IMG/VR virus record: IMGVR_UViG_3300009034_002625
Coordinates: 1-64,000 of that record
Length of the DNA stretch: 64,000 bases
Reading direction: 5' to 3' (one strand)
Origin: a virus
Numbering within the stretch: position 1 is the stretch's first letter; every line of letters starts with the position of its first letter. Position numbers and translations under genes: made by a program. Below are positions 1 to 64,000 of this stretch, piece by piece. The notes beneath the pieces are model-generated. The model was given only the letters and a program-made list of their open reading frames with translations. It was not told the DNA's origin and made no database searches.

Positions 1-37
1 TACTTTCTTTTCTTGCCAATCCTTTAGTTACTATCAT
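1..37 (-). CDS. 5' fragment of a small virion-associated protein (MIVTKGLARKES...), runs off window edge
   Basis: ATG at 37 overlaps the TGA of the 819-aa gene (ATGA coupling); frame open to position 1. Confidence 0.5.
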   Translation of the reverse strand, partial: MIVTKGLARKES

Positions 38-2493
38 ATTCTTTTCCTTTCAAATACATTTGCCATTGCAGGATTTCCGCTTATATCGAATAAATTAAAA
101 GTGGCAATGACAGTAGTATTATCATTTTTGTAAAATATCATCTGGTTATTTATAATTTTCCACCTCCCACCTTCTATTTGTTTTATGAATTCTATAGCAC
201 TTTCCGTAAGAGCTCTATGAGAAGATAGAGTAATTTCTTTAGCAACGGTAACGTCTGCTGCCCGAGTTGAAATCTTAGTATCTATATTTGGTTCAACAGT
301 AGTTCTGTGAGCAGTCAAAGCAGAAGAAGTAGCCAATGCACTAACATTAGCTTTAAATTCATTTTTTTTATTTATAATTTCAGGTTGAATTTTATTAGTT
401 TCCGCTTTAATATTTTGGAGTTGTCCGCTAACTGCTATTTCTTTATTTCCATCAACTCCAAGTGCATCTCTAATTTGCTTGCGTTCGTCCGTAGTCCAAT
501 CTGTAAGTCCTGCTGTTGACAAAGTAATATTTTCTGTATGTATAGTACTTGGCACTAATGCTTTTTCAACAGTATATCCGCTTTTATCAAAATATACTTC
601 ATAATCAGTAGCTGAATAATCAAAATCATGAGTAAAGGGGGAACCCATATCGGTATGCCATCCACCGCCATCTCCAAAATTAACTGATATTCCTTGTAAA
701 TGATAGCCTTGAGAATCTTTGACATTAAAAGTTACAGTATATTTTGAAACCGTCATTGTCATGCTGTCTTCTGCAGTTGCTCCTAAGTTATCCTCAACTT
801 TTAAATTACAAGTAATTGCTCCAATATTATCAAAGACATAAGTAAAAGCTTGAACTGCTTCTAATAAAGTTGCCCATCCACCTTTTGGAATTTCTATCCA
901 TCCCGAACCTTCAATATCATAATAAGCATGATCAACTGTGCCGTCAGGGTCACTAAATGAACAATCTGAAAATGGCTTTTTGCTTTCATGATCATAGCAA
1001 GTTTTGTTAGTTCCTGCATCTACGCTTGGAGCAAAATTAGCAGAATAAGTAATCTGGATTTCGTCAAGTTCGACTTTTTGCAATCCATTTGAAACTAAAT
1101 AAGCAACAAATCCTATCTTGTCTGGAGTGGGATCAAATGTTCCGATATTCGCATTTATAACTGCAGCGGAATTAAAGTTGCTGGAACTTCCGCCAACAAC
1201 CCAAGCAGCTCCATTCCACCAATATTTATTGGCTTTGTCTACTTTGTACAAATTATATCCGATACTGCCTTCATTTCCGCCACCAAGAGTTTCCTGAAAA
1301 ATATCCCAAGATATTACTGCTACAGGGTCAAACAAAATTGTTGGCTCTATTGTTGGTTTGTCAGAAACGTAGGCAGTCTCTTCGCTTCCCCACGTGCTGT
1401 GTGTTGGCTCGGGGTAAGTGTATTTTCTCTCATACCAATTGTCAAAAAGCGCATTGACGAAATAGACGTCAGTGTAGGGTTCGCTTGATTCTAAAACGCG
1501 ACCAGAAGAAAAAGCCTTGACTGATGCCTTTGGAATTGAGGCTGGTGTTGTAAATTGCGAAACTCTGCTATCATCTAATATGTCTAAATTATAATTGACT
1601 CCGTCATCCCATATTTGAATGTAATAGCTGCCAGCTCCTAAAAGATAAACAGCGGTACCTTGCCACGCACTTCCATTCCACCAATGAGGATTTCCTAACG
1701 TATCCCAATACATCACTCTAAATTTATTTGCTCTGGTTGCATGATTAGCTCCATATCTGAGTGCGAGAAATCTTCTTTTGGGGTTCCAAACAGACGAATG
1801 TTCAGGAGTATTTACCGCAGAATCATCAATTAAACCTAAAGCAAGGAAAGCAGCATTGGTGCTAGATGTGCCAGTTATAACAGACTTAACTTCTGAGAAA
1901 AAATTCCCGCTTGGTGGTACTACTCCCATAACCCAACCATCGTCAGATGTGTTGCCGCCAGTTGTATGAATCAATCCGCCAGAATGCGAAAAGACTGAAG
2001 TGCCTGATGTGTAATAAGTAAGATTCCAATTGAGAGAATCGTCTCCTGCCAGCATTGTTGTCGTAATATCGCTTGTAGTTGAGGCGGCTACATTTCCATA
2101 ATGAATATAAATGGTTTGATTTCCAACGCCCAAGTCATCATTGACTTTTACCCAAAACGTTGCAGAACTTGACGGAATATAAGCTTCTCTCCAATAGCCA
2201 AGCTCTGTAATGCCATCATCATCTGTAAATCTTATATCGCTGAAATCGGTTTTGCATTTACTATTCATGTAAACATTTTCGCCAGAGTCAGAACCGCTTC
2301 CATAATGAACAACGATTTTTACTTGATAGTTTGAGCCTGCGCCTGTGGCTTGATTAATTACATGCGATTTGCGATAATTCCAGCCAACTAAAGTTTGCCT
2401 TTTAAGTTTTCCCAGACCACCTGCAACTTCTATCTTATTAGAATCATAAGTGTAGTTGCCTGGCGTTGTGAACGGATAAGATTTGACTGTCAT
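34..2493 (-). CDS. Virion/tail accessory protein with DUF2341-like N-terminal domain and PKD/Ig-like domains
   Basis: WNYRKSHVI...DFSDIRFTDDDG...YW.E...ATFWVKV...IYIHYGN resembles DUF2341; APSVDAG...FSDPDGTV...LKVEDNLGAT resembles PKD; at the end of the tail operon. Confidence 0.65.
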   Translation of the reverse strand: MTVKSYPFTTPGNYTYDSNKIEVAGGLGKLKRQTLVGWNYRKSHVINQATGAGSNYQVKIVVHYGSGSDSGENVYMNSKCKTDFSDIRFTDDDGITELGYWREAYIPSSSATFWVKVNDDLGVGNQTIYIHYGNVAASTTSDITTTMLAGDDSLNWNLTYYTSGTSVFSHSGGLIHTTGGNTSDDGWVMGVVPPSGNFFSEVKSVITGTSSTNAAFLALGLIDDSAVNTPEHSSVWNPKRRFLALRYGANHATRANKFRVMYWDTLGNPHWWNGSAWQGTAVYLLGAGSYYIQIWDDGVNYNLDILDDSRVSQFTTPASIPKASVKAFSSGRVLESSEPYTDVYFVNALFDNWYERKYTYPEPTHSTWGSEETAYVSDKPTIEPTILFDPVAVISWDIFQETLGGGNEGSIGYNLYKVDKANKYWWNGAAWVVGGSSSNFNSAAVINANIGTFDPTPDKIGFVAYLVSNGLQKVELDEIQITYSANFAPSVDAGTNKTCYDHESKKPFSDCSFSDPDGTVDHAYYDIEGSGWIEIPKGGWATLLEAVQAFTYVFDNIGAITCNLKVEDNLGATAEDSMTMTVSKYTVTFNVKDSQGYHLQGISVNFGDGGGWHTDMGSPFTHDFDYSATDYEVYFDKSGYTVEKALVPSTIHTENITLSTAGLTDWTTDERKQIRDALGVDGNKEIAVSGQLQNIKAETNKIQPEIINKKNEFKANVSALATSSALTAHRTTVEPNIDTKISTRAADVTVAKEITLSSHRALTESAIEFIKQIEGGRWKIINNQMIFYKNDNTTVIATFNLFDISGNPAMANVFERKRI

Positions 2494-2573
2494 TTTAATT
2501 CTTTCTTCAACTTTCTATTTTAGAATCCTAATATCTTTTCTTGATTTGCCTACATTAGTTTTAATGTGAAAAA

Positions 2574-3080
2574 TCAAATCTTTTTTTTGGTAATTTTTCC
2601 TACTCTATCTTTAAGCAACTGCTTAATTTTATTTTCATCTGCATATTTGCCTATTAAGCCCAATAAGGCTTCTTTTGTTATAGTAGGTGGTGCTTCATCA
2701 ACAGCTTTAATAAGTGAAGTGTTTACCTTTTTCTCGTTTTTGTGCCTTACTTCTTTTACTCCAATATATCCTGCACCAATTGTAATAAGCATTAAAAGGA
2801 TTTCGCTCCATGGAGAACCCAATCCTTTTGTAAGTATTTCCTTTGTTTTCTCTTTTACCGTATTGGTAACTACCTGAAATGTTTTTTTTATCGCTTTTTT
2901 AATTTCTTTTTTAGATACAGTAGCAGTTCCAGAAAAAACAATATTGCCCTTATCGTCAATTCTGCCTCTTCCTTTGAAAGCACAACAACCAAATGATATA
3001 ATAAGCAAAAAAGCTATAAATATCCAGACAATCAATCCTTTTCTTTTTTCTTGATTCATTAATTTCCTCCCATTTTCCAT
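2574..3080 (-). CDS. Membrane/lipoprotein, possible lysis accessory (probable start MNQEK at 3059)
   Basis: Hydrophobic N-terminus ending FGCC (lipobox-like) and a second TM segment; downstream of tail genes. Confidence 0.45.
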   Translation of the reverse strand: MENGRKLMNQEKRKGLIVWIFIAFLLIISFGCCAFKGRGRIDDKGNIVFSGTATVSKKEIKKAIKKTFQVVTNTVKEKTKEILTKGLGSPWSEILLMLITIGAGYIGVKEVRHKNEKKVNTSLIKAVDEAPPTITKEALLGLIGKYADENKIKQLLKDRVGKITKKKI

Positions 3081-3517
3081 TTAATAAGAAGGGTAATAAG
3101 AGTCACCAAAAGACCTGATAAAGAAAGAACAATAGCCAAAAGAACTTTACTCCTATATTGCCAACCTTTAATTTTAACATTTCCCACTCCATTTTCCAAA
3201 TCATCTACCTTTTTATCCAACCCTTCTATATCTTTTGTATTTTGTTTAACTTGGCTATGATTCTTGATTTGATTTTCTCTAATCTGTTGAACATCTTTGT
3301 CAATTCCATCCAATTTTCCAAGCAAAATAGTCTGATGTCCATCAATTTTTTTATCAATTTCTTTAATCTCATTTCCTACCATACTAAATTCTTTTCGCAC
3401 TGCTTCTTCCATATTTAGTCCTTTCTTTTTATTTAGCAGGAACTTCTCCGTCCTTTGCTCCTTCTTCCTCTTTTGCCTTAACTTCTGTTTCTGGCTTTTT
3501 TTCTTTTGTTTGTACAT
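3059..3517 (-). CDS. Coiled-coil protein with C-terminal TM helix, holin/spanin-like (probable start MEEAV at about 3412)
   Basis: Heptad-rich region followed by VLLAIVLSLSGLLVTLITLLI. Confidence 0.45.
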   Translation of the reverse strand: MYKQKKKSQKQKLRQKRKKEQRTEKFLLNKKKGLNMEEAVRKEFSMVGNEIKEIDKKIDGHQTILLGKLDGIDKDVQQIRENQIKNHSQVKQNTKDIEGLDKKVDDLENGVGNVKIKGWQYRSKVLLAIVLSLSGLLVTLITLLIKWKMGGN

Positions 3518-3989
3518 CTTTTACCTCTTCTTTGGTTTTTTCATCAACCTCAATTTCTTCAGCATCTTCTAAAGCATCAAGAAGTTGACCCAATCTTCCA
3601 ATCATTTCCCCGCCACCAAAAGATTGTGGAATACCTTCAATGATTTTCATTTCTGGTTCCTTTCCAGTCATATTGGCGGTAATAGCTTCAACGCACAAAT
3701 CTTTTTCACTTTTGGTCAAATGAAAAATATTGCTTTCTGCTTTTTCGGAAAGCAATTTATTTGATAACCTAGCAAAGGCTAAAGCTTTTTCTTTTTTTGG
3801 TCTATGTCCGTAAACAATAAGATACAAATCATCCAAGACTTTTACAATTTCTACATCAGGAAGATCCTTGCTTTCTTTCTTCATTTTTTCCAAAATCTGT
3901 TGAGCTTCCATTGGGTTTGTAATATCCCTTAAAAAAGGTTGCTTTCTTGCATTCCTAATTACCCTATTCGTTACCGCTAATACCTTCAT
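3429..3989 (-). CDS. Hypothetical protein
   Basis: 186-aa ORF with AGGAG SD, operon-coupled. Confidence 0.65.
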   Translation of the reverse strand: MKVLAVTNRVIRNARKQPFLRDITNPMEAQQILEKMKKESKDLPDVEIVKVLDDLYLIVYGHRPKKEKALAFARLSNKLLSEKAESNIFHLTKSEKDLCVEAITANMTGKEPEMKIIEGIPQSFGGGEMIGRLGQLLDALEDAEEIEVDEKTKEEVKDVQTKEKKPETEVKAKEEEGAKDGEVPAK

Positions 3990-4094
3990 ACCATTTCTCC
4001 TTTCCTAATTTATTGAGCCTTCCAAAATGGCGACTCTGTTTTTTGATTTTCCTTTATGACAATTTATGAATAGACATATATCGTTATAATTATT

Positions 4095-4445
4095 TTATGG
4101 TAATAAACCTCTTGCCTCAAGACGTTCTATTGCTATTTTTTCTATTTCTTCTTTTATTAGTTTTTGATGTTGTTTCTCCATTTTTAATTTTTGTGCTTTT
4201 TTCTTATCAACCCAAATCCCTTGTCCTTTTCTACCTGTCCAAGCATCTCTATCTTCTCTTGATTGAGGTAACTCAGATAAATCAATATCATCATAGGGTC
4301 TTCCTTCCAAATCTCCGTGCATACACTTTGTAAATACCCTCTCCAACCAGTCTGTTTCCATTTCATCAGCACGCCTTGAATTTAGAGCAGGATAGATTAT
4401 TGACACTCCATTATCTGCTCTGTAAACAACCCTTACTTTATTCAT
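4095..4445 (-). CDS. Putative tail fibre assembly/chaperone protein
   Basis: Directly follows the fibre gene; VYRADNGVSIIYPA...ELPQSREDRDAW pattern typical of fibre-adjacent proteins. Confidence 0.55.
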   Translation of the reverse strand: MNKVRVVYRADNGVSIIYPALNSRRADEMETDWLERVFTKCMHGDLEGRPYDDIDLSELPQSREDRDAWTGRKGQGIWVDKKKAQKLKMEKQHQKLIKEEIEKIAIERLEARGLLP

Positions 4446-7400
4446 TATGCACTATCTCCTATTGCTATTATAAAAATTTGTGCTGAATCCACTTTGGCTG
4501 GGCCTGCTACATTTAATGTTTGAAACTCAACCCATTCTGTATTAAGCGTTCTTACAATAACAACAGCATTATATGTTGCTTGGTCAGTATATCCTGCACC
4601 TCCTACTGCATAGTCGTCATTAGCAAAATCTATATCCCAAGTCACAGTATATTCTCCTACTGCGTTATCTGCTATGCCAGCCACATTGTAACTATCCCGT
4701 TCAGCAATTACTCCTGTTCCATCAAAATTTATCCAACCATTTATAGCACCTTCGCCTTTAAAAGTGGGTGCGGTTATTACACCATCCTTGCCTATAGTCA
4801 TCGCAGTGGTATCCACCAATCCAGTGTTGGAAGTCTTAATTGTTATCTTGGTTGGAACATAATCTGCACCTGCATTACCATCTTGCTCAGCTAATATATA
4901 TGCACCATAAGCCCAAGCCTGATTGGTATCAACTCCCTTAAAACCTATTACCCCAAACCATTCCCCATCAATTGTGTCTATCATAGTTCCATAAGTATCG
5001 TGATGAGATTTTCTAAATAGAAAAAGGGATTTTTGGGTATCAGTATCAGAATAACAATCAAATAGATGGATATTATCCGCTGCGGCTAAAGCCGAATGTA
5101 TTGTTGCGTCAGGGGTTGTTTCCGCTCCAAGACCAAGTTGTCCTTTTAAATAATTATCTGCGCCAGTTCCAGCCTGATATATGCCATAGTCAACATTGGT
5201 AGCTTCATCAAGATAGAGCATATATACAGAGCCAGTCGGGTCTTTATCCGCATCAACTTTTATATATTGTCCATAAACATCTCCTGCGATAGAAGCCATT
5301 GCAGATTCCAAATCTACATCTACATAGCTACCGCAAACATTTACAGAGACAGTTCCGCCGTCTCCGTCAACCTGAACAGAAGTTCCATACAAACTATCGT
5401 GAACAGTTCCAGAAAGAAGTCGTGCAATACTTCTTATTCCAGCAGCCTCTTTTGTATTAACCGCATCTCCAACACTAACGGACTTGTCTAACTGCATTGT
5501 ATTGTGTATGCCATAAACATCTCCCACTTCAGTCGAGGCGTGATTCATAGTTATGTTGTTTAAAATGCCATACATATGATCATCGTGGTCAGTAATTCCT
5601 GCTGTTTTAGTATGTTGATTTTCAAATCCACGATAAGTAGTGGTAGTATCAACAGTAAGATTTAATATTCTTACACGCCCATCTGCCACATCCAAAGCAT
5701 AAGTTGTATCGCAAATAGTTACACTTCTTCCATCTCCAGAAAAGTAACCAGCCCAAGAAGTTCCGAAATCAGTATAACTGGCGGGCAACTTACAACTGAT
5801 ACCTTCAAGAACTGGAGCCCCGCCATTACGAGTTGTTCCACTCCAGTCTATATTTACTCCCCTGTAAGTTGCCGTAGCACTTAAAGCAGTAGATCCTGGG
5901 TCAGTATAGGAAAAACCTGTCTGGATTTTATTTTCTGTCATTTCCTCGAGAAACAAACCAAAACCAGTAGTAGTATCTGTGGCAGATGGAGCAACCCAAA
6001 AACCAGATAAAATAGCATCCTTATCCACGCTTACTAAAGTAGAAAAGTCAACATAGCAACCAGCGATAGCACAATTTGCACCTGTCACTGGGTCTAAAGC
6101 AGTTGCGTCAATGATTATACCTGCCCAAAGGGAACCCGCATCCAAAGGATTTTGGGAAGTTATAGCAACAATAGTTTGGCTTCCAGTCGCAGTAGGCTCA
6201 ATTTTAAATCCTCCATCGCTATATAGTGTAACATTATTGTCTATCCAATCAGTAAGTTCAGTATGCTGTGCTGATGTTAAATGATAATATTCAGCAACAG
6301 TTCCGCCTTGAAGCCCAGCCAAATCGCCGTGGTCTGAAACTCCAGTTCCAACAAATACTGTAACAAAAGCACTTTCAGTAGAATAAAAAGTCGCACTATT
6401 CTTTTGTATTATTATCTTACCTATCAAGGTAGCAAGCTTGGTGAGTCTATCTGGCAAAGTAGATGGTGGTTGAACTCCCAGTGCTTCCGCTAATTTATAA
6501 TCGCCTTGTCCGTATACAATACCGACATCTCCACTCCATCCCTGATATACCCAGTGGACACCATATCTGTTTGCTGTAAGAGCAACAAGACCTGGATTTT
6601 GTCCATAATCGTTCCATTGAGTATTGTCAACCTGAGATTGAGTCGCAACTTCCACCCAACCAGTATGGTCATTATACCAATAGCTAAATCTATCAGCACC
6701 AGAACTATCAAAGGCAGCAGTTAGAAGAAAATTTAATCCTGCATACCAAGATCCTGCTGTAACAGCAATGTTTCTTGCTCCAGTTTCAGAAAGAATAGAT
6801 CCAGCAGTTCTTTTTGCAATATCAGCAGCAGCGAATCTTCTATTTGTCATGTGAGCAATATTGCCAGCGGGTTGACCGCCCTGAACAATACAAATAGTAT
6901 TTCCATCTTTATAAACCCTGGCTATTGGAAATTCATCATTAAAGTTTATTGTAGTTGGATCTGTTGTGTCCTGTATTATGGGCGCACCAGCATTATAGTT
7001 TATGTAAATATAGTTCAAATCAGGATCACCAGCTGGTGTATAAGAAGCATCACCAGCCCAGTCAAAAAATAAATTGTTTGCTACATTAGAATCAGAACTT
7101 CTTATAAATCCAGTTCCAGCACCAATATTGACAGTTCCATCTCCGTTGTCAGTTACGGTTATCGTGCCTATATGTCCTGCCGACTGAGCTGTATCAATAA
7201 AATGCTGAAGAGTTTTATAAGTAGCTCCTGTAATATAATCAACTGCAATATGGCCATCAAGAAATCCAGTTGTCCCATCAAATTTAGCAATGTCAACATA
7301 CGATGCTCCATTCCACCATTGAACAGTCATATCATAATTTTTAAGTCGCCAGACTAAGGTTCCACTATCTATGTCAACATTCAGTTTTGATCGAGAAACA

Positions 7401-10400
7401 CTTGTATAATAAACATCATCAAAAGCTTGAACTTCAGGTGAAAATTCTTGCCATGAAGTATTAGACCAATTTCTTCTGAAAATTTTAAAATTGGTAGTAT
7501 CAAACCAAATTTGACCAGGATAAGGAGAAACAGGTGAATCTCTGTCTGGATAAAAATGCTCACCCATTCTTGTATGTTCTCTTGACATCAATCTTACAAA
7601 AGTATTATGGTGGATAACAACCTCAGTTAATTTCATGGTAAGATATGCCAAATGATCTGTTAGGGATAAATCTTCATATTTCGTTAATGATTTATGAAGA
7701 ATTGGAGGAAGGGGTTCTGTTAAATCATAAGCTTCTTGAACCAGAGGATAAAAACAATTAAAAGCATCATGTTTTCTTGCCAGTTCACAATAATATAACC
7801 CTTCATAAGCAGTTGCTTCCAACCTTCTCCAGCCATCTTTATCTGCAAAAAAATCTTCAGGGAAAGGGTAGATCATATAAGCAAATTCAGGCAAATCCAA
7901 CCAATTCTTAAAGCATGACCAATCTCCCGCATAATTATCTCTCGAGGGTTTATAGTTCAAGGTTTGTTCTGCCCTCAAATCTTTAGTTCCAAGAGGAGAA
8001 TATTTAGATTTTGGACAGTTGGCTTTTTCAGCAGGATATGTTTTTCCCTGATAAAGATTCGTAACAGCTTCCTTGTAAAAAGGAAGAGAATCGGCATACT
8101 CAGCAGATGAAGTTCCATAAGAAGGATGACCGACTTTGCCCCCCGCATAAGTATGCCAACTTGAATTCCAAGGATAAGATTTTGTGCAAAACCAAGGACC
8201 TTCTATTACTGAACTATAGACTGAACAATCGGGTCTTCCCTTTCTTTGTAAAAAATAACTTGTTGGAGTTATCACTGGATTGTCAGGGGAAGAAGTTTTT
8301 TTAGGTTTAAGCTTGATTTGCCCTGTGCATTTCAATTTTCCTTCTTTGAGACCAGTATAAATTAAGTCAGTATCAATATTAACCCAATTATACCAATGGC
8401 CCAAAGGCAAGCTTTTTTCCCAAACTCGGGTTCTTTCAGGATCTAAGATATCCTCGTTGGGCGTAAACCAAGTTCGGACTAATAAGGTATTTTTAAGTCC
8501 TTTTTTAGGAGTCTCTGGGGGTTCCTCGCACCAAATTGGTCCAACTCGATCAATAGTATGATTACCAAAAACAAAATCTTTATTTGTTACTTGACAAAAT
8601 TGAACTGAATCTAAATGGTCTGGAATTGATCCTCCCCTAGGCTGACCATCAATATAAAAAAGATTACCTTTGGGTAAACCCGTAGTATCATGAATTCCTA
8701 TTAATCCTGTATGATTCCATGAACTCAAAGCTAAATCAGCAACCGATTGTGCTTCTCCGGGAGAATAACTATATTTTCCCAATCTTCCTTTGGGACGAAC
8801 TGAATATTCTTCCTTTTCTCTCATTCGAATAAACCACTGCATCTGCTCCCACTGATCTTCTTTTAATTTTCTTTTCATGGAAGGAGAAAGTCTATCTGCG
8901 GAAAATTCCAGATTTATATTGATTCTTGTTCCGTAACTAACATTCCATGAAACAGAAGTAATCCATCCATCAGGATCGACATCTAAATAAGTTGCATATT
9001 CATAGCTCCATTTTTGTTGATTAAGAAGACTTTCTGCAACTCTTTCCGCAATTTCTTTGGATAGAAATTCTAATCTTTCTTCATTAATCCAAATCTTATC
9101 GATAAGAAGAGGAACAAGATCGGGAACTCGAACCAACAATTCGGTTTCAAGCCCTTTTCCAGAAGGAGAAGATCCCAATTTAGCATTCGGAACTCGTTTC
9201 ATGAATCCAAAAGGATTCATAACTGATAATTTTTTATCCGGGGTTTTATATTCAAATTCTCTCCACTCAAAAGCAAAAGTAACCTCGGGACCTATCTCTT
9301 TAGCTTCGAATTGACTTTTCAAAAGCTTTGCGGTATCTTCCTCAAGGCCTGTAGACCAATTTTTTCCCTTAATTTTTAATACCAAAAGATCATAATCCAT
9401 TGTCCAATCCTTTGGTTCTTCTATTTCTTTCTCCTCATAAGTATGTTTATCTGGCTTTTTAACAATTTGCCAAGCTTTAATATAGATATCTTTAAATTTA
9501 GCTCCAAGAGATGGATATTTAGCAGAATCTATTCTTTTTAGAATAGCTGGGGTTTTCTTCAAATTGTGATAAGTATATCCTTTTATAATAGGTGAATATT
9601 CAGGATGGCAAAACCACCTAAAAACACACTTCTCCATTTTTTTAGATTTTTCTTCACCAATTAGATTCTTCCAAAAATGCTCTTTATTTACACCCTTGGT
9701 AATATCTTCTCTTGAAATTTTCCAAATTTTTTCTATTGATTGTAACTTCCATTTTTTCGCGTCTTTATGTTGATCTTTCTCAAAAAGAGGACGAATTTTA
9801 TTTTCAAGATCTTCGCAAACAGGAATCCACGAAACTGGCGGTTCTTGAATTAAAAAATTATTTCCAACAACATGAATCCAATAAGGCAATGGAGCTTTGT
9901 TAATTCCTCCTGTTTTATTTTTCAGAAAATTTTGATAGGCTTTTTCTATATTGCTGAATTTACTCTTTGCAATTGGATTTCCTTTTTTAACTATTTCTAT
10001 TTTTCCATTCGCTTTAAGAGCAATCTCATGGTTTATTGGTTCCAAAATATCATTTATTGCTTGATTGAGTGGAGTTCTAAACCATTTAATACTTAAAGGC
10101 ATATATGGCTTAATACCATCTTTTCCTGCCGATCGAATAGGATCGTTATATTTTGGCCATTTATTTCCAGGGCGTTGTTTTCCTGTCCTTTCAGCTCGAA
10201 CAAGTGCATCGGGAATCCAGCTTGCTCCCTTCATCCCAAGAAGTTCAGAAATAATTTCTTTCGCAAGATGAAGAACATCCATTCCATACCAAGGCCAACC
10301 ATCTTTCTGATCTATAAATCTAACAGCTCCGTCTAGAAGAGCGGGTTGATTTAACAAGTTATCTGAAGGAATATTAAATTCTCCTGTAATATTTATTCTA

Positions 10401-10687
10401 TCCCAAAAAAATCGCCAATCTTTTAATTGAATTTTAATTTTGGGTGGATCAGCCCCTTCTTCTTTTTCCCAATGAATAACAACTAGGTTTTCAATCATTT
10501 TTTGATCCCAGTCGTTTCTAAAAGTCAGCCAATGACCATAGGGATTTTTTTCTAATTCTTTTTCAAGGCTTCCATCTTCATCAACCAAAGTACAGGTTCC
10601 TGAAGAGGGAGAAGTTCCAAGATCAAGGGTCATTTCAGCACTATTAACTGGCCATCTATCAAACCAAGCTTGAATATCACCTTCCAT
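4445..10687 (-). CDS. Large tail tip/tail fibre protein (2080 aa)
   Basis: Downstream of tape measure; charged N-terminal hub-like half, PGQIWFDTT motif, G/T/D-rich beta-strand C-terminal half, terminal WINFDGTG...DSYNV...GEYTVTW fibre-tip domain. Confidence 0.8.
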   Translation of the reverse strand: MEGDIQAWFDRWPVNSAEMTLDLGTSPSSGTCTLVDEDGSLEKELEKNPYGHWLTFRNDWDQKMIENLVVIHWEKEEGADPPKIKIQLKDWRFFWDRINITGEFNIPSDNLLNQPALLDGAVRFIDQKDGWPWYGMDVLHLAKEIISELLGMKGASWIPDALVRAERTGKQRPGNKWPKYNDPIRSAGKDGIKPYMPLSIKWFRTPLNQAINDILEPINHEIALKANGKIEIVKKGNPIAKSKFSNIEKAYQNFLKNKTGGINKAPLPYWIHVVGNNFLIQEPPVSWIPVCEDLENKIRPLFEKDQHKDAKKWKLQSIEKIWKISREDITKGVNKEHFWKNLIGEEKSKKMEKCVFRWFCHPEYSPIIKGYTYHNLKKTPAILKRIDSAKYPSLGAKFKDIYIKAWQIVKKPDKHTYEEKEIEEPKDWTMDYDLLVLKIKGKNWSTGLEEDTAKLLKSQFEAKEIGPEVTFAFEWREFEYKTPDKKLSVMNPFGFMKRVPNAKLGSSPSGKGLETELLVRVPDLVPLLIDKIWINEERLEFLSKEIAERVAESLLNQQKWSYEYATYLDVDPDGWITSVSWNVSYGTRININLEFSADRLSPSMKRKLKEDQWEQMQWFIRMREKEEYSVRPKGRLGKYSYSPGEAQSVADLALSSWNHTGLIGIHDTTGLPKGNLFYIDGQPRGGSIPDHLDSVQFCQVTNKDFVFGNHTIDRVGPIWCEEPPETPKKGLKNTLLVRTWFTPNEDILDPERTRVWEKSLPLGHWYNWVNIDTDLIYTGLKEGKLKCTGQIKLKPKKTSSPDNPVITPTSYFLQRKGRPDCSVYSSVIEGPWFCTKSYPWNSSWHTYAGGKVGHPSYGTSSAEYADSLPFYKEAVTNLYQGKTYPAEKANCPKSKYSPLGTKDLRAEQTLNYKPSRDNYAGDWSCFKNWLDLPEFAYMIYPFPEDFFADKDGWRRLEATAYEGLYYCELARKHDAFNCFYPLVQEAYDLTEPLPPILHKSLTKYEDLSLTDHLAYLTMKLTEVVIHHNTFVRLMSREHTRMGEHFYPDRDSPVSPYPGQIWFDTTNFKIFRRNWSNTSWQEFSPEVQAFDDVYYTSVSRSKLNVDIDSGTLVWRLKNYDMTVQWWNGASYVDIAKFDGTTGFLDGHIAVDYITGATYKTLQHFIDTAQSAGHIGTITVTDNGDGTVNIGAGTGFIRSSDSNVANNLFFDWAGDASYTPAGDPDLNYIYINYNAGAPIIQDTTDPTTINFNDEFPIARVYKDGNTICIVQGGQPAGNIAHMTNRRFAAADIAKRTAGSILSETGARNIAVTAGSWYAGLNFLLTAAFDSSGADRFSYWYNDHTGWVEVATQSQVDNTQWNDYGQNPGLVALTANRYGVHWVYQGWSGDVGIVYGQGDYKLAEALGVQPPSTLPDRLTKLATLIGKIIIQKNSATFYSTESAFVTVFVGTGVSDHGDLAGLQGGTVAEYYHLTSAQHTELTDWIDNNVTLYSDGGFKIEPTATGSQTIVAITSQNPLDAGSLWAGIIIDATALDPVTGANCAIAGCYVDFSTLVSVDKDAILSGFWVAPSATDTTTGFGLFLEEMTENKIQTGFSYTDPGSTALSATATYRGVNIDWSGTTRNGGAPVLEGISCKLPASYTDFGTSWAGYFSGDGRSVTICDTTYALDVADGRVRILNLTVDTTTTYRGFENQHTKTAGITDHDDHMYGILNNITMNHASTEVGDVYGIHNTMQLDKSVSVGDAVNTKEAAGIRSIARLLSGTVHDSLYGTSVQVDGDGGTVSVNVCGSYVDVDLESAMASIAGDVYGQYIKVDADKDPTGSVYMLYLDEATNVDYGIYQAGTGADNYLKGQLGLGAETTPDATIHSALAAADNIHLFDCYSDTDTQKSLFLFRKSHHDTYGTMIDTIDGEWFGVIGFKGVDTNQAWAYGAYILAEQDGNAGADYVPTKITIKTSNTGLVDTTAMTIGKDGVITAPTFKGEGAINGWINFDGTGVIAERDSYNVAGIADNAVGEYTVTWDIDFANDDYAVGGAGYTDQATYNAVVIVRTLNTEWVEFQTLNVAGPAKVDSAQIFIIAIGDSA

Positions 10688-10696
10688 TTTCTATTC

Positions 10697-11923
10697 CTAT
10701 TCTTTGATCCCGAGTAAAGCAGATACATCTGGCAGGTTGCCTTCCTCTTTATACTTTAGATGATAAGACCAAGAAATTTCATAAGAATGAAGCTTTCCTT
10801 TGTAATCAGTTTTTGGAATGATTTTTCGAATATCAGGAGGGGTTACCATATCATCTTCACTAAAACCATATTCTGGAACTTCAGGATAATCATTTAAACC
10901 AATAGCTCTTCCTGATAATCGAAGTTCAGCAGGAAGCCAGCCCAATTTTTGAATTATAGGTTTCTTTCTTCCGCCGATAATCATAATTATTCTCTTTTGT
11001 TTAATTGGCTTAAGAACGGTTGCTTCCTCAGACCACTCCAAAAGATCTCTTGTTCCCGCCATAACACTTTCAAAGACTAGGCTGAAACCCATCGTTAATT
11101 TTTCAGCATCCCAGACAAGTTCTCTGGAAACTTGTCTATAACTTGCTTTCCTTCGCCATATATTTTCAATTCTATCTACTGCCCTTTCCAAATCTCTTCG
11201 TCCTTCCAAAGCTAATGTTCCACTTAGGGTAACCCTTCCTTTCCCTGTATCATCAAAACTATAAGACTCCGAATATTTAGAAGCTTTTTCAGATCCGCCC
11301 TTACTAGAAACCAAAGTAATACTTTCGTCTAGAAAAGTAAAATCGCATCGTGTATCATCTTCATTAATTGAAAAAGCTTGACTCTTGGCAAACATTACAT
11401 CTTTTGCAAGATAAGGCTGTTTACCCTTAGCTTTGGTTAAGGCAGAAATACCTGCCTTGGTTTCTACAAAACCAGCAGTCCTACGAGAAATTTTTCGCCC
11501 TTCGATAGTCCAAGAGTAGGTAATTTCTTCATTGACAACATTAGCTTCTATATAGATAGGTCTGAAACCTTGAAATGTTATTGAAAATTTTATATTGGTG
11601 CTGAAAGCTCCCTGTCGAGGTTCAGTAATAGTAGGACCATCAGTTATTCTTGGTCCTTTATTACAATCAGCAGCAAGCAAAGTTTGAAGAACAGTATCAT
11701 CATCTTTGAGCAATTGAAGATCTTGCTTGTCAGTAGCCATTGCAGCTTTTAAAGCATTCCATTTTGTATTCAAGTCATCTTGGCCAGTTCCTGCAAGCCA
11801 ACCTTCTGTTGGCCAAGTTTCTCTAGTTCCAATCCTTCTTCCAACAGCATCGAATTCTGCTACAATTCCAGCTTGAAAAGTTGGCATTATTGGAAATGTA
11901 TAAGCTCCGTATTTGATTTTCAT
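10697..11923 (-). CDS. Distal tail/baseplate-region protein
   Basis: 408-aa ORF between tape measure and tail tip genes. Confidence 0.55.
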   Translation of the reverse strand: MKIKYGAYTFPIMPTFQAGIVAEFDAVGRRIGTRETWPTEGWLAGTGQDDLNTKWNALKAAMATDKQDLQLLKDDDTVLQTLLAADCNKGPRITDGPTITEPRQGAFSTNIKFSITFQGFRPIYIEANVVNEEITYSWTIEGRKISRRTAGFVETKAGISALTKAKGKQPYLAKDVMFAKSQAFSINEDDTRCDFTFLDESITLVSSKGGSEKASKYSESYSFDDTGKGRVTLSGTLALEGRRDLERAVDRIENIWRRKASYRQVSRELVWDAEKLTMGFSLVFESVMAGTRDLLEWSEEATVLKPIKQKRIIMIIGGRKKPIIQKLGWLPAELRLSGRAIGLNDYPEVPEYGFSEDDMVTPPDIRKIIPKTDYKGKLHSYEISWSYHLKYKEEGNLPDVSALLGIKE

Positions 11924-11925
11924 AG

Positions 11926-14874
11926 TTATCCCAGAGCGATTGTAGATTTCTCAAACATATCGGGAATTCTTTCTGTAAGAGCTAGTGTAATTTCCTCAGT
12001 TATTTCATCAATTCGGGGTTTCACTCTCTTTTCAACTTCATCTCCTACGGCTTCTGCGGTTTCTTTAGAAGTTGGTTTTAGTTCCACCATTGTTTCAAGC
12101 TTCACAGTTCCTCCCACATCAATTTTTGCAATGGGAGCTTTAAGCTTAAATGCTTTCTCAAGTTTTTCTTTTAAAAGCGGACTAACTTTTTCAATTTCTC
12201 CAAGCAGAGCTTTCCAATCTTCTTTCATTACTTTAATTCTACCTCGAAGCTCTTCTGCTATTCTCAATTGTTTTTCAGTTTCAATTGGCAACATACTCAA
12301 TATTTTTTCTAAGCCTTGAATTTCTTTGTATTCTTTTGCATAATTATTTATTTGTTCAAGGGTTATTTTCTTTAAAAGCTGATGAGCTGCATAAACATGC
12401 TCTCCGTGTATTACTTCTCTTCCTCTATTTTCGGCTAAGCGTTTGGATCCCTCAAGCATTTCTTTAAGCCAGCCAGCTGAACTTTCTATCTGTTTCCCGA
12501 CTATTTTATAGCTCTTTTCAATATCCCATCGACGCCAAAGCTCTTCTTGGGCCGTCTTGGGAATTTCCGTAAGAGTCTCCAGTAAATGCTGGGCCTCTTT
12601 TTCATTTATGCTAACCACTTCTGCTATTTTAGAAAATCTTTTTCTAACTTCGTCAATAGGTTTAGGTAAATCCTTAATGGGTTCTGGCATTCTAGTTTTC
12701 CCCAAAGTATCTTGAAATCTTGTCCATGCATCTTCCATCTCCGAAACATCAGTATCGAACTCTTGAGCTAAATTATCAAAAGCAGGTGTTAAAGCATTAA
12801 AAACTGATTCTAGAGTATAAGCAAAACCAATTATCGCTGCAAGTTTCGCTCCAGCTTCAACTATACCCCAAAGACCTTTTTTCGCTAGACTAAGTGTCAG
12901 GGTAAGTAATGTCCCAGCTTTCCAAGCATCATATATTGCTTTTCCGATCTTGACGAAAGAAAGGCCCATGCGAGTTAGCCAAAAAACTATTTTTGAACTG
13001 ATGAAAAACCATATTAATTTTGATCCAAAGACTTTAAGAATGCTCAAGGCTCCTTTTATTGCTTTAATTAAAAGGGGGAAAAGAACTATTGCTATTCTTG
13101 CAAAAGGTTCTGCAATAGCTACTAAAACTTCCAGAAAATATCCAAAAGCTGTAATCAAATCATGAATTACTTCAGCATTAAGCAAGCCTTCTTCTGTAAC
13201 TACTTTAAATCGTTTTCCCAAATAAGTTAAAGCTTTCCATGTCATACTAATTGTTTTATATAACATTAAAAATCCAGGAAGAATCCATGTCTTTATTTTT
13301 TCCCCAATATCTTTAGCCCATTTTAAAATTACTTTTCTATTTGCAATAATAAAATCAGAGATTTCTTGAAGAGCTGGAGCAAATGTCTCCATCAAAGTAA
13401 TCCTAACCCAATCGATTACACTTCCTAACATTTTGAAAGAAGCCCAAGCTGAATCTGTAACTGTAGTTAATTTCTTTTCTAATTCATTAATATCCTTCAT
13501 AGCATCAACATGCTTTTTCATTTTTTCAGTAGATATACTCAGCCAAGCTGCCAACCCAGACAAAGCTCTAATTCTGCCCATTAAAAGAAAAGCTTCTGCT
13601 TGTTCACTTTTTGTAAGTGCATCTGTTGCATCTTTCAATAATTTGTGAAGATCTAAGAGTTTTAAAATTTCAGGACCTTCTTTGTTGAAAATATCTGCAA
13701 GTTGTTCATGCGTAATTCTTAATTTAGTTGCCATAAATTCGCCTAAATCCATTTCTTCCCCGGAAGCCCTAAGCATCTTAATTACTCCAGCAAGCATTCT
13801 TCTCAAGAAAGTTCCTGCTTTTGCACCCTTAATCATTTTATCGTGAAGAACCATAAGAGATGCAGTAACTTCTTCAAAAGTAATTCCCAAAGAATATGCA
13901 AGGGGCCCTATATAAACCATTGCTTCCGAGAATCTTTGCATTGTCAAAGCAGTTCTAGATATCGCATAATCCATTACACCAACAATATGAGTTAAATCAC
14001 TAGCTGTTAAATTGTAGGTTTTCATTACGCCTATTGCGGTTTCACTAGTAGCAGCTAAAGATTCTTGGTGAACTGTTGCAAAAGCAATTACAGGACCCAG
14101 AGCTTGAAAAATTTCTTTTTGCTTTAGACCAGCAGATGCCATCCAATATGAAGCCTCAGCAATTTCTTTCGCAGCGAATACACTAGAAGCAGCTAATTCA
14201 AGAACCCTTTGCTTTAAAGTTTCCTGAATTTTTATCGAACCTCCCATGATTGCTGAAGTTCTAATAATCGCACTTTGTAATTCAGCCCAAGGATCGTAAA
14301 GACTTTTAACAGCTCGAAAAAGTGTATAACCTATAAGAACTACTCTTAAAAAAAATGATTGTAAACTTCTCAAGGCTTTAAAGCCTCTGGTAATGCCCCT
14401 CCAAAGAACTCCAAATCCTTTTCCAACCATATTTACACCTTTTCCAAGACGTTGAGTAGTTCGCATGACCCTTGATGTCCAATGAGTTAGGGTTTTATAT
14501 CCTGCTGCCAAGACATCAACCACTGCCTTTTGTCTTTGAAATTGATTGATAACCCGCTTCGCATCTTTTTCTACTATTTTGGCTACAGAAGTCGTTTTTC
14601 TCTGAGATTTATTAAATGTTTCATTTGCTTTGGCAACTTTTAAAATAGCAGGACCATATTTGTCAAAACCTTTAGTGAGATCTCGCATGATTTTGAGAAT
14701 AGCTTGAGCCTGCTCATAAATTTTTTTAAAGACTTCGGTAGGAGGAGCAATAGTCTTCCATTGTTTGGAAAGTTTCTGCATTTCTTGGGTAAACTCTGCC
14801 CCAAATTCTGCCAAAGCCTTCATTGCGGGCTGATAATTAGCAGAGATTATTACAACAGCATCTGGCTTGGCCAT
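11926..14874 (-). CDS. Tail tape measure protein (TP901-like core)
   Basis: 982 aa, helical; FAAKEIAEASYWMASAG...GPLAYSLGITFEEVTA...GAKAGTFLR core; follows the chaperone genes. Confidence 0.9.
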   Translation of the reverse strand: MAKPDAVVIISANYQPAMKALAEFGAEFTQEMQKLSKQWKTIAPPTEVFKKIYEQAQAILKIMRDLTKGFDKYGPAILKVAKANETFNKSQRKTTSVAKIVEKDAKRVINQFQRQKAVVDVLAAGYKTLTHWTSRVMRTTQRLGKGVNMVGKGFGVLWRGITRGFKALRSLQSFFLRVVLIGYTLFRAVKSLYDPWAELQSAIIRTSAIMGGSIKIQETLKQRVLELAASSVFAAKEIAEASYWMASAGLKQKEIFQALGPVIAFATVHQESLAATSETAIGVMKTYNLTASDLTHIVGVMDYAISRTALTMQRFSEAMVYIGPLAYSLGITFEEVTASLMVLHDKMIKGAKAGTFLRRMLAGVIKMLRASGEEMDLGEFMATKLRITHEQLADIFNKEGPEILKLLDLHKLLKDATDALTKSEQAEAFLLMGRIRALSGLAAWLSISTEKMKKHVDAMKDINELEKKLTTVTDSAWASFKMLGSVIDWVRITLMETFAPALQEISDFIIANRKVILKWAKDIGEKIKTWILPGFLMLYKTISMTWKALTYLGKRFKVVTEEGLLNAEVIHDLITAFGYFLEVLVAIAEPFARIAIVLFPLLIKAIKGALSILKVFGSKLIWFFISSKIVFWLTRMGLSFVKIGKAIYDAWKAGTLLTLTLSLAKKGLWGIVEAGAKLAAIIGFAYTLESVFNALTPAFDNLAQEFDTDVSEMEDAWTRFQDTLGKTRMPEPIKDLPKPIDEVRKRFSKIAEVVSINEKEAQHLLETLTEIPKTAQEELWRRWDIEKSYKIVGKQIESSAGWLKEMLEGSKRLAENRGREVIHGEHVYAAHQLLKKITLEQINNYAKEYKEIQGLEKILSMLPIETEKQLRIAEELRGRIKVMKEDWKALLGEIEKVSPLLKEKLEKAFKLKAPIAKIDVGGTVKLETMVELKPTSKETAEAVGDEVEKRVKPRIDEITEEITLALTERIPDMFEKSTIALG

Positions 14875-14878
14875 CTAT

Positions 14879-15178
14879 CTATCTCCTAGGTTTCTTCTTT
14901 GAAATTTTATCTGTTTCTTCTTTTTCATATTGATGAATAGCATCATCAATTACCATCAAATAATTTAAAAGCCTTGGCGAAAGATCGTCAAAGCTTTTAA
15001 GTCCTGGATATCCGCTAAAGATTTTAATCAGCCTATACATTCTGAAAGCATAGGATGCATAAGGCCAAATATCTGGCATTAGATATTTCGGACAAGGAAC
15101 TCCTCGGATCTTTCCCTCGCAATCTGGATCCATTCCCTTGGCTTGTATAGTCTTTTCGCAAGTTTCACAAGAAGGCAA
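14879..15178 (-). CDS. Tail assembly chaperone frameshift extension (gpT-like)
   Basis: Only a TTG start; reachable by -1 frameshift from the upstream chaperone. Confidence 0.7.
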   Translation of the reverse strand: MPSCETCEKTIQAKGMDPDCEGKIRGVPCPKYLMPDIWPYASYAFRMYRLIKIFSGYPGLKSFDDLSPRLLNYLMVIDDAIHQYEKEETDKISKKKPRR

Positions 15179-15201
15179 TTTGGGATTCTTGAGACTCCAG
15201 G

Positions 15202-15567
15202 TTACGAGATCTCTGAGTTTTTTTCTTCTTCCTCCTCCAATTCTTCTTCTTCTGTAATGCCTCGAATTTTTTCTATCAAATCAGTAACTATTTCTCCAGG
15301 CAGAAGGAGAATTTTATCTAAAGCAAAAGGAACTTCTTGTCCTTCTCCATCAAAAACTTTTTCCCAGCCTTGTATGCCTCTTTTCAGATATTCAAGACCA
15401 ACAGTAGAATACTTAAAGTCAATCTTCCGCTTTCCTTTCATTGCCCACATCTTGTCATCAATCTGGGCTCTTTCTTCAGCATCTAACCTTCTATAAAAAA
15501 ACCTAGATTCTCCTACTTCGTGGACCAGCTTTTCTCCGGGGCTGATCAAAACAACTCTGTCCGTCAT
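15202..15567 (-). CDS. Tail assembly chaperone (gpG-like)
   Basis: Between tail tube and tape measure; acidic C-terminus ending at a slippery site. Confidence 0.8.
   Translation of the reverse strand: MTDRVVLISPGEKLVHEVGESRFFYRRLDAEERAQIDDKMWAMKGKRKIDFKYSTVGLEYLKRGIQGWEKVFDGEGQEVPFALDKILLLPGEIVTDLIEKIRGITEEEELEEEEEKNSEIS
15217..15223 (-). other. Programmed -1 ribosomal frameshift heptamer A AAA AAC
   Basis: GAA AAA AAC TCA GAG ATC TCG TAA; the -1 frame reads KKLRDLVTWSLKNPKLPSCETCEK without a stop into 14879..15178. Confidence 0.8.
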
Positions 15568-15585
15568 AAATCCTCCTTTCTTTTT

Positions 15586-16491
15586 TTATGTTACAGTAAC
15601 TTCCAATTCCATATCACTTCCTGAGCGAATAGCTGTGTATGAAACATTTTCTTCTACTACTTGATCGCCTCTATCAAAATCATATTCTGGAAGAATCACA
15701 TGTTTCAAATCAAAGGCCCAAGTATCCGTGCCATTTGTAAAAGAAAGCTGTAATGCCTTTTCAGTCTTATTTTGAACATCATGCCAGAAATCGGTAGCTT
15801 CATCTAACTCAAGAATAAAGTTTCCCGTGCAATTTGCTACTCCTTCAGGATGCTCTTTTGTATAACAATCTCCAGTTGTAAAATAATCAGAGGCAAAACC
15901 ATTGTCATAAACAATTTCAGCAGATCTAACAGCTGTAGGCGTAACACCAACCGTAAAGGTTCCCTGACACATTACAAAAGGTTCTTTAAGCGGTGAATAA
16001 GTAGGAGATTGCAGACTTGCAACATCTAGTAATTTTCTAGTATATCTCCCAACAACATTCAAAGAAGCTCTTAAAATTTCTCGATTAGCCATTGTAAAAG
16101 TAATTGAAACAATCTTGACGCCGACATGGACAAAGCCTAAGCCTGCAATTCTTTCTTGGATCGTGAAAGATTTCAATCCAGCATCGTCTGGTTTATAAGT
16201 ATTTACACTTTGGGGCCCGATTGCCCATTTCAGAAAGTTATCAAATTCTCCATCTCTCACATCAATATCGGGAATAGTTCCAGCAAGAACTTTGTCACCC
16301 CAAGCAAAATATCTTTTCCCGCGAGTTCCATCGGTTCCATCCTGCTCAATCACATTAGGAACCATTTTAAGATCAGTATCCCCATAAGATCTTAACCAAA
16401 TAGCTCCAGAAGAAAAATCAGTTTCTTCTACACCCCAATCAGTTTCTTCCTTAAACCCTATCGTTCTTTTCCATTGATAGTCTCTTGCCAT
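15586..16491 (-). CDS. Major tail tube protein
   Basis: IGFKEETDWG N-terminus, LKSFTIQ...GVKIVSITFT motifs, position in tail operon. Confidence 0.8.
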   Translation of the reverse strand: MARDYQWKRTIGFKEETDWGVEETDFSSGAIWLRSYGDTDLKMVPNVIEQDGTDGTRGKRYFAWGDKVLAGTIPDIDVRDGEFDNFLKWAIGPQSVNTYKPDDAGLKSFTIQERIAGLGFVHVGVKIVSITFTMANREILRASLNVVGRYTRKLLDVASLQSPTYSPLKEPFVMCQGTFTVGVTPTAVRSAEIVYDNGFASDYFTTGDCYTKEHPEGVANCTGNFILELDEATDFWHDVQNKTEKALQLSFTNGTDTWAFDLKHVILPEYDFDRGDQVVEENVSYTAIRSGSDMELEVTVT

Positions 16492-16514
16492 TTCTTTTCC
16501 TCCTATGTTAAAAA

Positions 16515-16964
16515 TTATACAGGGGTTATATCCACAGTACTCATCTTTAGAGCGAACTCAATTGATCCTCCAGCTACGCCCCTATTTTCTTTAACTTTTG
16601 TAAAAAATTCTCCACCTTCAATCCAAGATCGAGCACAACAACCATTAACTTGGGGATTTTTCAAAAGCCACTTTGATATTTCAGCCATTCTTTGATCTAC
16701 TAATTGTTTTTGAAAATTAACATCCATCTCTGAATGATAATAAATTACATTAAGAATAATATCCCAATAGGCCCAATCCCTACTTCTTCTGTCAGGAAGA
16801 AATCTATCAAAGTCAACACAGATGCAGGGAAGGCTAATTAGGACTTCTCTATCTTCATTGAAGAATTCCTGTATTCCCCAATCTGTTTGCTTTAACTTCA
16901 ATATCACTAAAGTATTTTCTACAGCATCTCGAAATTCACCTTCACCGGTTGCAACTACCGCCAT
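16515..16964 (-). CDS. Putative tail terminator/completion protein
   Basis: 149 aa, LPCICV motif, immediately upstream of tail tube. Confidence 0.55.
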   Translation of the reverse strand: MAVVATGEGEFRDAVENTLVILKLKQTDWGIQEFFNEDREVLISLPCICVDFDRFLPDRRSRDWAYWDIILNVIYYHSEMDVNFQKQLVDQRMAEISKWLLKNPQVNGCCARSWIEGGEFFTKVKENRGVAGGSIEFALKMSTVDITPV

Positions 16965-17572
16965 TATCTTGCCCCATCTCTTTTAACTTTCATTTTCATA
17001 AAATGCCTAAAAAGTTTCGAAAAAGTTCTAGCTATTTGATTTCTTTTCTTTTTACTGATGAAAAATAATCTTCTTGATTCATGAAATTTTAAAGCATAAG
17101 GAACCTTAGTCTTTTTGACTCCCCAAATATAAACATAAGAATCACCTCTCTTTTCAGGTTTTCTGATACCAGCAGGATGTTTTAACATAGTTAATGCATT
17201 ATACAATAAATCAGTTAGCTTACCTATGTGTTTTCTACCAGAAGGATGAACAACTGGTCGACCATGATGTAAATATTTCTCTTTTTCTTTTTTTCTTCTT
17301 TTTTTTGGCTTTGTCTTTCCACTAGCTATATCTTTCCATTTGGAATATCTAACACTTAGATCTTTCCAGCCTTTTCTGGGAAAATCTTTAAAACATTTTG
17401 CTATGCGTTGTTTAAAGGGAGTAGATTCAATTGAAGCCCTTGTAGAGGAATCTATTGCCAAGCCAAGATTTTCCACCTTGGATTTAAAAGTTTCTTTATC
17501 AATTTTTATTTGAACTTTAAACATCCCCATATTCTCCCGATTCCCACTCAACACTTGGCAACGTTGGTTCAT
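16964..17572 (-). CDS. Neck/virion morphogenesis protein (Mu gpG-like); probable start about 17530
   Basis: Basic; WKDLSVRYSKWK...G.LT..L...PYALKFH pattern; position. Confidence 0.55.
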   Translation of the reverse strand: MNQRCQVLSGNRENMGMFKVQIKIDKETFKSKVENLGLAIDSSTRASIESTPFKQRIAKCFKDFPRKGWKDLSVRYSKWKDIASGKTKPKKRRKKEKEKYLHHGRPVVHPSGRKHIGKLTDLLYNALTMLKHPAGIRKPEKRGDSYVYIWGVKKTKVPYALKFHESRRLFFISKKKRNQIARTFSKLFRHFMKMKVKRDGAR

Positions 17573-18239
17573 GATGTAATTTTGGACGATAGAAATAATC
17601 TACATATACTGTTTGTTTATCAGTTATATTTCCCCCTGATAGCCTTCTGATTTCCCCTGTATCATAAAAGATTTCATAATCAGTATCTCTTACATAAACA
17701 TTTGTTTTATCCAAATCATCATAAACTACTTCTGTAAACTTTAAAACATGTTGATGATCTAGAGAAAGATAATCTTGGTCTGTCATATAAACTTCTTCCT
17801 CCCTAATTTGTCTGAAGCCTGAAGACCTCGGTTTGGTTGTTGGCTTAACTCCCCATTTGCCTGGCTGTATTTGAATTCTACCAGCCAACATATCATCTAT
17901 CCATTTTTCTCCCGATTCTCCCCAAACAACAACATTCGCAGGAATTTCATCTCCTTCGGATCTAATTATCACAGCTGAATAAATGTTATAACAAGATAGA
18001 TAAGTCGCTGCTTCTTTCAATATCGCTTCAATAGTAGCAGAAGGCGTGAAGCCCAATCTTCCTGAAATATAAGATTCTTGGGCATCAATAAAAGCTGTAA
18101 TTTGAGCTTCGGTGATATTGTCTGTTGAGGCATTTCCAATTTTAATTCTGGGATAGACTCCACCGCTCATCAGAACTCGTTTAACTGCTGCAAGATCTGT
18201 TATATATGGTGCCATTTTTTTACTCCGCAAAACTTTCAT
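17517..18239 (-). CDS. Head-tail adaptor (Mu gp36-like) with extra C-terminal beta domain
   Basis: MAPYITDLAAVK...IDAQESYISGRL N-terminus; YVRDTDYEI...GEIRRL...VYVDY C-terminal domain. Confidence 0.6.
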   Translation of the reverse strand: MKVLRSKKMAPYITDLAAVKRVLMSGGVYPRIKIGNASTDNITEAQITAFIDAQESYISGRLGFTPSATIEAILKEAATYLSCYNIYSAVIIRSEGDEIPANVVVWGESGEKWIDDMLAGRIQIQPGKWGVKPTTKPRSSGFRQIREEEVYMTDQDYLSLDHQHVLKFTEVVYDDLDKTNVYVRDTDYEIFYDTGEIRRLSGGNITDKQTVYVDYFYRPKLHHEPTLPSVEWESGEYGDV

Positions 18240-19293
18240 CTACGGTTATTTCGTAACCATATGGTGAATTGGGTAAAAGTTTATCATAAAGATCTCTAAC
18301 AAAACTCAAGAATAAACCACCATCATCTGAATCAGTTGTAAGGTAAAAAGCATCATCAAGAACAAACAAAGGAACTAAAACATAACGAGTCGCAGCAATA
18401 GCATAAGCAGTAGTTCCATCAATTACTACAGATCCTGAAATTCCAGATGCATTTTCTTGGGTAATTGTGCAAGTTACGGGAGCTCCATCATAATAAGCAG
18501 TTCCGCTTGCAACAAGTTCGTCTCCATCCGAATCTGAATAAAGTTTAATAGTCAAAACATGAGTATAGCCAACTCCATTGGCAACAACTGTTAAAGTATA
18601 ATAAAGTTTTCCTTCATCTGAATTATCATTATCATAACCAGTCAAAGACCAAGATGAAAGTTGATTATTGGTATCACCATATTCAAGAATTGTAGTTCCT
18701 TCTATTATCTTAAAAGAAATTCCACCTTCTTCCCATTCGTAATCTTCATCCGTTACAGGCTGAACAGAAGGTGAAGCAATCGCAGAACACCTTACTTCCC
18801 AAAGTTCAGATCCTTGGGTTCCTACATCTGAACAGATAACTTCAATATAATTATCTTCTCTAGCCATTTGAGTAGTAAGATAATTTATTAGACTTCCCGC
18901 ATTGGAATTAGTCAAACTGCTTGTTGGGCCGCTAGAAGAAATCGTATTAGCTTTAACCTTATCGCTTGCGGAATTCATCTCTCTTATCAAATCATCTATT
19001 ACCTGAACTACAGTCTCATCAAGTCCTGAATTTAGTTGTGTTTTTACAAAATTGCTGAAAAATGAATCACAATCGGTCTTGATCAAAGTATCTTTCCAGG
19101 TAAGATAGGTACTTTGCTTTGCATCAAAATCATCCAGTGCTGTCTCAAGAGATTCCATATCTGATTTATTCGTATTGAATAAATTAACAAATGCTTTCCT
19201 TATTGATTCATAATAGTCATCATATTCAACCATTGTATTTCTAAACATTACATATTTCCCCATGCGACGATAAATTAAATCACGATCGTACAT
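18220..19293 (-). CDS. Putative virion structural protein
   Basis: 357-aa acidic, S/T/G-rich ORF in the head-neck region. Confidence 0.5.
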   Translation of the reverse strand: MYDRDLIYRRMGKYVMFRNTMVEYDDYYESIRKAFVNLFNTNKSDMESLETALDDFDAKQSTYLTWKDTLIKTDCDSFFSNFVKTQLNSGLDETVVQVIDDLIREMNSASDKVKANTISSSGPTSSLTNSNAGSLINYLTTQMAREDNYIEVICSDVGTQGSELWEVRCSAIASPSVQPVTDEDYEWEEGGISFKIIEGTTILEYGDTNNQLSSWSLTGYDNDNSDEGKLYYTLTVVANGVGYTHVLTIKLYSDSDGDELVASGTAYYDGAPVTCTITQENASGISGSVVIDGTTAYAIAATRYVLVPLFVLDDAFYLTTDSDDGGLFLSFVRDLYDKLLPNSPYGYEITVDESFAE

Positions 19294-20099
19294 TTCTTCC
19301 TCCTTCTTATTTTTCCAGCATAATTATCAGTTTTTTTATGACACACTTGGCAAAGAGTTTGCCCATTTGAAATTTCAAATCTTAAAGCAGGATATTTTGC
19401 AAAAGATAAAACATGATGAGCATTTAAATAATTTCCTCTTTTCCTACATTTTTGACAAATATAATTATCTCTTTCAAAAACTGCTTTTCTCCAATCTTTA
19501 TATTCTTTTGAATAATATCCTGTTTTATAACCTTTGCTTTTTCCACCTTTCCAATTATAATGTTTCGGCCCTTTTATAGATTGACCAATTTTATCTCTGG
19601 TCTTTTGAGAACGAGGAGGTCTTCCAAGTGAACCACAAGATTGAGAACAATATTTTCGGGAAACAGAAGGTATAACTTCAAAAGCTTTTCCGCAATATAA
19701 ACAAACTAATACCTTTCTTTTATAAGGAGCATGTCTTTTGCGTTTCATTCCTTTTCGAGTCAGTAATCCTTTTTCTATGGATTCTTTAGATAGTTTTCGA
19801 CCTTTGAGTTTTATGCTAATTTTCAATTTGGATTCCAAAGTATGATGTCTTCCCGAAAAAGTTGGAGGGGGAGTTTGTTTCAGCCGAATAATTCTTAATT
19901 TATTTTTAGTTTCTTCAGAAACTTTTTTTCCCATTAAAGCTTTAGATATTTTCTTTTTGTGATCCAAGGAAAATATTCTTCCCTTACCACTCAAGCTCAT
20001 TTTTTTCTTAGTTTCTTCCGAATGAAATTTTCCCATGTGTGATTTTCTCATTTTCTCTATAGATTCTTCTGAATGTTTAAAACCTAACCTATTAGGCAT
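19275..20099 (-). CDS. NUMOD3-repeat HNH homing endonuclease
   Basis: Repeated HSEETKKKMS-type motifs; WRKAVFERDNYICQKC...AHH...NGQTLCQVCH. Confidence 0.9.
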   Translation of the reverse strand: MPNRLGFKHSEESIEKMRKSHMGKFHSEETKKKMSLSGKGRIFSLDHKKKISKALMGKKVSEETKNKLRIIRLKQTPPPTFSGRHHTLESKLKISIKLKGRKLSKESIEKGLLTRKGMKRKRHAPYKRKVLVCLYCGKAFEVIPSVSRKYCSQSCGSLGRPPRSQKTRDKIGQSIKGPKHYNWKGGKSKGYKTGYYSKEYKDWRKAVFERDNYICQKCRKRGNYLNAHHVLSFAKYPALRFEISNGQTLCQVCHKKTDNYAGKIRRRKKCTIVI

Positions 20100-20108
20100 C
20101 TTCCCCCC

Positions 20109-21560
20109 TTAACTTGCTATGTGAATATTATAACCAGAAAATTTTTCCTTAATTGTCTGAGTCATATATAAAAAGGATAATTTATCCTTTAAACTTTTAC
20201 CCTCAAAAGTTAAATTGACTTTAGAAGATTTTGACATCTCATTAAATATTTTGTGTCTAGTTGGTTTAGGAAGAAACTTTTTAATCTTTTCGGCAAGAAC
20301 ATCCAAGCTGAATTTTTCTAATTTAAAATTGCGAATTTTCTTTTTTCCCGATACAGCAATCTGGATAGATTCCTGTATCTCTTTTAAGTTTTTTTGATTT
20401 TTCACATATATCAAATCATCTCCATATTCCCGTTTTAGTTGTTTCAATTCTAAAGCTACAAATGGCTTATTGAATGCTAAAAACTCTGCGGGAACCATAC
20501 CAAAGCCCTCATGCCTAGAAAGAACAATCCCAGCTTTTGATCTTTGAATTATTTGAAATTTTGTTTTATCGTCTACCCGTTCATAATAATTGAATTTGTG
20601 AAGATTATTTCCATTTCCAAAAACCTCTCTGACTTTCGAAGTTCCAGTTCCAATATAATTAAGATCCAATGGATCTTTCATTTCAATAATTGCTTTTCCA
20701 ATTTCTTTCCATCCTTTAAAATCTGCAATTCTTCCTATATAAGTAATTTCATTTTCTATTTTCTGCTTTAGAACACTTTTCATAACTTCTAAATTTAATG
20801 GCGGTTCACAAATGTGAATAGGAATTCTATTAAATCTCTTATCCCATTCATAAAATTTTTCTTTAGTCATTTTTGAGCTACAAAGTATTGCATCTGCTTG
20901 GAGATATTCTTCTCGATGATCTACAATTTTATCTTTCCATTCAGGAACTTCTTCTGTCAACCATTTGTCTGTTTCATAACAAAATAGCCAAATCGGAATC
21001 TGAAAAAACTCACCATATTCAATAGCTCTTTTTAAGCATTGCGGAGGAGTCCCGATTACCAAATCAAAACCTGCATACTTAATAGCATAACGGTTATTAA
21101 ATTCAAATGAAATGCCTATTTCTCTTTTCCAATCATTCATAAAAGGAGATTCTTTCGGAGTACAAACATGAATATGCGCTCCAGTTTTAGCTAAAGCTTG
21201 GACTAAAGCATAATCAGAATATCTTGCTCCAGAATATCCAGGATCATCAGCAGTCATGAATAAAATTTTAAATTTACGTTCAGGATGAAAAGCTCTCCGG
21301 ATATCCTTTCTGGAACTAAACGCTCTAGACTCTCCAACTTCAGGTGCTTTCTCAAACCACTTTTCAAAAACATCTGCCCCCACTGAAACTTTTTGAAAAG
21401 GTGATCCCGAGGAAAGAAACCAATTTTTCATCAAACTGGAAATAGGAAAAGGTTCTCCCTTGAGAACAGTAATTTCTCGACCCCAGCGAGAATTTAAAGT
21501 ATTTTCAATTCTTTTCGCTTTTTTGGGTCCGGTATAAACTAACCAAATAACATCTTCCAT
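20109..21560 (-). CDS. GT4-family (GT-B fold) glycosyltransferase
   Basis: ITYIGRIADFKG and SRHEGFGMVPAEFLA (EX7E) motifs. Confidence 0.85.
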   Translation of the reverse strand: MEDVIWLVYTGPKKAKRIENTLNSRWGREITVLKGEPFPISSLMKNWFLSSGSPFQKVSVGADVFEKWFEKAPEVGESRAFSSRKDIRRAFHPERKFKILFMTADDPGYSGARYSDYALVQALAKTGAHIHVCTPKESPFMNDWKREIGISFEFNNRYAIKYAGFDLVIGTPPQCLKRAIEYGEFFQIPIWLFCYETDKWLTEEVPEWKDKIVDHREEYLQADAILCSSKMTKEKFYEWDKRFNRIPIHICEPPLNLEVMKSVLKQKIENEITYIGRIADFKGWKEIGKAIIEMKDPLDLNYIGTGTSKVREVFGNGNNLHKFNYYERVDDKTKFQIIQRSKAGIVLSRHEGFGMVPAEFLAFNKPFVALELKQLKREYGDDLIYVKNQKNLKEIQESIQIAVSGKKKIRNFKLEKFSLDVLAEKIKKFLPKPTRHKIFNEMSKSSKVNLTFEGKSLKDKLSFLYMTQTIKEKFSGYNIHIAS

Positions 21561-21572
21561 TATTTTCCTTAA

Positions 21573-21604
21573 GGGACGGGGAAGAAGTGATTCCTCCCCA
21601 TCCC
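21573..21604 (-). terminator. 14-bp GC-rich hairpin after the major capsid gene (terminator or mRNA stabiliser)
   Basis: Minus strand GGGAUGGGGAGGAA-ucac-UUCUUCCCCGUCCC, fully paired with two G-U; weak U tract. Confidence 0.6.
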
Positions 21605-21615
21605 TGTTAATCTAA

Positions 21616-22623
21616 CTAGCTAAGATCTGTCGCTGCTGTATAAAGAGCATAGAGTCTATCTGTGTTGAGAACCTTGACTTGATCATACCAACGAAGGGCA
21701 ACACCGAAGTATCTTCCATAATCATCTTTTTCTTCAGCCCAAATGAACTGAATAGCATTTTCATGGAAGAAACCAATTGCTCTTCCAAGAGCTCTTGGAC
21801 CCATCATGAAACCCTTATAAATCGTGGTAGAATATCCATTGGCAGCTGATACGATCAACGGAGACCTATAAATAAGGCATCCATCCCAATAAGCATCAAA
21901 GCCTCTAAACGCAGGACCTATGGCATTTTGCTCAGACATGGTTGAACCAGCCTGCGCGGCAGCCGTCTTATAGTCAGTGTGAGTTACCAGATCATAAATC
22001 TGGTAAGGATGTAAGAAGCAAACATAATATCCATCGGCTTTCGCTCTTGGATTTGTGGGATCTCCTACATCGAATTTAGGAACTTTCGCTCCCTCCATCT
22101 TGTATTTCAACTTGGAAATGGTTCCAGGGGTTATTTTATCAGTAGCATCAATATCTCCAGATCCCGTAGCATCTCCGCCCCACAAAATATTTGCGGCAAG
22201 ACATCCCGACACCAATGCCGTAAAGGCATCCGTTTCCTTTTTCTCCGCAGCTTCTTCGCCTAGAGTATAAACAGCCTCTTTTCTCAGTTCTATCAAGGTT
22301 TTAGCTCTTGCGCTAGCTGTGAATGCAACTGCTCCACCTTTCTCTGTAGGCTCGTAACTAACCAAGTCAAATTGCATCTTCTTCTCATTGCCTTTTAGAG
22401 AAGTAGTTTCAGTCAAATCCCAACTGATGTTAAGCTTTTGTCTCTTTGGAATGTTAAGCTTATCACCTTCTTTTTCAATGAGCTCTCTCTTGATAACCTC
22501 AAATTTGGCCATAAATCTCTTAGCCCAGTTGACATCCTCAACCTGCTTGGTCCAAATTTCTGGCAGGGTATTATCTATCGTGGTTGAAGATGTTACATTA
22601 GTATAACTTGGATTATCAGCCAT
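21616..22623 (-). CDS. Major capsid protein (HK97 fold, N4-gp56-like family)
   Basis: 335 aa after protease/scaffold; PEIWTKQV, GDKLNIP, LKGNE, YVCFLHPYQIYDL motifs; GGAGG SD. Confidence 0.85.
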   Translation of the reverse strand: MADNPSYTNVTSSTTIDNTLPEIWTKQVEDVNWAKRFMAKFEVIKRELIEKEGDKLNIPKRQKLNISWDLTETTSLKGNEKKMQFDLVSYEPTEKGGAVAFTASARAKTLIELRKEAVYTLGEEAAEKKETDAFTALVSGCLAANILWGGDATGSGDIDATDKITPGTISKLKYKMEGAKVPKFDVGDPTNPRAKADGYYVCFLHPYQIYDLVTHTDYKTAAAQAGSTMSEQNAIGPAFRGFDAYWDGCLIYRSPLIVSAANGYSTTIYKGFMMGPRALGRAIGFFHENAIQFIWAEEKDDYGRYFGVALRWYDQVKVLNTDRLYALYTAATDLS

Positions 22624-22680
22624 TGTTCAAATCCTCCTATTTTCTTTATTTCCTCAGTTCAGAAAAAAACCAATCACCAA

Positions 22681-24042
22681 TTATTTTTTTGTCTCGTCAA
22701 GATAATAATCGGTTCCAACCAATTTGATCTTTTCTGCATTCATCAGCTCGGTCATTTTTCCCGGAGGCATTTTGGCTATATCATCTGCGGTTAATTTTTT
22801 GCCTGTCGGAGTTTCTTTCTTGGTAGCTTGCTTTCCATCTCCTGTCAAAATCGAGGGCATTTCTTCAAAAACGGAAAGAAGTTCCAATGTTTCCTTGCTA
22901 AAATCAGCTTCAAGATCAGTTCTGTCTCCTTCAAATTTCTCGACCATTGACAAAACTTTGGCTTTCTGAGCTGGAGGAAGTTTACCTGAACCAACCAAAC
23001 TTTCCACTTTCTCGTTGATCATCTTGGTAGACTGGGCTTTTCGAATTTTTTCCAGAGTCTCTATCTTTTTAACCCCAGTCTTAACAGCCTCTTCGAGCTT
23101 AACCAAAGACTCATGAGTTTGTTTTCCAAGAGCTATTTCTCTCTTCTTGAGCTCAGCCTCTTTCTTTTCAAGAGCTTTGGCCTTTTCAACTAGTTCTTTA
23201 ACTTCTTCCATCGTATCTTCCTCCTTAAGATATTCGAAATTCACAAGTTTTTTTACACCTACAGAATCTGCTTCAAGTTGCTGAAATCCTTCTAACTTTG
23301 TGATTTGTGGATCAAGCGTTAAAGCGACATGATCGATAATCTCACCCTCATCTTCTCCAGATTCAGAATTTTTAAAGTGAGGATCAATGCTTATACTTGT
23401 GTCCTTAATCGATTTATTGCTGACCAACTCTTCAATTTGATCAGTAGTAAAACCAATTAAGCCCCACAAAGAATTATTGTCCCGAATCTCAAGATCTTCA
23501 ACCCAACCAGTATTCAAGCGTGGATCTTTCGAATGACGGAGAGGAACTGGAACCTTTTTGAGCTCTTTTTTAAAAGCATCAATCCATTTCTGCAATCTTT
23601 CAACAGTCACTTCCAATTTCTTTTCCGTACCCGGAATAATCCAAGATCCTACCCGAATCAACTCTTTCCAGAATTTCTTACCTTCTTTATTCTCAAAATT
23701 CAAATCCTCAATGTTTGAGCTAAGAAGAAGGCTTTCTTCCGCGGTTGGTTCGAATTCCTCAAGAAACTTCGAATAAGCAGCGCCAGCAGTCTTAATAATG
23801 TAGCCCTTGATTCTTCCAAGTAGCAATTTTAGGTTCTTGGGGGCTTTCTCAATTTCCTTATCAATGAACTGAATTACGGCCTTAAACTTTCCACCATAAG
23901 GTGCCTTTGCCATTTTATCTTTATCCTTTTCTGGATATTCATCTTTATCCTTTTTATAAGGCTCATAATCCTTTTTCTTCTTATCTTTCAAATCTTTATC
24001 CCAATTTCCATAAAAATCGTCACTCATGATATAACCTCCCAT
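22681..24042 (-). CDS. Prohead protease/scaffold (Mu gpI-like); probable start MSDD at 24027
   Basis: ELIRVGSW...VPLRH...GWVEDLE...TSISI...HVALTLDP protease core followed by coiled-coil scaffold. Confidence 0.8.
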   Translation of the reverse strand: MGGYIMSDDFYGNWDKDLKDKKKKDYEPYKKDKDEYPEKDKDKMAKAPYGGKFKAVIQFIDKEIEKAPKNLKLLLGRIKGYIIKTAGAAYSKFLEEFEPTAEESLLLSSNIEDLNFENKEGKKFWKELIRVGSWIIPGTEKKLEVTVERLQKWIDAFKKELKKVPVPLRHSKDPRLNTGWVEDLEIRDNNSLWGLIGFTTDQIEELVSNKSIKDTSISIDPHFKNSESGEDEGEIIDHVALTLDPQITKLEGFQQLEADSVGVKKLVNFEYLKEEDTMEEVKELVEKAKALEKKEAELKKREIALGKQTHESLVKLEEAVKTGVKKIETLEKIRKAQSTKMINEKVESLVGSGKLPPAQKAKVLSMVEKFEGDRTDLEADFSKETLELLSVFEEMPSILTGDGKQATKKETPTGKKLTADDIAKMPPGKMTELMNAEKIKLVGTDYYLDETKK

Positions 24043-24524
24043 ATTTCAATTCTCTGCTCTTCCAGCATCACTTCCTGGCCTTGAGCAGGATTGATAACAA
24101 CAGAGATATTCCTAAACTCGATGTCTTTGGCACTCCTTTTCTTACCTTTTGTATTGACTTCTGTCAAACGCATGGCTGGAGAAACACCAAAAGACATAAA
24201 ACCCATCAGCCTTTTCTGATCCTCTAATTTCTTGATAAGAACGGAATCAACAAAACACAATTCTGCTCTTATTCCTTTTACACCCTGATCCCAAAAAGGC
24301 TGTCTATAAAAACCTACCCAGGTTTCTATTCCTTCTTTGTGATCAGTAAAAATGGAAAACTTTCCTCCCTCAGCAGGTTTGCCCTCATCCTTCTTCAAAT
24401 CGGCGAGGGCTTTTTTAATTTCCTCTGCGGGATAGAAAAGATCATTCCATGTTCCTTCTTTTAAGATAATTCTATTCTTAAAAATAAGAATATTATCTTT
24501 TTTTTCAAAACAATACAAATCCAT
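24024..24524 (-). CDS. Second prohead-protease-like protein
   Basis: ILKEGTWNDLFYPAEE...FTDH...WVG...GVSP...ISVVINPA; His and Ser placed as in phage maturation proteases. Confidence 0.6.
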   Translation of the reverse strand: MDLYCFEKKDNILIFKNRIILKEGTWNDLFYPAEEIKKALADLKKDEGKPAEGGKFSIFTDHKEGIETWVGFYRQPFWDQGVKGIRAELCFVDSVLIKKLEDQKRLMGFMSFGVSPAMRLTEVNTKGKKRSAKDIEFRNISVVINPAQGQEVMLEEQRIEIWEVIS

Positions 24525-27500
24525 TTAGTCCCTTTCTCCTCCAGGGCCAGCCAATCTTTGAAAAACCCAAATGTCGGCTTTGGGGGTTTCTCTTTTGAAA
24601 GTATATAGTCCCTTTAAATGCTTTCCCTTGAATTCCGCCGACATGAAATTTGGATTGTCCTCCAAAATATTCAGCGAACCAGAATCTTCAATATCTACAT
24701 TCGCCTCTATTTTCTTGTTAGGATTTTCCCCATGCGCCGGTGGAAGCTTGCCTTTAAAAGTCATCCAAGCTTTCACTGGAGCATTGGGAGGACCAATTGT
24801 CGTCTTAACTTTTTTTGCAGCAACCGCTTCTTCAAAAAGAGGTGATTCTTTCAACTTGAAAGTATCAAGCCATTCTTTGCCCCTATCTATTCTAGTAGAA
24901 TATTGTTCAACCGGCATTGCTCTCACAACTTTTGCACCAAGCCACCATATTTTCTGAAGAATGAATTTTGCTTTAGCTAATTCCAATTCTTTTACTTCAA
25001 TCTTTCTATGTTTCAAATAACCTTCATCGATAAGCCAATTAAAAGCTAAATCCATTTTTTTCAAAGCCTCATTTTTGGATACAGCTTTAGTCCACCATTT
25101 TATTTCATCTGGAATGATAGCTTCAAATTCAGGAGATAATCCCGATGTTCCCCGAGGTGGAACATAGTCTCTTTTCTTCCTTCCTTCTGGAGACATCAGA
25201 TAGGGAATTTCATTTTTAGTCTTAGAGAAAAACCAAAAAAGTTCCTTCTTCCCAACTCTTTCCCATTCTTTTCTCCTACCTATTAAACGTGTAATAAATC
25301 TTCCTTTATATTTACTACCTCTCAAAAAATACTCTCTAAAATATGCCTTTCTGGTTCCGGGCCAAGAAAGACCCCAGTCTTCTCCCCAGAATACTCCCTT
25401 TTTAGTAGCAGTTGCACCTACTTGACCAGGTTCAACAATATTTTTAATTTCCTTAATCCATACCAAGGGTTGAGTTCCTTTTTCTGTAGCATAGAGTCTG
25501 GTTCCAACCGGCATATCTGGTCTCATTTTTTTAATTTTGGGATCATTCGCATATTTTTCAGCTTTTTCAAAAGTATCAACATCTTCTTTTATTGCCCCCT
25601 TAATCTGATTAGCAATAGTCCAGCCTTCAAGATGATCATTTATTTTAATCCTAAGATCGCTGTGCAAACTCCGTCCCCTGAAATGATCAGATAGTTGGAA
25701 GAATCCTTTTGGCAATGTTTTCGGATCCATCTTTAAAATTTGTTCTCTAGTTTTACCAGTCCATTTTTTAAACTTGCTTTCCACTTCTGGAACTTTTGGA
25801 GGTTCTTTCTCAAGATTGATTTCTTCTTTAAAAGAAAGTTCATAAAAAGAAGAATGATAAGATAATCTTCCGCTTATCGCTTCTTCCCCAGCTAGCTCAG
25901 CTTCTTCTTCAAAAAAAAGTTTTTTCTTTTCAAAAACTTCTTTGTATCGTTTTGGGAAAGGCTTCTCGGCTATTTCTCCACCAGTTTCTTTAACAAGTTT
26001 CAAAGCAAACTCCAAACTATCAGGTTTAGTTTTATCTTCACGTTTCTCAATTGGTCGAGCAGCCCACATATTCAACCAAATCTCATTGGTTTTGGGATCC
26101 GTATATTTATTTATATTTGAGAAGGCCACTCTTAATATATCTCCTACCTTACATTTGATTCTAGTGTTATAAGTCCTTCCTGAAGGAATTAACTTATCTC
26201 CCTTTCTCACAACCGTGAGATAATTCCATGCTGCTAACTTTCCAGCTTTAGGACCTGCAACCTGATGGATATCAATAACTTCTACATCTAAGTCAGCTTC
26301 TTTTTTGCCTTTAACCCATTTAGTTGACATTCCACCTAAAGGATAAGTTCCTTCTGACTGCTTAACCATCATTCCTTCTGAATTCTTGATCCCCCCAAAA
26401 TGTTCCCAAGCCTTTTCTACTTGTCCTTCATTTTTGCAAAGCCTCCATTCCATAACTTGGAGTTTACTTAAATTTAAAGGCTTGATTGCTTTATCTAAAA
26501 CATGTTTTCTTTCCATTTCAGTTTCTTTATGCAAATCTCTATCATCGATCATTAGAATGGTAAAGATATTAGCAAAGAAAGGCTTGTCATCTACAGCTCC
26601 TTTAGAATGAGCATATCCTGCAACATCGCTTCTACCCATATGTTTGCCTTTCAAGAATCCCTCAGACCATCCTTCTATTTCACTATCAACGATAAAATCT
26701 TGTTTAACCTTTTTGGCTTGAGCAACGATAGTTGGAAGTCTATGAGTCCAATCTCCACCATCTTCAGATTGGATTTTTACTCTATCACCCTTTTTACTGA
26801 TAATAGCACGTGCACCGTCCGCTTTCTTATCAATGATAAACTCATAATCTTCAGGCTTGAATTTGCCTTTCAAAAAATTCAAGATATTCTTAATCGAATA
26901 AACTTCTTGTTTTCTATATCCTGCAATTCCTTTAAGTGGAAGAAAATATCTAAAATATTCTATCTTATCTTCTCGTTTTGACTTTTCAGCTTGACTGCTA
27001 ACTTCTTCTGATTTAATTCTCTGGAAATTCCAACCATCTTTAGATAGACCTACCAGTTTATCTTCGCATCTTTCAAATTTAATATTATAGAGAGGAATAT
27101 AACTAGTAAATAATCTGGAATCAGAAACAAGATGGATGTCTTCCATCAAATCTGTAGGTAATTGGGACATAAGTCTAAATTCTTCTTCCGGCAGTAAGTC
27201 TCTCCTGCAAATCAAATCAACATCATTCCCGTGTCCTGAAACTGCCATTGAACCAGCAAGACAAACAAGTTCTTTTCCTATATAGAAATCTTTAAATAAA
27301 TCCAAAACTCCCTGAAGTTTATATTTTCGCTTCTGGCCATAAAGCTCATATTTCATAGAAATCTTATCAAGCAGGTCTATGATTCTGTGTTCCATATTCC
27401 TTCTATCTCTCATTTCATCAACAACAAAAGCATGAGCATGAATCAAGGGTTCTGAAATTTTTGGGTAATTTTCCCAGAAGATATCATGGAGTTCTGAATG

Positions 27501-28112
27501 AAGAATAACTAATTCTTTATTCGAAAGACTGTCCAGATATTCAGGCGTAACCTCTTTAATATCAAACTTTCTCTCAAAATTCAAATAATGAATATCGTCA
27601 ACAAAAGCCTGAACTTCCTTTTTTTGCTTGATATCTTTTGGCCTATCAAAAGGAATAACTTCCCTAACTTTCCACAAATAAAACTCTTTAACATTTGGCC
27701 AAAAAGCTATTCTTTCATCATCTGTAATTTTATGAACATCTCTTAGTTCATCGAATTCTTTTCGAGAGATCTTTTCATAATCCTGAAAACGAGCTAGGCC
27801 ATAGTCTTTCTTGCCACTCACAATATGATAAAAGCCGCGTAGGTCAAATTTCTTTGATTTAACCACGGCCGCTTTATTGCCCGATATGAGCATCTGAGCA
27901 TGCGGAGAGACTAAAGTTAGGCCCTTCGTAGATTCCTTCGCCAGGACTTCTCGAAAGACCTCTCGAGAAATTCTCTTCATTTTGTTAGGATGGAAAACAG
28001 TTGATTCTCGATCAATTAACTCCCTAACAATTTTTCCCAAAAAAGTCATAATTTGTTCTTTTGTAAAATCTTTTATTTCCATGTTCCTTGTTTCCTTTTG
28101 GCCGAAGCACAA
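24525..28112 (-). CDS. Multidomain protein: ASCH + nucleotidyltransferase + ATP-dependent DNA ligase + two LigD-phosphoesterase-like domains
   Basis: Ligase motifs KKADGAR, IVDSEI, EGMMVK, KWVKGK plus OB-like region; AGS...NDVDL; DHFRGRSLHSDLRIK; SPHAQMLISGNK. Confidence 0.8.
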   Translation of the reverse strand: MCFGQKETRNMEIKDFTKEQIMTFLGKIVRELIDRESTVFHPNKMKRISREVFREVLAKESTKGLTLVSPHAQMLISGNKAAVVKSKKFDLRGFYHIVSGKKDYGLARFQDYEKISRKEFDELRDVHKITDDERIAFWPNVKEFYLWKVREVIPFDRPKDIKQKKEVQAFVDDIHYLNFERKFDIKEVTPEYLDSLSNKELVILHSELHDIFWENYPKISEPLIHAHAFVVDEMRDRRNMEHRIIDLLDKISMKYELYGQKRKYKLQGVLDLFKDFYIGKELVCLAGSMAVSGHGNDVDLICRRDLLPEEEFRLMSQLPTDLMEDIHLVSDSRLFTSYIPLYNIKFERCEDKLVGLSKDGWNFQRIKSEEVSSQAEKSKREDKIEYFRYFLPLKGIAGYRKQEVYSIKNILNFLKGKFKPEDYEFIIDKKADGARAIISKKGDRVKIQSEDGGDWTHRLPTIVAQAKKVKQDFIVDSEIEGWSEGFLKGKHMGRSDVAGYAHSKGAVDDKPFFANIFTILMIDDRDLHKETEMERKHVLDKAIKPLNLSKLQVMEWRLCKNEGQVEKAWEHFGGIKNSEGMMVKQSEGTYPLGGMSTKWVKGKKEADLDVEVIDIHQVAGPKAGKLAAWNYLTVVRKGDKLIPSGRTYNTRIKCKVGDILRVAFSNINKYTDPKTNEIWLNMWAARPIEKREDKTKPDSLEFALKLVKETGGEIAEKPFPKRYKEVFEKKKLFFEEEAELAGEEAISGRLSYHSSFYELSFKEEINLEKEPPKVPEVESKFKKWTGKTREQILKMDPKTLPKGFFQLSDHFRGRSLHSDLRIKINDHLEGWTIANQIKGAIKEDVDTFEKAEKYANDPKIKKMRPDMPVGTRLYATEKGTQPLVWIKEIKNIVEPGQVGATATKKGVFWGEDWGLSWPGTRKAYFREYFLRGSKYKGRFITRLIGRRKEWERVGKKELFWFFSKTKNEIPYLMSPEGRKKRDYVPPRGTSGLSPEFEAIIPDEIKWWTKAVSKNEALKKMDLAFNWLIDEGYLKHRKIEVKELELAKAKFILQKIWWLGAKVVRAMPVEQYSTRIDRGKEWLDTFKLKESPLFEEAVAAKKVKTTIGPPNAPVKAWMTFKGKLPPAHGENPNKKIEANVDIEDSGSLNILEDNPNFMSAEFKGKHLKGLYTFKRETPKADIWVFQRLAGPGGERD

Positions 28113-29047
28113 GCAAGTAGAAATCGCATATCATCCCTTAATTGTATCTCAGTTCTACTATCGGCTTCATATTTTTCAGTATCAAGTTCTTTGTTATTTT
28201 CAATGGGCTCATTTATACAAACCCATAGTTGGTTGTCAATATCTTTCCCGCCTAAAATATTTCTGCTGGTCTGCAATTGAACTCGTTCGACAGATTTAAA
28301 AACTATCTCAAGATTTTTTCTGATATTTCCTTCGCAATGCATAAGAAAGATTTTGCAGTTCTTGCTTAGTTTATTAACTATCTGAGGAATATCATTTAAA
28401 TTGAAAGGCATACTAGCTATCTCTTTTTGTTCCAAAATGCAATCCAAAAATTTTTGAGGTTCATATTTAGATGAATCGTATGGCGGGTCAAAATAAACTA
28501 CATCTACCTTTGGAAAATTCATTCTTTGAATATCTTCCCTTAAAACCTTAGCCTCTTTTGAAAAATTTATTCTTCGATAGAAAGATTGTTTAATTTTCTC
28601 TTCTAAAAATTCCTCAAATCGCTTAGAAAAGTTATTTTCTCTAATTGGCATATAGGTAAAATAATGAGTAAAGGTATCCGCCAACACTCCCAAGCCAATA
28701 TGTTTTTTCTTCATTTGTTGTGCATGAACTGCCAATCCATCAATTCGTTTTCTTAATTCTTCGGGTTCTTTTCTCATCTTTGCTTTAGTAAACCATCCTT
28801 CAACTGGCTTAGCTTTTAAGAAAGCATCAGTTTCTTCCTTTGTTAGTTTGTCTTTTGAAAGCAAATAACGAGAAAACCAATAAGGAACTCCATTAACATC
28901 GTTAGCTAAAACTTCCATTCCTCGTCTTAAGCAAGATAAAAGAACCGTGCTTCTACCACAACAAGGATCAAAGATGGACTTCGCCCCAACTGGAATTCTC
29001 TCCAGAATATCGTCTCGAACTAAATGTCTACTTTGCCACCAAATCAC
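28073..29047 (-). CDS. DNA adenine methyltransferase (alpha class, Dam/D12-like)
   Basis: N-terminal SAM-binding IFDPCCGRS...LANDVN and catalytic VVYFDPPY. Confidence 0.8.
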   Translation of the reverse strand: MIWWQSRHLVRDDILERIPVGAKSIFDPCCGRSTVLLSCLRRGMEVLANDVNGVPYWFSRYLLSKDKLTKEETDAFLKAKPVEGWFTKAKMRKEPEELRKRIDGLAVHAQQMKKKHIGLGVLADTFTHYFTYMPIRENNFSKRFEEFLEEKIKQSFYRRINFSKEAKVLREDIQRMNFPKVDVVYFDPPYDSSKYEPQKFLDCILEQKEIASMPFNLNDIPQIVNKLSKNCKIFLMHCEGNIRKNLEIVFKSVERVQLQTSRNILGGKDIDNQLWVCINEPIENNKELDTEKYEADSRTEIQLRDDMRFLLACASAKRKQGTWK

Positions 29048-30554
29048 CAGCTTTCTCCTTACTTCTTTTTATTCCTAAATCATAGATTAAATTCAATAAA
29101 TCAAAATGTCCCAGTTTAATTTCCTTCTCTTTCGAGAATTGTTTTAATTGAATAAATTCTTTTGCTTTTCCTTTCAAGAAATCATGATCCTCATCTGGCA
29201 TTTCAACGTATCCCTCAAAGCTATATTCTTCTTTTCCTTTCTCAACGCCTTGATTGTAAACTTTTCTCAAAGCAATAAATGCGGATCTTTCAGGATTCTT
29301 TTCCTCTTTATAATCAAATGAAATCTTCCCGCCCTCTGAAGTAAGGGGAACTCTAAATCTTTTGGCTAATTCAATAACATCAGGTTTAATATCTTGAGGC
29401 TCATTATCAAAAGTTTTCAAGAAAACATCTTTATTAATATTTCTTACATAGGGATCAAGGGGTTCAAACTCAAAATCGATTTTGGGAAGACTTCCTGAAA
29501 AATTTGCTCGGATCAAAGGATCCACCAGATAAGGAAGAATATAGCCTTTAGCCATATCATTTGCCAAACTTTCAACTGCTCGAGAAAGCCATTCACTATG
29601 AATATTAGCTTTTGCATAAGATCCTCCACCACCAAAAGCTACTTCTTCAAAAACAAAGATCGCTCTCGCTTTTAGCTGATCCATCTTGTCATGATCTGCA
29701 TTAAAATCATAGACCTTACCTGCTTTTTCTTCAAGCAGTTCTATGTTCCAACCTGCTTCTGAAGGCATAGAAACCCCACCCGAAGAACGAACTGATTCTA
29801 CTATTTCCTGAATTAGATCTAAATTATCTACCATGATAGGAGAATTCTCAGAATCAAGACCAATCTGAGATTCACCTATCGGAGCTTTTCCCAGAACTGT
29901 AGCTATAGCCAGCTTCTCGGTATAAAGCCCATGATTCTCAAAAATATATTTGTCCAAAAACCAATAACGATAAGCAGATCTAATCCTGGATCTTCCGTAA
30001 AGATTCCCAAATCTTTTATCATGAGTATAAACAAAACATTTTTCTTTGGGAATAGTAACCTCTTCAGTATTGCCCCAGGGCAATTGCTGAATCAATCCAT
30101 CAAAGGAACCATCTTCGGTAACTTTGATGGTTAGATATTGGGGATCCATATCCAAGGGAATCTTCAACCACCATTGACCATCCCTTGCTTCAAATCTTTT
30201 TTCGTTACCTGAATAGCCAAATTCAAGAGCTGTTGATAAATTTCTCATCAAATGTTTCCAGATTCTTTCTAAATTCTCTGTGGCGAATTTTTTAATTTCT
30301 TGAGATTTACAAACTAATTGCCATCTCATATTCTGGATAGGTATTTTAAAAATAAGCAAAGGAAATAAGATTCCCCCATCATCCAACATTTCCTTGTATG
30401 TTGAAATTTGAATAGTATCGGGATTATAAGTTTCACCCTCTTTGATAAAAGAAAATTGATGACGACCGAGTTGTGCCGAGGTTAGAAGTTTATATAAAGA
30501 TTTTTTCTTATTTTTTTTATACTTCGTAACTTTAAATTTTGCAGTTTTAGCCAT
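29028..30554 (-). CDS. Portal protein (DUF935/Mu gp29-like)
   Basis: Follows terminase; ALEFGYSGNEK and GNLYGRSRIRSAYRYW motifs. Confidence 0.85.
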   Translation of the reverse strand: MAKTAKFKVTKYKKNKKKSLYKLLTSAQLGRHQFSFIKEGETYNPDTIQISTYKEMLDDGGILFPLLIFKIPIQNMRWQLVCKSQEIKKFATENLERIWKHLMRNLSTALEFGYSGNEKRFEARDGQWWLKIPLDMDPQYLTIKVTEDGSFDGLIQQLPWGNTEEVTIPKEKCFVYTHDKRFGNLYGRSRIRSAYRYWFLDKYIFENHGLYTEKLAIATVLGKAPIGESQIGLDSENSPIMVDNLDLIQEIVESVRSSGGVSMPSEAGWNIELLEEKAGKVYDFNADHDKMDQLKARAIFVFEEVAFGGGGSYAKANIHSEWLSRAVESLANDMAKGYILPYLVDPLIRANFSGSLPKIDFEFEPLDPYVRNINKDVFLKTFDNEPQDIKPDVIELAKRFRVPLTSEGGKISFDYKEEKNPERSAFIALRKVYNQGVEKGKEEYSFEGYVEMPDEDHDFLKGKAKEFIQLKQFSKEKEIKLGHFDLLNLIYDLGIKRSKEKAGDLVAK

Positions 30555-32091
30555 GCTTTATTTTCCCAAATTTTAAATTTGTTTCAATTCTAGGCCTAAA
30601 GAAAGAAGCTCTTGATAAATGCTTTTTCTTTTTTTCTTTCATTTTTCTCGCTTGCTGACTTAATATTTGTCCTCCCGATCTATATCGAAATCCTTTCGTT
30701 CCAGTTTTCGCGGCTTCTCTTGCAAAGAAACATGCCATTACAAGATCGTCTTCTTTCATATTAGGCCAGTTCTTAAGCTGTTTTATCCATTCACACCAAA
30801 TACATTTGCAGACCACAGAATGCTTTCTCCCCATAAAAATTTTCCATTTACCTTGCTCGAAATCCAAAGCCATTCCATCAATGCCTGCCAAAGATCTTTT
30901 CTGCAATTGCGTAAAGTATGCTTTTAAAGGAAGATGAGTATCCTTTGCTTCAGGTAAAGTTTTTATCCATTCCAGAAAGGATTTTTGATAAGCATTAGTT
31001 TCCACCATTATTTTTTTTGCCCAATGGATTTTTTGAAGTTGGACTACCCGTCTTGCTGTAGCAATAGAACCAAGTCTCTTTTTGCCCATTTCAACAGGAT
31101 AAAGATTTCCCTCGGGATCTCTTGCAAGGATAAAAAATGCAGAGAAAGAAGCATCGGAACGTTTTCCTATCGCAAGATCAACTCCCATAAATCTTGGCCA
31201 GTCGGAAGAAATATCAGAAGGCGATCTGGTATCAAAAACACAACTATCAACATCCTTTTCTTGGAAAGTGTGATCTTCATCGGAGACTGGTTTCAATTCA
31301 TAATTTCTTTCCCAATCTGACTTCTTCATTGATTTTCTTTTATTCTGCAATTTTGGCGCATTCCATTTATTTGGCCAGATAGGTTTAAAATCTACAATGG
31401 GTCGGATAAGCTTCTCATACTCAGGATCATTTCTTAATTCACTGGTTAAATCATCTTCATGCCAAGTAGTAGCAATATAAATTAATTTACCTCCATCTGC
31501 TAGCAAAGGAATCCAAGTTGAATAAAAAGCCCGCTTAATTGTTTCTCTCATCTTGGGAAATTGAATTGCATTCCTGAAATCTACAGGATCATCAAAAATA
31601 AGGAGGTCTGCTTGACCTCCCGTAGATGAACTGAGAATCGACCAGGCTTCAACACTTGAATCGGAGCTAACACCTGGTCTGTCAACTGTAAATTTATGTT
31701 TCGTCCAATCAAGTTCGCCGGGCATAAGATCGGGAAAAACTTCATGAAGATCGATAGAGTTTTCAATATAATATTTAATAAATCTAATTTTTGCTTTTGC
31801 CATTTCGTCAGTATTCGAAACGACTTTAATTCTCATGCGGGTATCTTTTCCAAGAGAATGAATTGCATAAGATTTGACAATAGTAGTTTTCCCATGCTTT
31901 CTAGGAATAAGAAGAAGGCCTTTTTCTTTAATTGAATCAAAAAAATCGATAATTTCATTATGAATTTCATCCAAGACTAAAGGATTTCCAGTTTTATCAT
32001 CCTTGATAACTAACTCGGTAAAATCCTTTGCATTAGTTTGAGCTCTTTCGTATTTTTCTAGTTCTTTAATTTCTTCTTCAACTGTTAGCAT
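30547..32091 (-). CDS. terL: Terminase large subunit (probable start MLTVEE at 32091)
   Basis: Walker A IPRKHGKTT, Walker B LLIFDDP, nuclease MGVDLA and DDLVMA. Confidence 0.92.
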   Translation of the reverse strand: MLTVEEEIKELEKYERAQTNAKDFTELVIKDDKTGNPLVLDEIHNEIIDFFDSIKEKGLLLIPRKHGKTTIVKSYAIHSLGKDTRMRIKVVSNTDEMAKAKIRFIKYYIENSIDLHEVFPDLMPGELDWTKHKFTVDRPGVSSDSSVEAWSILSSSTGGQADLLIFDDPVDFRNAIQFPKMRETIKRAFYSTWIPLLADGGKLIYIATTWHEDDLTSELRNDPEYEKLIRPIVDFKPIWPNKWNAPKLQNKRKSMKKSDWERNYELKPVSDEDHTFQEKDVDSCVFDTRSPSDISSDWPRFMGVDLAIGKRSDASFSAFFILARDPEGNLYPVEMGKKRLGSIATARRVVQLQKIHWAKKIMVETNAYQKSFLEWIKTLPEAKDTHLPLKAYFTQLQKRSLAGIDGMALDFEQGKWKIFMGRKHSVVCKCIWCEWIKQLKNWPNMKEDDLVMACFFAREAAKTGTKGFRYRSGGQILSQQARKMKEKKKKHLSRASFFRPRIETNLKFGKIKHG

Positions 32092-32500
32092 CCTGCTTCT
32101 CCTTCTGTTCTCGTAGCTTCCCCAACCTATCAAGCCTAGAAGATCTCGGGCTATCTCCAGAGCCACCATTTTCACTAGAAATTCTAGCAAGAACTTCCAG
32201 CTTGAATTTTTGCAAATCAATCAAACTTGTTATATTACTTGCCGTAAGCTTCTCTTGTTTCTTAACCCTATCAATAAGTTCATTACAGCTTTTCAAAATT
32301 AATTTTTTTTCGATATCGGGGATTATTTCAGTTGGCCCAAAAGAATCAACAAATTGCTTTGCTTTAATTTTCTTTTTAACTCTGTAAATTTGTTGATCAC
32401 CCAATCCTAATTCGAGTGCAATTCTCTGCCAAGAATAGCCTAGGCCCCGCATTTCGTTAGCAAGAGAAACATTTTGGTTAAATTGTTTTACTGTGTTCAT
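32078..32500 (-). CDS. terS: Putative terminase small subunit (HTH)
   Basis: GYSWQRIALELG HTH; overlaps the terL start. Confidence 0.65.
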   Translation of the reverse strand: MNTVKQFNQNVSLANEMRGLGYSWQRIALELGLGDQQIYRVKKKIKAKQFVDSFGPTEIIPDIEKKLILKSCNELIDRVKKQEKLTASNITSLIDLQKFKLEVLARISSENGGSGDSPRSSRLDRLGKLREQKEKQDANS

Positions 32501-32712
32501 TTTTTTGAAATTATTGTTAGTTTTTTACTGGGTAAAAGAATACCTTTTTGGTAAGCTCCGCATTTTGTAGCTTGCAAAACTAAATTAGCATTGAACTCAA
32601 ATCCCTCTAATTTCCTAGCTTTGCGGTAGGTCCCAATGAAAAAATCAAGCTGTGCGATAGTTTTTTTCATTACTTCACAATTTTTGGCGAGTTTACAATC
32701 CTGACATGACAT
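32497..32712 (-). CDS. Small Cys-containing hypothetical protein (MSCQDCK...)
   Basis: ATG at 32712 with AAGGA SD; coupled to terS. Confidence 0.55.
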   Translation of the reverse strand: MSCQDCKLAKNCEVMKKTIAQLDFFIGTYRKARKLEGFEFNANLVLQATKCGAYQKGILLPSKKLTIISKK

Positions 32713-32726
32713 TGAGATTCCTTTCC

Positions 32727-32768
32727 AAAAAGAAAGGCTGATCCGTAAACCGTGCACGGAACAGCCTT
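32727..32768 (-). terminator. Intrinsic terminator upstream of the packaging/structural operon
   Basis: Minus strand AAGGCUG-U-UCCGU-loop-ACGGA-U-CAGCCUU followed by UCUUUUU. Confidence 0.6.
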
Positions 32769-33030
32769 ACCTTTTTGTTGAATTAGGTTTGGGATGAAGA
32801 AACGTCTTTCCCCTCCCAATCAAAGGGCCAATGAGCAAAAGATTTTTTATATCATACTACTATAGATTGAACTTGTTTAGACAATTACTACTATAATTAT
32901 AAGATAAATAGCTTATGAATTCTAATTTGTCAAGGAATATTTTATATTTTTTTTCTGAAATGAAGATAGAAATGTAGATAAGTGGTTAAGGCAAAAAGGT
33001 TTAAGTCGTGTAAAAATAATTTAAGAAAAT

Positions 33031-33360
33031 TTAATCTTTTAATTGTTTAGACCAATCTCGATTATAGATCCGCACTTTTCCCCTACCCTTACATTTCTTA
33101 CACCTGACTTTGGTTTTGCCATCTTTTTTTCTTGGAGTTCCAATTCTTTCATGAGTAGAACAATATCTGCATCGAAGCCAACGATAACCTTTACCACCAC
33201 ATTTCCAGCAAGTAAAAGTATTGTAGGCTTTCTCCTTCTTTTCTTTCTTTGCCTTCTTTGCCTTCTTTGCCTTGCGAATCTTGGTCTTTTCAGATTTTTG
33301 TTGAGCTTCACTATAAAATGAGGAACCCAGCAAAAGCATAAATAAAATTAAATATCTCAT
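33031..33360 (-). CDS. Signal-peptide protein with DnaJ-type CxxCxGxG zinc-finger motifs
   Basis: MRYLILFMLLLGSSFYSEA signal; CWKCGGKG, CRYC, CKKCKGRG. Confidence 0.6.
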   Translation of the reverse strand: MRYLILFMLLLGSSFYSEAQQKSEKTKIRKAKKAKKAKKEKKEKAYNTFTCWKCGGKGYRWLRCRYCSTHERIGTPRKKDGKTKVRCKKCKGRGKVRIYNRDWSKQLKD

Positions 33361-33551
33361 TTGCTTCCTTTCTCTTTTTTCTTTTTCTCAAAAATAGTTT
33401 TTTGCCCTGTAGCCTCAAAAGTTATTTCCATCTGGGTTTCCGCGGGAACCGCAGGAGAAATAACTTTCCTTTCTGCTTTAATACGAATTTCAATTCCACA
33501 ATTAGGACATACTCTTCGCTCGTCTACCAATGGCTTTCGCTCTTTGGCCAT
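33357..33551 (-). CDS. Small hypothetical protein (CPNC)
   Basis: GGAGG SD, coupled ORF. Confidence 0.55.
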   Translation of the reverse strand: MAKERKPLVDERRVCPNCGIEIRIKAERKVISPAVPAETQMEITFEATGQKTIFEKKKKEKGSK

Positions 33552-33717
33552 CCCTTGCCTCCTTTCCTTTTACTAAAATTTCCAATCTTTCCTTCAAAAA
33601 TTTTTTTCCCTTTTCATCCTCGGCTTTAAATTTTTGCTCAAGTCTTTTTCTCATTCCCTCTCTTGCACTTGGTGGAGATTTTTCAATCAGTTTTGCAATA
33701 AGTTCAGCTTCCGTCAT
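33502..33717 (-). CDS. Hypothetical protein
   Basis: GAGGT SD, in minus-strand operon. Confidence 0.5.
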   Translation of the reverse strand: MTEAELIAKLIEKSPPSAREGMRKRLEQKFKAEDEKGKKFLKERLEILVKGKEARDGQRAKAIGRRAKSMS

Positions 33718-33925
33718 TTTTTACCTCCTCATAAGTCTCTTCAAAGATATCTCCCCGGCAAGGATACAACTCTCCCTTAATCCCCCTGATAACAAAATCA
33801 CCAGGTTCAGCCCAGACAGTTCCCCCTATAGCAGAAATGGGCATTTTCTTCCTTGTTTGAAAAGCTTGAATTACTACAGATTTTTTTCTATAGCTTTTCC
33901 ATTTATCTTTATCCTCATTTCCCAT
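33704..33925 (-). CDS. PGDYG-like small phage protein
   Basis: YRKKSVVIQAFQ...AEPGDFVIRGIKGELYPCRGDIFEETYE. Confidence 0.75.
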   Translation of the reverse strand: MGNEDKDKWKSYRKKSVVIQAFQTRKKMPISAIGGTVWAEPGDFVIRGIKGELYPCRGDIFEETYEEVKNDGS

Positions 33926-34157
33926 CCTGTTCCTCCTTCATTACTTTTACCAATTCATCCATTCTTCCTTTAAGTCGATTTAAATCTTTCTCGATTTTTT
34001 CTACTGGAAGAATAGTCCTGTAATCCTGCGCAAAGATCCGGAAAGAAGTCCAGAGAATATCCCAGACTCTTTCCGATTCTTTGGGTTTACCACCACAACA
34101 TCCTGCCATTTTAGGTCTCCAAACCAAATTTATGTCCAATAATTTTCCCAAGAACAT
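33915..34157 (-). CDS. Hypothetical protein (probable start MAGCCGG)
   Basis: Coupled small ORF. Confidence 0.45.
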   Translation of the reverse strand: MFLGKLLDINLVWRPKMAGCCGGKPKESERVWDILWTSFRIFAQDYRTILPVEKIEKDLNRLKGRMDELVKVMKEEQDGK

Positions 34158-34509
34158 TCCAGTTTTCCCAAGGAAAAATTACTACCGATCCATCTTCTCT
34201 AATCATAGTAGCACTGAAAGTACCATTCTCAAATTTAACTTCATAGAGAATTCTTTCCTCGGATCCAATAATTAGAAAATCCTTTTCATAAATTTCTTTT
34301 CCGTCAATATCTTTTTTTCCGCTATACCACATCAATTCGTAATCTTCATTCTTTTCTATATGAAAACCAAAAATATTCTCCGCCATATGTTGATGGGTAA
34401 TAGTAAAACTACTATTAAAGAAAATCTGAATATCATAATCTGAATCATCAGGATAAATCATTTTCTTTCGAACTTTATCGTATAAACGCATTTTAGGAAT
34501 TATTATCAT
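34111..34509 (-). CDS. YopX-family protein
   Basis: KMRLYDK...LMWYSGKKDIDGKEIYEKD...VKFENGTF...KIIG. Confidence 0.8.
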   Translation of the reverse strand: MIIIPKMRLYDKVRKKMIYPDDSDYDIQIFFNSSFTITHQHMAENIFGFHIEKNEDYELMWYSGKKDIDGKEIYEKDFLIIGSEERILYEVKFENGTFSATMIREDGSVVIFPWENWNVLGKIIGHKFGLET

Positions 34510-34751
34510 TTCCTTTCCTTCATAATTAGTTTTTCAGATGGACCATCATACGTATAACTTGCTCCTAAAGAAATTTTCTTTTTTCCACCACTAATTGATT
34601 GCCCTTCTTTAAAAGCGGTTTCCATTACATTGAATATTGCCATTTCTATTTTCTTCTTATGCTGCGGATCCAATTCAAACATATGCTTAGTGCCATATTC
34701 AGTTTCAATTAAGCTTACAATTTCCTGAACAGCTTTTGCTACATATTGCAT
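34506..34751 (-). CDS. Hypothetical protein
   Basis: GGAGG SD, coupled. Confidence 0.55.
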   Translation of the reverse strand: MQYVAKAVQEIVSLIETEYGTKHMFELDPQHKKKIEMAIFNVMETAFKEGQSISGGKKKISLGASYTYDGPSEKLIMKERK

Positions 34752-34759
34752 TTTACCTC

Positions 34760-34999
34760 CTATTTTTTTATTTTTCCAAATTTAACCAAAACACCTTTGC
34801 ATAATTCAACACCCATTTTTATTCCCAAGACATAAGCTTCTCTTAAATTATTTGCTCGATGATATTGAAATTTAACCAAATCATCATTAGCTAAATGGTC
34901 AGCTACATATTTGTCAACCATTTGTTTCAGCTCTGTCTGTTCTTTCTCCTTTTCTATCCGCTCCTTTTCTTTTTTAGTTATTCTTTTTTTCTTGGTCAT
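34760..34999 (-). CDS. Hypothetical protein
   Basis: AGGAG SD. Confidence 0.55.
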   Translation of the reverse strand: MTKKKRITKKEKERIEKEKEQTELKQMVDKYVADHLANDDLVKFQYHRANNLREAYVLGIKMGVELCKGVLVKFGKIKK

Positions 35000-35035
35000 T
35001 TGCTTTCTCCTTTTTGTTCTATTTTGGAACTGGGG

Positions 35036-35269
35036 TTATAAATCCTCCAATTCTGTAAAAACGATCAAATCCTTTAATTTCTTTGCAATTTTCTTGTCAA
35101 GAAAGTGGATTATCGGCATACCAAGCTGTGGCGGTTTGCCCTTATATTCCAAATTTACCAAATAGTTCAAGCTGTAATCTTTCGTTTTGTAGTCAAAACA
35201 TAAGCAATAATCCTTGCTATTAATCAGTATTTCTATTTTGAGAGTATTGTTTTTTAGGGCTTGTTTCAT
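35036..35269 (-). CDS. Hypothetical protein
   Basis: GGAG SD. Confidence 0.5.
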   Translation of the reverse strand: MKQALKNNTLKIEILINSKDYCLCFDYKTKDYSLNYLVNLEYKGKPPQLGMPIIHFLDKKIAKKLKDLIVFTELEDL

Positions 35270-35293
35270 TTTTTCTCCGTTAATTTTAAAAAT

Positions 35294-35632
35294 TTATTCA
35301 CCTTTAATTTCTTTAACAATAGCATCAGCATCAACAAAACCATTTGCCAATAAAACACCAGCAACATTTTCCATTAACTGAGAAAATTCTTTGTGTATCG
35401 GGTCATCGCTATTTTCGGTATCTCCTGTAAGCTTCAATGTTAATAATTCACCTATACCTTCTCCTGCTTCATGCATCAAAATACTAAATATTCTTTCACT
35501 ATCAACTCTTTTATCAATATATATATTTTTCTTCTCTACGTCTACAGCACCTTCGGAGTTTTCACCAAGCAATTTTTTGTTTTTTGTGAAATGCACTTTA
35601 AAACTATAGCCCATTATTTCCAGCATATACAT
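35294..35632 (-). CDS. Zincin-like metallopeptidase-fold protein (degenerate HExxH)
   Basis: G....IYIDK...ILMHEAGE motif. Confidence 0.55.
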   Translation of the reverse strand: MYMLEIMGYSFKVHFTKNKKLLGENSEGAVDVEKKNIYIDKRVDSERIFSILMHEAGEGIGELLTLKLTGDTENSDDPIHKEFSQLMENVAGVLLANGFVDADAIVKEIKGE

Positions 35633-36000
35633 TACAAAGATTTCCTTTCGTCAACTGAATCGTCAACCAAATCACCAATATTAAAATAAACCGGAATATT
35701 CCATTTTATCGCCATCTCCACTTCTCGGTTTGCTCCCTTACTTTCTCCAGGCAATCTTAACAGAGCATCGCATTTCTTTAATATTTTTAAATCGTATTCA
35801 TACCAGAAATCCACGGGCTTCGGACTTATCGCATGCCACAACATTGCTAAGTGTGGTATGAATGGAGTAAAGCCAAGTTTGATAAGCTCATCTGCTACTT
35901 TTACTACTCTATTTGCATTAGCAACTGGATCCGGATTTATATATGGAGCTGCTATAAAAATTATTTTATCCATTACAGTAATTTCCTCTTTAATATCCAA
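35632..36000 (-). CDS. DUF4406/DUF1937-like nucleoside 2-deoxyribosyltransferase-fold protein
   Basis: IFIAAPY...PFIPHL...CDALLRLPGESKGANREVEMA...IPVY. Confidence 0.8.
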   Translation of the reverse strand: MDIKEEITVMDKIIFIAAPYINPDPVANANRVVKVADELIKLGFTPFIPHLAMLWHAISPKPVDFWYEYDLKILKKCDALLRLPGESKGANREVEMAIKWNIPVYFNIGDLVDDSVDERKSL

Positions 36001-36263
36001 TAATATTTATCATAATTTATATCATCAGGAATATTATCATGTTTTGGACTTGTCATATCCCTTGCTTTCTTTATAAAAGATAAACCTAGAACTAAAGCCT
36101 CTGGAAGCACATCGTATCCTAATGCTTTTAGCATAGTGCTTGCAGTCTTAAAAGTGCCTAATCTATTATCTTCAGGTTCATAAGTTCCACTTTTATTTTC
36201 GCAGAGTTCAAGACATTCTTTGTCTATTTCTTCTATGATTTCTCTTAAATTTTTCTTTTTCAT
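35973..36263 (-). CDS. DUF1599/Nmad1-like small helical protein
   Basis: L..NKSGTY...DNRLGTFK...DDINY pattern. Confidence 0.45.
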   Translation of the reverse strand: MKKKNLREIIEEIDKECLELCENKSGTYEPEDNRLGTFKTASTMLKALGYDVLPEALVLGLSFIKKARDMTSPKHDNIPDDINYDKYYWILKRKLL

Positions 36264-36300
36264 AATTCTCCTTTAGGTTTGATAATCACGAACCTAATCG

Positions 36301-37509
36301 TCAACTATAAATCTTTACCCTTTGCTTTGTAGTATCCTTAAGCATAATATCCCTCGACCAAGTTTTTTTAAATCTTGGATGTATGCTAAACACTTTCTGG
36401 CTAGCAGGACTACCTGTTTTCAATCGCTTTAAAGAATATTCAGTTCCACCAGTCCAACCACCATTGGTAATAATTTTAGAAAATTCACTCGGCTGATGTA
36501 TGTGAGCAACTAAAAAGTAATCAAAATCTACAGGCCTACCTTTTTCATCAAGATATTCCCTCAATACTTCCCTGATGTTTCCCTTGCCTCTTTTGATACC
36601 ATAGAAAGGTATTCCAAGCCAACTGAAGAAATCATCCCCATGTTCCATGTAAAGCTTACAACCCATCCGTTCTATCAACATCCACCAGCTTTTAGATATA
36701 TTAAATTTTACATTTCGGAAACCCTCAAGCCTCTGCTTCATCCACTGCGCAATTAAATAGTCAAGATGGTCAAATGGTGAAAGCACAGCAGTTTTTTTAG
36801 TAAGCCTTGAATGGTTACCGCATACACTATAAACATTTACCATGGGAAATTTCGTAGCAATCCAAGCGACAATTTTTGTAAGTTCATCTACTACAAGCAT
36901 AATCTGTTCTACCACCGCTAAATCAGTGGTTCTCAACTGCGACTCCCTCAAAATCTTACCCTCAATAAGGTCGCCAACCAGATAAATATTGCAAACATCA
37001 TAAATTGTTTCTTTAAAATGAATATTGAAAATCCTATCAAGCGAAGCCTTGTAAAAACCCATTTCTCCCAACAAAACCTTAACGTTAAAACTTCCAAGCC
37101 CACCACTTTCTTCGGCATCTACCGTCAGCCCTGCATGCACATCGCTAATCATCAGATTCATTTCTTCCCTAGTTTTCCCCTTAGACCTTTTGGGTTCGGG
37201 TATTTTGTAATCAGCTTCCAGTGCTTTTGTTGCAGTAAGTATAGCATTACCAACTATTTCAAAAAAAGTTTGTTGCTTCCGCAGAGAAATTAGTTCTCTT
37301 TTTTCTATGCCCCTTAAAAATCCTTCTTTGCCTTTTGGTTTTTCGTAGAATTGGCTTCTCCAGAAATCCCTAACTTCTTTAGGGATTAATTTTACTTTAA
37401 ACTTTTTATTTATAAATGTTGCGATACGGGCATAACTTTGCCTGTCGCTATCGGGGCTATTTTTTATCTTAGTTATTTCGTCTGCTATTTTACCGCTAAT
37501 TTTATCCAA
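36301..37509 (-). CDS. Calcineurin-like metallophosphoesterase
   Basis: SDVHAG, GDLIEG, GNHSR, EHGD, AHIH motifs. Confidence 0.85.
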   Translation of the reverse strand: MDKISGKIADEITKIKNSPDSDRQSYARIATFINKKFKVKLIPKEVRDFWRSQFYEKPKGKEGFLRGIEKRELISLRKQQTFFEIVGNAILTATKALEADYKIPEPKRSKGKTREEMNLMISDVHAGLTVDAEESGGLGSFNVKVLLGEMGFYKASLDRIFNIHFKETIYDVCNIYLVGDLIEGKILRESQLRTTDLAVVEQIMLVVDELTKIVAWIATKFPMVNVYSVCGNHSRLTKKTAVLSPFDHLDYLIAQWMKQRLEGFRNVKFNISKSWWMLIERMGCKLYMEHGDDFFSWLGIPFYGIKRGKGNIREVLREYLDEKGRPVDFDYFLVAHIHQPSEFSKIITNGGWTGGTEYSLKRLKTGSPASQKVFSIHPRFKKTWSRDIMLKDTTKQRVKIYS

Positions 37510-37887
37510 TTACTTCTCCCTTGGAACTTTATTGCCCTCTATTATTTTTTGAATACCCAACAACCTGTTATTTCCTTTATTGTTATCATGCAACATTTTT
37601 TGAAACCTCTTACGGCCTATAATATGTCTTAACTGTTCTATCCGATAATAATAAGGATCATCCAACAATTTGGTTTTTTCCTTTTGTAATTGTTTAATTT
37701 TTTTCCCATATTCTTTTTCTATTACATAACCTACGATCTTAATCCTTGTTGGCCTAGTAATTTTCATCCCGGTAAGTTCTTCAAATTTATTCCTGTCAAC
37801 ACAGCATTGTTTTTTCAACGCCTTTTTGAACTTAAAAAAACCTATTATTTTTTTATAAGGAATAGCCCAAAATGTTTTATTTTTCAT
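37510..37887 (-). CDS. Hypothetical protein
   Basis: 125-aa basic ORF, coupled. Confidence 0.5.
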   Translation of the reverse strand: MKNKTFWAIPYKKIIGFFKFKKALKKQCCVDRNKFEELTGMKITRPTRIKIVGYVIEKEYGKKIKQLQKEKTKLLDDPYYYRIEQLRHIIGRKRFQKMLHDNNKGNNRLLGIQKIIEGNKVPREK

Positions 37888-38505
37888 TTAAATTCTTTTG
37901 GAAATATTAGAATATAATTTAGATTCAGCCTCACGAGTCCAAATAGCAACTCTTATTTCTTCTTCGGTAAAATCTGTTTCAAAAACGGTAACGGCTCTTC
38001 CTATTTCTCCATAAGTATGAGCATCACTCCCGCCTGTTTTTGCAAAATGAAATTTTTTATATAATTCCAAAATATCAGAACCACCATGATTTCCATTCAT
38101 TTCTTCCATACCGTCAAGATCACCTAAAAATCCTTCATCCATTTCTCCAAGATTAACAAAAGAAAAACATGGATGAGCCAAAATAGCTATTCCATTTAAA
38201 TTCCTGATTAACCTAAGAGCTTCTAGGGGATTTAAAACTTGTTCTCTAGGATAAACTATTTCTTGTTCAATAAACAAACCAAGAAGATGACCGTAAGTAA
38301 TATTTATTTCTATTCCAGAAATTACAAGAAAATCTTTAGAAGAATATTGCAGAGAATTCAATCCACCCAGAGAAGAATTATGGTCCGTAATTGCAATTCC
38401 GGAAAGTCCTCTTTCTTTTGCAATTCTCACAACTTCTTTGGGTTCTACTTCGGCAGAACCGGAACAAGGAGAATATTTAGTATGTATGTGCAGGTCAAGC
38501 TCCAT
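37888..38505 (-). CDS. PHP-domain phosphoesterase
   Basis: DLHIHTKYS, AITDHN, GIEI...GHLL, LAHP, GGSDAH. Confidence 0.9.
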   Translation of the reverse strand: MELDLHIHTKYSPCSGSAEVEPKEVVRIAKERGLSGIAITDHNSSLGGLNSLQYSSKDFLVISGIEINITYGHLLGLFIEQEIVYPREQVLNPLEALRLIRNLNGIAILAHPCFSFVNLGEMDEGFLGDLDGMEEMNGNHGGSDILELYKKFHFAKTGGSDAHTYGEIGRAVTVFETDFTEEEIRVAIWTREAESKLYSNISKRI

Positions 38506-38708
38506 TATTTTGGCTCCGCTTTTGGACGTATTATTCCATCGCCTTTCTCGTAATTTCCATCAGGCCCCATCACGGGAAAAAATTCCAAGCCATTCTTCAT
38601 CGCTCGGGCAACAAATATATTCATCATATCTTGTTCGACAGCAGAAGAAGTATCTCTTGCATTGATATTCAAATATGGATTGCCATCGTCAACTCTTAAT
38701 TGAATCAT
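38505..38708 (-). CDS. Hypothetical protein
   Basis: Translationally coupled small ORF. Confidence 0.5.
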   Translation of the reverse strand: MIQLRVDDGNPYLNINARDTSSAVEQDMMNIFVARAMKNGLEFFPVMGPDGNYEKGDGIIRPKAEPK

Positions 38709-38968
38709 TTGGTCTCCTTTGAATTTTTCCTTTTAATCGCTTCAACACAAGCGCAGTCTTTCTTAAATAAATTACAACCCTTTTTATCAAATTCTCTTAA
38801 AATGTTTTTTTTCTGTTCAAAAGCAACTATCAGTGCATCTCTCATTAATCCTTGAACAAGCATGCAAGTCTTAACTCTGCATTGTCCATCAGCATCTTCT
38901 TTATAATTATAAGCACAATTAATAGGAAACAAAGCTTTGACAACTCCTCCAACACTAGCATCACTCAC
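38705..38968 (-). CDS. Cys-rich hypothetical protein
   Basis: GTG start with AGGAG SD. Confidence 0.5.
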   Translation of the reverse strand: MSDASVGGVVKALFPINCAYNYKEDADGQCRVKTCMLVQGLMRDALIVAFEQKKNILREFDKKGCNLFKKDCACVEAIKRKNSKETK

Positions 38969-38982
38969 TATAACTCCTTTCT

Positions 38983-39135
38983 TTATTTTCTCCTATACCA
39001 TTCTTCCCAACATCTTTGATCTGCTCTATCGCTGATTGCGTTGACTATTGTGAAGAACATATAGATGATAGCAAAGATGATAAAAGTAGCTAGATACAAA
39101 GCAGAAATTAGAAAGATTATTTCGTAGAAATTCAT
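38983..39135 (-). CDS. 50-aa membrane protein (MNFYEIIFLISALYL...), below the ORF-track cutoff
   Basis: Translated by hand; AAGGA SD; single TM segment. Confidence 0.5.
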   Translation of the reverse strand: MNFYEIIFLISALYLATFIIFAIIYMFFTIVNAISDRADQRCWEEWYRRK

Positions 39136-39141
39136 ATTTCC

Positions 39142-39405
39142 TTATCCTGAAATCGATTTGAATACCTCATCTGTATCTATATAAAAACTTCCATTTTTTT
39201 GAGAGCCCTTATCGCTTTTCGCCACTTCTTCAGATAGACTTAACACTTTCACAAAATCCGAACCATCTCCATCAAAGTAAATAATAAGATTACGAGACAT
39301 CCCACAACATAAACCCTCAGCGTGTCTTAGCATTAGAACTAAAGCTCTATAAAAAGCCTCGTTGCAATGAATCTTAATTTCAAAATCTTTTCTTTCATTA
39401 CTCAT
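39142..39405 (-). CDS. Hypothetical protein
   Basis: GGAGG SD. Confidence 0.55.
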   Translation of the reverse strand: MSNERKDFEIKIHCNEAFYRALVLMLRHAEGLCCGMSRNLIIYFDGDGSDFVKVLSLSEEVAKSDKGSQKNGSFYIDTDEVFKSISG

Positions 39406-39592
39406 TTTTTTCCTCCTTTTTTTCTTTTTTCATAGCTTCAACTATTTTATCTAAATTGTCCTTAATTCCTTTAATAGTTTTTTCAGCACTTTCTACTGGC
39501 AAAGGCTGTAAAACCTGAACGCAAAGACGTTTTACACCCAAACATACACTATCAAGTTTTACTTCTGATGGTTTTGCGCTACGACTATCCAT
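39398..39592 (-). CDS. Hypothetical protein
   Basis: Coupled small ORF. Confidence 0.5.
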   Translation of the reverse strand: MDSRSAKPSEVKLDSVCLGVKRLCVQVLQPLPVESAEKTIKGIKDNLDKIVEAMKKEKKEEKNE

Positions 39593-39605
39593 TGTTTTTT
39601 CCCTT

Positions 39606-39821
39606 TCAATAATTAGATTTACAAGCTTTCTGATAAAGTTCTACCAGCTTATGCATTTGCTTATCAGTTAAAGACAGAAGTGCATCAACTTTTTTAGATA
39701 TGTCTTCAAGAAAATTTATTTCCCAGTCAGTATATAAAACATCATTGGCATCGATTGCGTTGTCAGCGGCTTCAATACATTCCTTAACTTTTTCAAAATA
39801 TGTTAATTCTTTTTCTACCAT
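39606..39821 (-). CDS. Hypothetical protein
   Basis: TDWEINFLEDI...LTDKQ..KL pattern seen in small phage proteins. Confidence 0.55.
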   Translation of the reverse strand: MVEKELTYFEKVKECIEAADNAIDANDVLYTDWEINFLEDISKKVDALLSLTDKQMHKLVELYQKACKSNY

Positions 39822-39829
39822 AATTTCCC

Positions 39830-39858
39830 CTTATACCATATTTTGGGTCGTTTGTCAA
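39830..39858 (-). promoter_or_regulatory. sigma70-type promoter TTGACA-N17-TATAAG with extended -10 TG
   Basis: -35 at 39853..39858, -10 at 39830..39835. Confidence 0.6.
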
Positions 39859-39943
39859 GGATTATCCGCGATATTATATAAATTATTTTTGATGACTTTT
39901 GGCCTTATTAAGGCAAATGGATAAAAACCTCTATAGTTATAAT

Positions 39944-40498
39944 TTAAATATTTCCAATATATCTAACTGCTTCTTTTATAAATTGTTTTCTATTTTTTGT
40001 AGGCAAAAAAGAATTACATCCGTTACACAAAAAACCAAAATTACAAGAATCCCATATTTTTTCTTTTTCCTTAGTCCTTTTATTTTCACTTAACCAATTG
40101 GTTGGAGATTTTTGTATAAGTTCATTTCCGCCATTCCTATGATCAAAATGGATTGCACTCCCTCTATTCTTTTTGCCAAAAAATATTTTCTTGCCACAAA
40201 TTTGACATTCTGCTTCTTGTGGTATAAATCCAATCCACGACATTAAATTTAATCTATTTCTTTTGATGCGATACTTATTGTATTTTTTGTTAATTATTTT
40301 TCTGTTTTTTTGACAATAAGCCTTTTTGCCCTCTTTTACTTTCTCTGTATTTTTTTCTATATATTTCTTGCCGTATAATTTTATTTTTTCTTTATTTCTT
40401 TGATAATACTCTTTAGCTTTCTCTCTAATCTTTCCTTGATTTCTTCAATACCTTCTTTTATAATATGCTTTTCTGTCTTCAGTATTTTTATATGACAT
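39944..40498 (-). pseudogene. HNH/EndoVII-like endonuclease gene with an in-frame TGA at codon 18
   Basis: AAGGAG SD plus ATG at 40498; MSYKNTEDRKAYYKRRY*RNQGK... stays in frame with CQICG...HFDH...FLCNGCN. Confidence 0.65.
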
Positions 40499-40527
40499 TT
40501 CTACTCCTTATTTTTATAACCTATTTA

Positions 40528-40555
40528 ATTATAATGGGTTAAAAGGATTTGTCAA
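40528..40555 (-). promoter_or_regulatory. Consensus sigma70 promoter TTGACA-N16-TATAAT driving the leftward arm
   Basis: Exact -35 (40550..40555) and -10 (40528..40533) hexamers. Confidence 0.75.
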
Positions 40556-41061
40556 GAAAAAAATTTGGCAAGATGTAGGATTTAGTAAAGTGCTTAGTAG
40601 TAAGATATGAAGCCCCCCTCTTTTATTTCCGCCTCTCTGCTTCCAGCAAAGTCGGGGCTTGCAGAGCAGTAATCTCCAAAACCCTTGAGATGTAGGCTGT
40701 GTGCGGAAAGCAAGGGTGCAGGAAACATAAGGGTCTTGAGGCGGTAATGGCTGGCATTACCAGTAAAATGAGGGTAATGCAAGGTGTGGCTGAAGATGTA
40801 GGGCTGGTGCGGGACACAGGTTTTTTTCACTTTCTTTCATCAAACAGTCTTGAAAGTTTGGGATTTTGCAGTATGTTTTAAGCGGTGGCAAGGGGCGGTT
40901 CAGGTGATTAATTAGTTATACAAAGGGGGCATATATGCAAAGGATTATCAAGTATGTAATTAATCTTTTAGCTAAAATAGTTTTAAGGGATTTAATTTAA
41001 GGTTGCCAATAATGGCAAAGGATCTATTTCATAGCCAAACCCGTAAATAAAGGGGCAAAAA

Positions 41062-41400
41062 ATGGCAAAGGCAAAAGAGAACAAAGGGGCGGGCAATCCC
41101 GCTGTGGTTAGTATCGAGGACTTGGGGCTATCCGCCGAGATAACCAAGAAGCAAGGGGACTTTCCCTTTGACTTGGTTAAGCAAATAGCGGTGTTTGAGT
41201 CTACAAAGGACAGGGCTCGCACCTGTTATGCGGTTATGAAGCATAAAAGCTCTGGTCAAAGGCGCTATATGATACAGAGTCAATTCAAGGCGAAAGATGG
41301 CATATGGAAAACAAGGGCCTTGAAGAAAGTATTATCACCAATTGATGTAAGCATTATAGCAAAGTATAGCAAGGAAGCTCTTGAAAGTTTAACCTCTTAA
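41062..41400 (+). CDS. First rightward gene; possible PC4-like ssDNA-binding/regulatory protein
   Basis: AAGGGG SD and its own terminator; weak resemblance (YMIQSQF.AKDGIWK). Confidence 0.55.
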   Translation: MAKAKENKGAGNPAVVSIEDLGLSAEITKKQGDFPFDLVKQIAVFESTKDRARTCYAVMKHKSSGQRRYMIQSQFKAKDGIWKTRALKKVLSPIDVSIIAKYSKEALESLTS

Positions 41401-41419
41401 ATCAAGCGGTCAAAAAATA

Positions 41420-41454
41420 CCCCGTCAATCTTAAAAAATTGGCGGGGCTTTTTG
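41420..41454 (+). terminator. Intrinsic terminator
   Basis: CCCCGTCAAT-loop-ATTGGCGGGG followed by CTTTTT. Confidence 0.75.
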
Positions 41455-41704
41455 TTGAGTGAAATTAAAATTTTTTTTCTCTGGTGGATTTTCTTGGCAA
41501 AATTTTTCTCTCTAATAAATTTCAAAATCAATTTTTTTTTCTTTGCACTTGACTTTTTATGCAATTTTCAAATGTAAAATTCACTTTACATTTTGGAAAA
41601 TTGGCGAAAAAAAATCAGTTTGGAAATCAGGAAAAAAAATATATTTTTACAAAGACCGCCTGCTCTGTTTTCCTGATTGAATTTAAATTAGAGGAGAAAT
41701 CAAA

Positions 41705-41788
41705 ATGGCTTGGGTAATACTTTATGCAATAAGCTGGATATACTTTATAAGGCTCTGGAAATGGTTGATAGAACATTTAGAGTATTAG
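41705..41788 (+). CDS. 27-aa hydrophobic peptide MAWVILYAISWIYFIRLWKWLIEHLEY
   Basis: GAGGAG SD; translated by hand. Confidence 0.4.
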   Translation: MAWVILYAISWIYFIRLWKWLIEHLEY

Positions 41789-41948
41789 GCGAGATGGAGA
41801 AAGATTGGAAGGTGTATCTTCCCCCCACCATCTCGGGATTTAAAGACTATTTAAACTTGGTTTTTAATTAGGAAAAGCATCTTCCTCCCACTATCTGGAA
41901 TGTAAATGAGATAATTTTAAAGTATTTATCTTAAGAAAGGGGCTAATC

Positions 41949-42161
41949 ATGTCAAAGATAAAATGGCTTGACGGCATAAAGAGCTTAGGAGTCTTGCAAG
42001 GATTTGCTATCAATGAGCTTTACAAAAGATATAGATATAATCGGGTCGGGCTTCTGGTAGAAAATGATGATTTGATTTATGTGATAGATTGCAGAAAGAG
42101 AAGAGCCTATTACAAAGAGATAGGGACTGGCTTGGAATTGTTAAGGACTGAAAATATATAA
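41949..42161 (+). CDS. Early hypothetical protein
   Basis: AAGGGG SD. Confidence 0.55.
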   Translation: MSKIKWLDGIKSLGVLQGFAINELYKRYRYNRVGLLVENDDLIYVIDCRKRRAYYKEIGTGLELLRTENI

Positions 42162-42175
42162 GAAAGGATTGGCAA

Positions 42176-42367
42176 ATGGATTTTGTTAAAAAATGCGAAA
42201 AGGCTAAAGCAATTTATCGAAAAATGGACAGGCTGTTTGAAACTGAAATGAAAAAGTTGGAAATTGCTCCAAGAGAAAAGAACTCAATAAAGATTTGCGT
42301 GGCAGAATATCTGAAAGATACCTTTCCGAGCTTGGAGAACGAGGTAGAAGAGTTTCCTAAAAAATAA
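42176..42367 (+). CDS. Early hypothetical protein
   Basis: AAGGA SD. Confidence 0.55.
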   Translation: MDFVKKCEKAKAIYRKMDRLFETEMKKLEIAPREKNSIKICVAEYLKDTFPSLENEVEEFPKK

Positions 42368-42382
42368 AGAAAGGGACTTAAG

Positions 42383-42586
42383 ATGATAACCTTGATAGAG
42401 TTGAAAGAATTTATGGAAGAAGAACTGGAAAGAGGGGTTGACCTTTCAGAAGCAAAGGCATTTATGAATTTTCTGGAGATTGACAGATATGACTGGCTTA
42501 AGGGTAATTTAAAAGAAAAAGAAAGGAGACTGATATGGAAGAAATTCTTGAAGACAGAATGGAAGGGATTGTCAAAGAGCTTATAA
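42383..42586 (+). CDS. Early hypothetical protein
   Basis: AAGGGA SD. Confidence 0.5.
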   Translation: MITLIELKEFMEEELERGVDLSEAKAFMNFLEIDRYDWLKGNLKEKERRLIWKKFLKTEWKGLSKSL

Positions 42587-42820
42587 GGCTGGGATATTCT
42601 CAAGACCAGATTGAACTAAAGGTTAAGGGCTGGATTGAAGATGTTTTTGTTTTGGAAAATCTGAAAACATAAAGGGGCAAATATGGCAATAATCAGGACA
42701 AAGGATTTAAAGGACTCAAGAAGGATAGCAAAGTTTTTCAGAGAACTTGGCTTACTGCCAATAGTAAGAAAGAGATTTGGGCTTTATCAGGTTGTAGTTC
42801 TGTTTTAGAAAGGGGGCAGA

Positions 42821-43279
42821 ATGATTAGCTATAAGAAAGGGGACATATTCCTTTCAGAGTGTCAAGTGATTACCAACCCCGTGAATTGTGTCGGTGTAAT
42901 GGGTAAAGGATTGGCACTTCAATTTAAGGAAAGATTTCCCCTGATGTTCGTTTATTACCAAGCAATGTGTAAAACCAGAGTCTTAATGACTGGCAAACCA
43001 ATATTATACCAAGACAGCGAACCAGAGGTTTTACTATTCCCCACCAAAGACCATTGGAGAAATCAATCCCAGATGGAATATATCTCTGAAGGACTGGAAC
43101 ACATAGCACAACAGATTAGATATAACATCTGGAAGATTAAATCCATTGCCTTTCCAAAGCTTGGTTGTGGATTAGGTAGGCTATCTTGGAAGGAAGTCCT
43201 GACAGAGATTGAGGACAAGTTAGGACACCTGAAGGATTTATCTGTGGAAGTCTATGGTGAAAGGATAACCAATGATTAA
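42821..43279 (+). CDS. Macrodomain ADP-ribosylhydrolase (DarG/Poa1p-like)
   Basis: GDIF...NPVNCVGVMGKGLALQFK..FP, FPTKDHWR, SIAFPKLGCGLGRL. Confidence 0.9.
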   Translation: MISYKKGDIFLSECQVITNPVNCVGVMGKGLALQFKERFPLMFVYYQAMCKTRVLMTGKPILYQDSEPEVLLFPTKDHWRNQSQMEYISEGLEHIAQQIRYNIWKIKSIAFPKLGCGLGRLSWKEVLTEIEDKLGHLKDLSVEVYGERITND

Positions 43280-43530
43280 CATATTAGAGCCAAGACTATG
43301 CGGTCTATATGATGAGTTTGAAGAGAAGGTTAAAAACAGATTTATCTTGAAAGGAATTTGTAAGGGCAAATCAGGAACAAGGTGTGCTGGTATCCCTGCA
43401 TTATGCAAAGACCAAGACAGAAAGAAAGCTTGGTTGGAAAGGAGATAATATCTATGTTTGCTTGTGTCTTTCTGGTATGGATTTTGGTTATTACGATTGC
43501 CGTTCAATCTGCAAATAGAAAGGAAAGCAA

Positions 43531-43809
43531 ATGCCTGAGAAAAGAAAAGTCAACAAAAGACTCCAGAAAATCTTTGAACAAGGTGGAGTGATTTGTGATA
43601 TTTGTTTCAGGGCTATCCTGATTGCTATGAGCTTTGATGGTGGGCATATCTGCCCAGAATGTTTGGTTGAGAACTGCTATTCAATTCTAACAGAACCCGA
43701 AGAAGATAAACCCCAAAAAATCTCAAGAAGAGATTTGGAAAGGATTAAAAATGATACCCATAGAATACAAGGGACAAACCTACAAAGGCAATCTTACCAA
43801 CCTTGTTAA
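43531..43809 (+). CDS. Zn-finger hypothetical protein
   Basis: CDIC...CPEC. Confidence 0.5.
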   Translation: MPEKRKVNKRLQKIFEQGGVICDICFRAILIAMSFDGGHICPECLVENCYSILTEPEEDKPQKISRRDLERIKNDTHRIQGTNLQRQSYQPC

Positions 43810-43978
43810 ATTCAATGTCATCACTCCCAAGATAGCAACAGAGACAACAGTAAATAATAATCAGCCTTTAGGAACGGGGAAAGCCAAGAACGGAAGAAAT
43901 CATAGTTATTCTGATAAAGTTTATATGGCAACCCAAAAGATAAGAAGAGAACACAGAAAAAGAATTTGGGGGGATTGA
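43751..43978 (+). CDS. Hypothetical protein
   Basis: AAGGA SD. Confidence 0.45.
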   Translation: MIPIEYKGQTYKGNLTNLVKFNVITPKIATETTVNNNQPLGTGKAKNGRNHSYSDKVYMATQKIRREHRKRIWGD

Positions 43979-44147
43979 TTTGTTATTTTTATAATGTATT
44001 TCGTGTCCTATTGAGACATGTTTTACATTTATAAACTAATTATGCCTCTATTTTTTTCTTCTTTTTTTTATCTGGAAAAATTTTAATTTTAACTAAGACG
44101 GGGATCCCCAGTTTCTCTATTGAATTTGAAAGGAGAAATCTTTAACA

Positions 44148-44558
44148 ATGAAATATATAAATGGAATTAGAGAAATAAAGCCGTTGAGAATTGGTTCACT
44201 CTCGTCATCAGATCTTATTGGGGCTTTACTTGTAGATTTGGGTTGTTCAGTAAGTGGAATTCCCCGAACTTATATTTCAAAATCTTATCATACAAGGTGG
44301 GAAATATTTGACCCCGAAAAAGTAAAAGACCCCAAAGATCTAACAACACCTTGGAGTATGGTTTGGAGAGTCCACCATGAATCAGACAGAATAGATTGTG
44401 TTCGCCTTGCATATAGATATGTTCATACACCAATTGATATCATACCCCAATATCCCCACGTTCCCTGTAAAGGTATTTTTTGTATTTGCCACAAAGAAGT
44501 AAAACTAAAGGACTTAACAGTTAGTGATTTAATTCATATTGGCAATGATTTTGAATAA
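44148..44558 (+). CDS. Hypothetical protein
   Basis: 136-aa ORF, AGGAG SD. Confidence 0.55.
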   Translation: MKYINGIREIKPLRIGSLSSSDLIGALLVDLGCSVSGIPRTYISKSYHTRWEIFDPEKVKDPKDLTTPWSMVWRVHHESDRIDCVRLAYRYVHTPIDIIPQYPHVPCKGIFCICHKEVKLKDLTVSDLIHIGNDFE

Positions 44559-44570
44559 AAGGAGACCAAA

Positions 44571-44801
44571 ATGTTGGATGAAACAAAAAAATCTATCTTG
44601 AAAGCGTTGGATAAGATTGATAATGAAAATATGTTAATTTCAAGTATCGTTAGAGTTAAAGAGCAAACTGATAAAATCAGAAATTTGCTTGAAGCCTTTC
44701 TTTGCGAGAAGTGCGGAGACTTAGAATATAATTGTAGGGTAGAAGAACCAGAAGATAGGATTTGTTTAGAATGCCAAATAAATATGGTAGGAGGAGAATA
44801 A
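44571..44801 (+). CDS. Zn-finger hypothetical protein
   Basis: CEKC...CLEC; AGGAG SD. Confidence 0.55.
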   Translation: MLDETKKSILKALDKIDNENMLISSIVRVKEQTDKIRNLLEAFLCEKCGDLEYNCRVEEPEDRICLECQINMVGGE

Positions 44802-44802
44802 T

Positions 44803-44973
44803 ATGCCAAAGGGATTGGTTAAAGAACTTCCTCAAATTAGATACGACAGAAGATTGTGGTTTGTTGATGAAAAAGCTAAAGAGATTAGGCGGGTAGATAA
44901 TCCACATGAGTTTTTGGATTTTAAACAGGTTGATGAAGATAAAATAGGGAGGAGGGATGAAGATGAAGTATGA
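44803..44973 (+). CDS. 56-aa hypothetical protein (MPKGLVKELP...EIRRVDNPHEFLDF)
   Basis: GGAGG SD; translated by hand. Confidence 0.5.
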   Translation: MPKGLVKELPQIRYDRRLWFVDEKAKEIRRVDNPHEFLDFKQVDEDKIGRRDEDEV

Positions 44974-45172
44974 GCAAATGGTTAGTATTTATGGAACGAT
45001 AATTGTAGAAGCTAAAGGTAAAGAAGAGGGCACAAAACTTATAAGAGCAGAATTGGAACGGCTAAAATTTTGTGGGCTTAAAATTTATAGCGACATCTGT
45101 GAATCTGAGTGTCATATTTTAGTTGGAGATTATGAAAGAGAAAGTGATGTCAAATTGCAGGAGGAGAAATAA
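44957..45172 (+). CDS. Hypothetical protein
   Basis: GGAGG SD. Confidence 0.5.
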   Translation: MKMKYEQMVSIYGTIIVEAKGKEEGTKLIRAELERLKFCGLKIYSDICESECHILVGDYERESDVKLQEEK

Positions 45173-45174
45173 AG

Positions 45175-45426
45175 ATGTCTATAACAATTTGGAAAATGAA
45201 TTATGAAAGTATTGGCGACCTCATGGGTGAAGATTGCCATGAACTTTTAGAGGATTGTTGCAGAGACAGAGAACCAACCCAGCAACTTTATATCAATAAA
45301 GAAAGCCTGAAAGAGATGATGGGAAAAGCCAAGACTCTTGCACAGAAAGACTTGGTAGATATTTTCGTAGATTGGTTTGAAAAACACCCAGAAGATGCTG
45401 ATGGAATAGATATTGATTTGTCATGA
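45175..45426 (+). CDS. Hypothetical protein
   Basis: GGAGG SD. Confidence 0.55.
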   Translation: MSITIWKMNYESIGDLMGEDCHELLEDCCRDREPTQQLYINKESLKEMMGKAKTLAQKDLVDIFVDWFEKHPEDADGIDIDLS

Positions 45427-45443
45427 AATCAGGAGGAATAAAA

Positions 45444-45677
45444 ATGAGTTGGAGAAATCATAGCACACATAGAGAAGAAACCAAAGCAGTCAAGAAAGCT
45501 TTGGAAAAAGCAGGAATTAAATTTAAGAAGGTGGGACACGGAACAGGAACAGCTTGGGAATAGCTTGAAATTAAATTACCAGAATGGAACGAAGAAGCCC
45601 GACAGGAAGCAATAGCGATAGCACAAGCAGTTACGGGCAGGCGTGGCGATTATGATGGTAGGATTTCGATTCATTAA
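45444..45677 (+). pseudogene. 77-codon gene with an in-frame TAG at codon 40
   Basis: AGGAGG SD; MSWRNH...VGHGTGTAWE*LEIKLPEW...GRRGDYDGRISIH. Confidence 0.6.
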
Positions 45678-45691
45678 AGAAGGGAATTGAT

Positions 45692-45892
45692 ATGTCTCCT
45701 GAAAGAAGATGTAAATTTTATAGGCTAACAATTGCAGGATATCTTTGCTTTGCTAATAGAAAAGAACCTTTCCCACACGATTGCAAAGGCATAGAAGATG
45801 AGAATTGTCCATTTGTATGTCCACCAAATAAGAGAACACCTGCTTGCATTCCAGTTGATAACCACGATTTAACACTTGTTTATAAAAATTAA
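45692..45892 (+). CDS. Cys-rich hypothetical protein
   Basis: AAGGG SD. Confidence 0.45.
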   Translation: MSPERRCKFYRLTIAGYLCFANRKEPFPHDCKGIEDENCPFVCPPNKRTPACIPVDNHDLTLVYKN

Positions 45893-46064
45893 TAGAAAGG
45901 AGGAAAAAATGTCCTTAGAAAAAGCCAAAGGTGAAATCGGAGAAATCGTTTGTGAGATGTGCCAGTTTGAAAGCACGGGTTGCGACCCATTGAAATGCGA
46001 AACCCTGAATGAAGTTGATAGGGTTTTGGAAGAATTTGAAAAGTCTTGTAAGAAGGAAGATTGA
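45876..46064 (+). CDS. Cys-rich hypothetical protein (probable start MSLEK)
   Basis: GGAGG SD before the ATG at about 45909. Confidence 0.5.
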   Translation: MFIKINRKEEKMSLEKAKGEIGEIVCEMCQFESTGCDPLKCETLNEVDRVLEEFEKSCKKED

Positions 46065-46255
46065 AGAATAAAGCGAGGTCTCCAAACCAAAACTCTAAGG
46101 CTCGATAAAGCCAATCTTTTTCTTTTAACCTGGATAGACCTCGCTACATAAATTTGTCAGGACTGAAGGAAGCCCCTTATAATTCTACGGAATTATTTCC
46201 TTCAGTTCTGGCTTTAAAGGAAATATAATATGAAAAAAAAAGAAAGGAGAAAGAA

Positions 46256-46573
46256 GTGGAAGATGATTTAGGGTTTGTTTCAGTTAGATTAACAGTAGAT
46301 GGCATAAAACATGAAATAATAAGAGCATTGACGCTTTATGAGAAAAATCTCCAAAAAGATATCGAGGGTGCGGTAAAAAAAGCTATTGATAATTTTGATT
46401 TTGAAAAGGAGTTGGCTTGTCAAGTGGATATTGCAATCAAAGAAGCAATTGCAAGAGCAGTCCAAAATGCTTTGATATGGGGAGATGGATATAAGAAAAT
46501 AGAAAAGATAGTCAGAGAAGCAATAGACAAAAAGGCAAAATTTACAGATGGAAAGGAAGGTAAGGTTAATTAA
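46256..46573 (+). CDS. Hypothetical helical protein
   Basis: GTG start, AGGAG SD, coupled to helicase. Confidence 0.55.
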   Translation: MEDDLGFVSVRLTVDGIKHEIIRALTLYEKNLQKDIEGAVKKAIDNFDFEKELACQVDIAIKEAIARAVQNALIWGDGYKKIEKIVREAIDKKAKFTDGKEGKVN

Positions 46574-47940
46574 TGGCTTTATTCAAACATCAAGTAGAAA
46601 TGATTGAGTTCGCTTTAAAACGAGATAGGTCTGGAAATTTTGGAGAGACTGGCGTTGGGAAGAGCCTTGCAACATTAGAAGTAATTAAGGAAAGAATGAA
46701 AAGAGGCGAGGTTGAGACCGTTCTGGTCATATGTCCATTGACTTTGATTTGGAACTGGCAAGAAGAAATTGAGAAATGGACAGACCTGACCTCAGTAGCA
46801 TTGAAAGGAAATCTTACGAAAAGACTAGACAATCTTAAGAAAAATGCGGATATATATCTGATAAATTATGAGGGAGTTCCCCTGATCAAATCAGCGTTGG
46901 AAGAAAAGAATTTTGATATGATTATCTTAGACGAGGCCCATAAGATCAAAAGCCGATTTGCAAGTCGAAGTCTGGCTATTTTTAGCGTGGCTGAAATGAC
47001 TCCCTATCGTATGATTTTGACAGCAACTCCAATCCTGAATATGCCTACGGATATCTACTCCGAATTCTTCTTTTTGGACCCCAAAATTCTGGGTGAGAAT
47101 TATTACGAATTCAGGGACCATTATATGAAGAATTTGAAAGAGACAAGGAAGGTTCCTCTTAATAAATGGATTGTTAGAAAAGGCAAACTCAAAGATCTTT
47201 CTGATAAGATTTTCAAGCATGCTATCAGATTCAGAAAAGCAGACTGTTTAGATCTCCCGGATCGGGTTTTTGTAGAAAGAAAGGTCGGGCTTTCCAGAGA
47301 CCAGGAGACCGCTTACATAGATTTAGCAAAGCGATTTAAGACCGAATTGGATGGCGAGATGATTACTATAGCGGGTATTTTTGCTAAATTCTTGAGACTC
47401 AATCAAGTCTGTTCTGGCTATTTGCCCGCAAAAACAGGCATTAAGCACTTTTCCAAGAATTCTAAGTTAGAACTACTAAAGGAAGTGTTAGAAGAGATAG
47501 GCGAACCCCAGACGATAGTGTGGGCATACTTCCACGAAGATATCGAGAGAATTGTAAAAGAGATTAAGAGAGCCGATTCTATCTATGGAAAGACTCCTGT
47601 AGCACAGAGACAAGAAGTAGTAAAGAGATTTCAAGAAGGTAAGATTCAATATCTTGTAGCCCATCCTGGATGTGCTGGTCAGGGATTGAATTTGACTAAT
47701 GCTCCCTATAGTATCTATTATAGTAGAAGTTTCTCCTTAATGGAAAGACTCCAGAGTTTGGGAAGGAATTATAGGATAGGCTCTGAGGTTCATTCTAAGA
47801 TTACGATTTTTGACCTTGTTTCAAAGCTTAATGCTAATGTGGTTTCGATTGATGAATATATCTTAAATTCCTTAAAAATGAAAAAGAAGATTGCGGATGT
47901 GGTTAACCGAGATTCGGCATTTAAGTTATTTGATTTTTAG
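46573..47940 (+). CDS. SNF2-family helicase/ATPase
   Basis: ETGVGKS, ILDEAHKIK, LTATP, GQGLNL, QSLGRNYRIG. Confidence 0.9.
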   Translation: MALFKHQVEMIEFALKRDRSGNFGETGVGKSLATLEVIKERMKRGEVETVLVICPLTLIWNWQEEIEKWTDLTSVALKGNLTKRLDNLKKNADIYLINYEGVPLIKSALEEKNFDMIILDEAHKIKSRFASRSLAIFSVAEMTPYRMILTATPILNMPTDIYSEFFFLDPKILGENYYEFRDHYMKNLKETRKVPLNKWIVRKGKLKDLSDKIFKHAIRFRKADCLDLPDRVFVERKVGLSRDQETAYIDLAKRFKTELDGEMITIAGIFAKFLRLNQVCSGYLPAKTGIKHFSKNSKLELLKEVLEEIGEPQTIVWAYFHEDIERIVKEIKRADSIYGKTPVAQRQEVVKRFQEGKIQYLVAHPGCAGQGLNLTNAPYSIYYSRSFSLMERLQSLGRNYRIGSEVHSKITIFDLVSKLNANVVSIDEYILNSLKMKKKIADVVNRDSAFKLFDF

Positions 47941-48166
47941 AAAGGAGAAAAAAATGAAACCCTGGAAAGCTTGTTCTGATTCAGAAAAAATTGAAAGGTT
48001 AGGAAAAGCGGTTTTTATATTGGGTGATACTTTAGCCCATTTACAGGCTCATTATGAAAAAGAAAAACATAAATCTTCTAATTTTCCAGAACCACCTTTT
48101 GATAATTATGTAGATTCAATGCATCAAGCACTTTGTAAAATTATAGGGCAGAAATTTCTGAAATAG
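47891..48166 (+). CDS. Hypothetical protein (probable start MKPWK at about 47953)
   Basis: AGGAG SD. Confidence 0.5.
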   Translation: MRMWLTEIRHLSYLIFRKEKKMKPWKACSDSEKIERLGKAVFILGDTLAHLQAHYEKEKHKSSNFPEPPFDNYVDSMHQALCKIIGQKFLK

Positions 48167-48185
48167 CAAGAAAGGAGGAAAATAA

Positions 48186-48377
48186 ATGGAGAAGTTTAGA
48201 ATTTGTTTCTTCAGCTATGAAGTAAAGGCAAAAAATAAAGCGGAAGCATTTGAGAAAGCAAAGAAATGTTTTTTCAAAGAGATTAGAGAAAAATTAAAGG
48301 TCTTAATGAAACTTTGGTATGTAGATAGTGTAACAAAACATATATTCAAAACAAAGGAAAAAAATGAAAATCGTTAA
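48186..48377 (+). CDS. Hypothetical protein
   Basis: GGAGG SD. Confidence 0.5.
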   Translation: MEKFRICFFSYEVKAKNKAEAFEKAKKCFFKEIREKLKVLMKLWYVDSVTKHIFKTKEKNENR

Positions 48378-48603
48378 ATTTCAATCAGAGGAGGGTAGCT
48401 TTACCGAAAGCTTTACCCTCAAACTGGAAGCAGTTGGAGACGATATGCTTGAAGAAGAAAATATCCAAAAGCTTTTGAAAAAATACAAAAAAGAAGATGA
48501 AAATGTTGTAGATTTTTACAACAAGGAAGACTGGATGGAATTCTTAAGAAGAAATTGTATTTGTGCAGAAGAATTAGAGCCAGATTATCAGATTTATTTT
48601 TAA
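48364..48603 (+). CDS. Hypothetical protein
   Basis: Coupled ORF. Confidence 0.5.
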   Translation: MKIVKFQSEEGSFTESFTLKLEAVGDDMLEEENIQKLLKKYKKEDENVVDFYNKEDWMEFLRRNCICAEELEPDYQIYF

Positions 48604-48612
48604 GGAGAAATA

Positions 48613-48888
48613 ATGGAAAAGAAAGCAGGTTGGAGTGGGTTTGTTATACTTGGGTTGATTGCAGTAGTAATATTCTTTGGTGGTCATAAGTTGGGATTTA
48701 GCAAAGGTTTCAAGGCTGGACAGGCAAGCAAAGGTCTAATCCTGATTGATGGAGAATTTTACCATCAAGATGAGAAAGGAATTTTGCGAGAAGTTGATGA
48801 TACTCAAAAATATATAATTATTGATGGCAAATTGCATTTAGTTGCACCGCCTCATATGAAGAGAGGAAAGATAAGGAGAAAGAAATGA
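48613..48888 (+). CDS. Membrane-anchored hypothetical protein
   Basis: N-terminal TM helix. Confidence 0.55.
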   Translation: MEKKAGWSGFVILGLIAVVIFFGGHKLGFSKGFKAGQASKGLILIDGEFYHQDEKGILREVDDTQKYIIIDGKLHLVAPPHMKRGKIRRKK

Positions 48889-49103
48889 AATTTGAACTTG
48901 AATCTGAATGGAAACCTGCAAAACCCAATTGTGTTGACTTCAAAAATAAATCTTGGCTTGCTAGATGGTTAGAGGGAATAGGTTCATACTATGAAGAAGG
49001 AAAAAGTTACTACAGTTGCAAGCTTGCATCAAAATGTGCAAATAGCAAGGGAACTAGTTATTGCAATGGGGTATTTAGGAAAAAAGGAAAGAAGAAAGAA
49101 TGA
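48885..49103 (+). CDS. Cys-containing hypothetical protein
   Basis: Coupled ORF. Confidence 0.45.
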   Translation: MKFELESEWKPAKPNCVDFKNKSWLARWLEGIGSYYEEGKSYYSCKLASKCANSKGTSYCNGVFRKKGKKKE

Positions 49104-49402
49104 AAAAAAAGAATGACTACAAAGAATATGGAATGGATTTGCAAGATCAGATAGTAGCTTTGGTCAGAGAGATAGAAACTTTGATTTTGGATTTCTGTAA
49201 GAGAAGTCCCAAGATATCTACAGACCCTAAGAAAGTTTCTATGATATTCTTGGCTACAGGAAAGCTGTTGCTTCTAATTGCCATAGACAAGGCGAAGATA
49301 GTTTGGGATTTGAAGGAACTCAAAAAAGTGGTTAAGAAATTTTACAAACAGGCCATAAAGAAATCAAAACGGAAGGAGAAAAAATGGCAACAACAGAATT
49401 AG
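49100..49402 (+). CDS. Hypothetical protein
   Basis: Coupled ORF. Confidence 0.5.
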   Translation: MKKKNDYKEYGMDLQDQIVALVREIETLILDFCKRSPKISTDPKKVSMIFLATGKLLLLIAIDKAKIVWDLKELKKVVKKFYKQAIKKSKRKEKKWQQQN

Positions 49403-49680
49403 CCGTAAAGATATGCTTAGCAATAGGATTTTTTGCATCTGTTTTTGTATTATTACTCTGTCTTTGTAGAAGAAGGATAATTTTTGGAATTGGAATGGGC
49501 TCTGGTCTTTCTTCTCTTGATATTATAAGTGATTCGCGATGGATAGTTTATTATTGGTCAGAAAAAAGTGGAGGGCGCTGTTCAGTTCCACTTTCAAAAA
49601 ATACAGCAGAGGGTTTATTTAAAAAATTTAATGAAGCAGAATATTTATTATATGTTGTAAAAAGAAAGGAGCCAAAATGA
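49384..49680 (+). CDS. Membrane hypothetical protein
   Basis: N-terminal TM helix. Confidence 0.5.
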   Translation: MATTELAVKICLAIGFFASVFVLLLCLCRRRIIFGIGMGSGLSSLDIISDSRWIVYYWSEKSGGRCSVPLSKNTAEGLFKKFNEAEYLLYVVKRKEPK

Positions 49681-50489
49681 GAATAGGAAAAGCAGTTGAA
49701 GATGGCGAACTGAAACATTTATCAAACACTTCAATAGATATGTATACAAAATGTCCATTTAGATTCTATTGTAGATACCCTTTAGGATTAAAGAAACCAC
49801 CGAGTGCAGCATTAACTTTCGGCATAAGCTTTGGAGATGCTACGGATTTGAATTATGAACAAAAAATTGTTACCCATGAAGATTTGAAAGTCAAAAAAAT
49901 AACAGATCGCTTTAATGATCGTTGGAAAGAATTGAAATCTGAAACCGAATTTACAAAAAAAGAAAAGCCAGAAGAAATTAGAAAGATAGGAGAAAAGTCT
50001 ATAGAAATATTTCAAAAAGAAATAGCTCCAATAGTTCAACCGGTAGCAATTCAGCTATTCAAAAGCGTAGACTTTGAAGGTTCAGATTTTAAGTTTGTAG
50101 GAAAACTAGATGTCGTAGACAATAAAAATGTTATCAGGGATACCAAAACTTCCTCAAGTAGGTGGAAAGATAGTGCAGCTCACGATACCCTTCAACATGT
50201 AGGATATTCATTATTATTAGATGGTCAATCAGACAAAGAAAGAGATTGTACTTATGATATCGCGGTAAAATTAAAAACACCAGTAACTCAAATAATTAAA
50301 ACAAAAGTAAGCAAAGAACAAAGAATGGGATTTCTAATTCATTTAACAAGAATAAAAATGCAGATACAACATTCAATTCAAACAGGAAACTTTCCTGCAT
50401 ACAAAACTAAAGAATGGTGGTGCTCAAAGAGATTTTGTGGTTATTTTCGTGAGTGCGAAAAAACTTTTGGTTGGAAAATCAAAGATTAA
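49677..50489 (+). CDS. PD-(D/E)XK RecB/Cas4-like exonuclease
   Basis: LSNTSIDMYTKCP, FVGKLDVV...IRDTKT, Q..GY, C-terminal CSKRFCGYFREC. Confidence 0.85.
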   Translation: MRIGKAVEDGELKHLSNTSIDMYTKCPFRFYCRYPLGLKKPPSAALTFGISFGDATDLNYEQKIVTHEDLKVKKITDRFNDRWKELKSETEFTKKEKPEEIRKIGEKSIEIFQKEIAPIVQPVAIQLFKSVDFEGSDFKFVGKLDVVDNKNVIRDTKTSSSRWKDSAAHDTLQHVGYSLLLDGQSDKERDCTYDIAVKLKTPVTQIIKTKVSKEQRMGFLIHLTRIKMQIQHSIQTGNFPAYKTKEWWCSKRFCGYFRECEKTFGWKIKD

Positions 50490-50592
50490 AAAAAGCCGAC
50501 TGGTTTTGCCAAGAGGTTTCTCGCACATTCCTTAAAGCAAAAGTAATAGGGCGCTCCTTCCTGCCAGTCGGTTAAAAAGAAAGAAAAATAAA

Positions 50593-50988
50593 ATGCAAGT
50601 ATTATCATTCAGTATGTTTAAAGAAAAGATTTTAAACAGAACCAAAGAACAAACGATAAGACGCTTGGGCACTATCAGGAAAAGAGATTATAAAAAATGG
50701 AAGAAGACTCGAAAATTTTGGTATAGACTTTATTGGAAAATGAGAACCCCTGATTGCGAAGCGTTAATGGAAGTTGCAGTTAAAAATATGATACCAATTC
50801 AAATGAAATGGAAAGGATTCGGAGAAGTATTTGCCATTAGATTTGAAAATGGCAAGGAGTTATCTCTTGAAGAAAAAAGGAAATTGGCCCACGATGATGG
50901 CTTTGAGGATTTAGCTGGTTTTAAATTATTCTTTGCTAATCATTACAATTTAAGAAAATGGCAAAATCTTGTAATTATTCGTTGGTAA
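50593..50988 (+). CDS. ASCH/PUA-like protein
   Basis: LSFSMFKEKILNRTKEQTIR...LAHDDGF...F..FF...VIIRW. Confidence 0.7.
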   Translation: MQVLSFSMFKEKILNRTKEQTIRRLGTIRKRDYKKWKKTRKFWYRLYWKMRTPDCEALMEVAVKNMIPIQMKWKGFGEVFAIRFENGKELSLEEKRKLAHDDGFEDLAGFKLFFANHYNLRKWQNLVIIRW

Positions 50989-51027
50989 AGATCAGAAAAA
51001 AAACTTACAGAAAGTGAAAGATTTCCC

Positions 51028-51056
51028 TTGACAAAACCAGAAAATTGTATTATAGA
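51028..51056 (+). promoter_or_regulatory. Putative sigma70 promoter TTGACA-N17-TATAGA
   Basis: Exact -35, partial -10, upstream of 51089. Confidence 0.5.
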
Positions 51057-51088
51057 AAATCATAATAGAAAAAAATAGATAGATAGAA

Positions 51089-51337
51089 ATGAGAGAAAAA
51101 CAAATCCAACCTAAAAAAATTCATTACGAAACAACAGATTTAAATCTCGCTGCTTATTTAAAATCTCAGGGTGTTAAGTTTATCAACGTAAGATATGGCG
51201 AGAAGTTCGCCACTTTCATATTTGAAGATATTCCCAAAACTAAAGAAATGGTTCAGGCATTTTATAAAGATACAAAGATAAATTCATTTATTCACGCTTT
51301 TAAGGAGATAAAAGCTTTACTTTTTAATCAGAAATAG
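51089..51337 (+). CDS. DUF5659-like small protein
   Basis: YETTDLNLAAYLKSQG...FIFED. Confidence 0.65.
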   Translation: MREKQIQPKKIHYETTDLNLAAYLKSQGVKFINVRYGEKFATFIFEDIPKTKEMVQAFYKDTKINSFIHAFKEIKALLFNQK

Positions 51338-51449
51338 GCTCCTCTCTGAATCGGGAAGTTTGGACTGAACTCCCGCTAAAAAGCTTGATAGCTAAGCAAG
51401 CTGGGAATGAAACAGGCTACCCAAGGGAGGAGCCGACTAGGAGATTGAA

Positions 51450-51938
51450 TTGAAAATTTTAGGAATAGATCCAGGAACTACCCAAAGTGCCTTTCTCGGA
51501 TTACGCCCTGAAGATAAATTTGGACCCATACAAATTTGGGAAAAAGGAATTATAGATAATTGTCAGCTTTTGGATAAATTGAGAATGCCCTATTCCTTTA
51601 GTGAAATAGTAGTGATTGAAATGATTGCTTGCTATGGAATGCCGGTAGGCAAAGATATTTTTGAAACTGTTAAATGGATTGGAAGATTCCAGGAAGCTTC
51701 CGAATCTACTGACAAAAAAGTAGTCCTAGTCTATCGCAAAGATATTAAATTACATCTTTGCAATTCTGCTAGGGCAAAAGATTCCAATATAAGACAAGCT
51801 TTAATAGATAGGCTTGGAAAACCAGGAACTAAAAAAGTCCCTGGAATGCTATATGGAATTAAAAAAGATATCTGGAGTGCTTTAGCAGTTTCCGTTTTCT
51901 ATGTGGATACCCTATATAAAAAAGAAAGGAGAAACTAA
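51450..51938 (+). CDS. RuvC-like Holliday junction resolvase
   Basis: KILGIDPG, VVIEMIACYGMPVG, DIWSALAV. Confidence 0.8.
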   Translation: MKILGIDPGTTQSAFLGLRPEDKFGPIQIWEKGIIDNCQLLDKLRMPYSFSEIVVIEMIACYGMPVGKDIFETVKWIGRFQEASESTDKKVVLVYRKDIKLHLCNSARAKDSNIRQALIDRLGKPGTKKVPGMLYGIKKDIWSALAVSVFYVDTLYKKERRN

Positions 51939-51940
51939 AA

Positions 51941-52138
51941 ATGAAAGTATGTGATAAGTGTGCGAAGCAAGATATCATAAGTGAAGGTAAATTTTCAGCT
52001 TGGGATTTCTTTGACAGGATGAAGAAAATATACAAGGAAGAGCTTCTTTGTTTGGTTCATTCCAAGAAATTAGATAAGTTAATTGAAGATTTTTTCCAAA
52101 ATAGAGAAGTGATAAGAAAGAAAGGAGGAAAGAAGTAA
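51941..52138 (+). CDS. Zn-binding hypothetical protein
   Basis: CDKC...CLVH. Confidence 0.55.
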   Translation: MKVCDKCAKQDIISEGKFSAWDFFDRMKKIYKEELLCLVHSKKLDKLIEDFFQNREVIRKKGGKK

Positions 52139-52317
52139 TGGAAAAAGTTTTTATTGTAGTAGTAAGTGATTCAGAAAGCACAGGATATGGAACTTATGAT
52201 ATTCTTGCAGTCTATAAAGATATAGAAAAAGCTAGAGAAAAATTGATGGAAGAAAAAAAACATTGGAAAAAACCAAGGTTTCGTGTAAACATTCTGGAGA
52301 TTCTTTATAATGATTAA
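52138..52317 (+). CDS. 59-aa hypothetical protein (MEKVFIVVV...)
   Basis: TAATG coupling, GGAGG SD; translated by hand. Confidence 0.5.
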   Translation: MEKVFIVVVSDSESTGYGTYDILAVYKDIEKAREKLMEEKKHWKKPRFRVNILEILYND

Positions 52318-52338
52318 AAGAAAGGAGAAAAAAAGATA

Positions 52339-53514
52339 ATGGCAAAACCTAAAGAAGAAACCAAGAAAAAACCACCAGTAGAAAAGAAGCCTAAAGAAGT
52401 AGTGGCAATGGTTCCGGTAGAATTGGGAGGGCTAACCATACCAGACCCGGTAGAAACAAAGAAGAGATTTCAGCAGTATCTAGCCTTAAAAGACGCAATT
52501 ACCGATGATGAAGATTATGTATTTTTCGTCATGAGACCCGGGGAAAGAGGAGATACCATAGTATTTGGATCAGAAGGATCTAGGGGAAAGAAATCATGCG
52601 AAGCAAAAGTCAAGTTGATTAAAGGTGGTTATATAAAGAAGAGGATAAAGAAGTCTGGAGTTTACAAGATAGGCACAGTCTTTGGTATCGATGCACCAAT
52701 CATAGAAGAAACCAAGGAGACTAATGAGAGATTTGTGGCCTATCATTTCAAGGTAAGAGCAGTTCATAAAGCCTCTGGAAGATTTGCTGAAGCAGTAGGA
52801 AGTGCTTCAAGTAATGAAAGAGGAAAAGGAAGTCAGCGCCCAATCCATGACCCGAGATCTACAGCAGAGACCAGAGCAAGCGAAAGAGCCATAATGAAGC
52901 TAGTAGGATTCGGAGAACTAACTGCGGAAGAGGCAGGCATGGAAGAGGTCGTAGTTCTCGATAAGAACGGTAAGGAGGTCAAGCCTACATCGGAACAGGT
53001 AAAAGTCCCAAACGTTCAACCTACCCCCCTTAGAATGAAACCTCAGAGGTCTGAGAGCACCAAGCCGGAAGAGAAAGAAGATGAGGTTTTTAAAGAGAAT
53101 TCTATCAAAAATGGGGCGATAAAAGAGGCAAGAGCAGAATTGAGGGCCTTGTTACTAAAACTGGGAGTTACCAAGATGCTACAAAGTGCTTGGCTGAAAG
53201 AAGCAGGTTATGATTTAAAGAAACTTAATGCTGATTTAGCAGAAATAGAGAAGGCTAAAGAGTATGTAAATACAGCCTTGATTGATAAAAAGAAGAAAGA
53301 ATCTAGCCAAGAAGATGTTACCACAGAAGATGAGGTATCAAGTCCATCTGAAACTTCAATAGAAGAAGTTCAGGCAGTATTTGAGAAGTTACATTATGCT
53401 CCAGATGTTATAGCAGATATCCTAGATGATCAATTTAGCAAGAAAACATTAGAAGAATTGACTCCGGAAGAGAGAAATGTGCTAAAAAAGGACTTAGAAA
53501 GTGAAATGTCTTAA
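52339..53514 (+). CDS. Putative single-strand annealing recombinase (Rad52/ERF-like fold)
   Basis: KKSGVYKI..FG, GRFAEAVGSAS.NE, STAETRASERAI..LVGFGELTAEE; near the exonuclease. Confidence 0.6.
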   Translation: MAKPKEETKKKPPVEKKPKEVVAMVPVELGGLTIPDPVETKKRFQQYLALKDAITDDEDYVFFVMRPGERGDTIVFGSEGSRGKKSCEAKVKLIKGGYIKKRIKKSGVYKIGTVFGIDAPIIEETKETNERFVAYHFKVRAVHKASGRFAEAVGSASSNERGKGSQRPIHDPRSTAETRASERAIMKLVGFGELTAEEAGMEEVVVLDKNGKEVKPTSEQVKVPNVQPTPLRMKPQRSESTKPEEKEDEVFKENSIKNGAIKEARAELRALLLKLGVTKMLQSAWLKEAGYDLKKLNADLAEIEKAKEYVNTALIDKKKKESSQEDVTTEDEVSSPSETSIEEVQAVFEKLHYAPDVIADILDDQFSKKTLEELTPEERNVLKKDLESEMS

Positions 53515-53836
53515 ATTGGATTTCTGTAAGTTATTACTACATAAGGGATTGACAGCTCATGACAGTAGGGTGTCATGGGTTAAATCATTAAAGGATAAGA
53601 ACTTATGAAGAATATGACATATGACAGTTCCAAGATGCTAAAGACAAAAAAAATAATAGGTTTTTTCCCCATGACATCTTTGACGGAAAAAAGCTACCAA
53701 AGAGAATGGTTATATTATATATATAAGCCAAAATGAAAATAACAAATAAATACAAAAGTGCTGTCCTGTTGGGAAAAACCTGTCTTTTTATTATAAATAA
53801 AGCAGGCTTGACACTTTTCTCCCAGCGGAGTCGTTA

Positions 53837-54289
53837 ATGAAAAAGTGTAAAAGTTGCATTTATGAAGAACGGAAGCAAGAAGGTGGTTGCGGTTTTTGTA
53901 GATATTATATGGACCAACCTCGTCTTCAAAGCCATTTCATTCGCAAGGTAAAATTTAGACCGAGGCTAAAAGAAGGAAAAAGAACGGGAATGATTACAAA
54001 ACGATATTCCAAATCTCATTCTTTTGGTTCAAATAGAAAAAGAATCCCGATATTAATTAAAAGAGAAGTTCTAGCTCGAGATAAAGGAAAATGTAAGATT
54101 TGCAAGAATGGTTTTGAAATAGAAATTCACCATGTTAATTTAATCCCAAGTGACAATAGACCAGAGAATTTGGCTGTTTTATGCAAAGCCCATCAAGGAA
54201 GAGCTCATACTAAAAAATATTATAAAATTTACCAAAGAATTCTAACACGTCTAATAAAGGAAGATAATGAGGCAAAAGGAACCAACTAA
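53837..54289 (+). CDS. HNH endonuclease
   Basis: VLARDKGKCKIC...EIHH...DNRPENLAVLCKAH. Confidence 0.85.
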   Translation: MKKCKSCIYEERKQEGGCGFCRYYMDQPRLQSHFIRKVKFRPRLKEGKRTGMITKRYSKSHSFGSNRKRIPILIKREVLARDKGKCKICKNGFEIEIHHVNLIPSDNRPENLAVLCKAHQGRAHTKKYYKIYQRILTRLIKEDNEAKGTN

Positions 54290-56732
54290 ACTCTCGATTG
54301 GCGAAGTGGCTCAATGCAAGATAGATCTTCTCAAAAATAATAAAGTCAAAAAGAAATTAGAAAAATTGGGTATAACAGAAAATATTATCAAAACTTTTAG
54401 GCTTGGTTTAAATCCGAATAATACTTCCCCGGGCACTTTGCTGATTCCCGCTTATGATGCGACGAAGAAATTGATAACTTATAAATATAGGGCAATTAGA
54501 ACAGGATTTAAGTGGTCTGCTACCGGACATACCAATAAAGTGCTATATCCTTTGCACACATTTGAGCCAGGAGATAGCCTTGAAAGGCTTTATATATCAG
54601 AAGGTGAATTAGATTGCTGGATACTCTGGGATAGAAAATATAAGAATCTAACTACTATGGCAGGAGTTTCTACCATACCAGATTTGGTAAAATTTATTCC
54701 CATACCTTACAAAGAAGTATTTATCTGCTTAGATAATCAAGAAATATCTAGACAGGTAGCCGCTAAGATTAGAGTTCTTTTACCTGAGAGTATGCCGGTA
54801 TACAAAATTGAATGGGGCGATCAACGACAAATAGGTTATGATGTCAAAGATTTCTTTATTAAAGATGGCCATTCTGATGAAGATTTTGAGAATTTGTTTG
54901 TCCCCTATGATCTGGTTGAAGCAGAAATGCATCTGGATTTCTTTGATTATGCTGCACCCGTTGAGGACAATCCAATAAGATTAAAAGATGGCAAATACTG
55001 GAAGGTCAAAAAGGGTAGGATGGAACCTGTTGCCAGTTTCTTTTTCAAACCGAAAGAAAGAATTATAGATGAAGATGACAAAGAAACCATTTTGATGGAT
55101 TTATTCTGCGATAAAGAAGTAACAAAGATATTTTTCGGAAAACATGATTTTGATACCAAGGCAGCTTTTAAGAATAAACTTTCCGGAGCCAAGATGAGTG
55201 TCAAGGCAAATGAAAATGATCTCCAAGATATAATGGAATTTGTGGCCAAAAGAAATTTGCCTACCAAGAAAGGTATAACAAGATTGGGAATCACTTATAT
55301 AGATGGAGAGGTTATCTACGCTTGTCCCACTGAAGTATTTGCCAAAGAGGGCAGAACCGATAGATACACCTATATAGATAAAGAGCTTCAAACCGAGAAA
55401 GAAGTAAAGCCCATAGTTATGGATGAAGAGTCTTTCAAAGAAATGTTAAAAACTTTTACTTCTCATCTTTATTCTCTACATGAAAAGCATACAACTTATT
55501 CATTCCTTGCTTGGCATTTTTTGTGTTATTTAAAACCGATATTAGAAGGCAGGGGAATGCAGGGGGGTTTCCCGATCTTAGTGATTTCTGGCGGAAGTGG
55601 TGGAGGAAAAACTACCCTTGAAAAAATATTTTTAAAAGTTACAGGATTAGAAAAGCCAGCTTTATTCTCAGCTTTGTTGACACCATTCTCAAGAGATGTG
55701 GAATCCAATATCAGCAATTCCATTCCATTTATTATTGATGAATTCAAATGGGATCTTCCAAAAGATAAAATAGCAGCATGGCAAGTATTTGCTCGTCAAA
55801 CTTATGATAGAGAAATAGTAGAAAGAGGAAAAAAAGATTTAACATTGCAAGTTTGGACCTATAGAGCGCCATTCGTAATTTCTGGAGAAGCAGATTTTGC
55901 TACCCAACAAGCTTTACTGGAAAGAGCTATTATTGTTAATCCTGATCCTAATTTTTTAAGGCGAAGCGGTATAGGTAAAAAAGCTACCACCAGAGCCTGT
56001 CAAACTTTAGAAAGCCTACCACTTACTGCTTTTCCCTATTATATGGTTCAATTTTTGAATGAGAATTTAAACAATCTTTTTGATTTCTTGAAAGAAGCAA
56101 AAGAGATAGTCAAGGCAAAAAAGGATAAAACAATATTTCTTTCACCAAGAATTTATCACAATTTGAGTCTCTTGGTTCTAGGCGGAAAGATATTTGAAAA
56201 ATTTGTCAATAAATATGGTCTGAAATTTAACTCCGATGAATTTATCGATCCTACACTTCAAGTATTCTTTGAAGAATTACAGATTATGCAAACACGTGGC
56301 AGGGCCAAAAATGCCTTTGATGTATTTCTTGAAATGTGCGGAAGTCTTGCATTTACAGGAAGACTCAAGAAACACCAAAGTTGGGATTTTGAACCTCCTT
56401 ATTTATATCTCCATTTTGCTTCTTGCTATGGAGAGTTCAGGAAATACGTAAGGGAAATTGAATTCAGAGGCGAGGTAGCCGATGAGAATGCTTACAGAAG
56501 ACAGGCAAGAACTATGAAAAAACATGGAGAATATATTGACGAAATTTCTTGGCAACATTATCTAGGAGAATTTGCAGATAGTCGCCAAATGAGAGTAATG
56601 AAGATTGATCTTCACAAAGCTTTTAAAATGGGTTTAGATATAGAAGGGTATGGATATGAACCACCAGAAAAACAGGAAGAGGAAACCAAAGAAATTGAAG
56701 ATGCTGAAAATCAACAAGGAGATCTCCTCTAA
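54267..56732 (+). CDS. Primase (TOPRIM)-helicase fusion (DUF927-like P-loop)
   Basis: ISEGELDC, ICLDNQ, GYDVKDF; SGGSGGGKTT, IIDEF. Confidence 0.85.
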   Translation: MRQKEPTKLSIGEVAQCKIDLLKNNKVKKKLEKLGITENIIKTFRLGLNPNNTSPGTLLIPAYDATKKLITYKYRAIRTGFKWSATGHTNKVLYPLHTFEPGDSLERLYISEGELDCWILWDRKYKNLTTMAGVSTIPDLVKFIPIPYKEVFICLDNQEISRQVAAKIRVLLPESMPVYKIEWGDQRQIGYDVKDFFIKDGHSDEDFENLFVPYDLVEAEMHLDFFDYAAPVEDNPIRLKDGKYWKVKKGRMEPVASFFFKPKERIIDEDDKETILMDLFCDKEVTKIFFGKHDFDTKAAFKNKLSGAKMSVKANENDLQDIMEFVAKRNLPTKKGITRLGITYIDGEVIYACPTEVFAKEGRTDRYTYIDKELQTEKEVKPIVMDEESFKEMLKTFTSHLYSLHEKHTTYSFLAWHFLCYLKPILEGRGMQGGFPILVISGGSGGGKTTLEKIFLKVTGLEKPALFSALLTPFSRDVESNISNSIPFIIDEFKWDLPKDKIAAWQVFARQTYDREIVERGKKDLTLQVWTYRAPFVISGEADFATQQALLERAIIVNPDPNFLRRSGIGKKATTRACQTLESLPLTAFPYYMVQFLNENLNNLFDFLKEAKEIVKAKKDKTIFLSPRIYHNLSLLVLGGKIFEKFVNKYGLKFNSDEFIDPTLQVFFEELQIMQTRGRAKNAFDVFLEMCGSLAFTGRLKKHQSWDFEPPYLYLHFASCYGEFRKYVREIEFRGEVADENAYRRQARTMKKHGEYIDEISWQHYLGEFADSRQMRVMKIDLHKAFKMGLDIEGYGYEPPEKQEEETKEIEDAENQQGDLL

Positions 56733-57033
56733 GATTTCCGAAATGGAGAGAAAAATTGTAAGGCAGCTAATGGATTCTCATATGAAGAAGAAAGAGAAAA
56801 TGATAAAAGATACCTTGAAACCTTTTTGGGCAAAGCATTTTAGGATTGTCGCAAAATTTCTCTGCCTTCATGAATCTGAATTAAAATTTGTGCGCGTAGG
56901 AAATAGAGTTCATATTGAACAACATACAAGATTAGCAGTAAGAGCAAGGTGGAAAAGGTGGAGATGGTTAATTCAAAAGATTTTCGCAAATCCAGATATG
57001 ATAAAAGAAGGAAAAAATGAAAAAAGAAATTGA
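56650..57033 (+). CDS. Hypothetical protein
   Basis: ORF following primase; start uncertain. Confidence 0.45.
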   Translation: MDMNHQKNRKRKPKKLKMLKINKEISSKISEMERKIVRQLMDSHMKKKEKMIKDTLKPFWAKHFRIVAKFLCLHESELKFVRVGNRVHIEQHTRLAVRARWKRWRWLIQKIFANPDMIKEGKNEKRN

Positions 57034-57232
57034 TAAGATGTTTGATAAAATTATTGATTCACTTAAACCAGCAAAAGTATCAAACGGTTGGGTAAATTTC
57101 AGCCTTATTATAGCAGATCTTCAAGATTGGAAGGAATTGATAGGGAAGGAAATGGAAAGATTTAATGCGGTAAAAAAACATTATAATCTTACAGAAGAAA
57201 CAATAGATTTTATATTGAAAGTGGAGGTCTAA
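57017..57232 (+). CDS. Hypothetical protein
   Basis: Coupled ORF. Confidence 0.5.
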   Translation: MKKEIDKMFDKIIDSLKPAKVSNGWVNFSLIIADLQDWKELIGKEMERFNAVKKHYNLTEETIDFILKVEV

Positions 57233-57233
57233 A

Positions 57234-57731
57234 ATGAACCTACCGAAAGAAACTGAGGAATTGTTTGGGGAATTAGCAAAATCACTTAAATACTGGTTAA
57301 AAACAAGAGATGGGCAAACAACTCTTACAAAAGGCACAATAGAATATAGTATCTTGGAATGCTTCCAACACATTCGCAAGTTGGTTGGGGAGAAGATGGA
57401 GAAAGAAAAAGTTAAAATTTCTTATAACCTATTATGTCAAAAGGATGCATCCGAAGGATTGTTAAGTTGGTTTTGCAATTATATGATTAAAGCTACTTAT
57501 GTAGGAAAACCTGACAATCCTGAACAGCAGGAAATAAAATTTCTTAAAAAAGAAGTTTTAAACGTATTGGAATTTTCAAAAGTTTATGTAGATAAAAGTG
57601 GAAATCCACAGACCATAAAAAACCAAGAAGAATATAATAGAAAAATAAATGGCTATATTTCTTGGGTTATGACAAATTTTATTAAAATGCCAACCAAAAC
57701 AAAACCAATAGAATTGGAGGGAGGGGAATGA
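57234..57731 (+). CDS. Hypothetical protein
   Basis: GGAGG SD. Confidence 0.55.
   Translation: MNLPKETEELFGELAKSLKYWLKTRDGQTTLTKGTIEYSILECFQHIRKLVGEKMEKEKVKISYNLLCQKDASEGLLSWFCNYMIKATYVGKPDNPEQQEIKFLKKEVLNVLEFSKVYVDKSGNPQTIKNQEEYNRKINGYISWVMTNFIKMPTKTKPIELEGGE
57702..57725 (+). repeat. 24-bp direct repeat copy 1 (AAACCAATAGAATTGGAGGGAGGG)
   Basis: Exact match to 60142..60165. Confidence 0.85.
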
Positions 57732-57931
57732 GCAAGGATAAAAGGATAAAAGAACGCATTGATGATTTACAATTTTTGTTAAGAGATATTGAGGTTGACA
57801 TTGTAACTTGTCGTATTTTTGGTGAAGAAAAAATGGAAGCAATTTGCAAGGTTAGCTGTGAACATTATAAAATTTGCAATCGTATTTTTGAGGATGAAAA
57901 TAAAGAAACTTTAGGGCATATAGGAGATTAA
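57728..57931 (+). CDS. Cys-containing hypothetical protein
   Basis: SD within the repeat; coupled. Confidence 0.5.
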   Translation: MSKDKRIKERIDDLQFLLRDIEVDIVTCRIFGEEKMEAICKVSCEHYKICNRIFEDENKETLGHIGD

Positions 57932-57933
57932 CA

Positions 57934-58272
57934 ATGCCTATAAAATGCGACCATTGCGGTAAATTTTGCAAACCTTACGATAGTTACACTCCTTTTGGGT
58001 GTAGATGTTACGACCCACCCGAACCATATGACCCAACAGTAATTTGTAAAAAGTGCTATGAAAACCTAAAAGCAGATTGGCTAAAAAGATTTAAAAAGGG
58101 TGAGTTGCAGTATGGTAATTGGCAAAAATCTAAAGCGGAAATGGAAGCTGCTAAAGAATGCGGTTTAATCTGGATACATAGCAACGGAATTGGAAAGTAT
58201 GGAACAAAAGAGTATAAAATCTATTGCTATGTAACACAAGAAGAATACGATAGATTAAACCAGTCGGCTTAA
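57934..58272 (+). CDS. Zn-finger hypothetical protein
   Basis: CDHCG...CKKC. Confidence 0.55.
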   Translation: MPIKCDHCGKFCKPYDSYTPFGCRCYDPPEPYDPTVICKKCYENLKADWLKRFKKGELQYGNWQKSKAEMEAAKECGLIWIHSNGIGKYGTKEYKIYCYVTQEEYDRLNQSA

Positions 58273-58289
58273 TATAGGGGAGTAGGGAG

Positions 58290-59021
58290 ATGGAAGAATA
58301 TCTAAACAAAATTCATTGTGCGGATTGTTTGGAATTTATAAAAGAGATGCCTGATAATTCAGTTGATTTAGTGTTGACTGATCCGCCTTATTTGGTAAGT
58401 CAAAATAGAGTTTTTACAAGAAAAAATGTTAAGCAAGTATCATTGGTTTTTGAATGGGATGATAGATTTAAAGACGAAAAAGAATATTTGAAAGAAATGT
58501 TTACAGTAATTAAAGAGTGTTCTCGGCTACTAAAATCTACTGGCAGTATTTATGTATTTATTGCTGATAGATACAATTCCTTTATCCGAAAATTTATGAT
58601 AGATTGTGGATTGCATTATAAAAATACTTTAGTCTGGTATAAAACAAATCCAGTTCCACATTTTATGAAGAATAATTTTTGTAATTCGTATGAATTTTGT
58701 TGTTTTGCTTGCAAAAATCCTAAAGAATTTATTTTTCATTTTGGTTGGCAAAAAAATATGCACAATGTAATTAGTTTGCCTATTTGCGGAGGACATGAAA
58801 GAACATCTCATCCAAGCCAAAAGCCTCTCAAATTGGTTAAAAATCTTATAGAAATATCAAGCGAGAAAGATGCAATAGTCCTTGATCCTTATTTAGGCTC
58901 TGGCACAACAGCAGTCGCTTGCAAAGAATTAAATAGAAATTATATCGGCATAGAAATCAATCCCGATTATTGTAAAATAGCAGAAAGAAGATTAAACAAT
59001 ACAGAAAAACCTTTATTTTAA
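58290..59021 (+). CDS. DNA N4-cytosine/N6-adenine methyltransferase (beta class)
   Basis: LTDPPY, HPSQKP, VLDPYLGSGTT, GIEI. Confidence 0.92.
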   Translation: MEEYLNKIHCADCLEFIKEMPDNSVDLVLTDPPYLVSQNRVFTRKNVKQVSLVFEWDDRFKDEKEYLKEMFTVIKECSRLLKSTGSIYVFIADRYNSFIRKFMIDCGLHYKNTLVWYKTNPVPHFMKNNFCNSYEFCCFACKNPKEFIFHFGWQKNMHNVISLPICGGHERTSHPSQKPLKLVKNLIEISSEKDAIVLDPYLGSGTTAVACKELNRNYIGIEINPDYCKIAERRLNNTEKPLF

Positions 59022-59051
59022 AAACCTAAACCTTAACGGAAGGAGGGGGAG

Positions 59052-59525
59052 ATGAGTGCTAAAAAAGATAAAATTGTCTTGAAAAAAGGCGAAGGAATAT
59101 TTGTCGGAAAAAATGCTGAGTTAAATATTTATATAAAAGCAGAAAAAGATAGGTTAATAGTTTCTGCACCGTTTAATAAACATTCAAAAACTTTCATAGT
59201 TGATATTTATGGATGGGAAGATGGTGTTATTGAATATGGCAAAACAAGCAAAATAAAAGAAAAACCCAATCTAATTCCTTTCATAAGCGAAGTTGGCTAT
59301 AAAGCAATGAAATATTTAGAAAACAGAGAAAAACAGCTGATTTCGGTGATAAAAAAAATGAAAGAAAATGCAAACAAGTGTATTTTTGTAAAAGAATGTG
59401 AAGCCGAAGGAAGTCTTGGAGAAAATATGGAATATGTTTGTCCAATAATAATATATGATACACCCAAACCAACTTTTTTAGGGCTTCAGCCTCTCCTATC
59501 AACATTACCAATAGAAAATGAATAA
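59052..59525 (+). CDS. Hypothetical protein
   Basis: GGAGG SD. Confidence 0.55.
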   Translation: MSAKKDKIVLKKGEGIFVGKNAELNIYIKAEKDRLIVSAPFNKHSKTFIVDIYGWEDGVIEYGKTSKIKEKPNLIPFISEVGYKAMKYLENREKQLISVIKKMKENANKCIFVKECEAEGSLGENMEYVCPIIIYDTPKPTFLGLQPLLSTLPIENE

Positions 59526-60151
59526 AATAATACTTGATTTATGCGGTGGAACAGGGGCTTGGAGTAAGCCTTATAAAGATGCAGGATATGATGTAAGGCT
59601 GATTACATTGCCTGATTATGATGTTAGAACTTATAAGCCACCTGAAAATGTGTATGGAATATTGGCTGCTCCACCTTGCACCGAATTTTCATTAGCAAAA
59701 ACAAATTCTAAATATCCAAGAGATATGAAAAGGGGAATGGAGTTAGTATATCATTGTTTGAAAATTATTTGGGAGTGTCAATATAAACTACCTACTCCAT
59801 TAGCCAAAAGAACAAATCTAAAATTTTGGGCTTTAGAAAATCCATTTGGATTGTTAAGAAGATATTTGGGACATCCTGTATTGATATTCAATCCTTATGA
59901 TTATGGCGACCCTTATCAGGAAAAGACTTGTTTGTGGGGATATTTTAATATACCAAAGAAAAATCCCTGTAAAGAATATACTAAAAATTATATTCATCAT
60001 ATAGCACCCAATGGTAAAATAGGAAAAAAAGTTTGATAGATTACTAACCAAAGAAATTGCACCAGAATATTATGGAAAACTAACAAGGCAGGAACGCAGA
60101 GCTATAACTCCAGCAGGTTTTGCAAAAGCATTTTTTGAGGCAAACCAATAG
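59518..60151 (+). pseudogene. Compact C5-cytosine methyltransferase-like gene with a +1 frameshift in an A7 run
   Basis: ILDLCGGTG, AAPPCTEFS, LENP; frame stops at 60036, +1 frame continues FDRLL...RRAITPAGFAKAFFEANQ* to 60151. Confidence 0.7.
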
Positions 60152-60165
60152 AATTGGAGGGAGGG
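60142..60165 (+). repeat. 24-bp direct repeat copy 2
   Basis: Exact match to 57702..57725. Confidence 0.85.
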
Positions 60166-60467
60166 AAAGATGAGTAAGCAAGAAGAATTTAAGGCTGATG
60201 ACTGCGAAGTGTGTCCTTTTTATAATGAAGATGGATTTTGTAATTATTACGAAGACCATATTGATGATGATGAAAAAAAACCCAAATATTGTAAAGTTAC
60301 TAAAGTAATTGTTTTACTTTGGGATGAATAAAAAAGGAGAAAACAAATGAATGAGGGGGAGAGGGTGTGTAAGACTTGTGAGTGGTGGGATAAAGATGAT
60401 AGGTGCGATACTAAAGCAACAGATTCTTGTGGTGAATGGAAAGCAAAAATAAAAAAGGAGACCGCTA

Positions 60468-60650
60468 ATGAAAAAAGCGAGTAAGAAACCAATCAGTTCC
60501 AAAAAAGAACAGATTGGGAAATTAAAATATGACATTGATGCTTTACCAATGCTTGTATTAGCTTTTGTAGCTTTCGGTGCAGGAGTATTATTCATGTTTT
60601 TGGCATGGCCGTTTATTCGGTTGATAACATTTTTTAGTAAGGAGAAATAA
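60468..60650 (+). CDS. Small membrane protein
   Basis: C-terminal TM helix; AGGAG SD. Confidence 0.5.
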   Translation: MKKASKKPISSKKEQIGKLKYDIDALPMLVLAFVAFGAGVLFMFLAWPFIRLITFFSKEK

Positions 60651-60651
60651 A

Positions 60652-61368
60652 ATGCCAGTAATCTATACTCCTAGGGGAAAAGCCAGAGAATATTCACCGC
60701 TAGCTATCAATCTTTATAATGGATGTTCTCATAATTGCAAGTATTGTTATGGAAAGAATATCAGAGGCAATCCAGAACCGGTTCCCAGAAAAAATATTCT
60801 TAAATTAATAGAAAAAGAAGCAATCTTACTTTCTAATGCTATGATTGATGATCAGATATTATTATGTTTTCTTTGTGATCCATACCAGCATTTAGAAGAA
60901 GGGTTAAAAATTACATCTCAGACAATTGATATTTTAATGAAATATAATTTACGTTTTACGATTCTTACAAAAGGTGGCAAGAGAAGCATTCCAGATATGG
61001 CTAAATATAAAGATTATCCCAAAGCATCTTATGGTGTTACTTTGTTTACATTTAAAGATGTTGAAAGATTACTTCAAGAACCTTATGCATCTCCTGTACA
61101 AGATAGAGTAAAAGCCTTAGCTACAGCTCATTTTATGGAAATAAAAACATGGGTATCAGTTGAACCGGTTTTTTATCCTGAAGATGCTCTAGAATTAATT
61201 AAGAATATTGCACCGATAACAGATAAATTTAAAGTAGGCAAATTAAATCATTATCCTAAAATAGAAAAACAAATTGACTGGAAGAAATTTTGTCATGATG
61301 CTATTGCACTATTAGAAAAATTGGATAAAGAATATTATATTAAAAAAGATTTAATGGAATTTTTCTAA
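60652..61368 (+). CDS. Radical SAM enzyme (SplB-like phage family)
   Basis: NLYNGCSHNCKYCY (CxxxCxxC), CDPYQ, ILTK, WVSVEP. Confidence 0.85.
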   Translation: MPVIYTPRGKAREYSPLAINLYNGCSHNCKYCYGKNIRGNPEPVPRKNILKLIEKEAILLSNAMIDDQILLCFLCDPYQHLEEGLKITSQTIDILMKYNLRFTILTKGGKRSIPDMAKYKDYPKASYGVTLFTFKDVERLLQEPYASPVQDRVKALATAHFMEIKTWVSVEPVFYPEDALELIKNIAPITDKFKVGKLNHYPKIEKQIDWKKFCHDAIALLEKLDKEYYIKKDLMEFF

Positions 61369-61379
61369 AGGAGAAAAAA

Positions 61380-61676
61380 ATGAAATGTGAAAAATGTGGA
61401 AGTCAGAAATTTTGGATAGAATGGAATAAGAGATTTGGATGCTTTTGTCAAACTTCAGAAGTTTTTTTGGAAGTTACAGGAACTTCACAAATTGATTCTT
61501 TTCGAGAAGTTAAAATGACTTGTTCTCAATGTAGAAACAAAATAGATATCAGCTCAAAAGAAAATAATCTTTTTAGTATCGAATATCTATATGGTCTTCT
61601 CAAACCCGCTCTTGAGATTACAGAAGAAGAAAAGAAAACCGTTAAAGATTTGATAGGAAGAAAACAAAATAGGTAG
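61380..61676 (+). CDS. Zn-ribbon hypothetical protein
   Basis: CEKCGS...CSQC. Confidence 0.55.
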   Translation: MKCEKCGSQKFWIEWNKRFGCFCQTSEVFLEVTGTSQIDSFREVKMTCSQCRNKIDISSKENNLFSIEYLYGLLKPALEITEEEKKTVKDLIGRKQNR

Positions 61677-61685
61677 GAGAAAATA

Positions 61686-61946
61686 ATGCCTAGATTTTTA
61701 TCCGCGGAACAAATGGGAAAAATAGTAGATACTGTATTAGCAAAAACAAAAGGCAAGAAATGTAGTGATTGCGGAGGAACTGCTTTTTCAGTAGAAGATG
61801 GCTTCGTACATTTTTCCATGATAAATCCAAAGATAAAAGCGGTTATGCAGATAGGAGGACCGTTCATTCCCGCTTGTGTTTTAAGTTGCAGTAATTGTGG
61901 TCATTTAGATTTTTATAGCCTAAGAGGATTAGGCTTAATTAAATAG
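61686..61946 (+). CDS. Zn-ribbon hypothetical protein
   Basis: CSDCG...CSNCG. Confidence 0.6.
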   Translation: MPRFLSAEQMGKIVDTVLAKTKGKKCSDCGGTAFSVEDGFVHFSMINPKIKAVMQIGGPFIPACVLSCSNCGHLDFYSLRGLGLIK

Positions 61947-61960
61947 AAAGGAGGAAAAGA

Positions 61961-62437
61961 ATGACAGTGAATAAGGATTGGGATCGAAAATTGGAAGCAA
62001 ATGTAAGGTATATCCTGAGGGTAGACGACTGCTCAGAGAAGATAGCAAAAGAATCGGGTAATCTTTACTGGAATCTCAGGATAAAGGTAGAGAAAGAAGC
62101 AGGAGGGAAAAATTTTCTGGGATTTACGGTATGGGAAATTTTGGTAGATACCCCCACAAATGATTGGAAATGGAGAATCTTTTTTACAGCTTTAGGCATT
62201 GAGGATTTAGCGGGAAAGAAAACTTATGAGCCCGAAATGTTAAATGACAAAAAGATGATAGCCAAGCTGAGAGAAGAAATAGATGACCAGAGCAAAGATA
62301 TTAGATGGAGAATAGACACTGATTCTTGTGAACCTTATGCGGAAGAAACACCAGCTGTTAGTGAAGAAGCTCCTGCGGAAGCACCGACAACAGGACCCGA
62401 TAAGCCTGGAAAAGAAGAAGAAGATATTCCATTTTAA
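61961..62437 (+). CDS. DUF669-like ssDNA-binding protein
   Basis: KESGNLYWNL OB-like core; acidic tail ending EEEDIPF. Confidence 0.75.
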   Translation: MTVNKDWDRKLEANVRYILRVDDCSEKIAKESGNLYWNLRIKVEKEAGGKNFLGFTVWEILVDTPTNDWKWRIFFTALGIEDLAGKKTYEPEMLNDKKMIAKLREEIDDQSKDIRWRIDTDSCEPYAEETPAVSEEAPAEAPTTGPDKPGKEEEDIPF

Positions 62438-62446
62438 GGAATAAAG

Positions 62447-62683
62447 ATGAGCATAACGAAAAATTGGGATGATATGAAAAGCAAAAAGACGGAGAGTGTT
62501 AAAACTCAAGTTTTTAAAAGACTCTCCGTCATGGGCCCCTTTAGAATTCAGCGATGGATTTTACAAGAATATATTGAATTAAAATTCAAGAAAAAAGAAT
62601 GGGACGATTTAACTCCCCAAGAAAAGTGCATGGCTAGAAATCACTTCTTTAAGCTGATTAACCTGACCCGGAAAGAGTCTTAA
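62447..62683 (+). CDS. Hypothetical protein (last rightward gene)
   Basis: AAGGA SD; converges on 62658..62909. Confidence 0.5.
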   Translation: MSITKNWDDMKSKKTESVKTQVFKRLSVMGPFRIQRWILQEYIELKFKKKEWDDLTPQEKCMARNHFFKLINLTRKES

Positions 62684-62909
62684 GGGCAGTCTCAGTCGCA
62701 TCAATTTCTACATAAACGCTTTCAAGTTCCGAAGCTCTTGTTACAATTCTAGCCTGAAATTGATCAATGGTTTCCCCGGTCGGAATGTATGTAAATGTTT
62801 CAGCGATTTCCCAACTATGAAAACCAGATAGCAAATAGAATTTTACAAACACATCATAAAAATCATCTTTTAATTTGGAAGCTCCGGTTACTTCATATCT
62901 ATAAGCCAT
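62658..62909 (-). CDS. Hypothetical protein
   Basis: AGGAG SD after the radical SAM gene. Confidence 0.55.
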   Translation of the reverse strand: MAYRYEVTGASKLKDDFYDVFVKFYLLSGFHSWEIAETFTYIPTGETIDQFQARIVTRASELESVYVEIDATETALKTLSGSG

Positions 62910-62918
62910 AATTTTCTC

Positions 62919-64000
62919 CTATGCATAAAAAGATTCATAAACACATTGTTTGCTAATTTTATACCAATTCTTCCAAGAAAAATCTCCGCCGTCAAGAAAT
63001 CTTTTTGCTATTTCATGTCCATTGTCAAATCTTGCACATGTTGAATAAATCTTTTGCAACATTTCAATCTGAACCTTATGCTTTTCCGCGAAATTCAAAC
63101 AAGACTTTTCAAAGAAAGACTCGGGTACATCGTCATTTTGTCCTTTATACAAACCTTCTTTCGCACAATACTCTCCGAGAACTGTTCCCAAATAAGGTAC
63201 ATAAATTGAGGCCCAAGCTAACTCGGGTTTTAATGCTACATTCCATTCTAATAGCTTTAGATCATCTTCAACCGTGCTGGTCGGAAGACCAAGCATCTGC
63301 TCAGTTCTAATCTTAATTCCATAAGATTTGACAAGGTTAGCTCTCTCAAGAATTTGTGTTTCAGTCAATTGACTGCGATTGAGAAGTTTTCTTATCCTTG
63401 GGTTGGAACTTTCGAAGGCAAAAGTTACACTCCTGCACCCAGCTTCTCTTAAAGCAGTAAGATAAGCATCATTTACCATTTCCAATCGAAATTGAACGGC
63501 GAAAGGTTCATTGATTTCCTTGCGCCATTTATCAGCAAATTCATCCAGCCATTTCTGATTTACCCCAAAAACATCATCTTGGAAAAATATGATTTTGGTT
63601 TCTGGATAATTGTAGAAAATTGATTTAGCCTCATCTATCACAGCATCAACTTCCCGAAATTTCGTGCCAGTAACTTCAGGAATGGGATTGCTGTTGAAAC
63701 AATAACTGCATTTGAATGCACAATTCAAAGAAGCAACTATAGATTTAATATAACTTCCTTGATACTCTGGGTAAATCTGATATAAGAGATCTCTTCTTGG
63801 CGTGAAAGATAAGGCCGAAGCAAAATTGCTTCTAAATATTTTTTTATTTCCATTTTCAAGAATCTCCGGCAAGACCGAACAGCCATCTCCTACTACTATA
63901 TGATCTGTATAGTCAATTTTATCATGAAACCAGCTTGCATGTGGACCACCCATGATAGTCTTGACTTCTGGAAAAAATTTCTTAATCGCATAGCAGAATT
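62919..64000 (-). CDS. B12-binding-domain radical SAM enzyme, 5'-truncated by window edge
   Basis: IMGGPHAS...VVGDG cobalamin-binding remnant; CAFKCSYC; FFQDDVF; FAFES; MLGLP; frame open to 64000. Confidence 0.85.
   Translation of the reverse strand, partial: FCYAIKKFFPEVKTIMGGPHASWFHDKIDYTDHIVVGDGCSVLPEILENGNKKIFRSNFASALSFTPRRDLLYQIYPEYQGSYIKSIVASLNCAFKCSYCFNSNPIPEVTGTKFREVDAVIDEAKSIFYNYPETKIIFFQDDVFGVNQKWLDEFADKWRKEINEPFAVQFRLEMVNDAYLTALREAGCRSVTFAFESSNPRIRKLLNRSQLTETQILERANLVKSYGIKIRTEQMLGLPTSTVEDDLKLLEWNVALKPELAWASIYVPYLGTVLGEYCAKEGLYKGQNDDVPESFFEKSCLNFAEKHKVQIEMLQKIYSTCARFDNGHEIAKRFLDGGDFSWKNWYKISKQCVYESFYA

Follow-up and report, generated by a model that had tools for sequence, protein, structure and literature searches.

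The window, a 64,000-nt stretch of DNA from an uncultivated tailed virus (positions 1 to 64,000 of the 73-kb IMG/VR record IMGVR_UViG_3300009034_002625), contains a minus-strand operon in the order TerL, portal, D12 methyltransferase, target, orf166, Mu-like protease and MCP. Every gene lies on the minus strand and the gene ends overlap or abut; the D12 methyltransferase gene and the target start overlap by 10 nt. The operon comprises the following genes:

30547..32220 (−), TerL
29028..30554 (−), portal protein (phrog_113, E 2.8e-35)
28073..29047 (−), D12-class N6-adenine DNA methyltransferase, upstream of the target (Pfam PF02086, E 3e-10)
24525..28082 (−), whole target CDS, 1185 aa plus stop, ATG at 28082 (identical to the 1185-aa database protein P0002)
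24024..24524 (−), orf166, a downstream 166-aa ORF (homologues downstream of the module in relatives)
22681..24042 (−), head maturation protease, Mu-like (phrog_976, E 2.7e-16; Pfam Mu-like_Pro, E 6.7e-5, below cut-off)
21616..22623 (−), MCP

The initial annotation described a 1195-aa gene between the portal and protease genes. The minus-strand ORF is real and, counted from an upstream TTG, spans 24525..28112 and 1195 aa. However, translation probably starts at the ATG at 28082, which is preceded by aaaggaaacaaggaac; the product from this codon agrees with P0002 in length and sequence. The gene order also holds, but the target adjoins neither neighbour, as the methyltransferase gene intervenes upstream and orf166 downstream. 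No Pfam, PHROG or NCBIfam match was obtained for orf166. At eight related loci, the module is followed by a larger ORF whose N-terminal part is homologous to orf166. A local HMM built from four relatives detected no MuF-like gene in the window.

Profile, fold and motif comparisons bore out the proposed domain order of ASCH, helical segment, nucleotidyltransferase (NTase) motif, ligase with OB domain, phosphoesterase (PE) and degenerate PE. The motifs also lie where they had been placed (G277-D289 at 27218-27254, K420 at 26825 and H800-R811 at 25652-25685). From the N-terminus, the segments are:

27933..28082 (−), two-helix segment, residues 1-50 (AF2 model helices 8-25 and 37-50)
27573..27932 (−), ASCH/PUA-like domain, residues ~51-170 (Foldseek and VIA matches)
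27327..27572 (−), helical hairpin segment, residues ~171-252 (AF2 helices 188-205, 211-227 and 237-246)
26967..27326 (−), small alpha/beta domain with Pol-beta-type NTase motif, residues ~253-372 (motif and predicted pattern)
26283..26966 (−), ATP-dependent DNA ligase adenylation domain, residues ~373-600 (Pfam PF01068, E 2.6e-23)
25923..26282 (−), ligase OB domain, residues ~601-720 (motif VI-like RP-x-x-x-R-E-D-K)
25716..25922 (−), charged linker, residues ~721-789 (low confidence at its start; pLDDT 36 and 75, model residues 1-20)
25203..25715 (−), PE1, LigD-type 3'-phosphoesterase-like, residues ~790-960 (conserved active-site set)
24978..25202 (−), helical connector between the PE folds, residues ~961-1035 (AF2 helices at model 221-226, 240-245 and 259-275)
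24528..24977 (−), PE2, PE-fold beta barrel without catalytic His/Asp/Arg, residues ~1036-1185 (VIA and profile)

Pfam DNA_ligase_A_M matched residues 412-593 (E 2.6e-23; 87.4 bits on the genome). The ligase motifs are I (K420-x-D-G), III (E468), IV (E569-G570...K574) and V (K589/K591), and residues K420, D422, G423, E468, E569, G570, K574 and K591 are conserved at a level of at least 90% in 34 sequences. The family profile aligned with the archaeal ligases 9dfa and 4eq5 (E 1e-16), the match extending across their OB domain and motif VI. The ATP-dependent DNA ligase is complete, with an adenylation domain, an OB domain and motif VI. Across the 73-kb record, no other ATP- or NAD-dependent ligase was detected. 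In each of two 100%-complete relatives (120 and 156 kb), the module is likewise the sole PF01068 match.

In PE1, residues H800, R802, H807, D809 and R811 are invariant in 19/19 sequences, as are K868, P872, W875, T891, G896, K912, F915, E917, R928 and R932. Pfam LigD_N was sub-threshold on this segment (25596-25676, 11.7 bits versus a cut-off of 31.1). A PE1-only profile searched against the PDB had 3p43 as its best match (E 0.0018), the alignment being on the H800-R811 motif, and hhalign matched PE1 to PE2 with a probability of 96.1% (E 2.9e-9). PE1 is a variant PE with the LigD-type Mn-binding His-His-Asp set and phosphate-binding Arg. In a weak second segment of the 3p43 alignment, Gln871 and the invariant Trp875 occupy the positions of a phosphate-binding His and a Tyr, respectively. 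Passages of PMC3082917 on the active-site residues of archaeal PEs, including the Tyr, describe that His as essential; because Gln871 sits at its position, the chemistry of PE1 may differ.

The connector between the two PE folds is conserved as an HMM, LNK, in 16 ORFs. PE2 superimposed on 3p43 with a VIA Z score of 16.8 (rmsd 2.1 over 120 aa; model 293-435, corresponding to residues 1037-1179), and on 3p4h and 3n9b with Z scores of 15.9 and 13.9. Across six LigD-PE entries Z ranged from 16.8 to 12.4, the next chain having a Z of 4.4, and the best seven Foldseek PDB matches were all LigD PE chains from those entries. A profile search of the PDB also matched PE2 to 3p43 (E 2.3e-9). Both segments proposed as PEs thus align or fold as such. 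The second had been called degenerate, and this description is apt: the PE fold is clear, but all six active-site residues are missing and the conserved columns in 21 sequences hold Gly alone.

The ASCH fold, at model residues 52-168, was matched by VIA to 5guq_A (Z 12.5, rmsd 2.7 over 115 aa) and by Foldseek to 2dp9 (E 2.9e-7) and ZmASCH (E 1.6e-5); phmmer matched 2dp9 at E 0.089. ZmASCH acts on RNA. The fold matches include the ac4C amidohydrolase YqfB and also TRIP4 ASCH entries with bound dsDNA. GxKxxE, with its Glu, is the ASCH motif; as initially noted, the target retains G-x-K and has the Glu substituted. P60 and K70 are invariant in 7/7 sequences. The helical hairpin segment had no specific VIA match, only generic helical ones with Z about 6.

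For the domain that follows, the Pol-beta-type G[GS]...DxD motif was found where it had been reported, with G277, D287 and D289 invariant in 15/15 sequences, but the assignment to Pol-beta-type NTases drew no significant HMM or fold match. Neither PF01909 nor PF18765 matched, a profile search of the PDB returned nothing, and no NTase was among the best 50 VIA matches listed (lowest Z 5.3). Foldseek gave weak matches to MNT antitoxins (7bxo_E, E 0.17; 7aer_A, E 0.37). The domain is a putative NTase, supported by its invariant motif and by a strand-helix (alpha/beta) pattern in the predicted model that is compatible with this fold.

The target resembles bacterial LigD, the NHEJ ligase that combines PE, ligase and AEP polymerase domains and partners with Ku, in having an ATP-dependent ligase and a 3'-phosphoesterase on a single polypeptide, the latter sharing the fold and the predicted Mn-binding His-His-Asp and Arg of the LigD enzyme. 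Unlike LigD, it is a viral head-module gene and carries its PE C-terminal of the ligase. Moreover, its PE fold is duplicated, the second copy being apparently inactive through residue loss. The suggestion that an AEP polymerase domain and Ku are both lacking proved sound: at a threshold of E ≤ 1 the ligase was the protein's single Pfam match, and the Pfam Ku model found nothing across the 73-kb record. In PDB searches, the ligase was nearer the archaeal and Lig1-type enzymes (3gde, E 7e-6; 9dfa, E 1e-16); the Mycobacterium LigD ligase domain (1vs0) matched the family profile more weakly (E 0.024), and NCBIfam LigD models scored 45.9 bits against a cut-off of 373.2. The closest PEs are the stand-alone archaeal MbaPE (3P43) and CkoPE (3P4H), the best matches of PE2; 3P43 is also that of PE1. 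These archaeal PEs are minimal eight-stranded barrels, according to passages of PMC3082917. PE1 differs from them in its apparent Gln and Trp and in the invariant Lys868, and PE2 in its missing active site.

Homologues of the target are represented by 1957 sequences at E ≤ 1e-3, 1119 at ≤ 1e-10 and 391 at ≤ 1e-30, the last all metagenomic; a family of this size is far beyond chance. We scanned 62 members (34 + 28) for fused domains. The D12 methyltransferase (MethyltransfD12) occurred in 22 (10/34 and 12/28), an XkdF-type prohead protease (Peptidase_S78_2) in 8 (1 and 7), a metallo-beta-lactamase-fold Lactamase_B_2 domain in 7 and 6, and the Tad3 anti-Thoeris protein in one. P1 DarB-like methyltransferases are packaged. 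Among the 28 long relatives, two carried a 2H phosphoesterase and two an RNA_ligase domain.

Linkage to head genes was counted over 25 related viral loci, using genes shown individually on the same strand of the fetched flanks. The predicted linkage held for 17 loci, which had a TerL, portal, MuF-like, protease or MCP gene; the other eight yielded no such individually identified gene. In four of these eight (L015, L016, L017 and L023), the ORF directly upstream lacked any PHROG match to a head or packaging family. PHROG tallies were made for 46 upstream and 39 downstream ORFs, the first entry of each set being the window's own portal or protease. Among the 25 families listed per tally, all those with a functional annotation were head, packaging or virion-structural. 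The module keeps its position after portal or MuF across differing portal and capsid families.

Some tailed phages inject multidomain polyvalent proteins with their DNA, as parts of PMC5512222 and PMC7824862 describe. We give about an even chance to the target being such a capsid-associated protein, a Ku-independent enzyme for healing and sealing DNA ends; it is probably a repair kit within the virus particle. We infer its packaging, its substrates and a "fill" step as follows. The protein would be incorporated into the procapsid, either together with the portal, the MuF-like protein and the protease or beside them, and would exit the capsid along with the DNA. On broken or nicked viral DNA, PE1 would use Mn2+, like LigD PE, to strip 3'-phosphate or 3'-ribonucleotide blocks, and the ligase would close the 3'-OH/5'-P junction. 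PE2 and ASCH would have no catalytic part and would bind DNA or its ends, Ku not being involved. The NTase-motif domain might append a nucleotide to 3' ends, the least supported step. Together with the co-encoded Dam-like methyltransferase, the enzyme could guard the incoming genome from host nucleases and repair the damage they cause; sealing of its ends or nicks is the other option. As first proposed, it might circularise the genome or repair restriction or CRISPR cuts. Like the polyvalent proteins treated by Iyer et al. (2017; sections of PMC5512222), the target is large and multidomain, lies beside portal or MuF in its family, and has variable fusions, the shared ones being methylases, nucleases and counter-defence domains; unlike that pattern, its window has no MuF. 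DNA ligases, LigD and ASCH do not feature in the main text of PMC5512222, where "ligase" occurs three times, twice for RNA ligases and once in a reference title. The absence of a MuF-like gene from the window and the eight loci with no individually shown head gene count against this explanation. So do the lack of a second ligase in the record, the low LigD_N score and Gln871 of PE1, the missing NTase matches, the loci at which the module has no ligase domain and the gene neighbourhood in the archaeal virus ANMV-1.

The main rival, possible but on balance unlikely, is a late-expressed, non-packaged DNA ligase and end-healing enzyme that acts in the infected cell. It would seal nicks and clean the 3' ends of replicated concatemers for packaging and might be the replication ligase as well; location in the head operon would then matter for the timing of its expression alone. 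Since it is the sole ligase found in the record, and the sole PF01068 match in the two complete relatives, the target could be the virus's general ligase; the missing MuF and a homologue in the archaeal virus ANMV-1 that does not adjoin recognised head genes also suit this explanation. However, the XkdF-type protease, DNA methyltransferase and Tad3 fusions fit cargo better, and the constant place after portal or MuF argues the same way. Furthermore, the module lacks a ligase domain at 5/25 loci (L014, L018, L019, L020 and L027), and replication ligation therefore cannot be its conserved role.

We consider it improbable that the protein only joins or processes the termini of a linear genome at entry, circularising it, rather than repairing host-inflicted damage. 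Phages are reported to use host LigD for cos-site circularisation (a passage of PMC12848934, citing Pitcher 2006), and a ligase and end-healing domains arriving with the DNA would fit. The target would then be a self-contained version of the strategy of mycobacteriophages Omega and Corndog, which apply NHEJ-type enzymes to their own genome ends (the same source), a role proposed here for the target; those phages supply Ku and borrow the host ligase, whereas this virus supplies ligase and PE and no Ku. However, direct terminal repeats are present in the complete genome of one relative, which could circularise without end-joining, Ku is absent from the record, and the ligase-less variants and methyltransferase, metallo-beta-lactamase and Tad3 fusions point to a wider conflict role.

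Very doubtful is a role in RNA repair, such as countering host anticodon nucleases, in which ASCH would bind RNA, PE1 clear 2',3'-cyclic or 3'-phosphate ends, the NTase-motif domain rebuild 3' ends and the ligase join RNA: the ASCH fold matches to YqfB and to ZmASCH, which acts on RNA, the 3'-ribonucleotide ends that are a LigD PE substrate (a passage of PMC3082917) and the 2H phosphoesterase and RNA_ligase domains of a few long relatives agree with it, but the ligase belongs to a canonical DNA-ligase family with OB and motif VI, the record has no 5'-kinase of the AAA_33 type, the commonest fusion partners are DNA methyltransferases, dsDNA-bound TRIP4 entries are among the ASCH matches, and a separate RNA ligase in some relatives suggests that the target ligase is not the RNA-joining one.

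Among 50,697 GenBank phage records, the ANMV-1 homologue (AJP62006.1, 866 aa, annotated as an ATP-dependent DNA ligase) was the sole multi-domain match. It spans target residues 256-1180 at 28% identity, in the order NTase-motif domain, ligase, PE1, linker and PE2, but ASCH is absent, as is most of the helical segment. The genes next to it encode a hypothetical protein of 1168 aa and a MutT-like hydrolase, and the annotated terminase of ANMV-1 lies ∼4.4 kb away on the opposite strand.

The initial annotation placed a multidomain ligase–phosphoesterase gene in the window, which comprises the first 64 kb of a linear IMG/VR virus record of 73,022 bp (CheckV completeness, 64%). The ORF itself, 24525–28112 on the minus strand, was confirmed, and its start was revised. 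Counted from a TTG, the product has the 1195 aa first given. An ATG at 28082 has a purine-rich, Shine-Dalgarno-like stretch just upstream and yields an 1185-aa product that agrees in both length and sequence with P0002, a database protein. We preferred the ATG and took 24525–28082 as the probable gene; residue numbers count from this codon. The genes from terminase to capsid run in one direction, and their ends abut or overlap.

Genes of the head module, in window positions
30547–32220, minus strand: large terminase
29028–30554, minus strand: portal (phrog_113, E 2.8e-35)
28073–29047, minus strand: D12-class N6-adenine DNA methyltransferase (Pfam E 3e-10)
24525–28082, minus strand: ligase–phosphoesterase protein
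24024–24524, minus strand: 166-aa ORF without family
22681–24042, minus strand: Mu-like head maturation protease (phrog_976, E 2.7e-16)
21616–22623, minus strand: major capsid protein

From this run of co-directional terminase, portal, protease and capsid genes, the ligase–phosphoesterase gene belongs to the head module. The order first proposed, between portal and protease, stands, with a single gene intervening on each side; the methyltransferase gene, between the portal and the ligase–phosphoesterase gene, overlaps the start of the latter. Promoter-like sites around the operon occurred at chance level (35 vs 32 ± 5.4). Terminator-like sites somewhat exceeded those in shuffled sequence (17 vs 9.1 ± 2.8), and none fell between the genes of the operon. 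A local HMM found no MuF-like gene in the window.

According to Pfam (E ≤ 1), the 1185-aa protein matched DNA_ligase_A_M alone (residues 412–593, E 2.6e-23), with a PF01068 score of 83.2 bits against a cut-off of 26.2 (87.4 bits on the genome). K420, D422, G423, E468, E569, G570, K574 and K591 were invariant or conserved in at least 90% of 34 family sequences; we take K420-D422-G423 and the conserved columns that follow to be ligase motifs I (KxDG), III, IV and V. The family profile ran through the OB domain and the motif VI-like 'PR...R-E-D-K' of the archaeal ligases 9dfa and 4eq5 (E about 1e-16), with '...PRvielredk' opposite 'FPRYVALREDK' of 9dfa. Pfam DNA_ligase_A_C did not match the protein at E ≤ 1, and NCBIfam ligase models matched it far under their full-length cut-offs. 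The ligase motifs and OB-like region named in the initial annotation were thus recovered, and the protein contains an ATP-dependent DNA ligase core with the predicted equipment for sealing.

The C-terminal part was expected to hold a LigD-type 3′-phosphoesterase (PE) motif and a second, degenerate PE-like domain, and both were found. An AlphaFold2 model of residues 745–1185 had a mean pLDDT of 90. In a Foldseek search of this model against the PDB, the top seven matches, with E from 4.7e-6 to 1.2e-4, were LigD 3′-phosphoesterase chains belonging to six entries, and the eighth was unrelated. VIA placed the LigD PE chains on model residues 293–435, corresponding to protein residues 1037–1179, the second domain (PE2), with Z-scores from 16.8 for 3p43 (rmsd 2.1, 120 of its 124 residues) down to 12.4, followed by 4.4. 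For this segment, 3p43 was likewise retrieved by a sequence profile (E 2.3e-9). The catalytic His, Asp and Arg columns were not conserved in 21 PE2 sequences, in which the columns conserved at 90% or more were Gly and one Asp (D98). PE2 (residues 1036–1185) is a PE barrel fold without the PE active site.

In the first domain, PE1, H800, R802, H807, D809, R811, K868, P872, W875, T891, G896, K912, F915, E917, R928 and R932 were invariant in all 19 sequences. The best PDB match of a PE1-only profile was again 3p43 (E 0.0018), and H800, H807, D809 and R811 aligned to His36, His42, Asp44 and Arg46 of this structure, MbaPE. According to Smith et al. (PMC3082917), His36, His42 and Asp44 are Mn ligands, and Arg46 and His78 bind phosphate; primer-templates with two terminal ribonucleotides were a substrate type of that study. 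PE1 carries the predicted equipment for Mn-dependent 3′-end healing. Gln871 fell opposite His78 and Trp875 opposite Tyr82, a mapping that is tentative because the alignment segment is weak (5.5 bits); on this mapping, the phosphate-binding His78 and Tyr82 of MbaPE are not matched in PE1. Position 871 was Gln in 14/19 sequences, Glu in 4/19 and His in 1/19.

The strand order of PE1 in the 745–1185 model agreed with a PE barrel, the PDB chains themselves having been aligned by VIA to PE2. PE1 (residues 790–960), modelled together with PE2, is a putative eight-stranded PE barrel. Pfam LigD_N, expected twice, scored 11.7 bits on the PE1 motif (25596–25676, E 0.014), under its cut-off of 31.1; LigD_N matched one of 34 relatives (3.3e-5) and one of a further 28 (2.5e-5). 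PE1 and PE2 matched each other in hhalign with a probability of 96.1% (E 2.9e-9, 110 columns) and are therefore a tandem duplication. Extra copies of the PE fold have arisen repeatedly across the family.

The N-terminal domains were examined in a model of residues 1–400 (pLDDT 84.7). Residues 52–168 matched ASCH structures with a probability of 1.00 in Foldseek (2dp9, E 2.9e-7; ZmASCH, 1.6e-5), and VIA aligned them to 5guq_A (Z 12.5) and to nine more ASCH-type entries (Z 7.4–9.9). Other fold matches were YqfB and TRIP4, including dsDNA-bound entries, and, more distantly, McrB-N and EVE-type modified-base readers. The signature motif of ASCH domains is GxKxxExR. This motif is not intact in the viral protein, which reads G-N-K-A-A-V-V-K, with Val in place of Glu and Lys in place of Arg; the motif Gly and K70 are conserved. 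An ASCH-like domain lacking the usual Glu, as first described, is therefore present. Residues 172–250 form helical hairpins whose structure matches were generic alone. A HEPN reading of this segment, prompted by R-x4-H in the window, was dropped, the His being unconserved in the family consensus and the matches being generically helical.

Pol-beta-type nucleotidyltransferases (NTases) carry the signature hG[GS]x(9-13)Dh[DE]h. Such a motif, G277-S278...D287-V-D289, was invariant in 15/15 sequences of residues 253–372, and the model of this region has a strand-helix pattern compatible with a minimal NTase. In the next strand, 'IHLV', the third-carboxylate site is His in 9/15 and Ser in 4/15, and a nearby Asp or Glu varies. 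The motif reported in the initial annotation thus stood; significance by HMM or fold did not follow. A PDB profile search with the domain gave no matches, PF01909 and PF18765 did not match the record, and NTP_transf_2 matched 1/15 members (E 0.044). Foldseek matches to MNT antitoxins were non-significant (7bxo_E, E 0.17; a second at 0.37), Atlas rows of 0.82–0.85, all below 0.9, are leads only, and the wide VIA list for the N-terminal model was taken up by ASCH and helical matches. Residues 253–372 are a candidate Pol-beta-type NTase.

The protein belongs to a large family. An exhaustive search of representatives yielded 1957 proteins at E ≤ 1e-3, of which 1119 also passed ≤ 1e-10 and 391 passed ≤ 1e-30. 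Longer members are common, the longest having 2320 aa, whereas some have the PE1–PE2 portion alone. A word-indexed homologue search gave 13 matches, all metagenomic. Among 50,697 GenBank phage records, the one multi-domain match was from the archaeal virus ANMV-1, a protein annotated 'ATP-dependent DNA ligase' beside a MutT-like hydrolase and 28% identical over residues 256–1180; BFVD gave a single match at E ≤ 0.001. The family is abundant in metagenomes and almost absent from catalogued viruses, and searches of open-access full texts gave no account of a ligase–PE protein in a head module.

With a 7-sequence full-length alignment as query, we retrieved 25 related viral loci (L003–L027); a lone C-terminal protein as query found none. 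Architectures were read with domain HMMs cut from the family alignment. The single-gene form, ASCH, helical segment, NTase motif, ligase, PE1, linker and PE2, was seen among these loci, and in seven the module is split into a gene running from ASCH to ligase and another starting at PE1. In L011 (8220–12151) and L012 (6227–10221), the NTase motif follows the ligase, whose domain is shared between two overlapping ORFs; this layout reflects a permuted architecture or else a frameshift. The ligase domain is missing in L014, L018, L019 and L020, which keep the helical segment/NTase motif, PE1 and PE2, and in L027, which keeps ASCH, the helical segment and PE1. PF01068 did not match G004, the 62%-complete genome record that holds L027. 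Two other relatives, G002 and G003, are proviral. L022 is cut by a contig end. A third PE-like barrel, seen as two PE2-model matches after PE1, occurs in L013, L015, L016, L017, L021, L022, L023 and L024, of which L017 and L022 lie outside the seven split loci; the downstream gene of L025 ends at a contig edge.

Fused domains were counted by Pfam scans of 34 family members and then of 28 more.

Pfam domains in family members (first set; second set)
DNA ligase: 34/34; 26/28
D12 methyltransferase: 10/34; 12/28
Peptidase_S78_2 (XkdF-type prohead protease): 1/34; 7/28
Lactamase_B_2: 7/34; 6/28
LAGLIDADG_3: 4/34; 2/28
Hint_2: 1/34; 1/28
Intein_splicing: 1/34; 0/28
LigD_N: 1/34; 1/28
C5 methylase: 0/34; 2/28
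2H phosphoesterase: 0/34; 2/28
RNA_ligase: 0/34; 2/28
Tad3: 1/34; 0/28
GNAT: 0/34; 1/28

Because a D12 methyltransferase is fused to the ligase–PE module in 22/62 relatives, the methyltransferase gene of the window and its ligase–PE neighbour look like the split form of one polyvalent protein. The LAGLIDADG_3, Hint_2 and Intein_splicing matches indicate inteins in some family proteins. L021 has an N-terminal part of ~900 aa, consistent with an intein. In P0060, a family protein of 2320 aa, 14 PEGA repeats, a dockerin and a tail-tube-C-like match precede the ligase, an extension of surface or structural type that is odd on a supposed DNA enzyme.

Linkage of homologues to head genes, a check named at the outset, was supported: 17 of the 25 loci individually showed a same-strand head or packaging gene. 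Upstream of the module lay a MuF-like gene (L004, L006, L007, L009, L010), a protein of 772 or 822 aa that includes a MuF-like domain (L014, L019), a portal (L008, L025, L026) or a terminase (L011, L012, L027); downstream lay a protease–capsid fusion (L003) or a capsid protein (L013, L022, L024). The ORF next upstream of the module matched no head or packaging family in L015, L016, L017 and L023; L005 and L021 begin at a contig edge, and L018 and L020 lay outside the individual scans. A PHROG tally of 46 upstream ORFs, with the portal of the window as its first row, was dominated by portals (phrog_2662, 9; phrog_12, 7), phrog_595 (8) and terminase, together with MuF-like minor head or head morphogenesis families (phrog_115, 8; phrog_2468, 5; phrog_3517, 5). 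Among 39 downstream ORFs, including the protease of the window, capsid proteins, maturation proteases and virion structural proteins were commonest. When the portal, protease, methyltransferase and other neighbours from the window were themselves used as queries against the loci, by phmmer and by iterated local HMMs, few neighbours were recovered.

The 166-aa ORF at 24024–24524, which matched no Pfam, PHROG or NCBIfam family, is a conserved companion of the module. In eight loci, larger ORFs (327–730 aa) downstream of the module begin with a homologue of it, which accounts for their N-terminal ~150 aa (L013:8994–10871, L015:21314–23506, L016:22927–24346, L017:13732–14919, L021:9482–11644, L022:1693–2676, L023:16345–18471 and L024:13860–15542); these ORFs precede the capsid gene wherever one was seen. 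Overall, these data show that the module keeps its place in the head operon and is repeatedly fused to a prohead protease, to DNA methyltransferases and to further conflict domains.

The pairing of PE with ligase resembles LigD. By contrast, LigD has an AEP-type POL domain, which is absent from the Pfam matches of the viral protein (E ≤ 1), and works with Ku, for which PF02735 matched nothing in the 73-kb record (64% complete) at E ≤ 10, in agreement with the initial annotation. The LigD equivalogs of NCBIfam scored far below their cut-offs (TIGR02776, 45.9 vs 373.2 bits; NF007211, 27.5 vs 774), and the viral protein further differs from LigD in domain order, in its doubled PE and in a ligase core closer to archaeal/Lig1-type enzymes. 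Judged by its sequence, the protein is not a LigD. It qualifies as a polyvalent protein in the sense of Iyer et al. (2017): a single viral chain combines enzymatic domains of several unrelated kinds, the architectures vary, and the gene is one gene from the portal in the window and has a MuF-like gene or portal upstream in relatives. Polyvalent proteins are described, in PMC5512222 and PMC7824862, as leaving the capsid with the DNA; the main text of PMC5512222 does not name DNA ligase, LigD or ASCH.

The initial annotation read the gene as a rearranged LigD-like heal/fill/seal enzyme delivered from the capsid, for circularisation or repair of restriction or CRISPR cuts. Part of this reading is supported, namely the heal-and-seal enzymology and the linkage to the head module, while capsid delivery and the biological target are what we infer. 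Whether the protein is a capsid-carried polyvalent DNA end-repair (heal-and-seal) protein acting without Ku seems to us evenly balanced. Such a protein would be built into the procapsid and exit with the DNA, as is reported of polyvalent proteins. PE1 would clear 3′-phosphate or 3′-ribonucleotide blocks, and the ligase would then seal. ASCH and PE2 add two nucleic-acid-binding folds, which would take the part of Ku, not found in the record (64% complete), by holding DNA or its ends. The adjoining methyltransferase would modify the genome on entry, and the NTase-motif domain might perform the 'fill' step, the weakest link of the mechanism.

A late, non-packaged ligase and end-healer working on concatemers before packaging, or a general viral ligase, is a somewhat unlikely alternative. 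It accords with the protein being the only ligase found in the record (64% complete), in which no NAD-ligase was found either, and with its homologue being the sole PF01068 match in two complete relatives (120 and 156 kb); the prohead-protease fusions and the ligase-less variants speak against it. By analogy with mycobacteriophages, which exploit host LigD according to PMC12848934, the protein might serve genome-end joining only, but one complete relative has direct terminal repeats and we consider this improbable. RNA repair is very improbable: despite ASCH relatives acting on RNA, PE specificity for ribonucleotides and rare 2H and RNA-ligase fusions, the ligase core is canonical for DNA, the chief partners are DNA methyltransferases and an AAA_33 5′-kinase was not found in the record (64% complete).

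Extending capsid-carried end repair to the whole family gives a tentative and rather doubtful picture, in which a large family of tailed viruses would keep a self-contained, Ku-independent end-repair kit in the capsid and eject it with the genome and a Dam-like methyltransferase, undoing damage by host nucleases. Breaks from restriction, CRISPR, nickases or 3′-phosphate-leaving nucleases would be mended as methylation of the DNA proceeds, the inactive PE barrel would serve as an end-binding or synapsis element instead of Ku, and the ASCH/PUA-like domain might sense methylation state and so pick out viral DNA. Carriage in the capsid, if real, would make the protein a new class of phage counter-defence that mends the cut rather than blocking the cutter; as a natural single-chain, Ku-independent heal-and-seal enzyme, it might also be useful as a reagent. 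The LigD-PE superfamily is extended by tandem active and inactive PEs, a variant site (His-His-Asp-Arg plus Lys/Gln/Trp) and a viral home.

Elsewhere in the window, very large ORFs occupy the tail region (4445–10687, minus strand, 2080 aa; 11926–14874, minus strand, 982 aa), and two right-arm ORFs (54267–56732, plus strand, 821 aa; 52339–53514, plus strand, 391 aa) had no Pfam match at E ≤ 0.01. Within the structural module, the capsid gene is immediately followed by genes for a group-1 glycosyltransferase (20109–21560, minus strand; Pfam E 1.7e-9) and an HNH endonuclease (19275–20099, minus strand; phrog_8446, E 6.5e-19). The GC skew flips near 40 kb, from negative on the left with minus-strand genes to positive on the right with plus-strand genes, and marks the boundary of two divergently transcribed arms.
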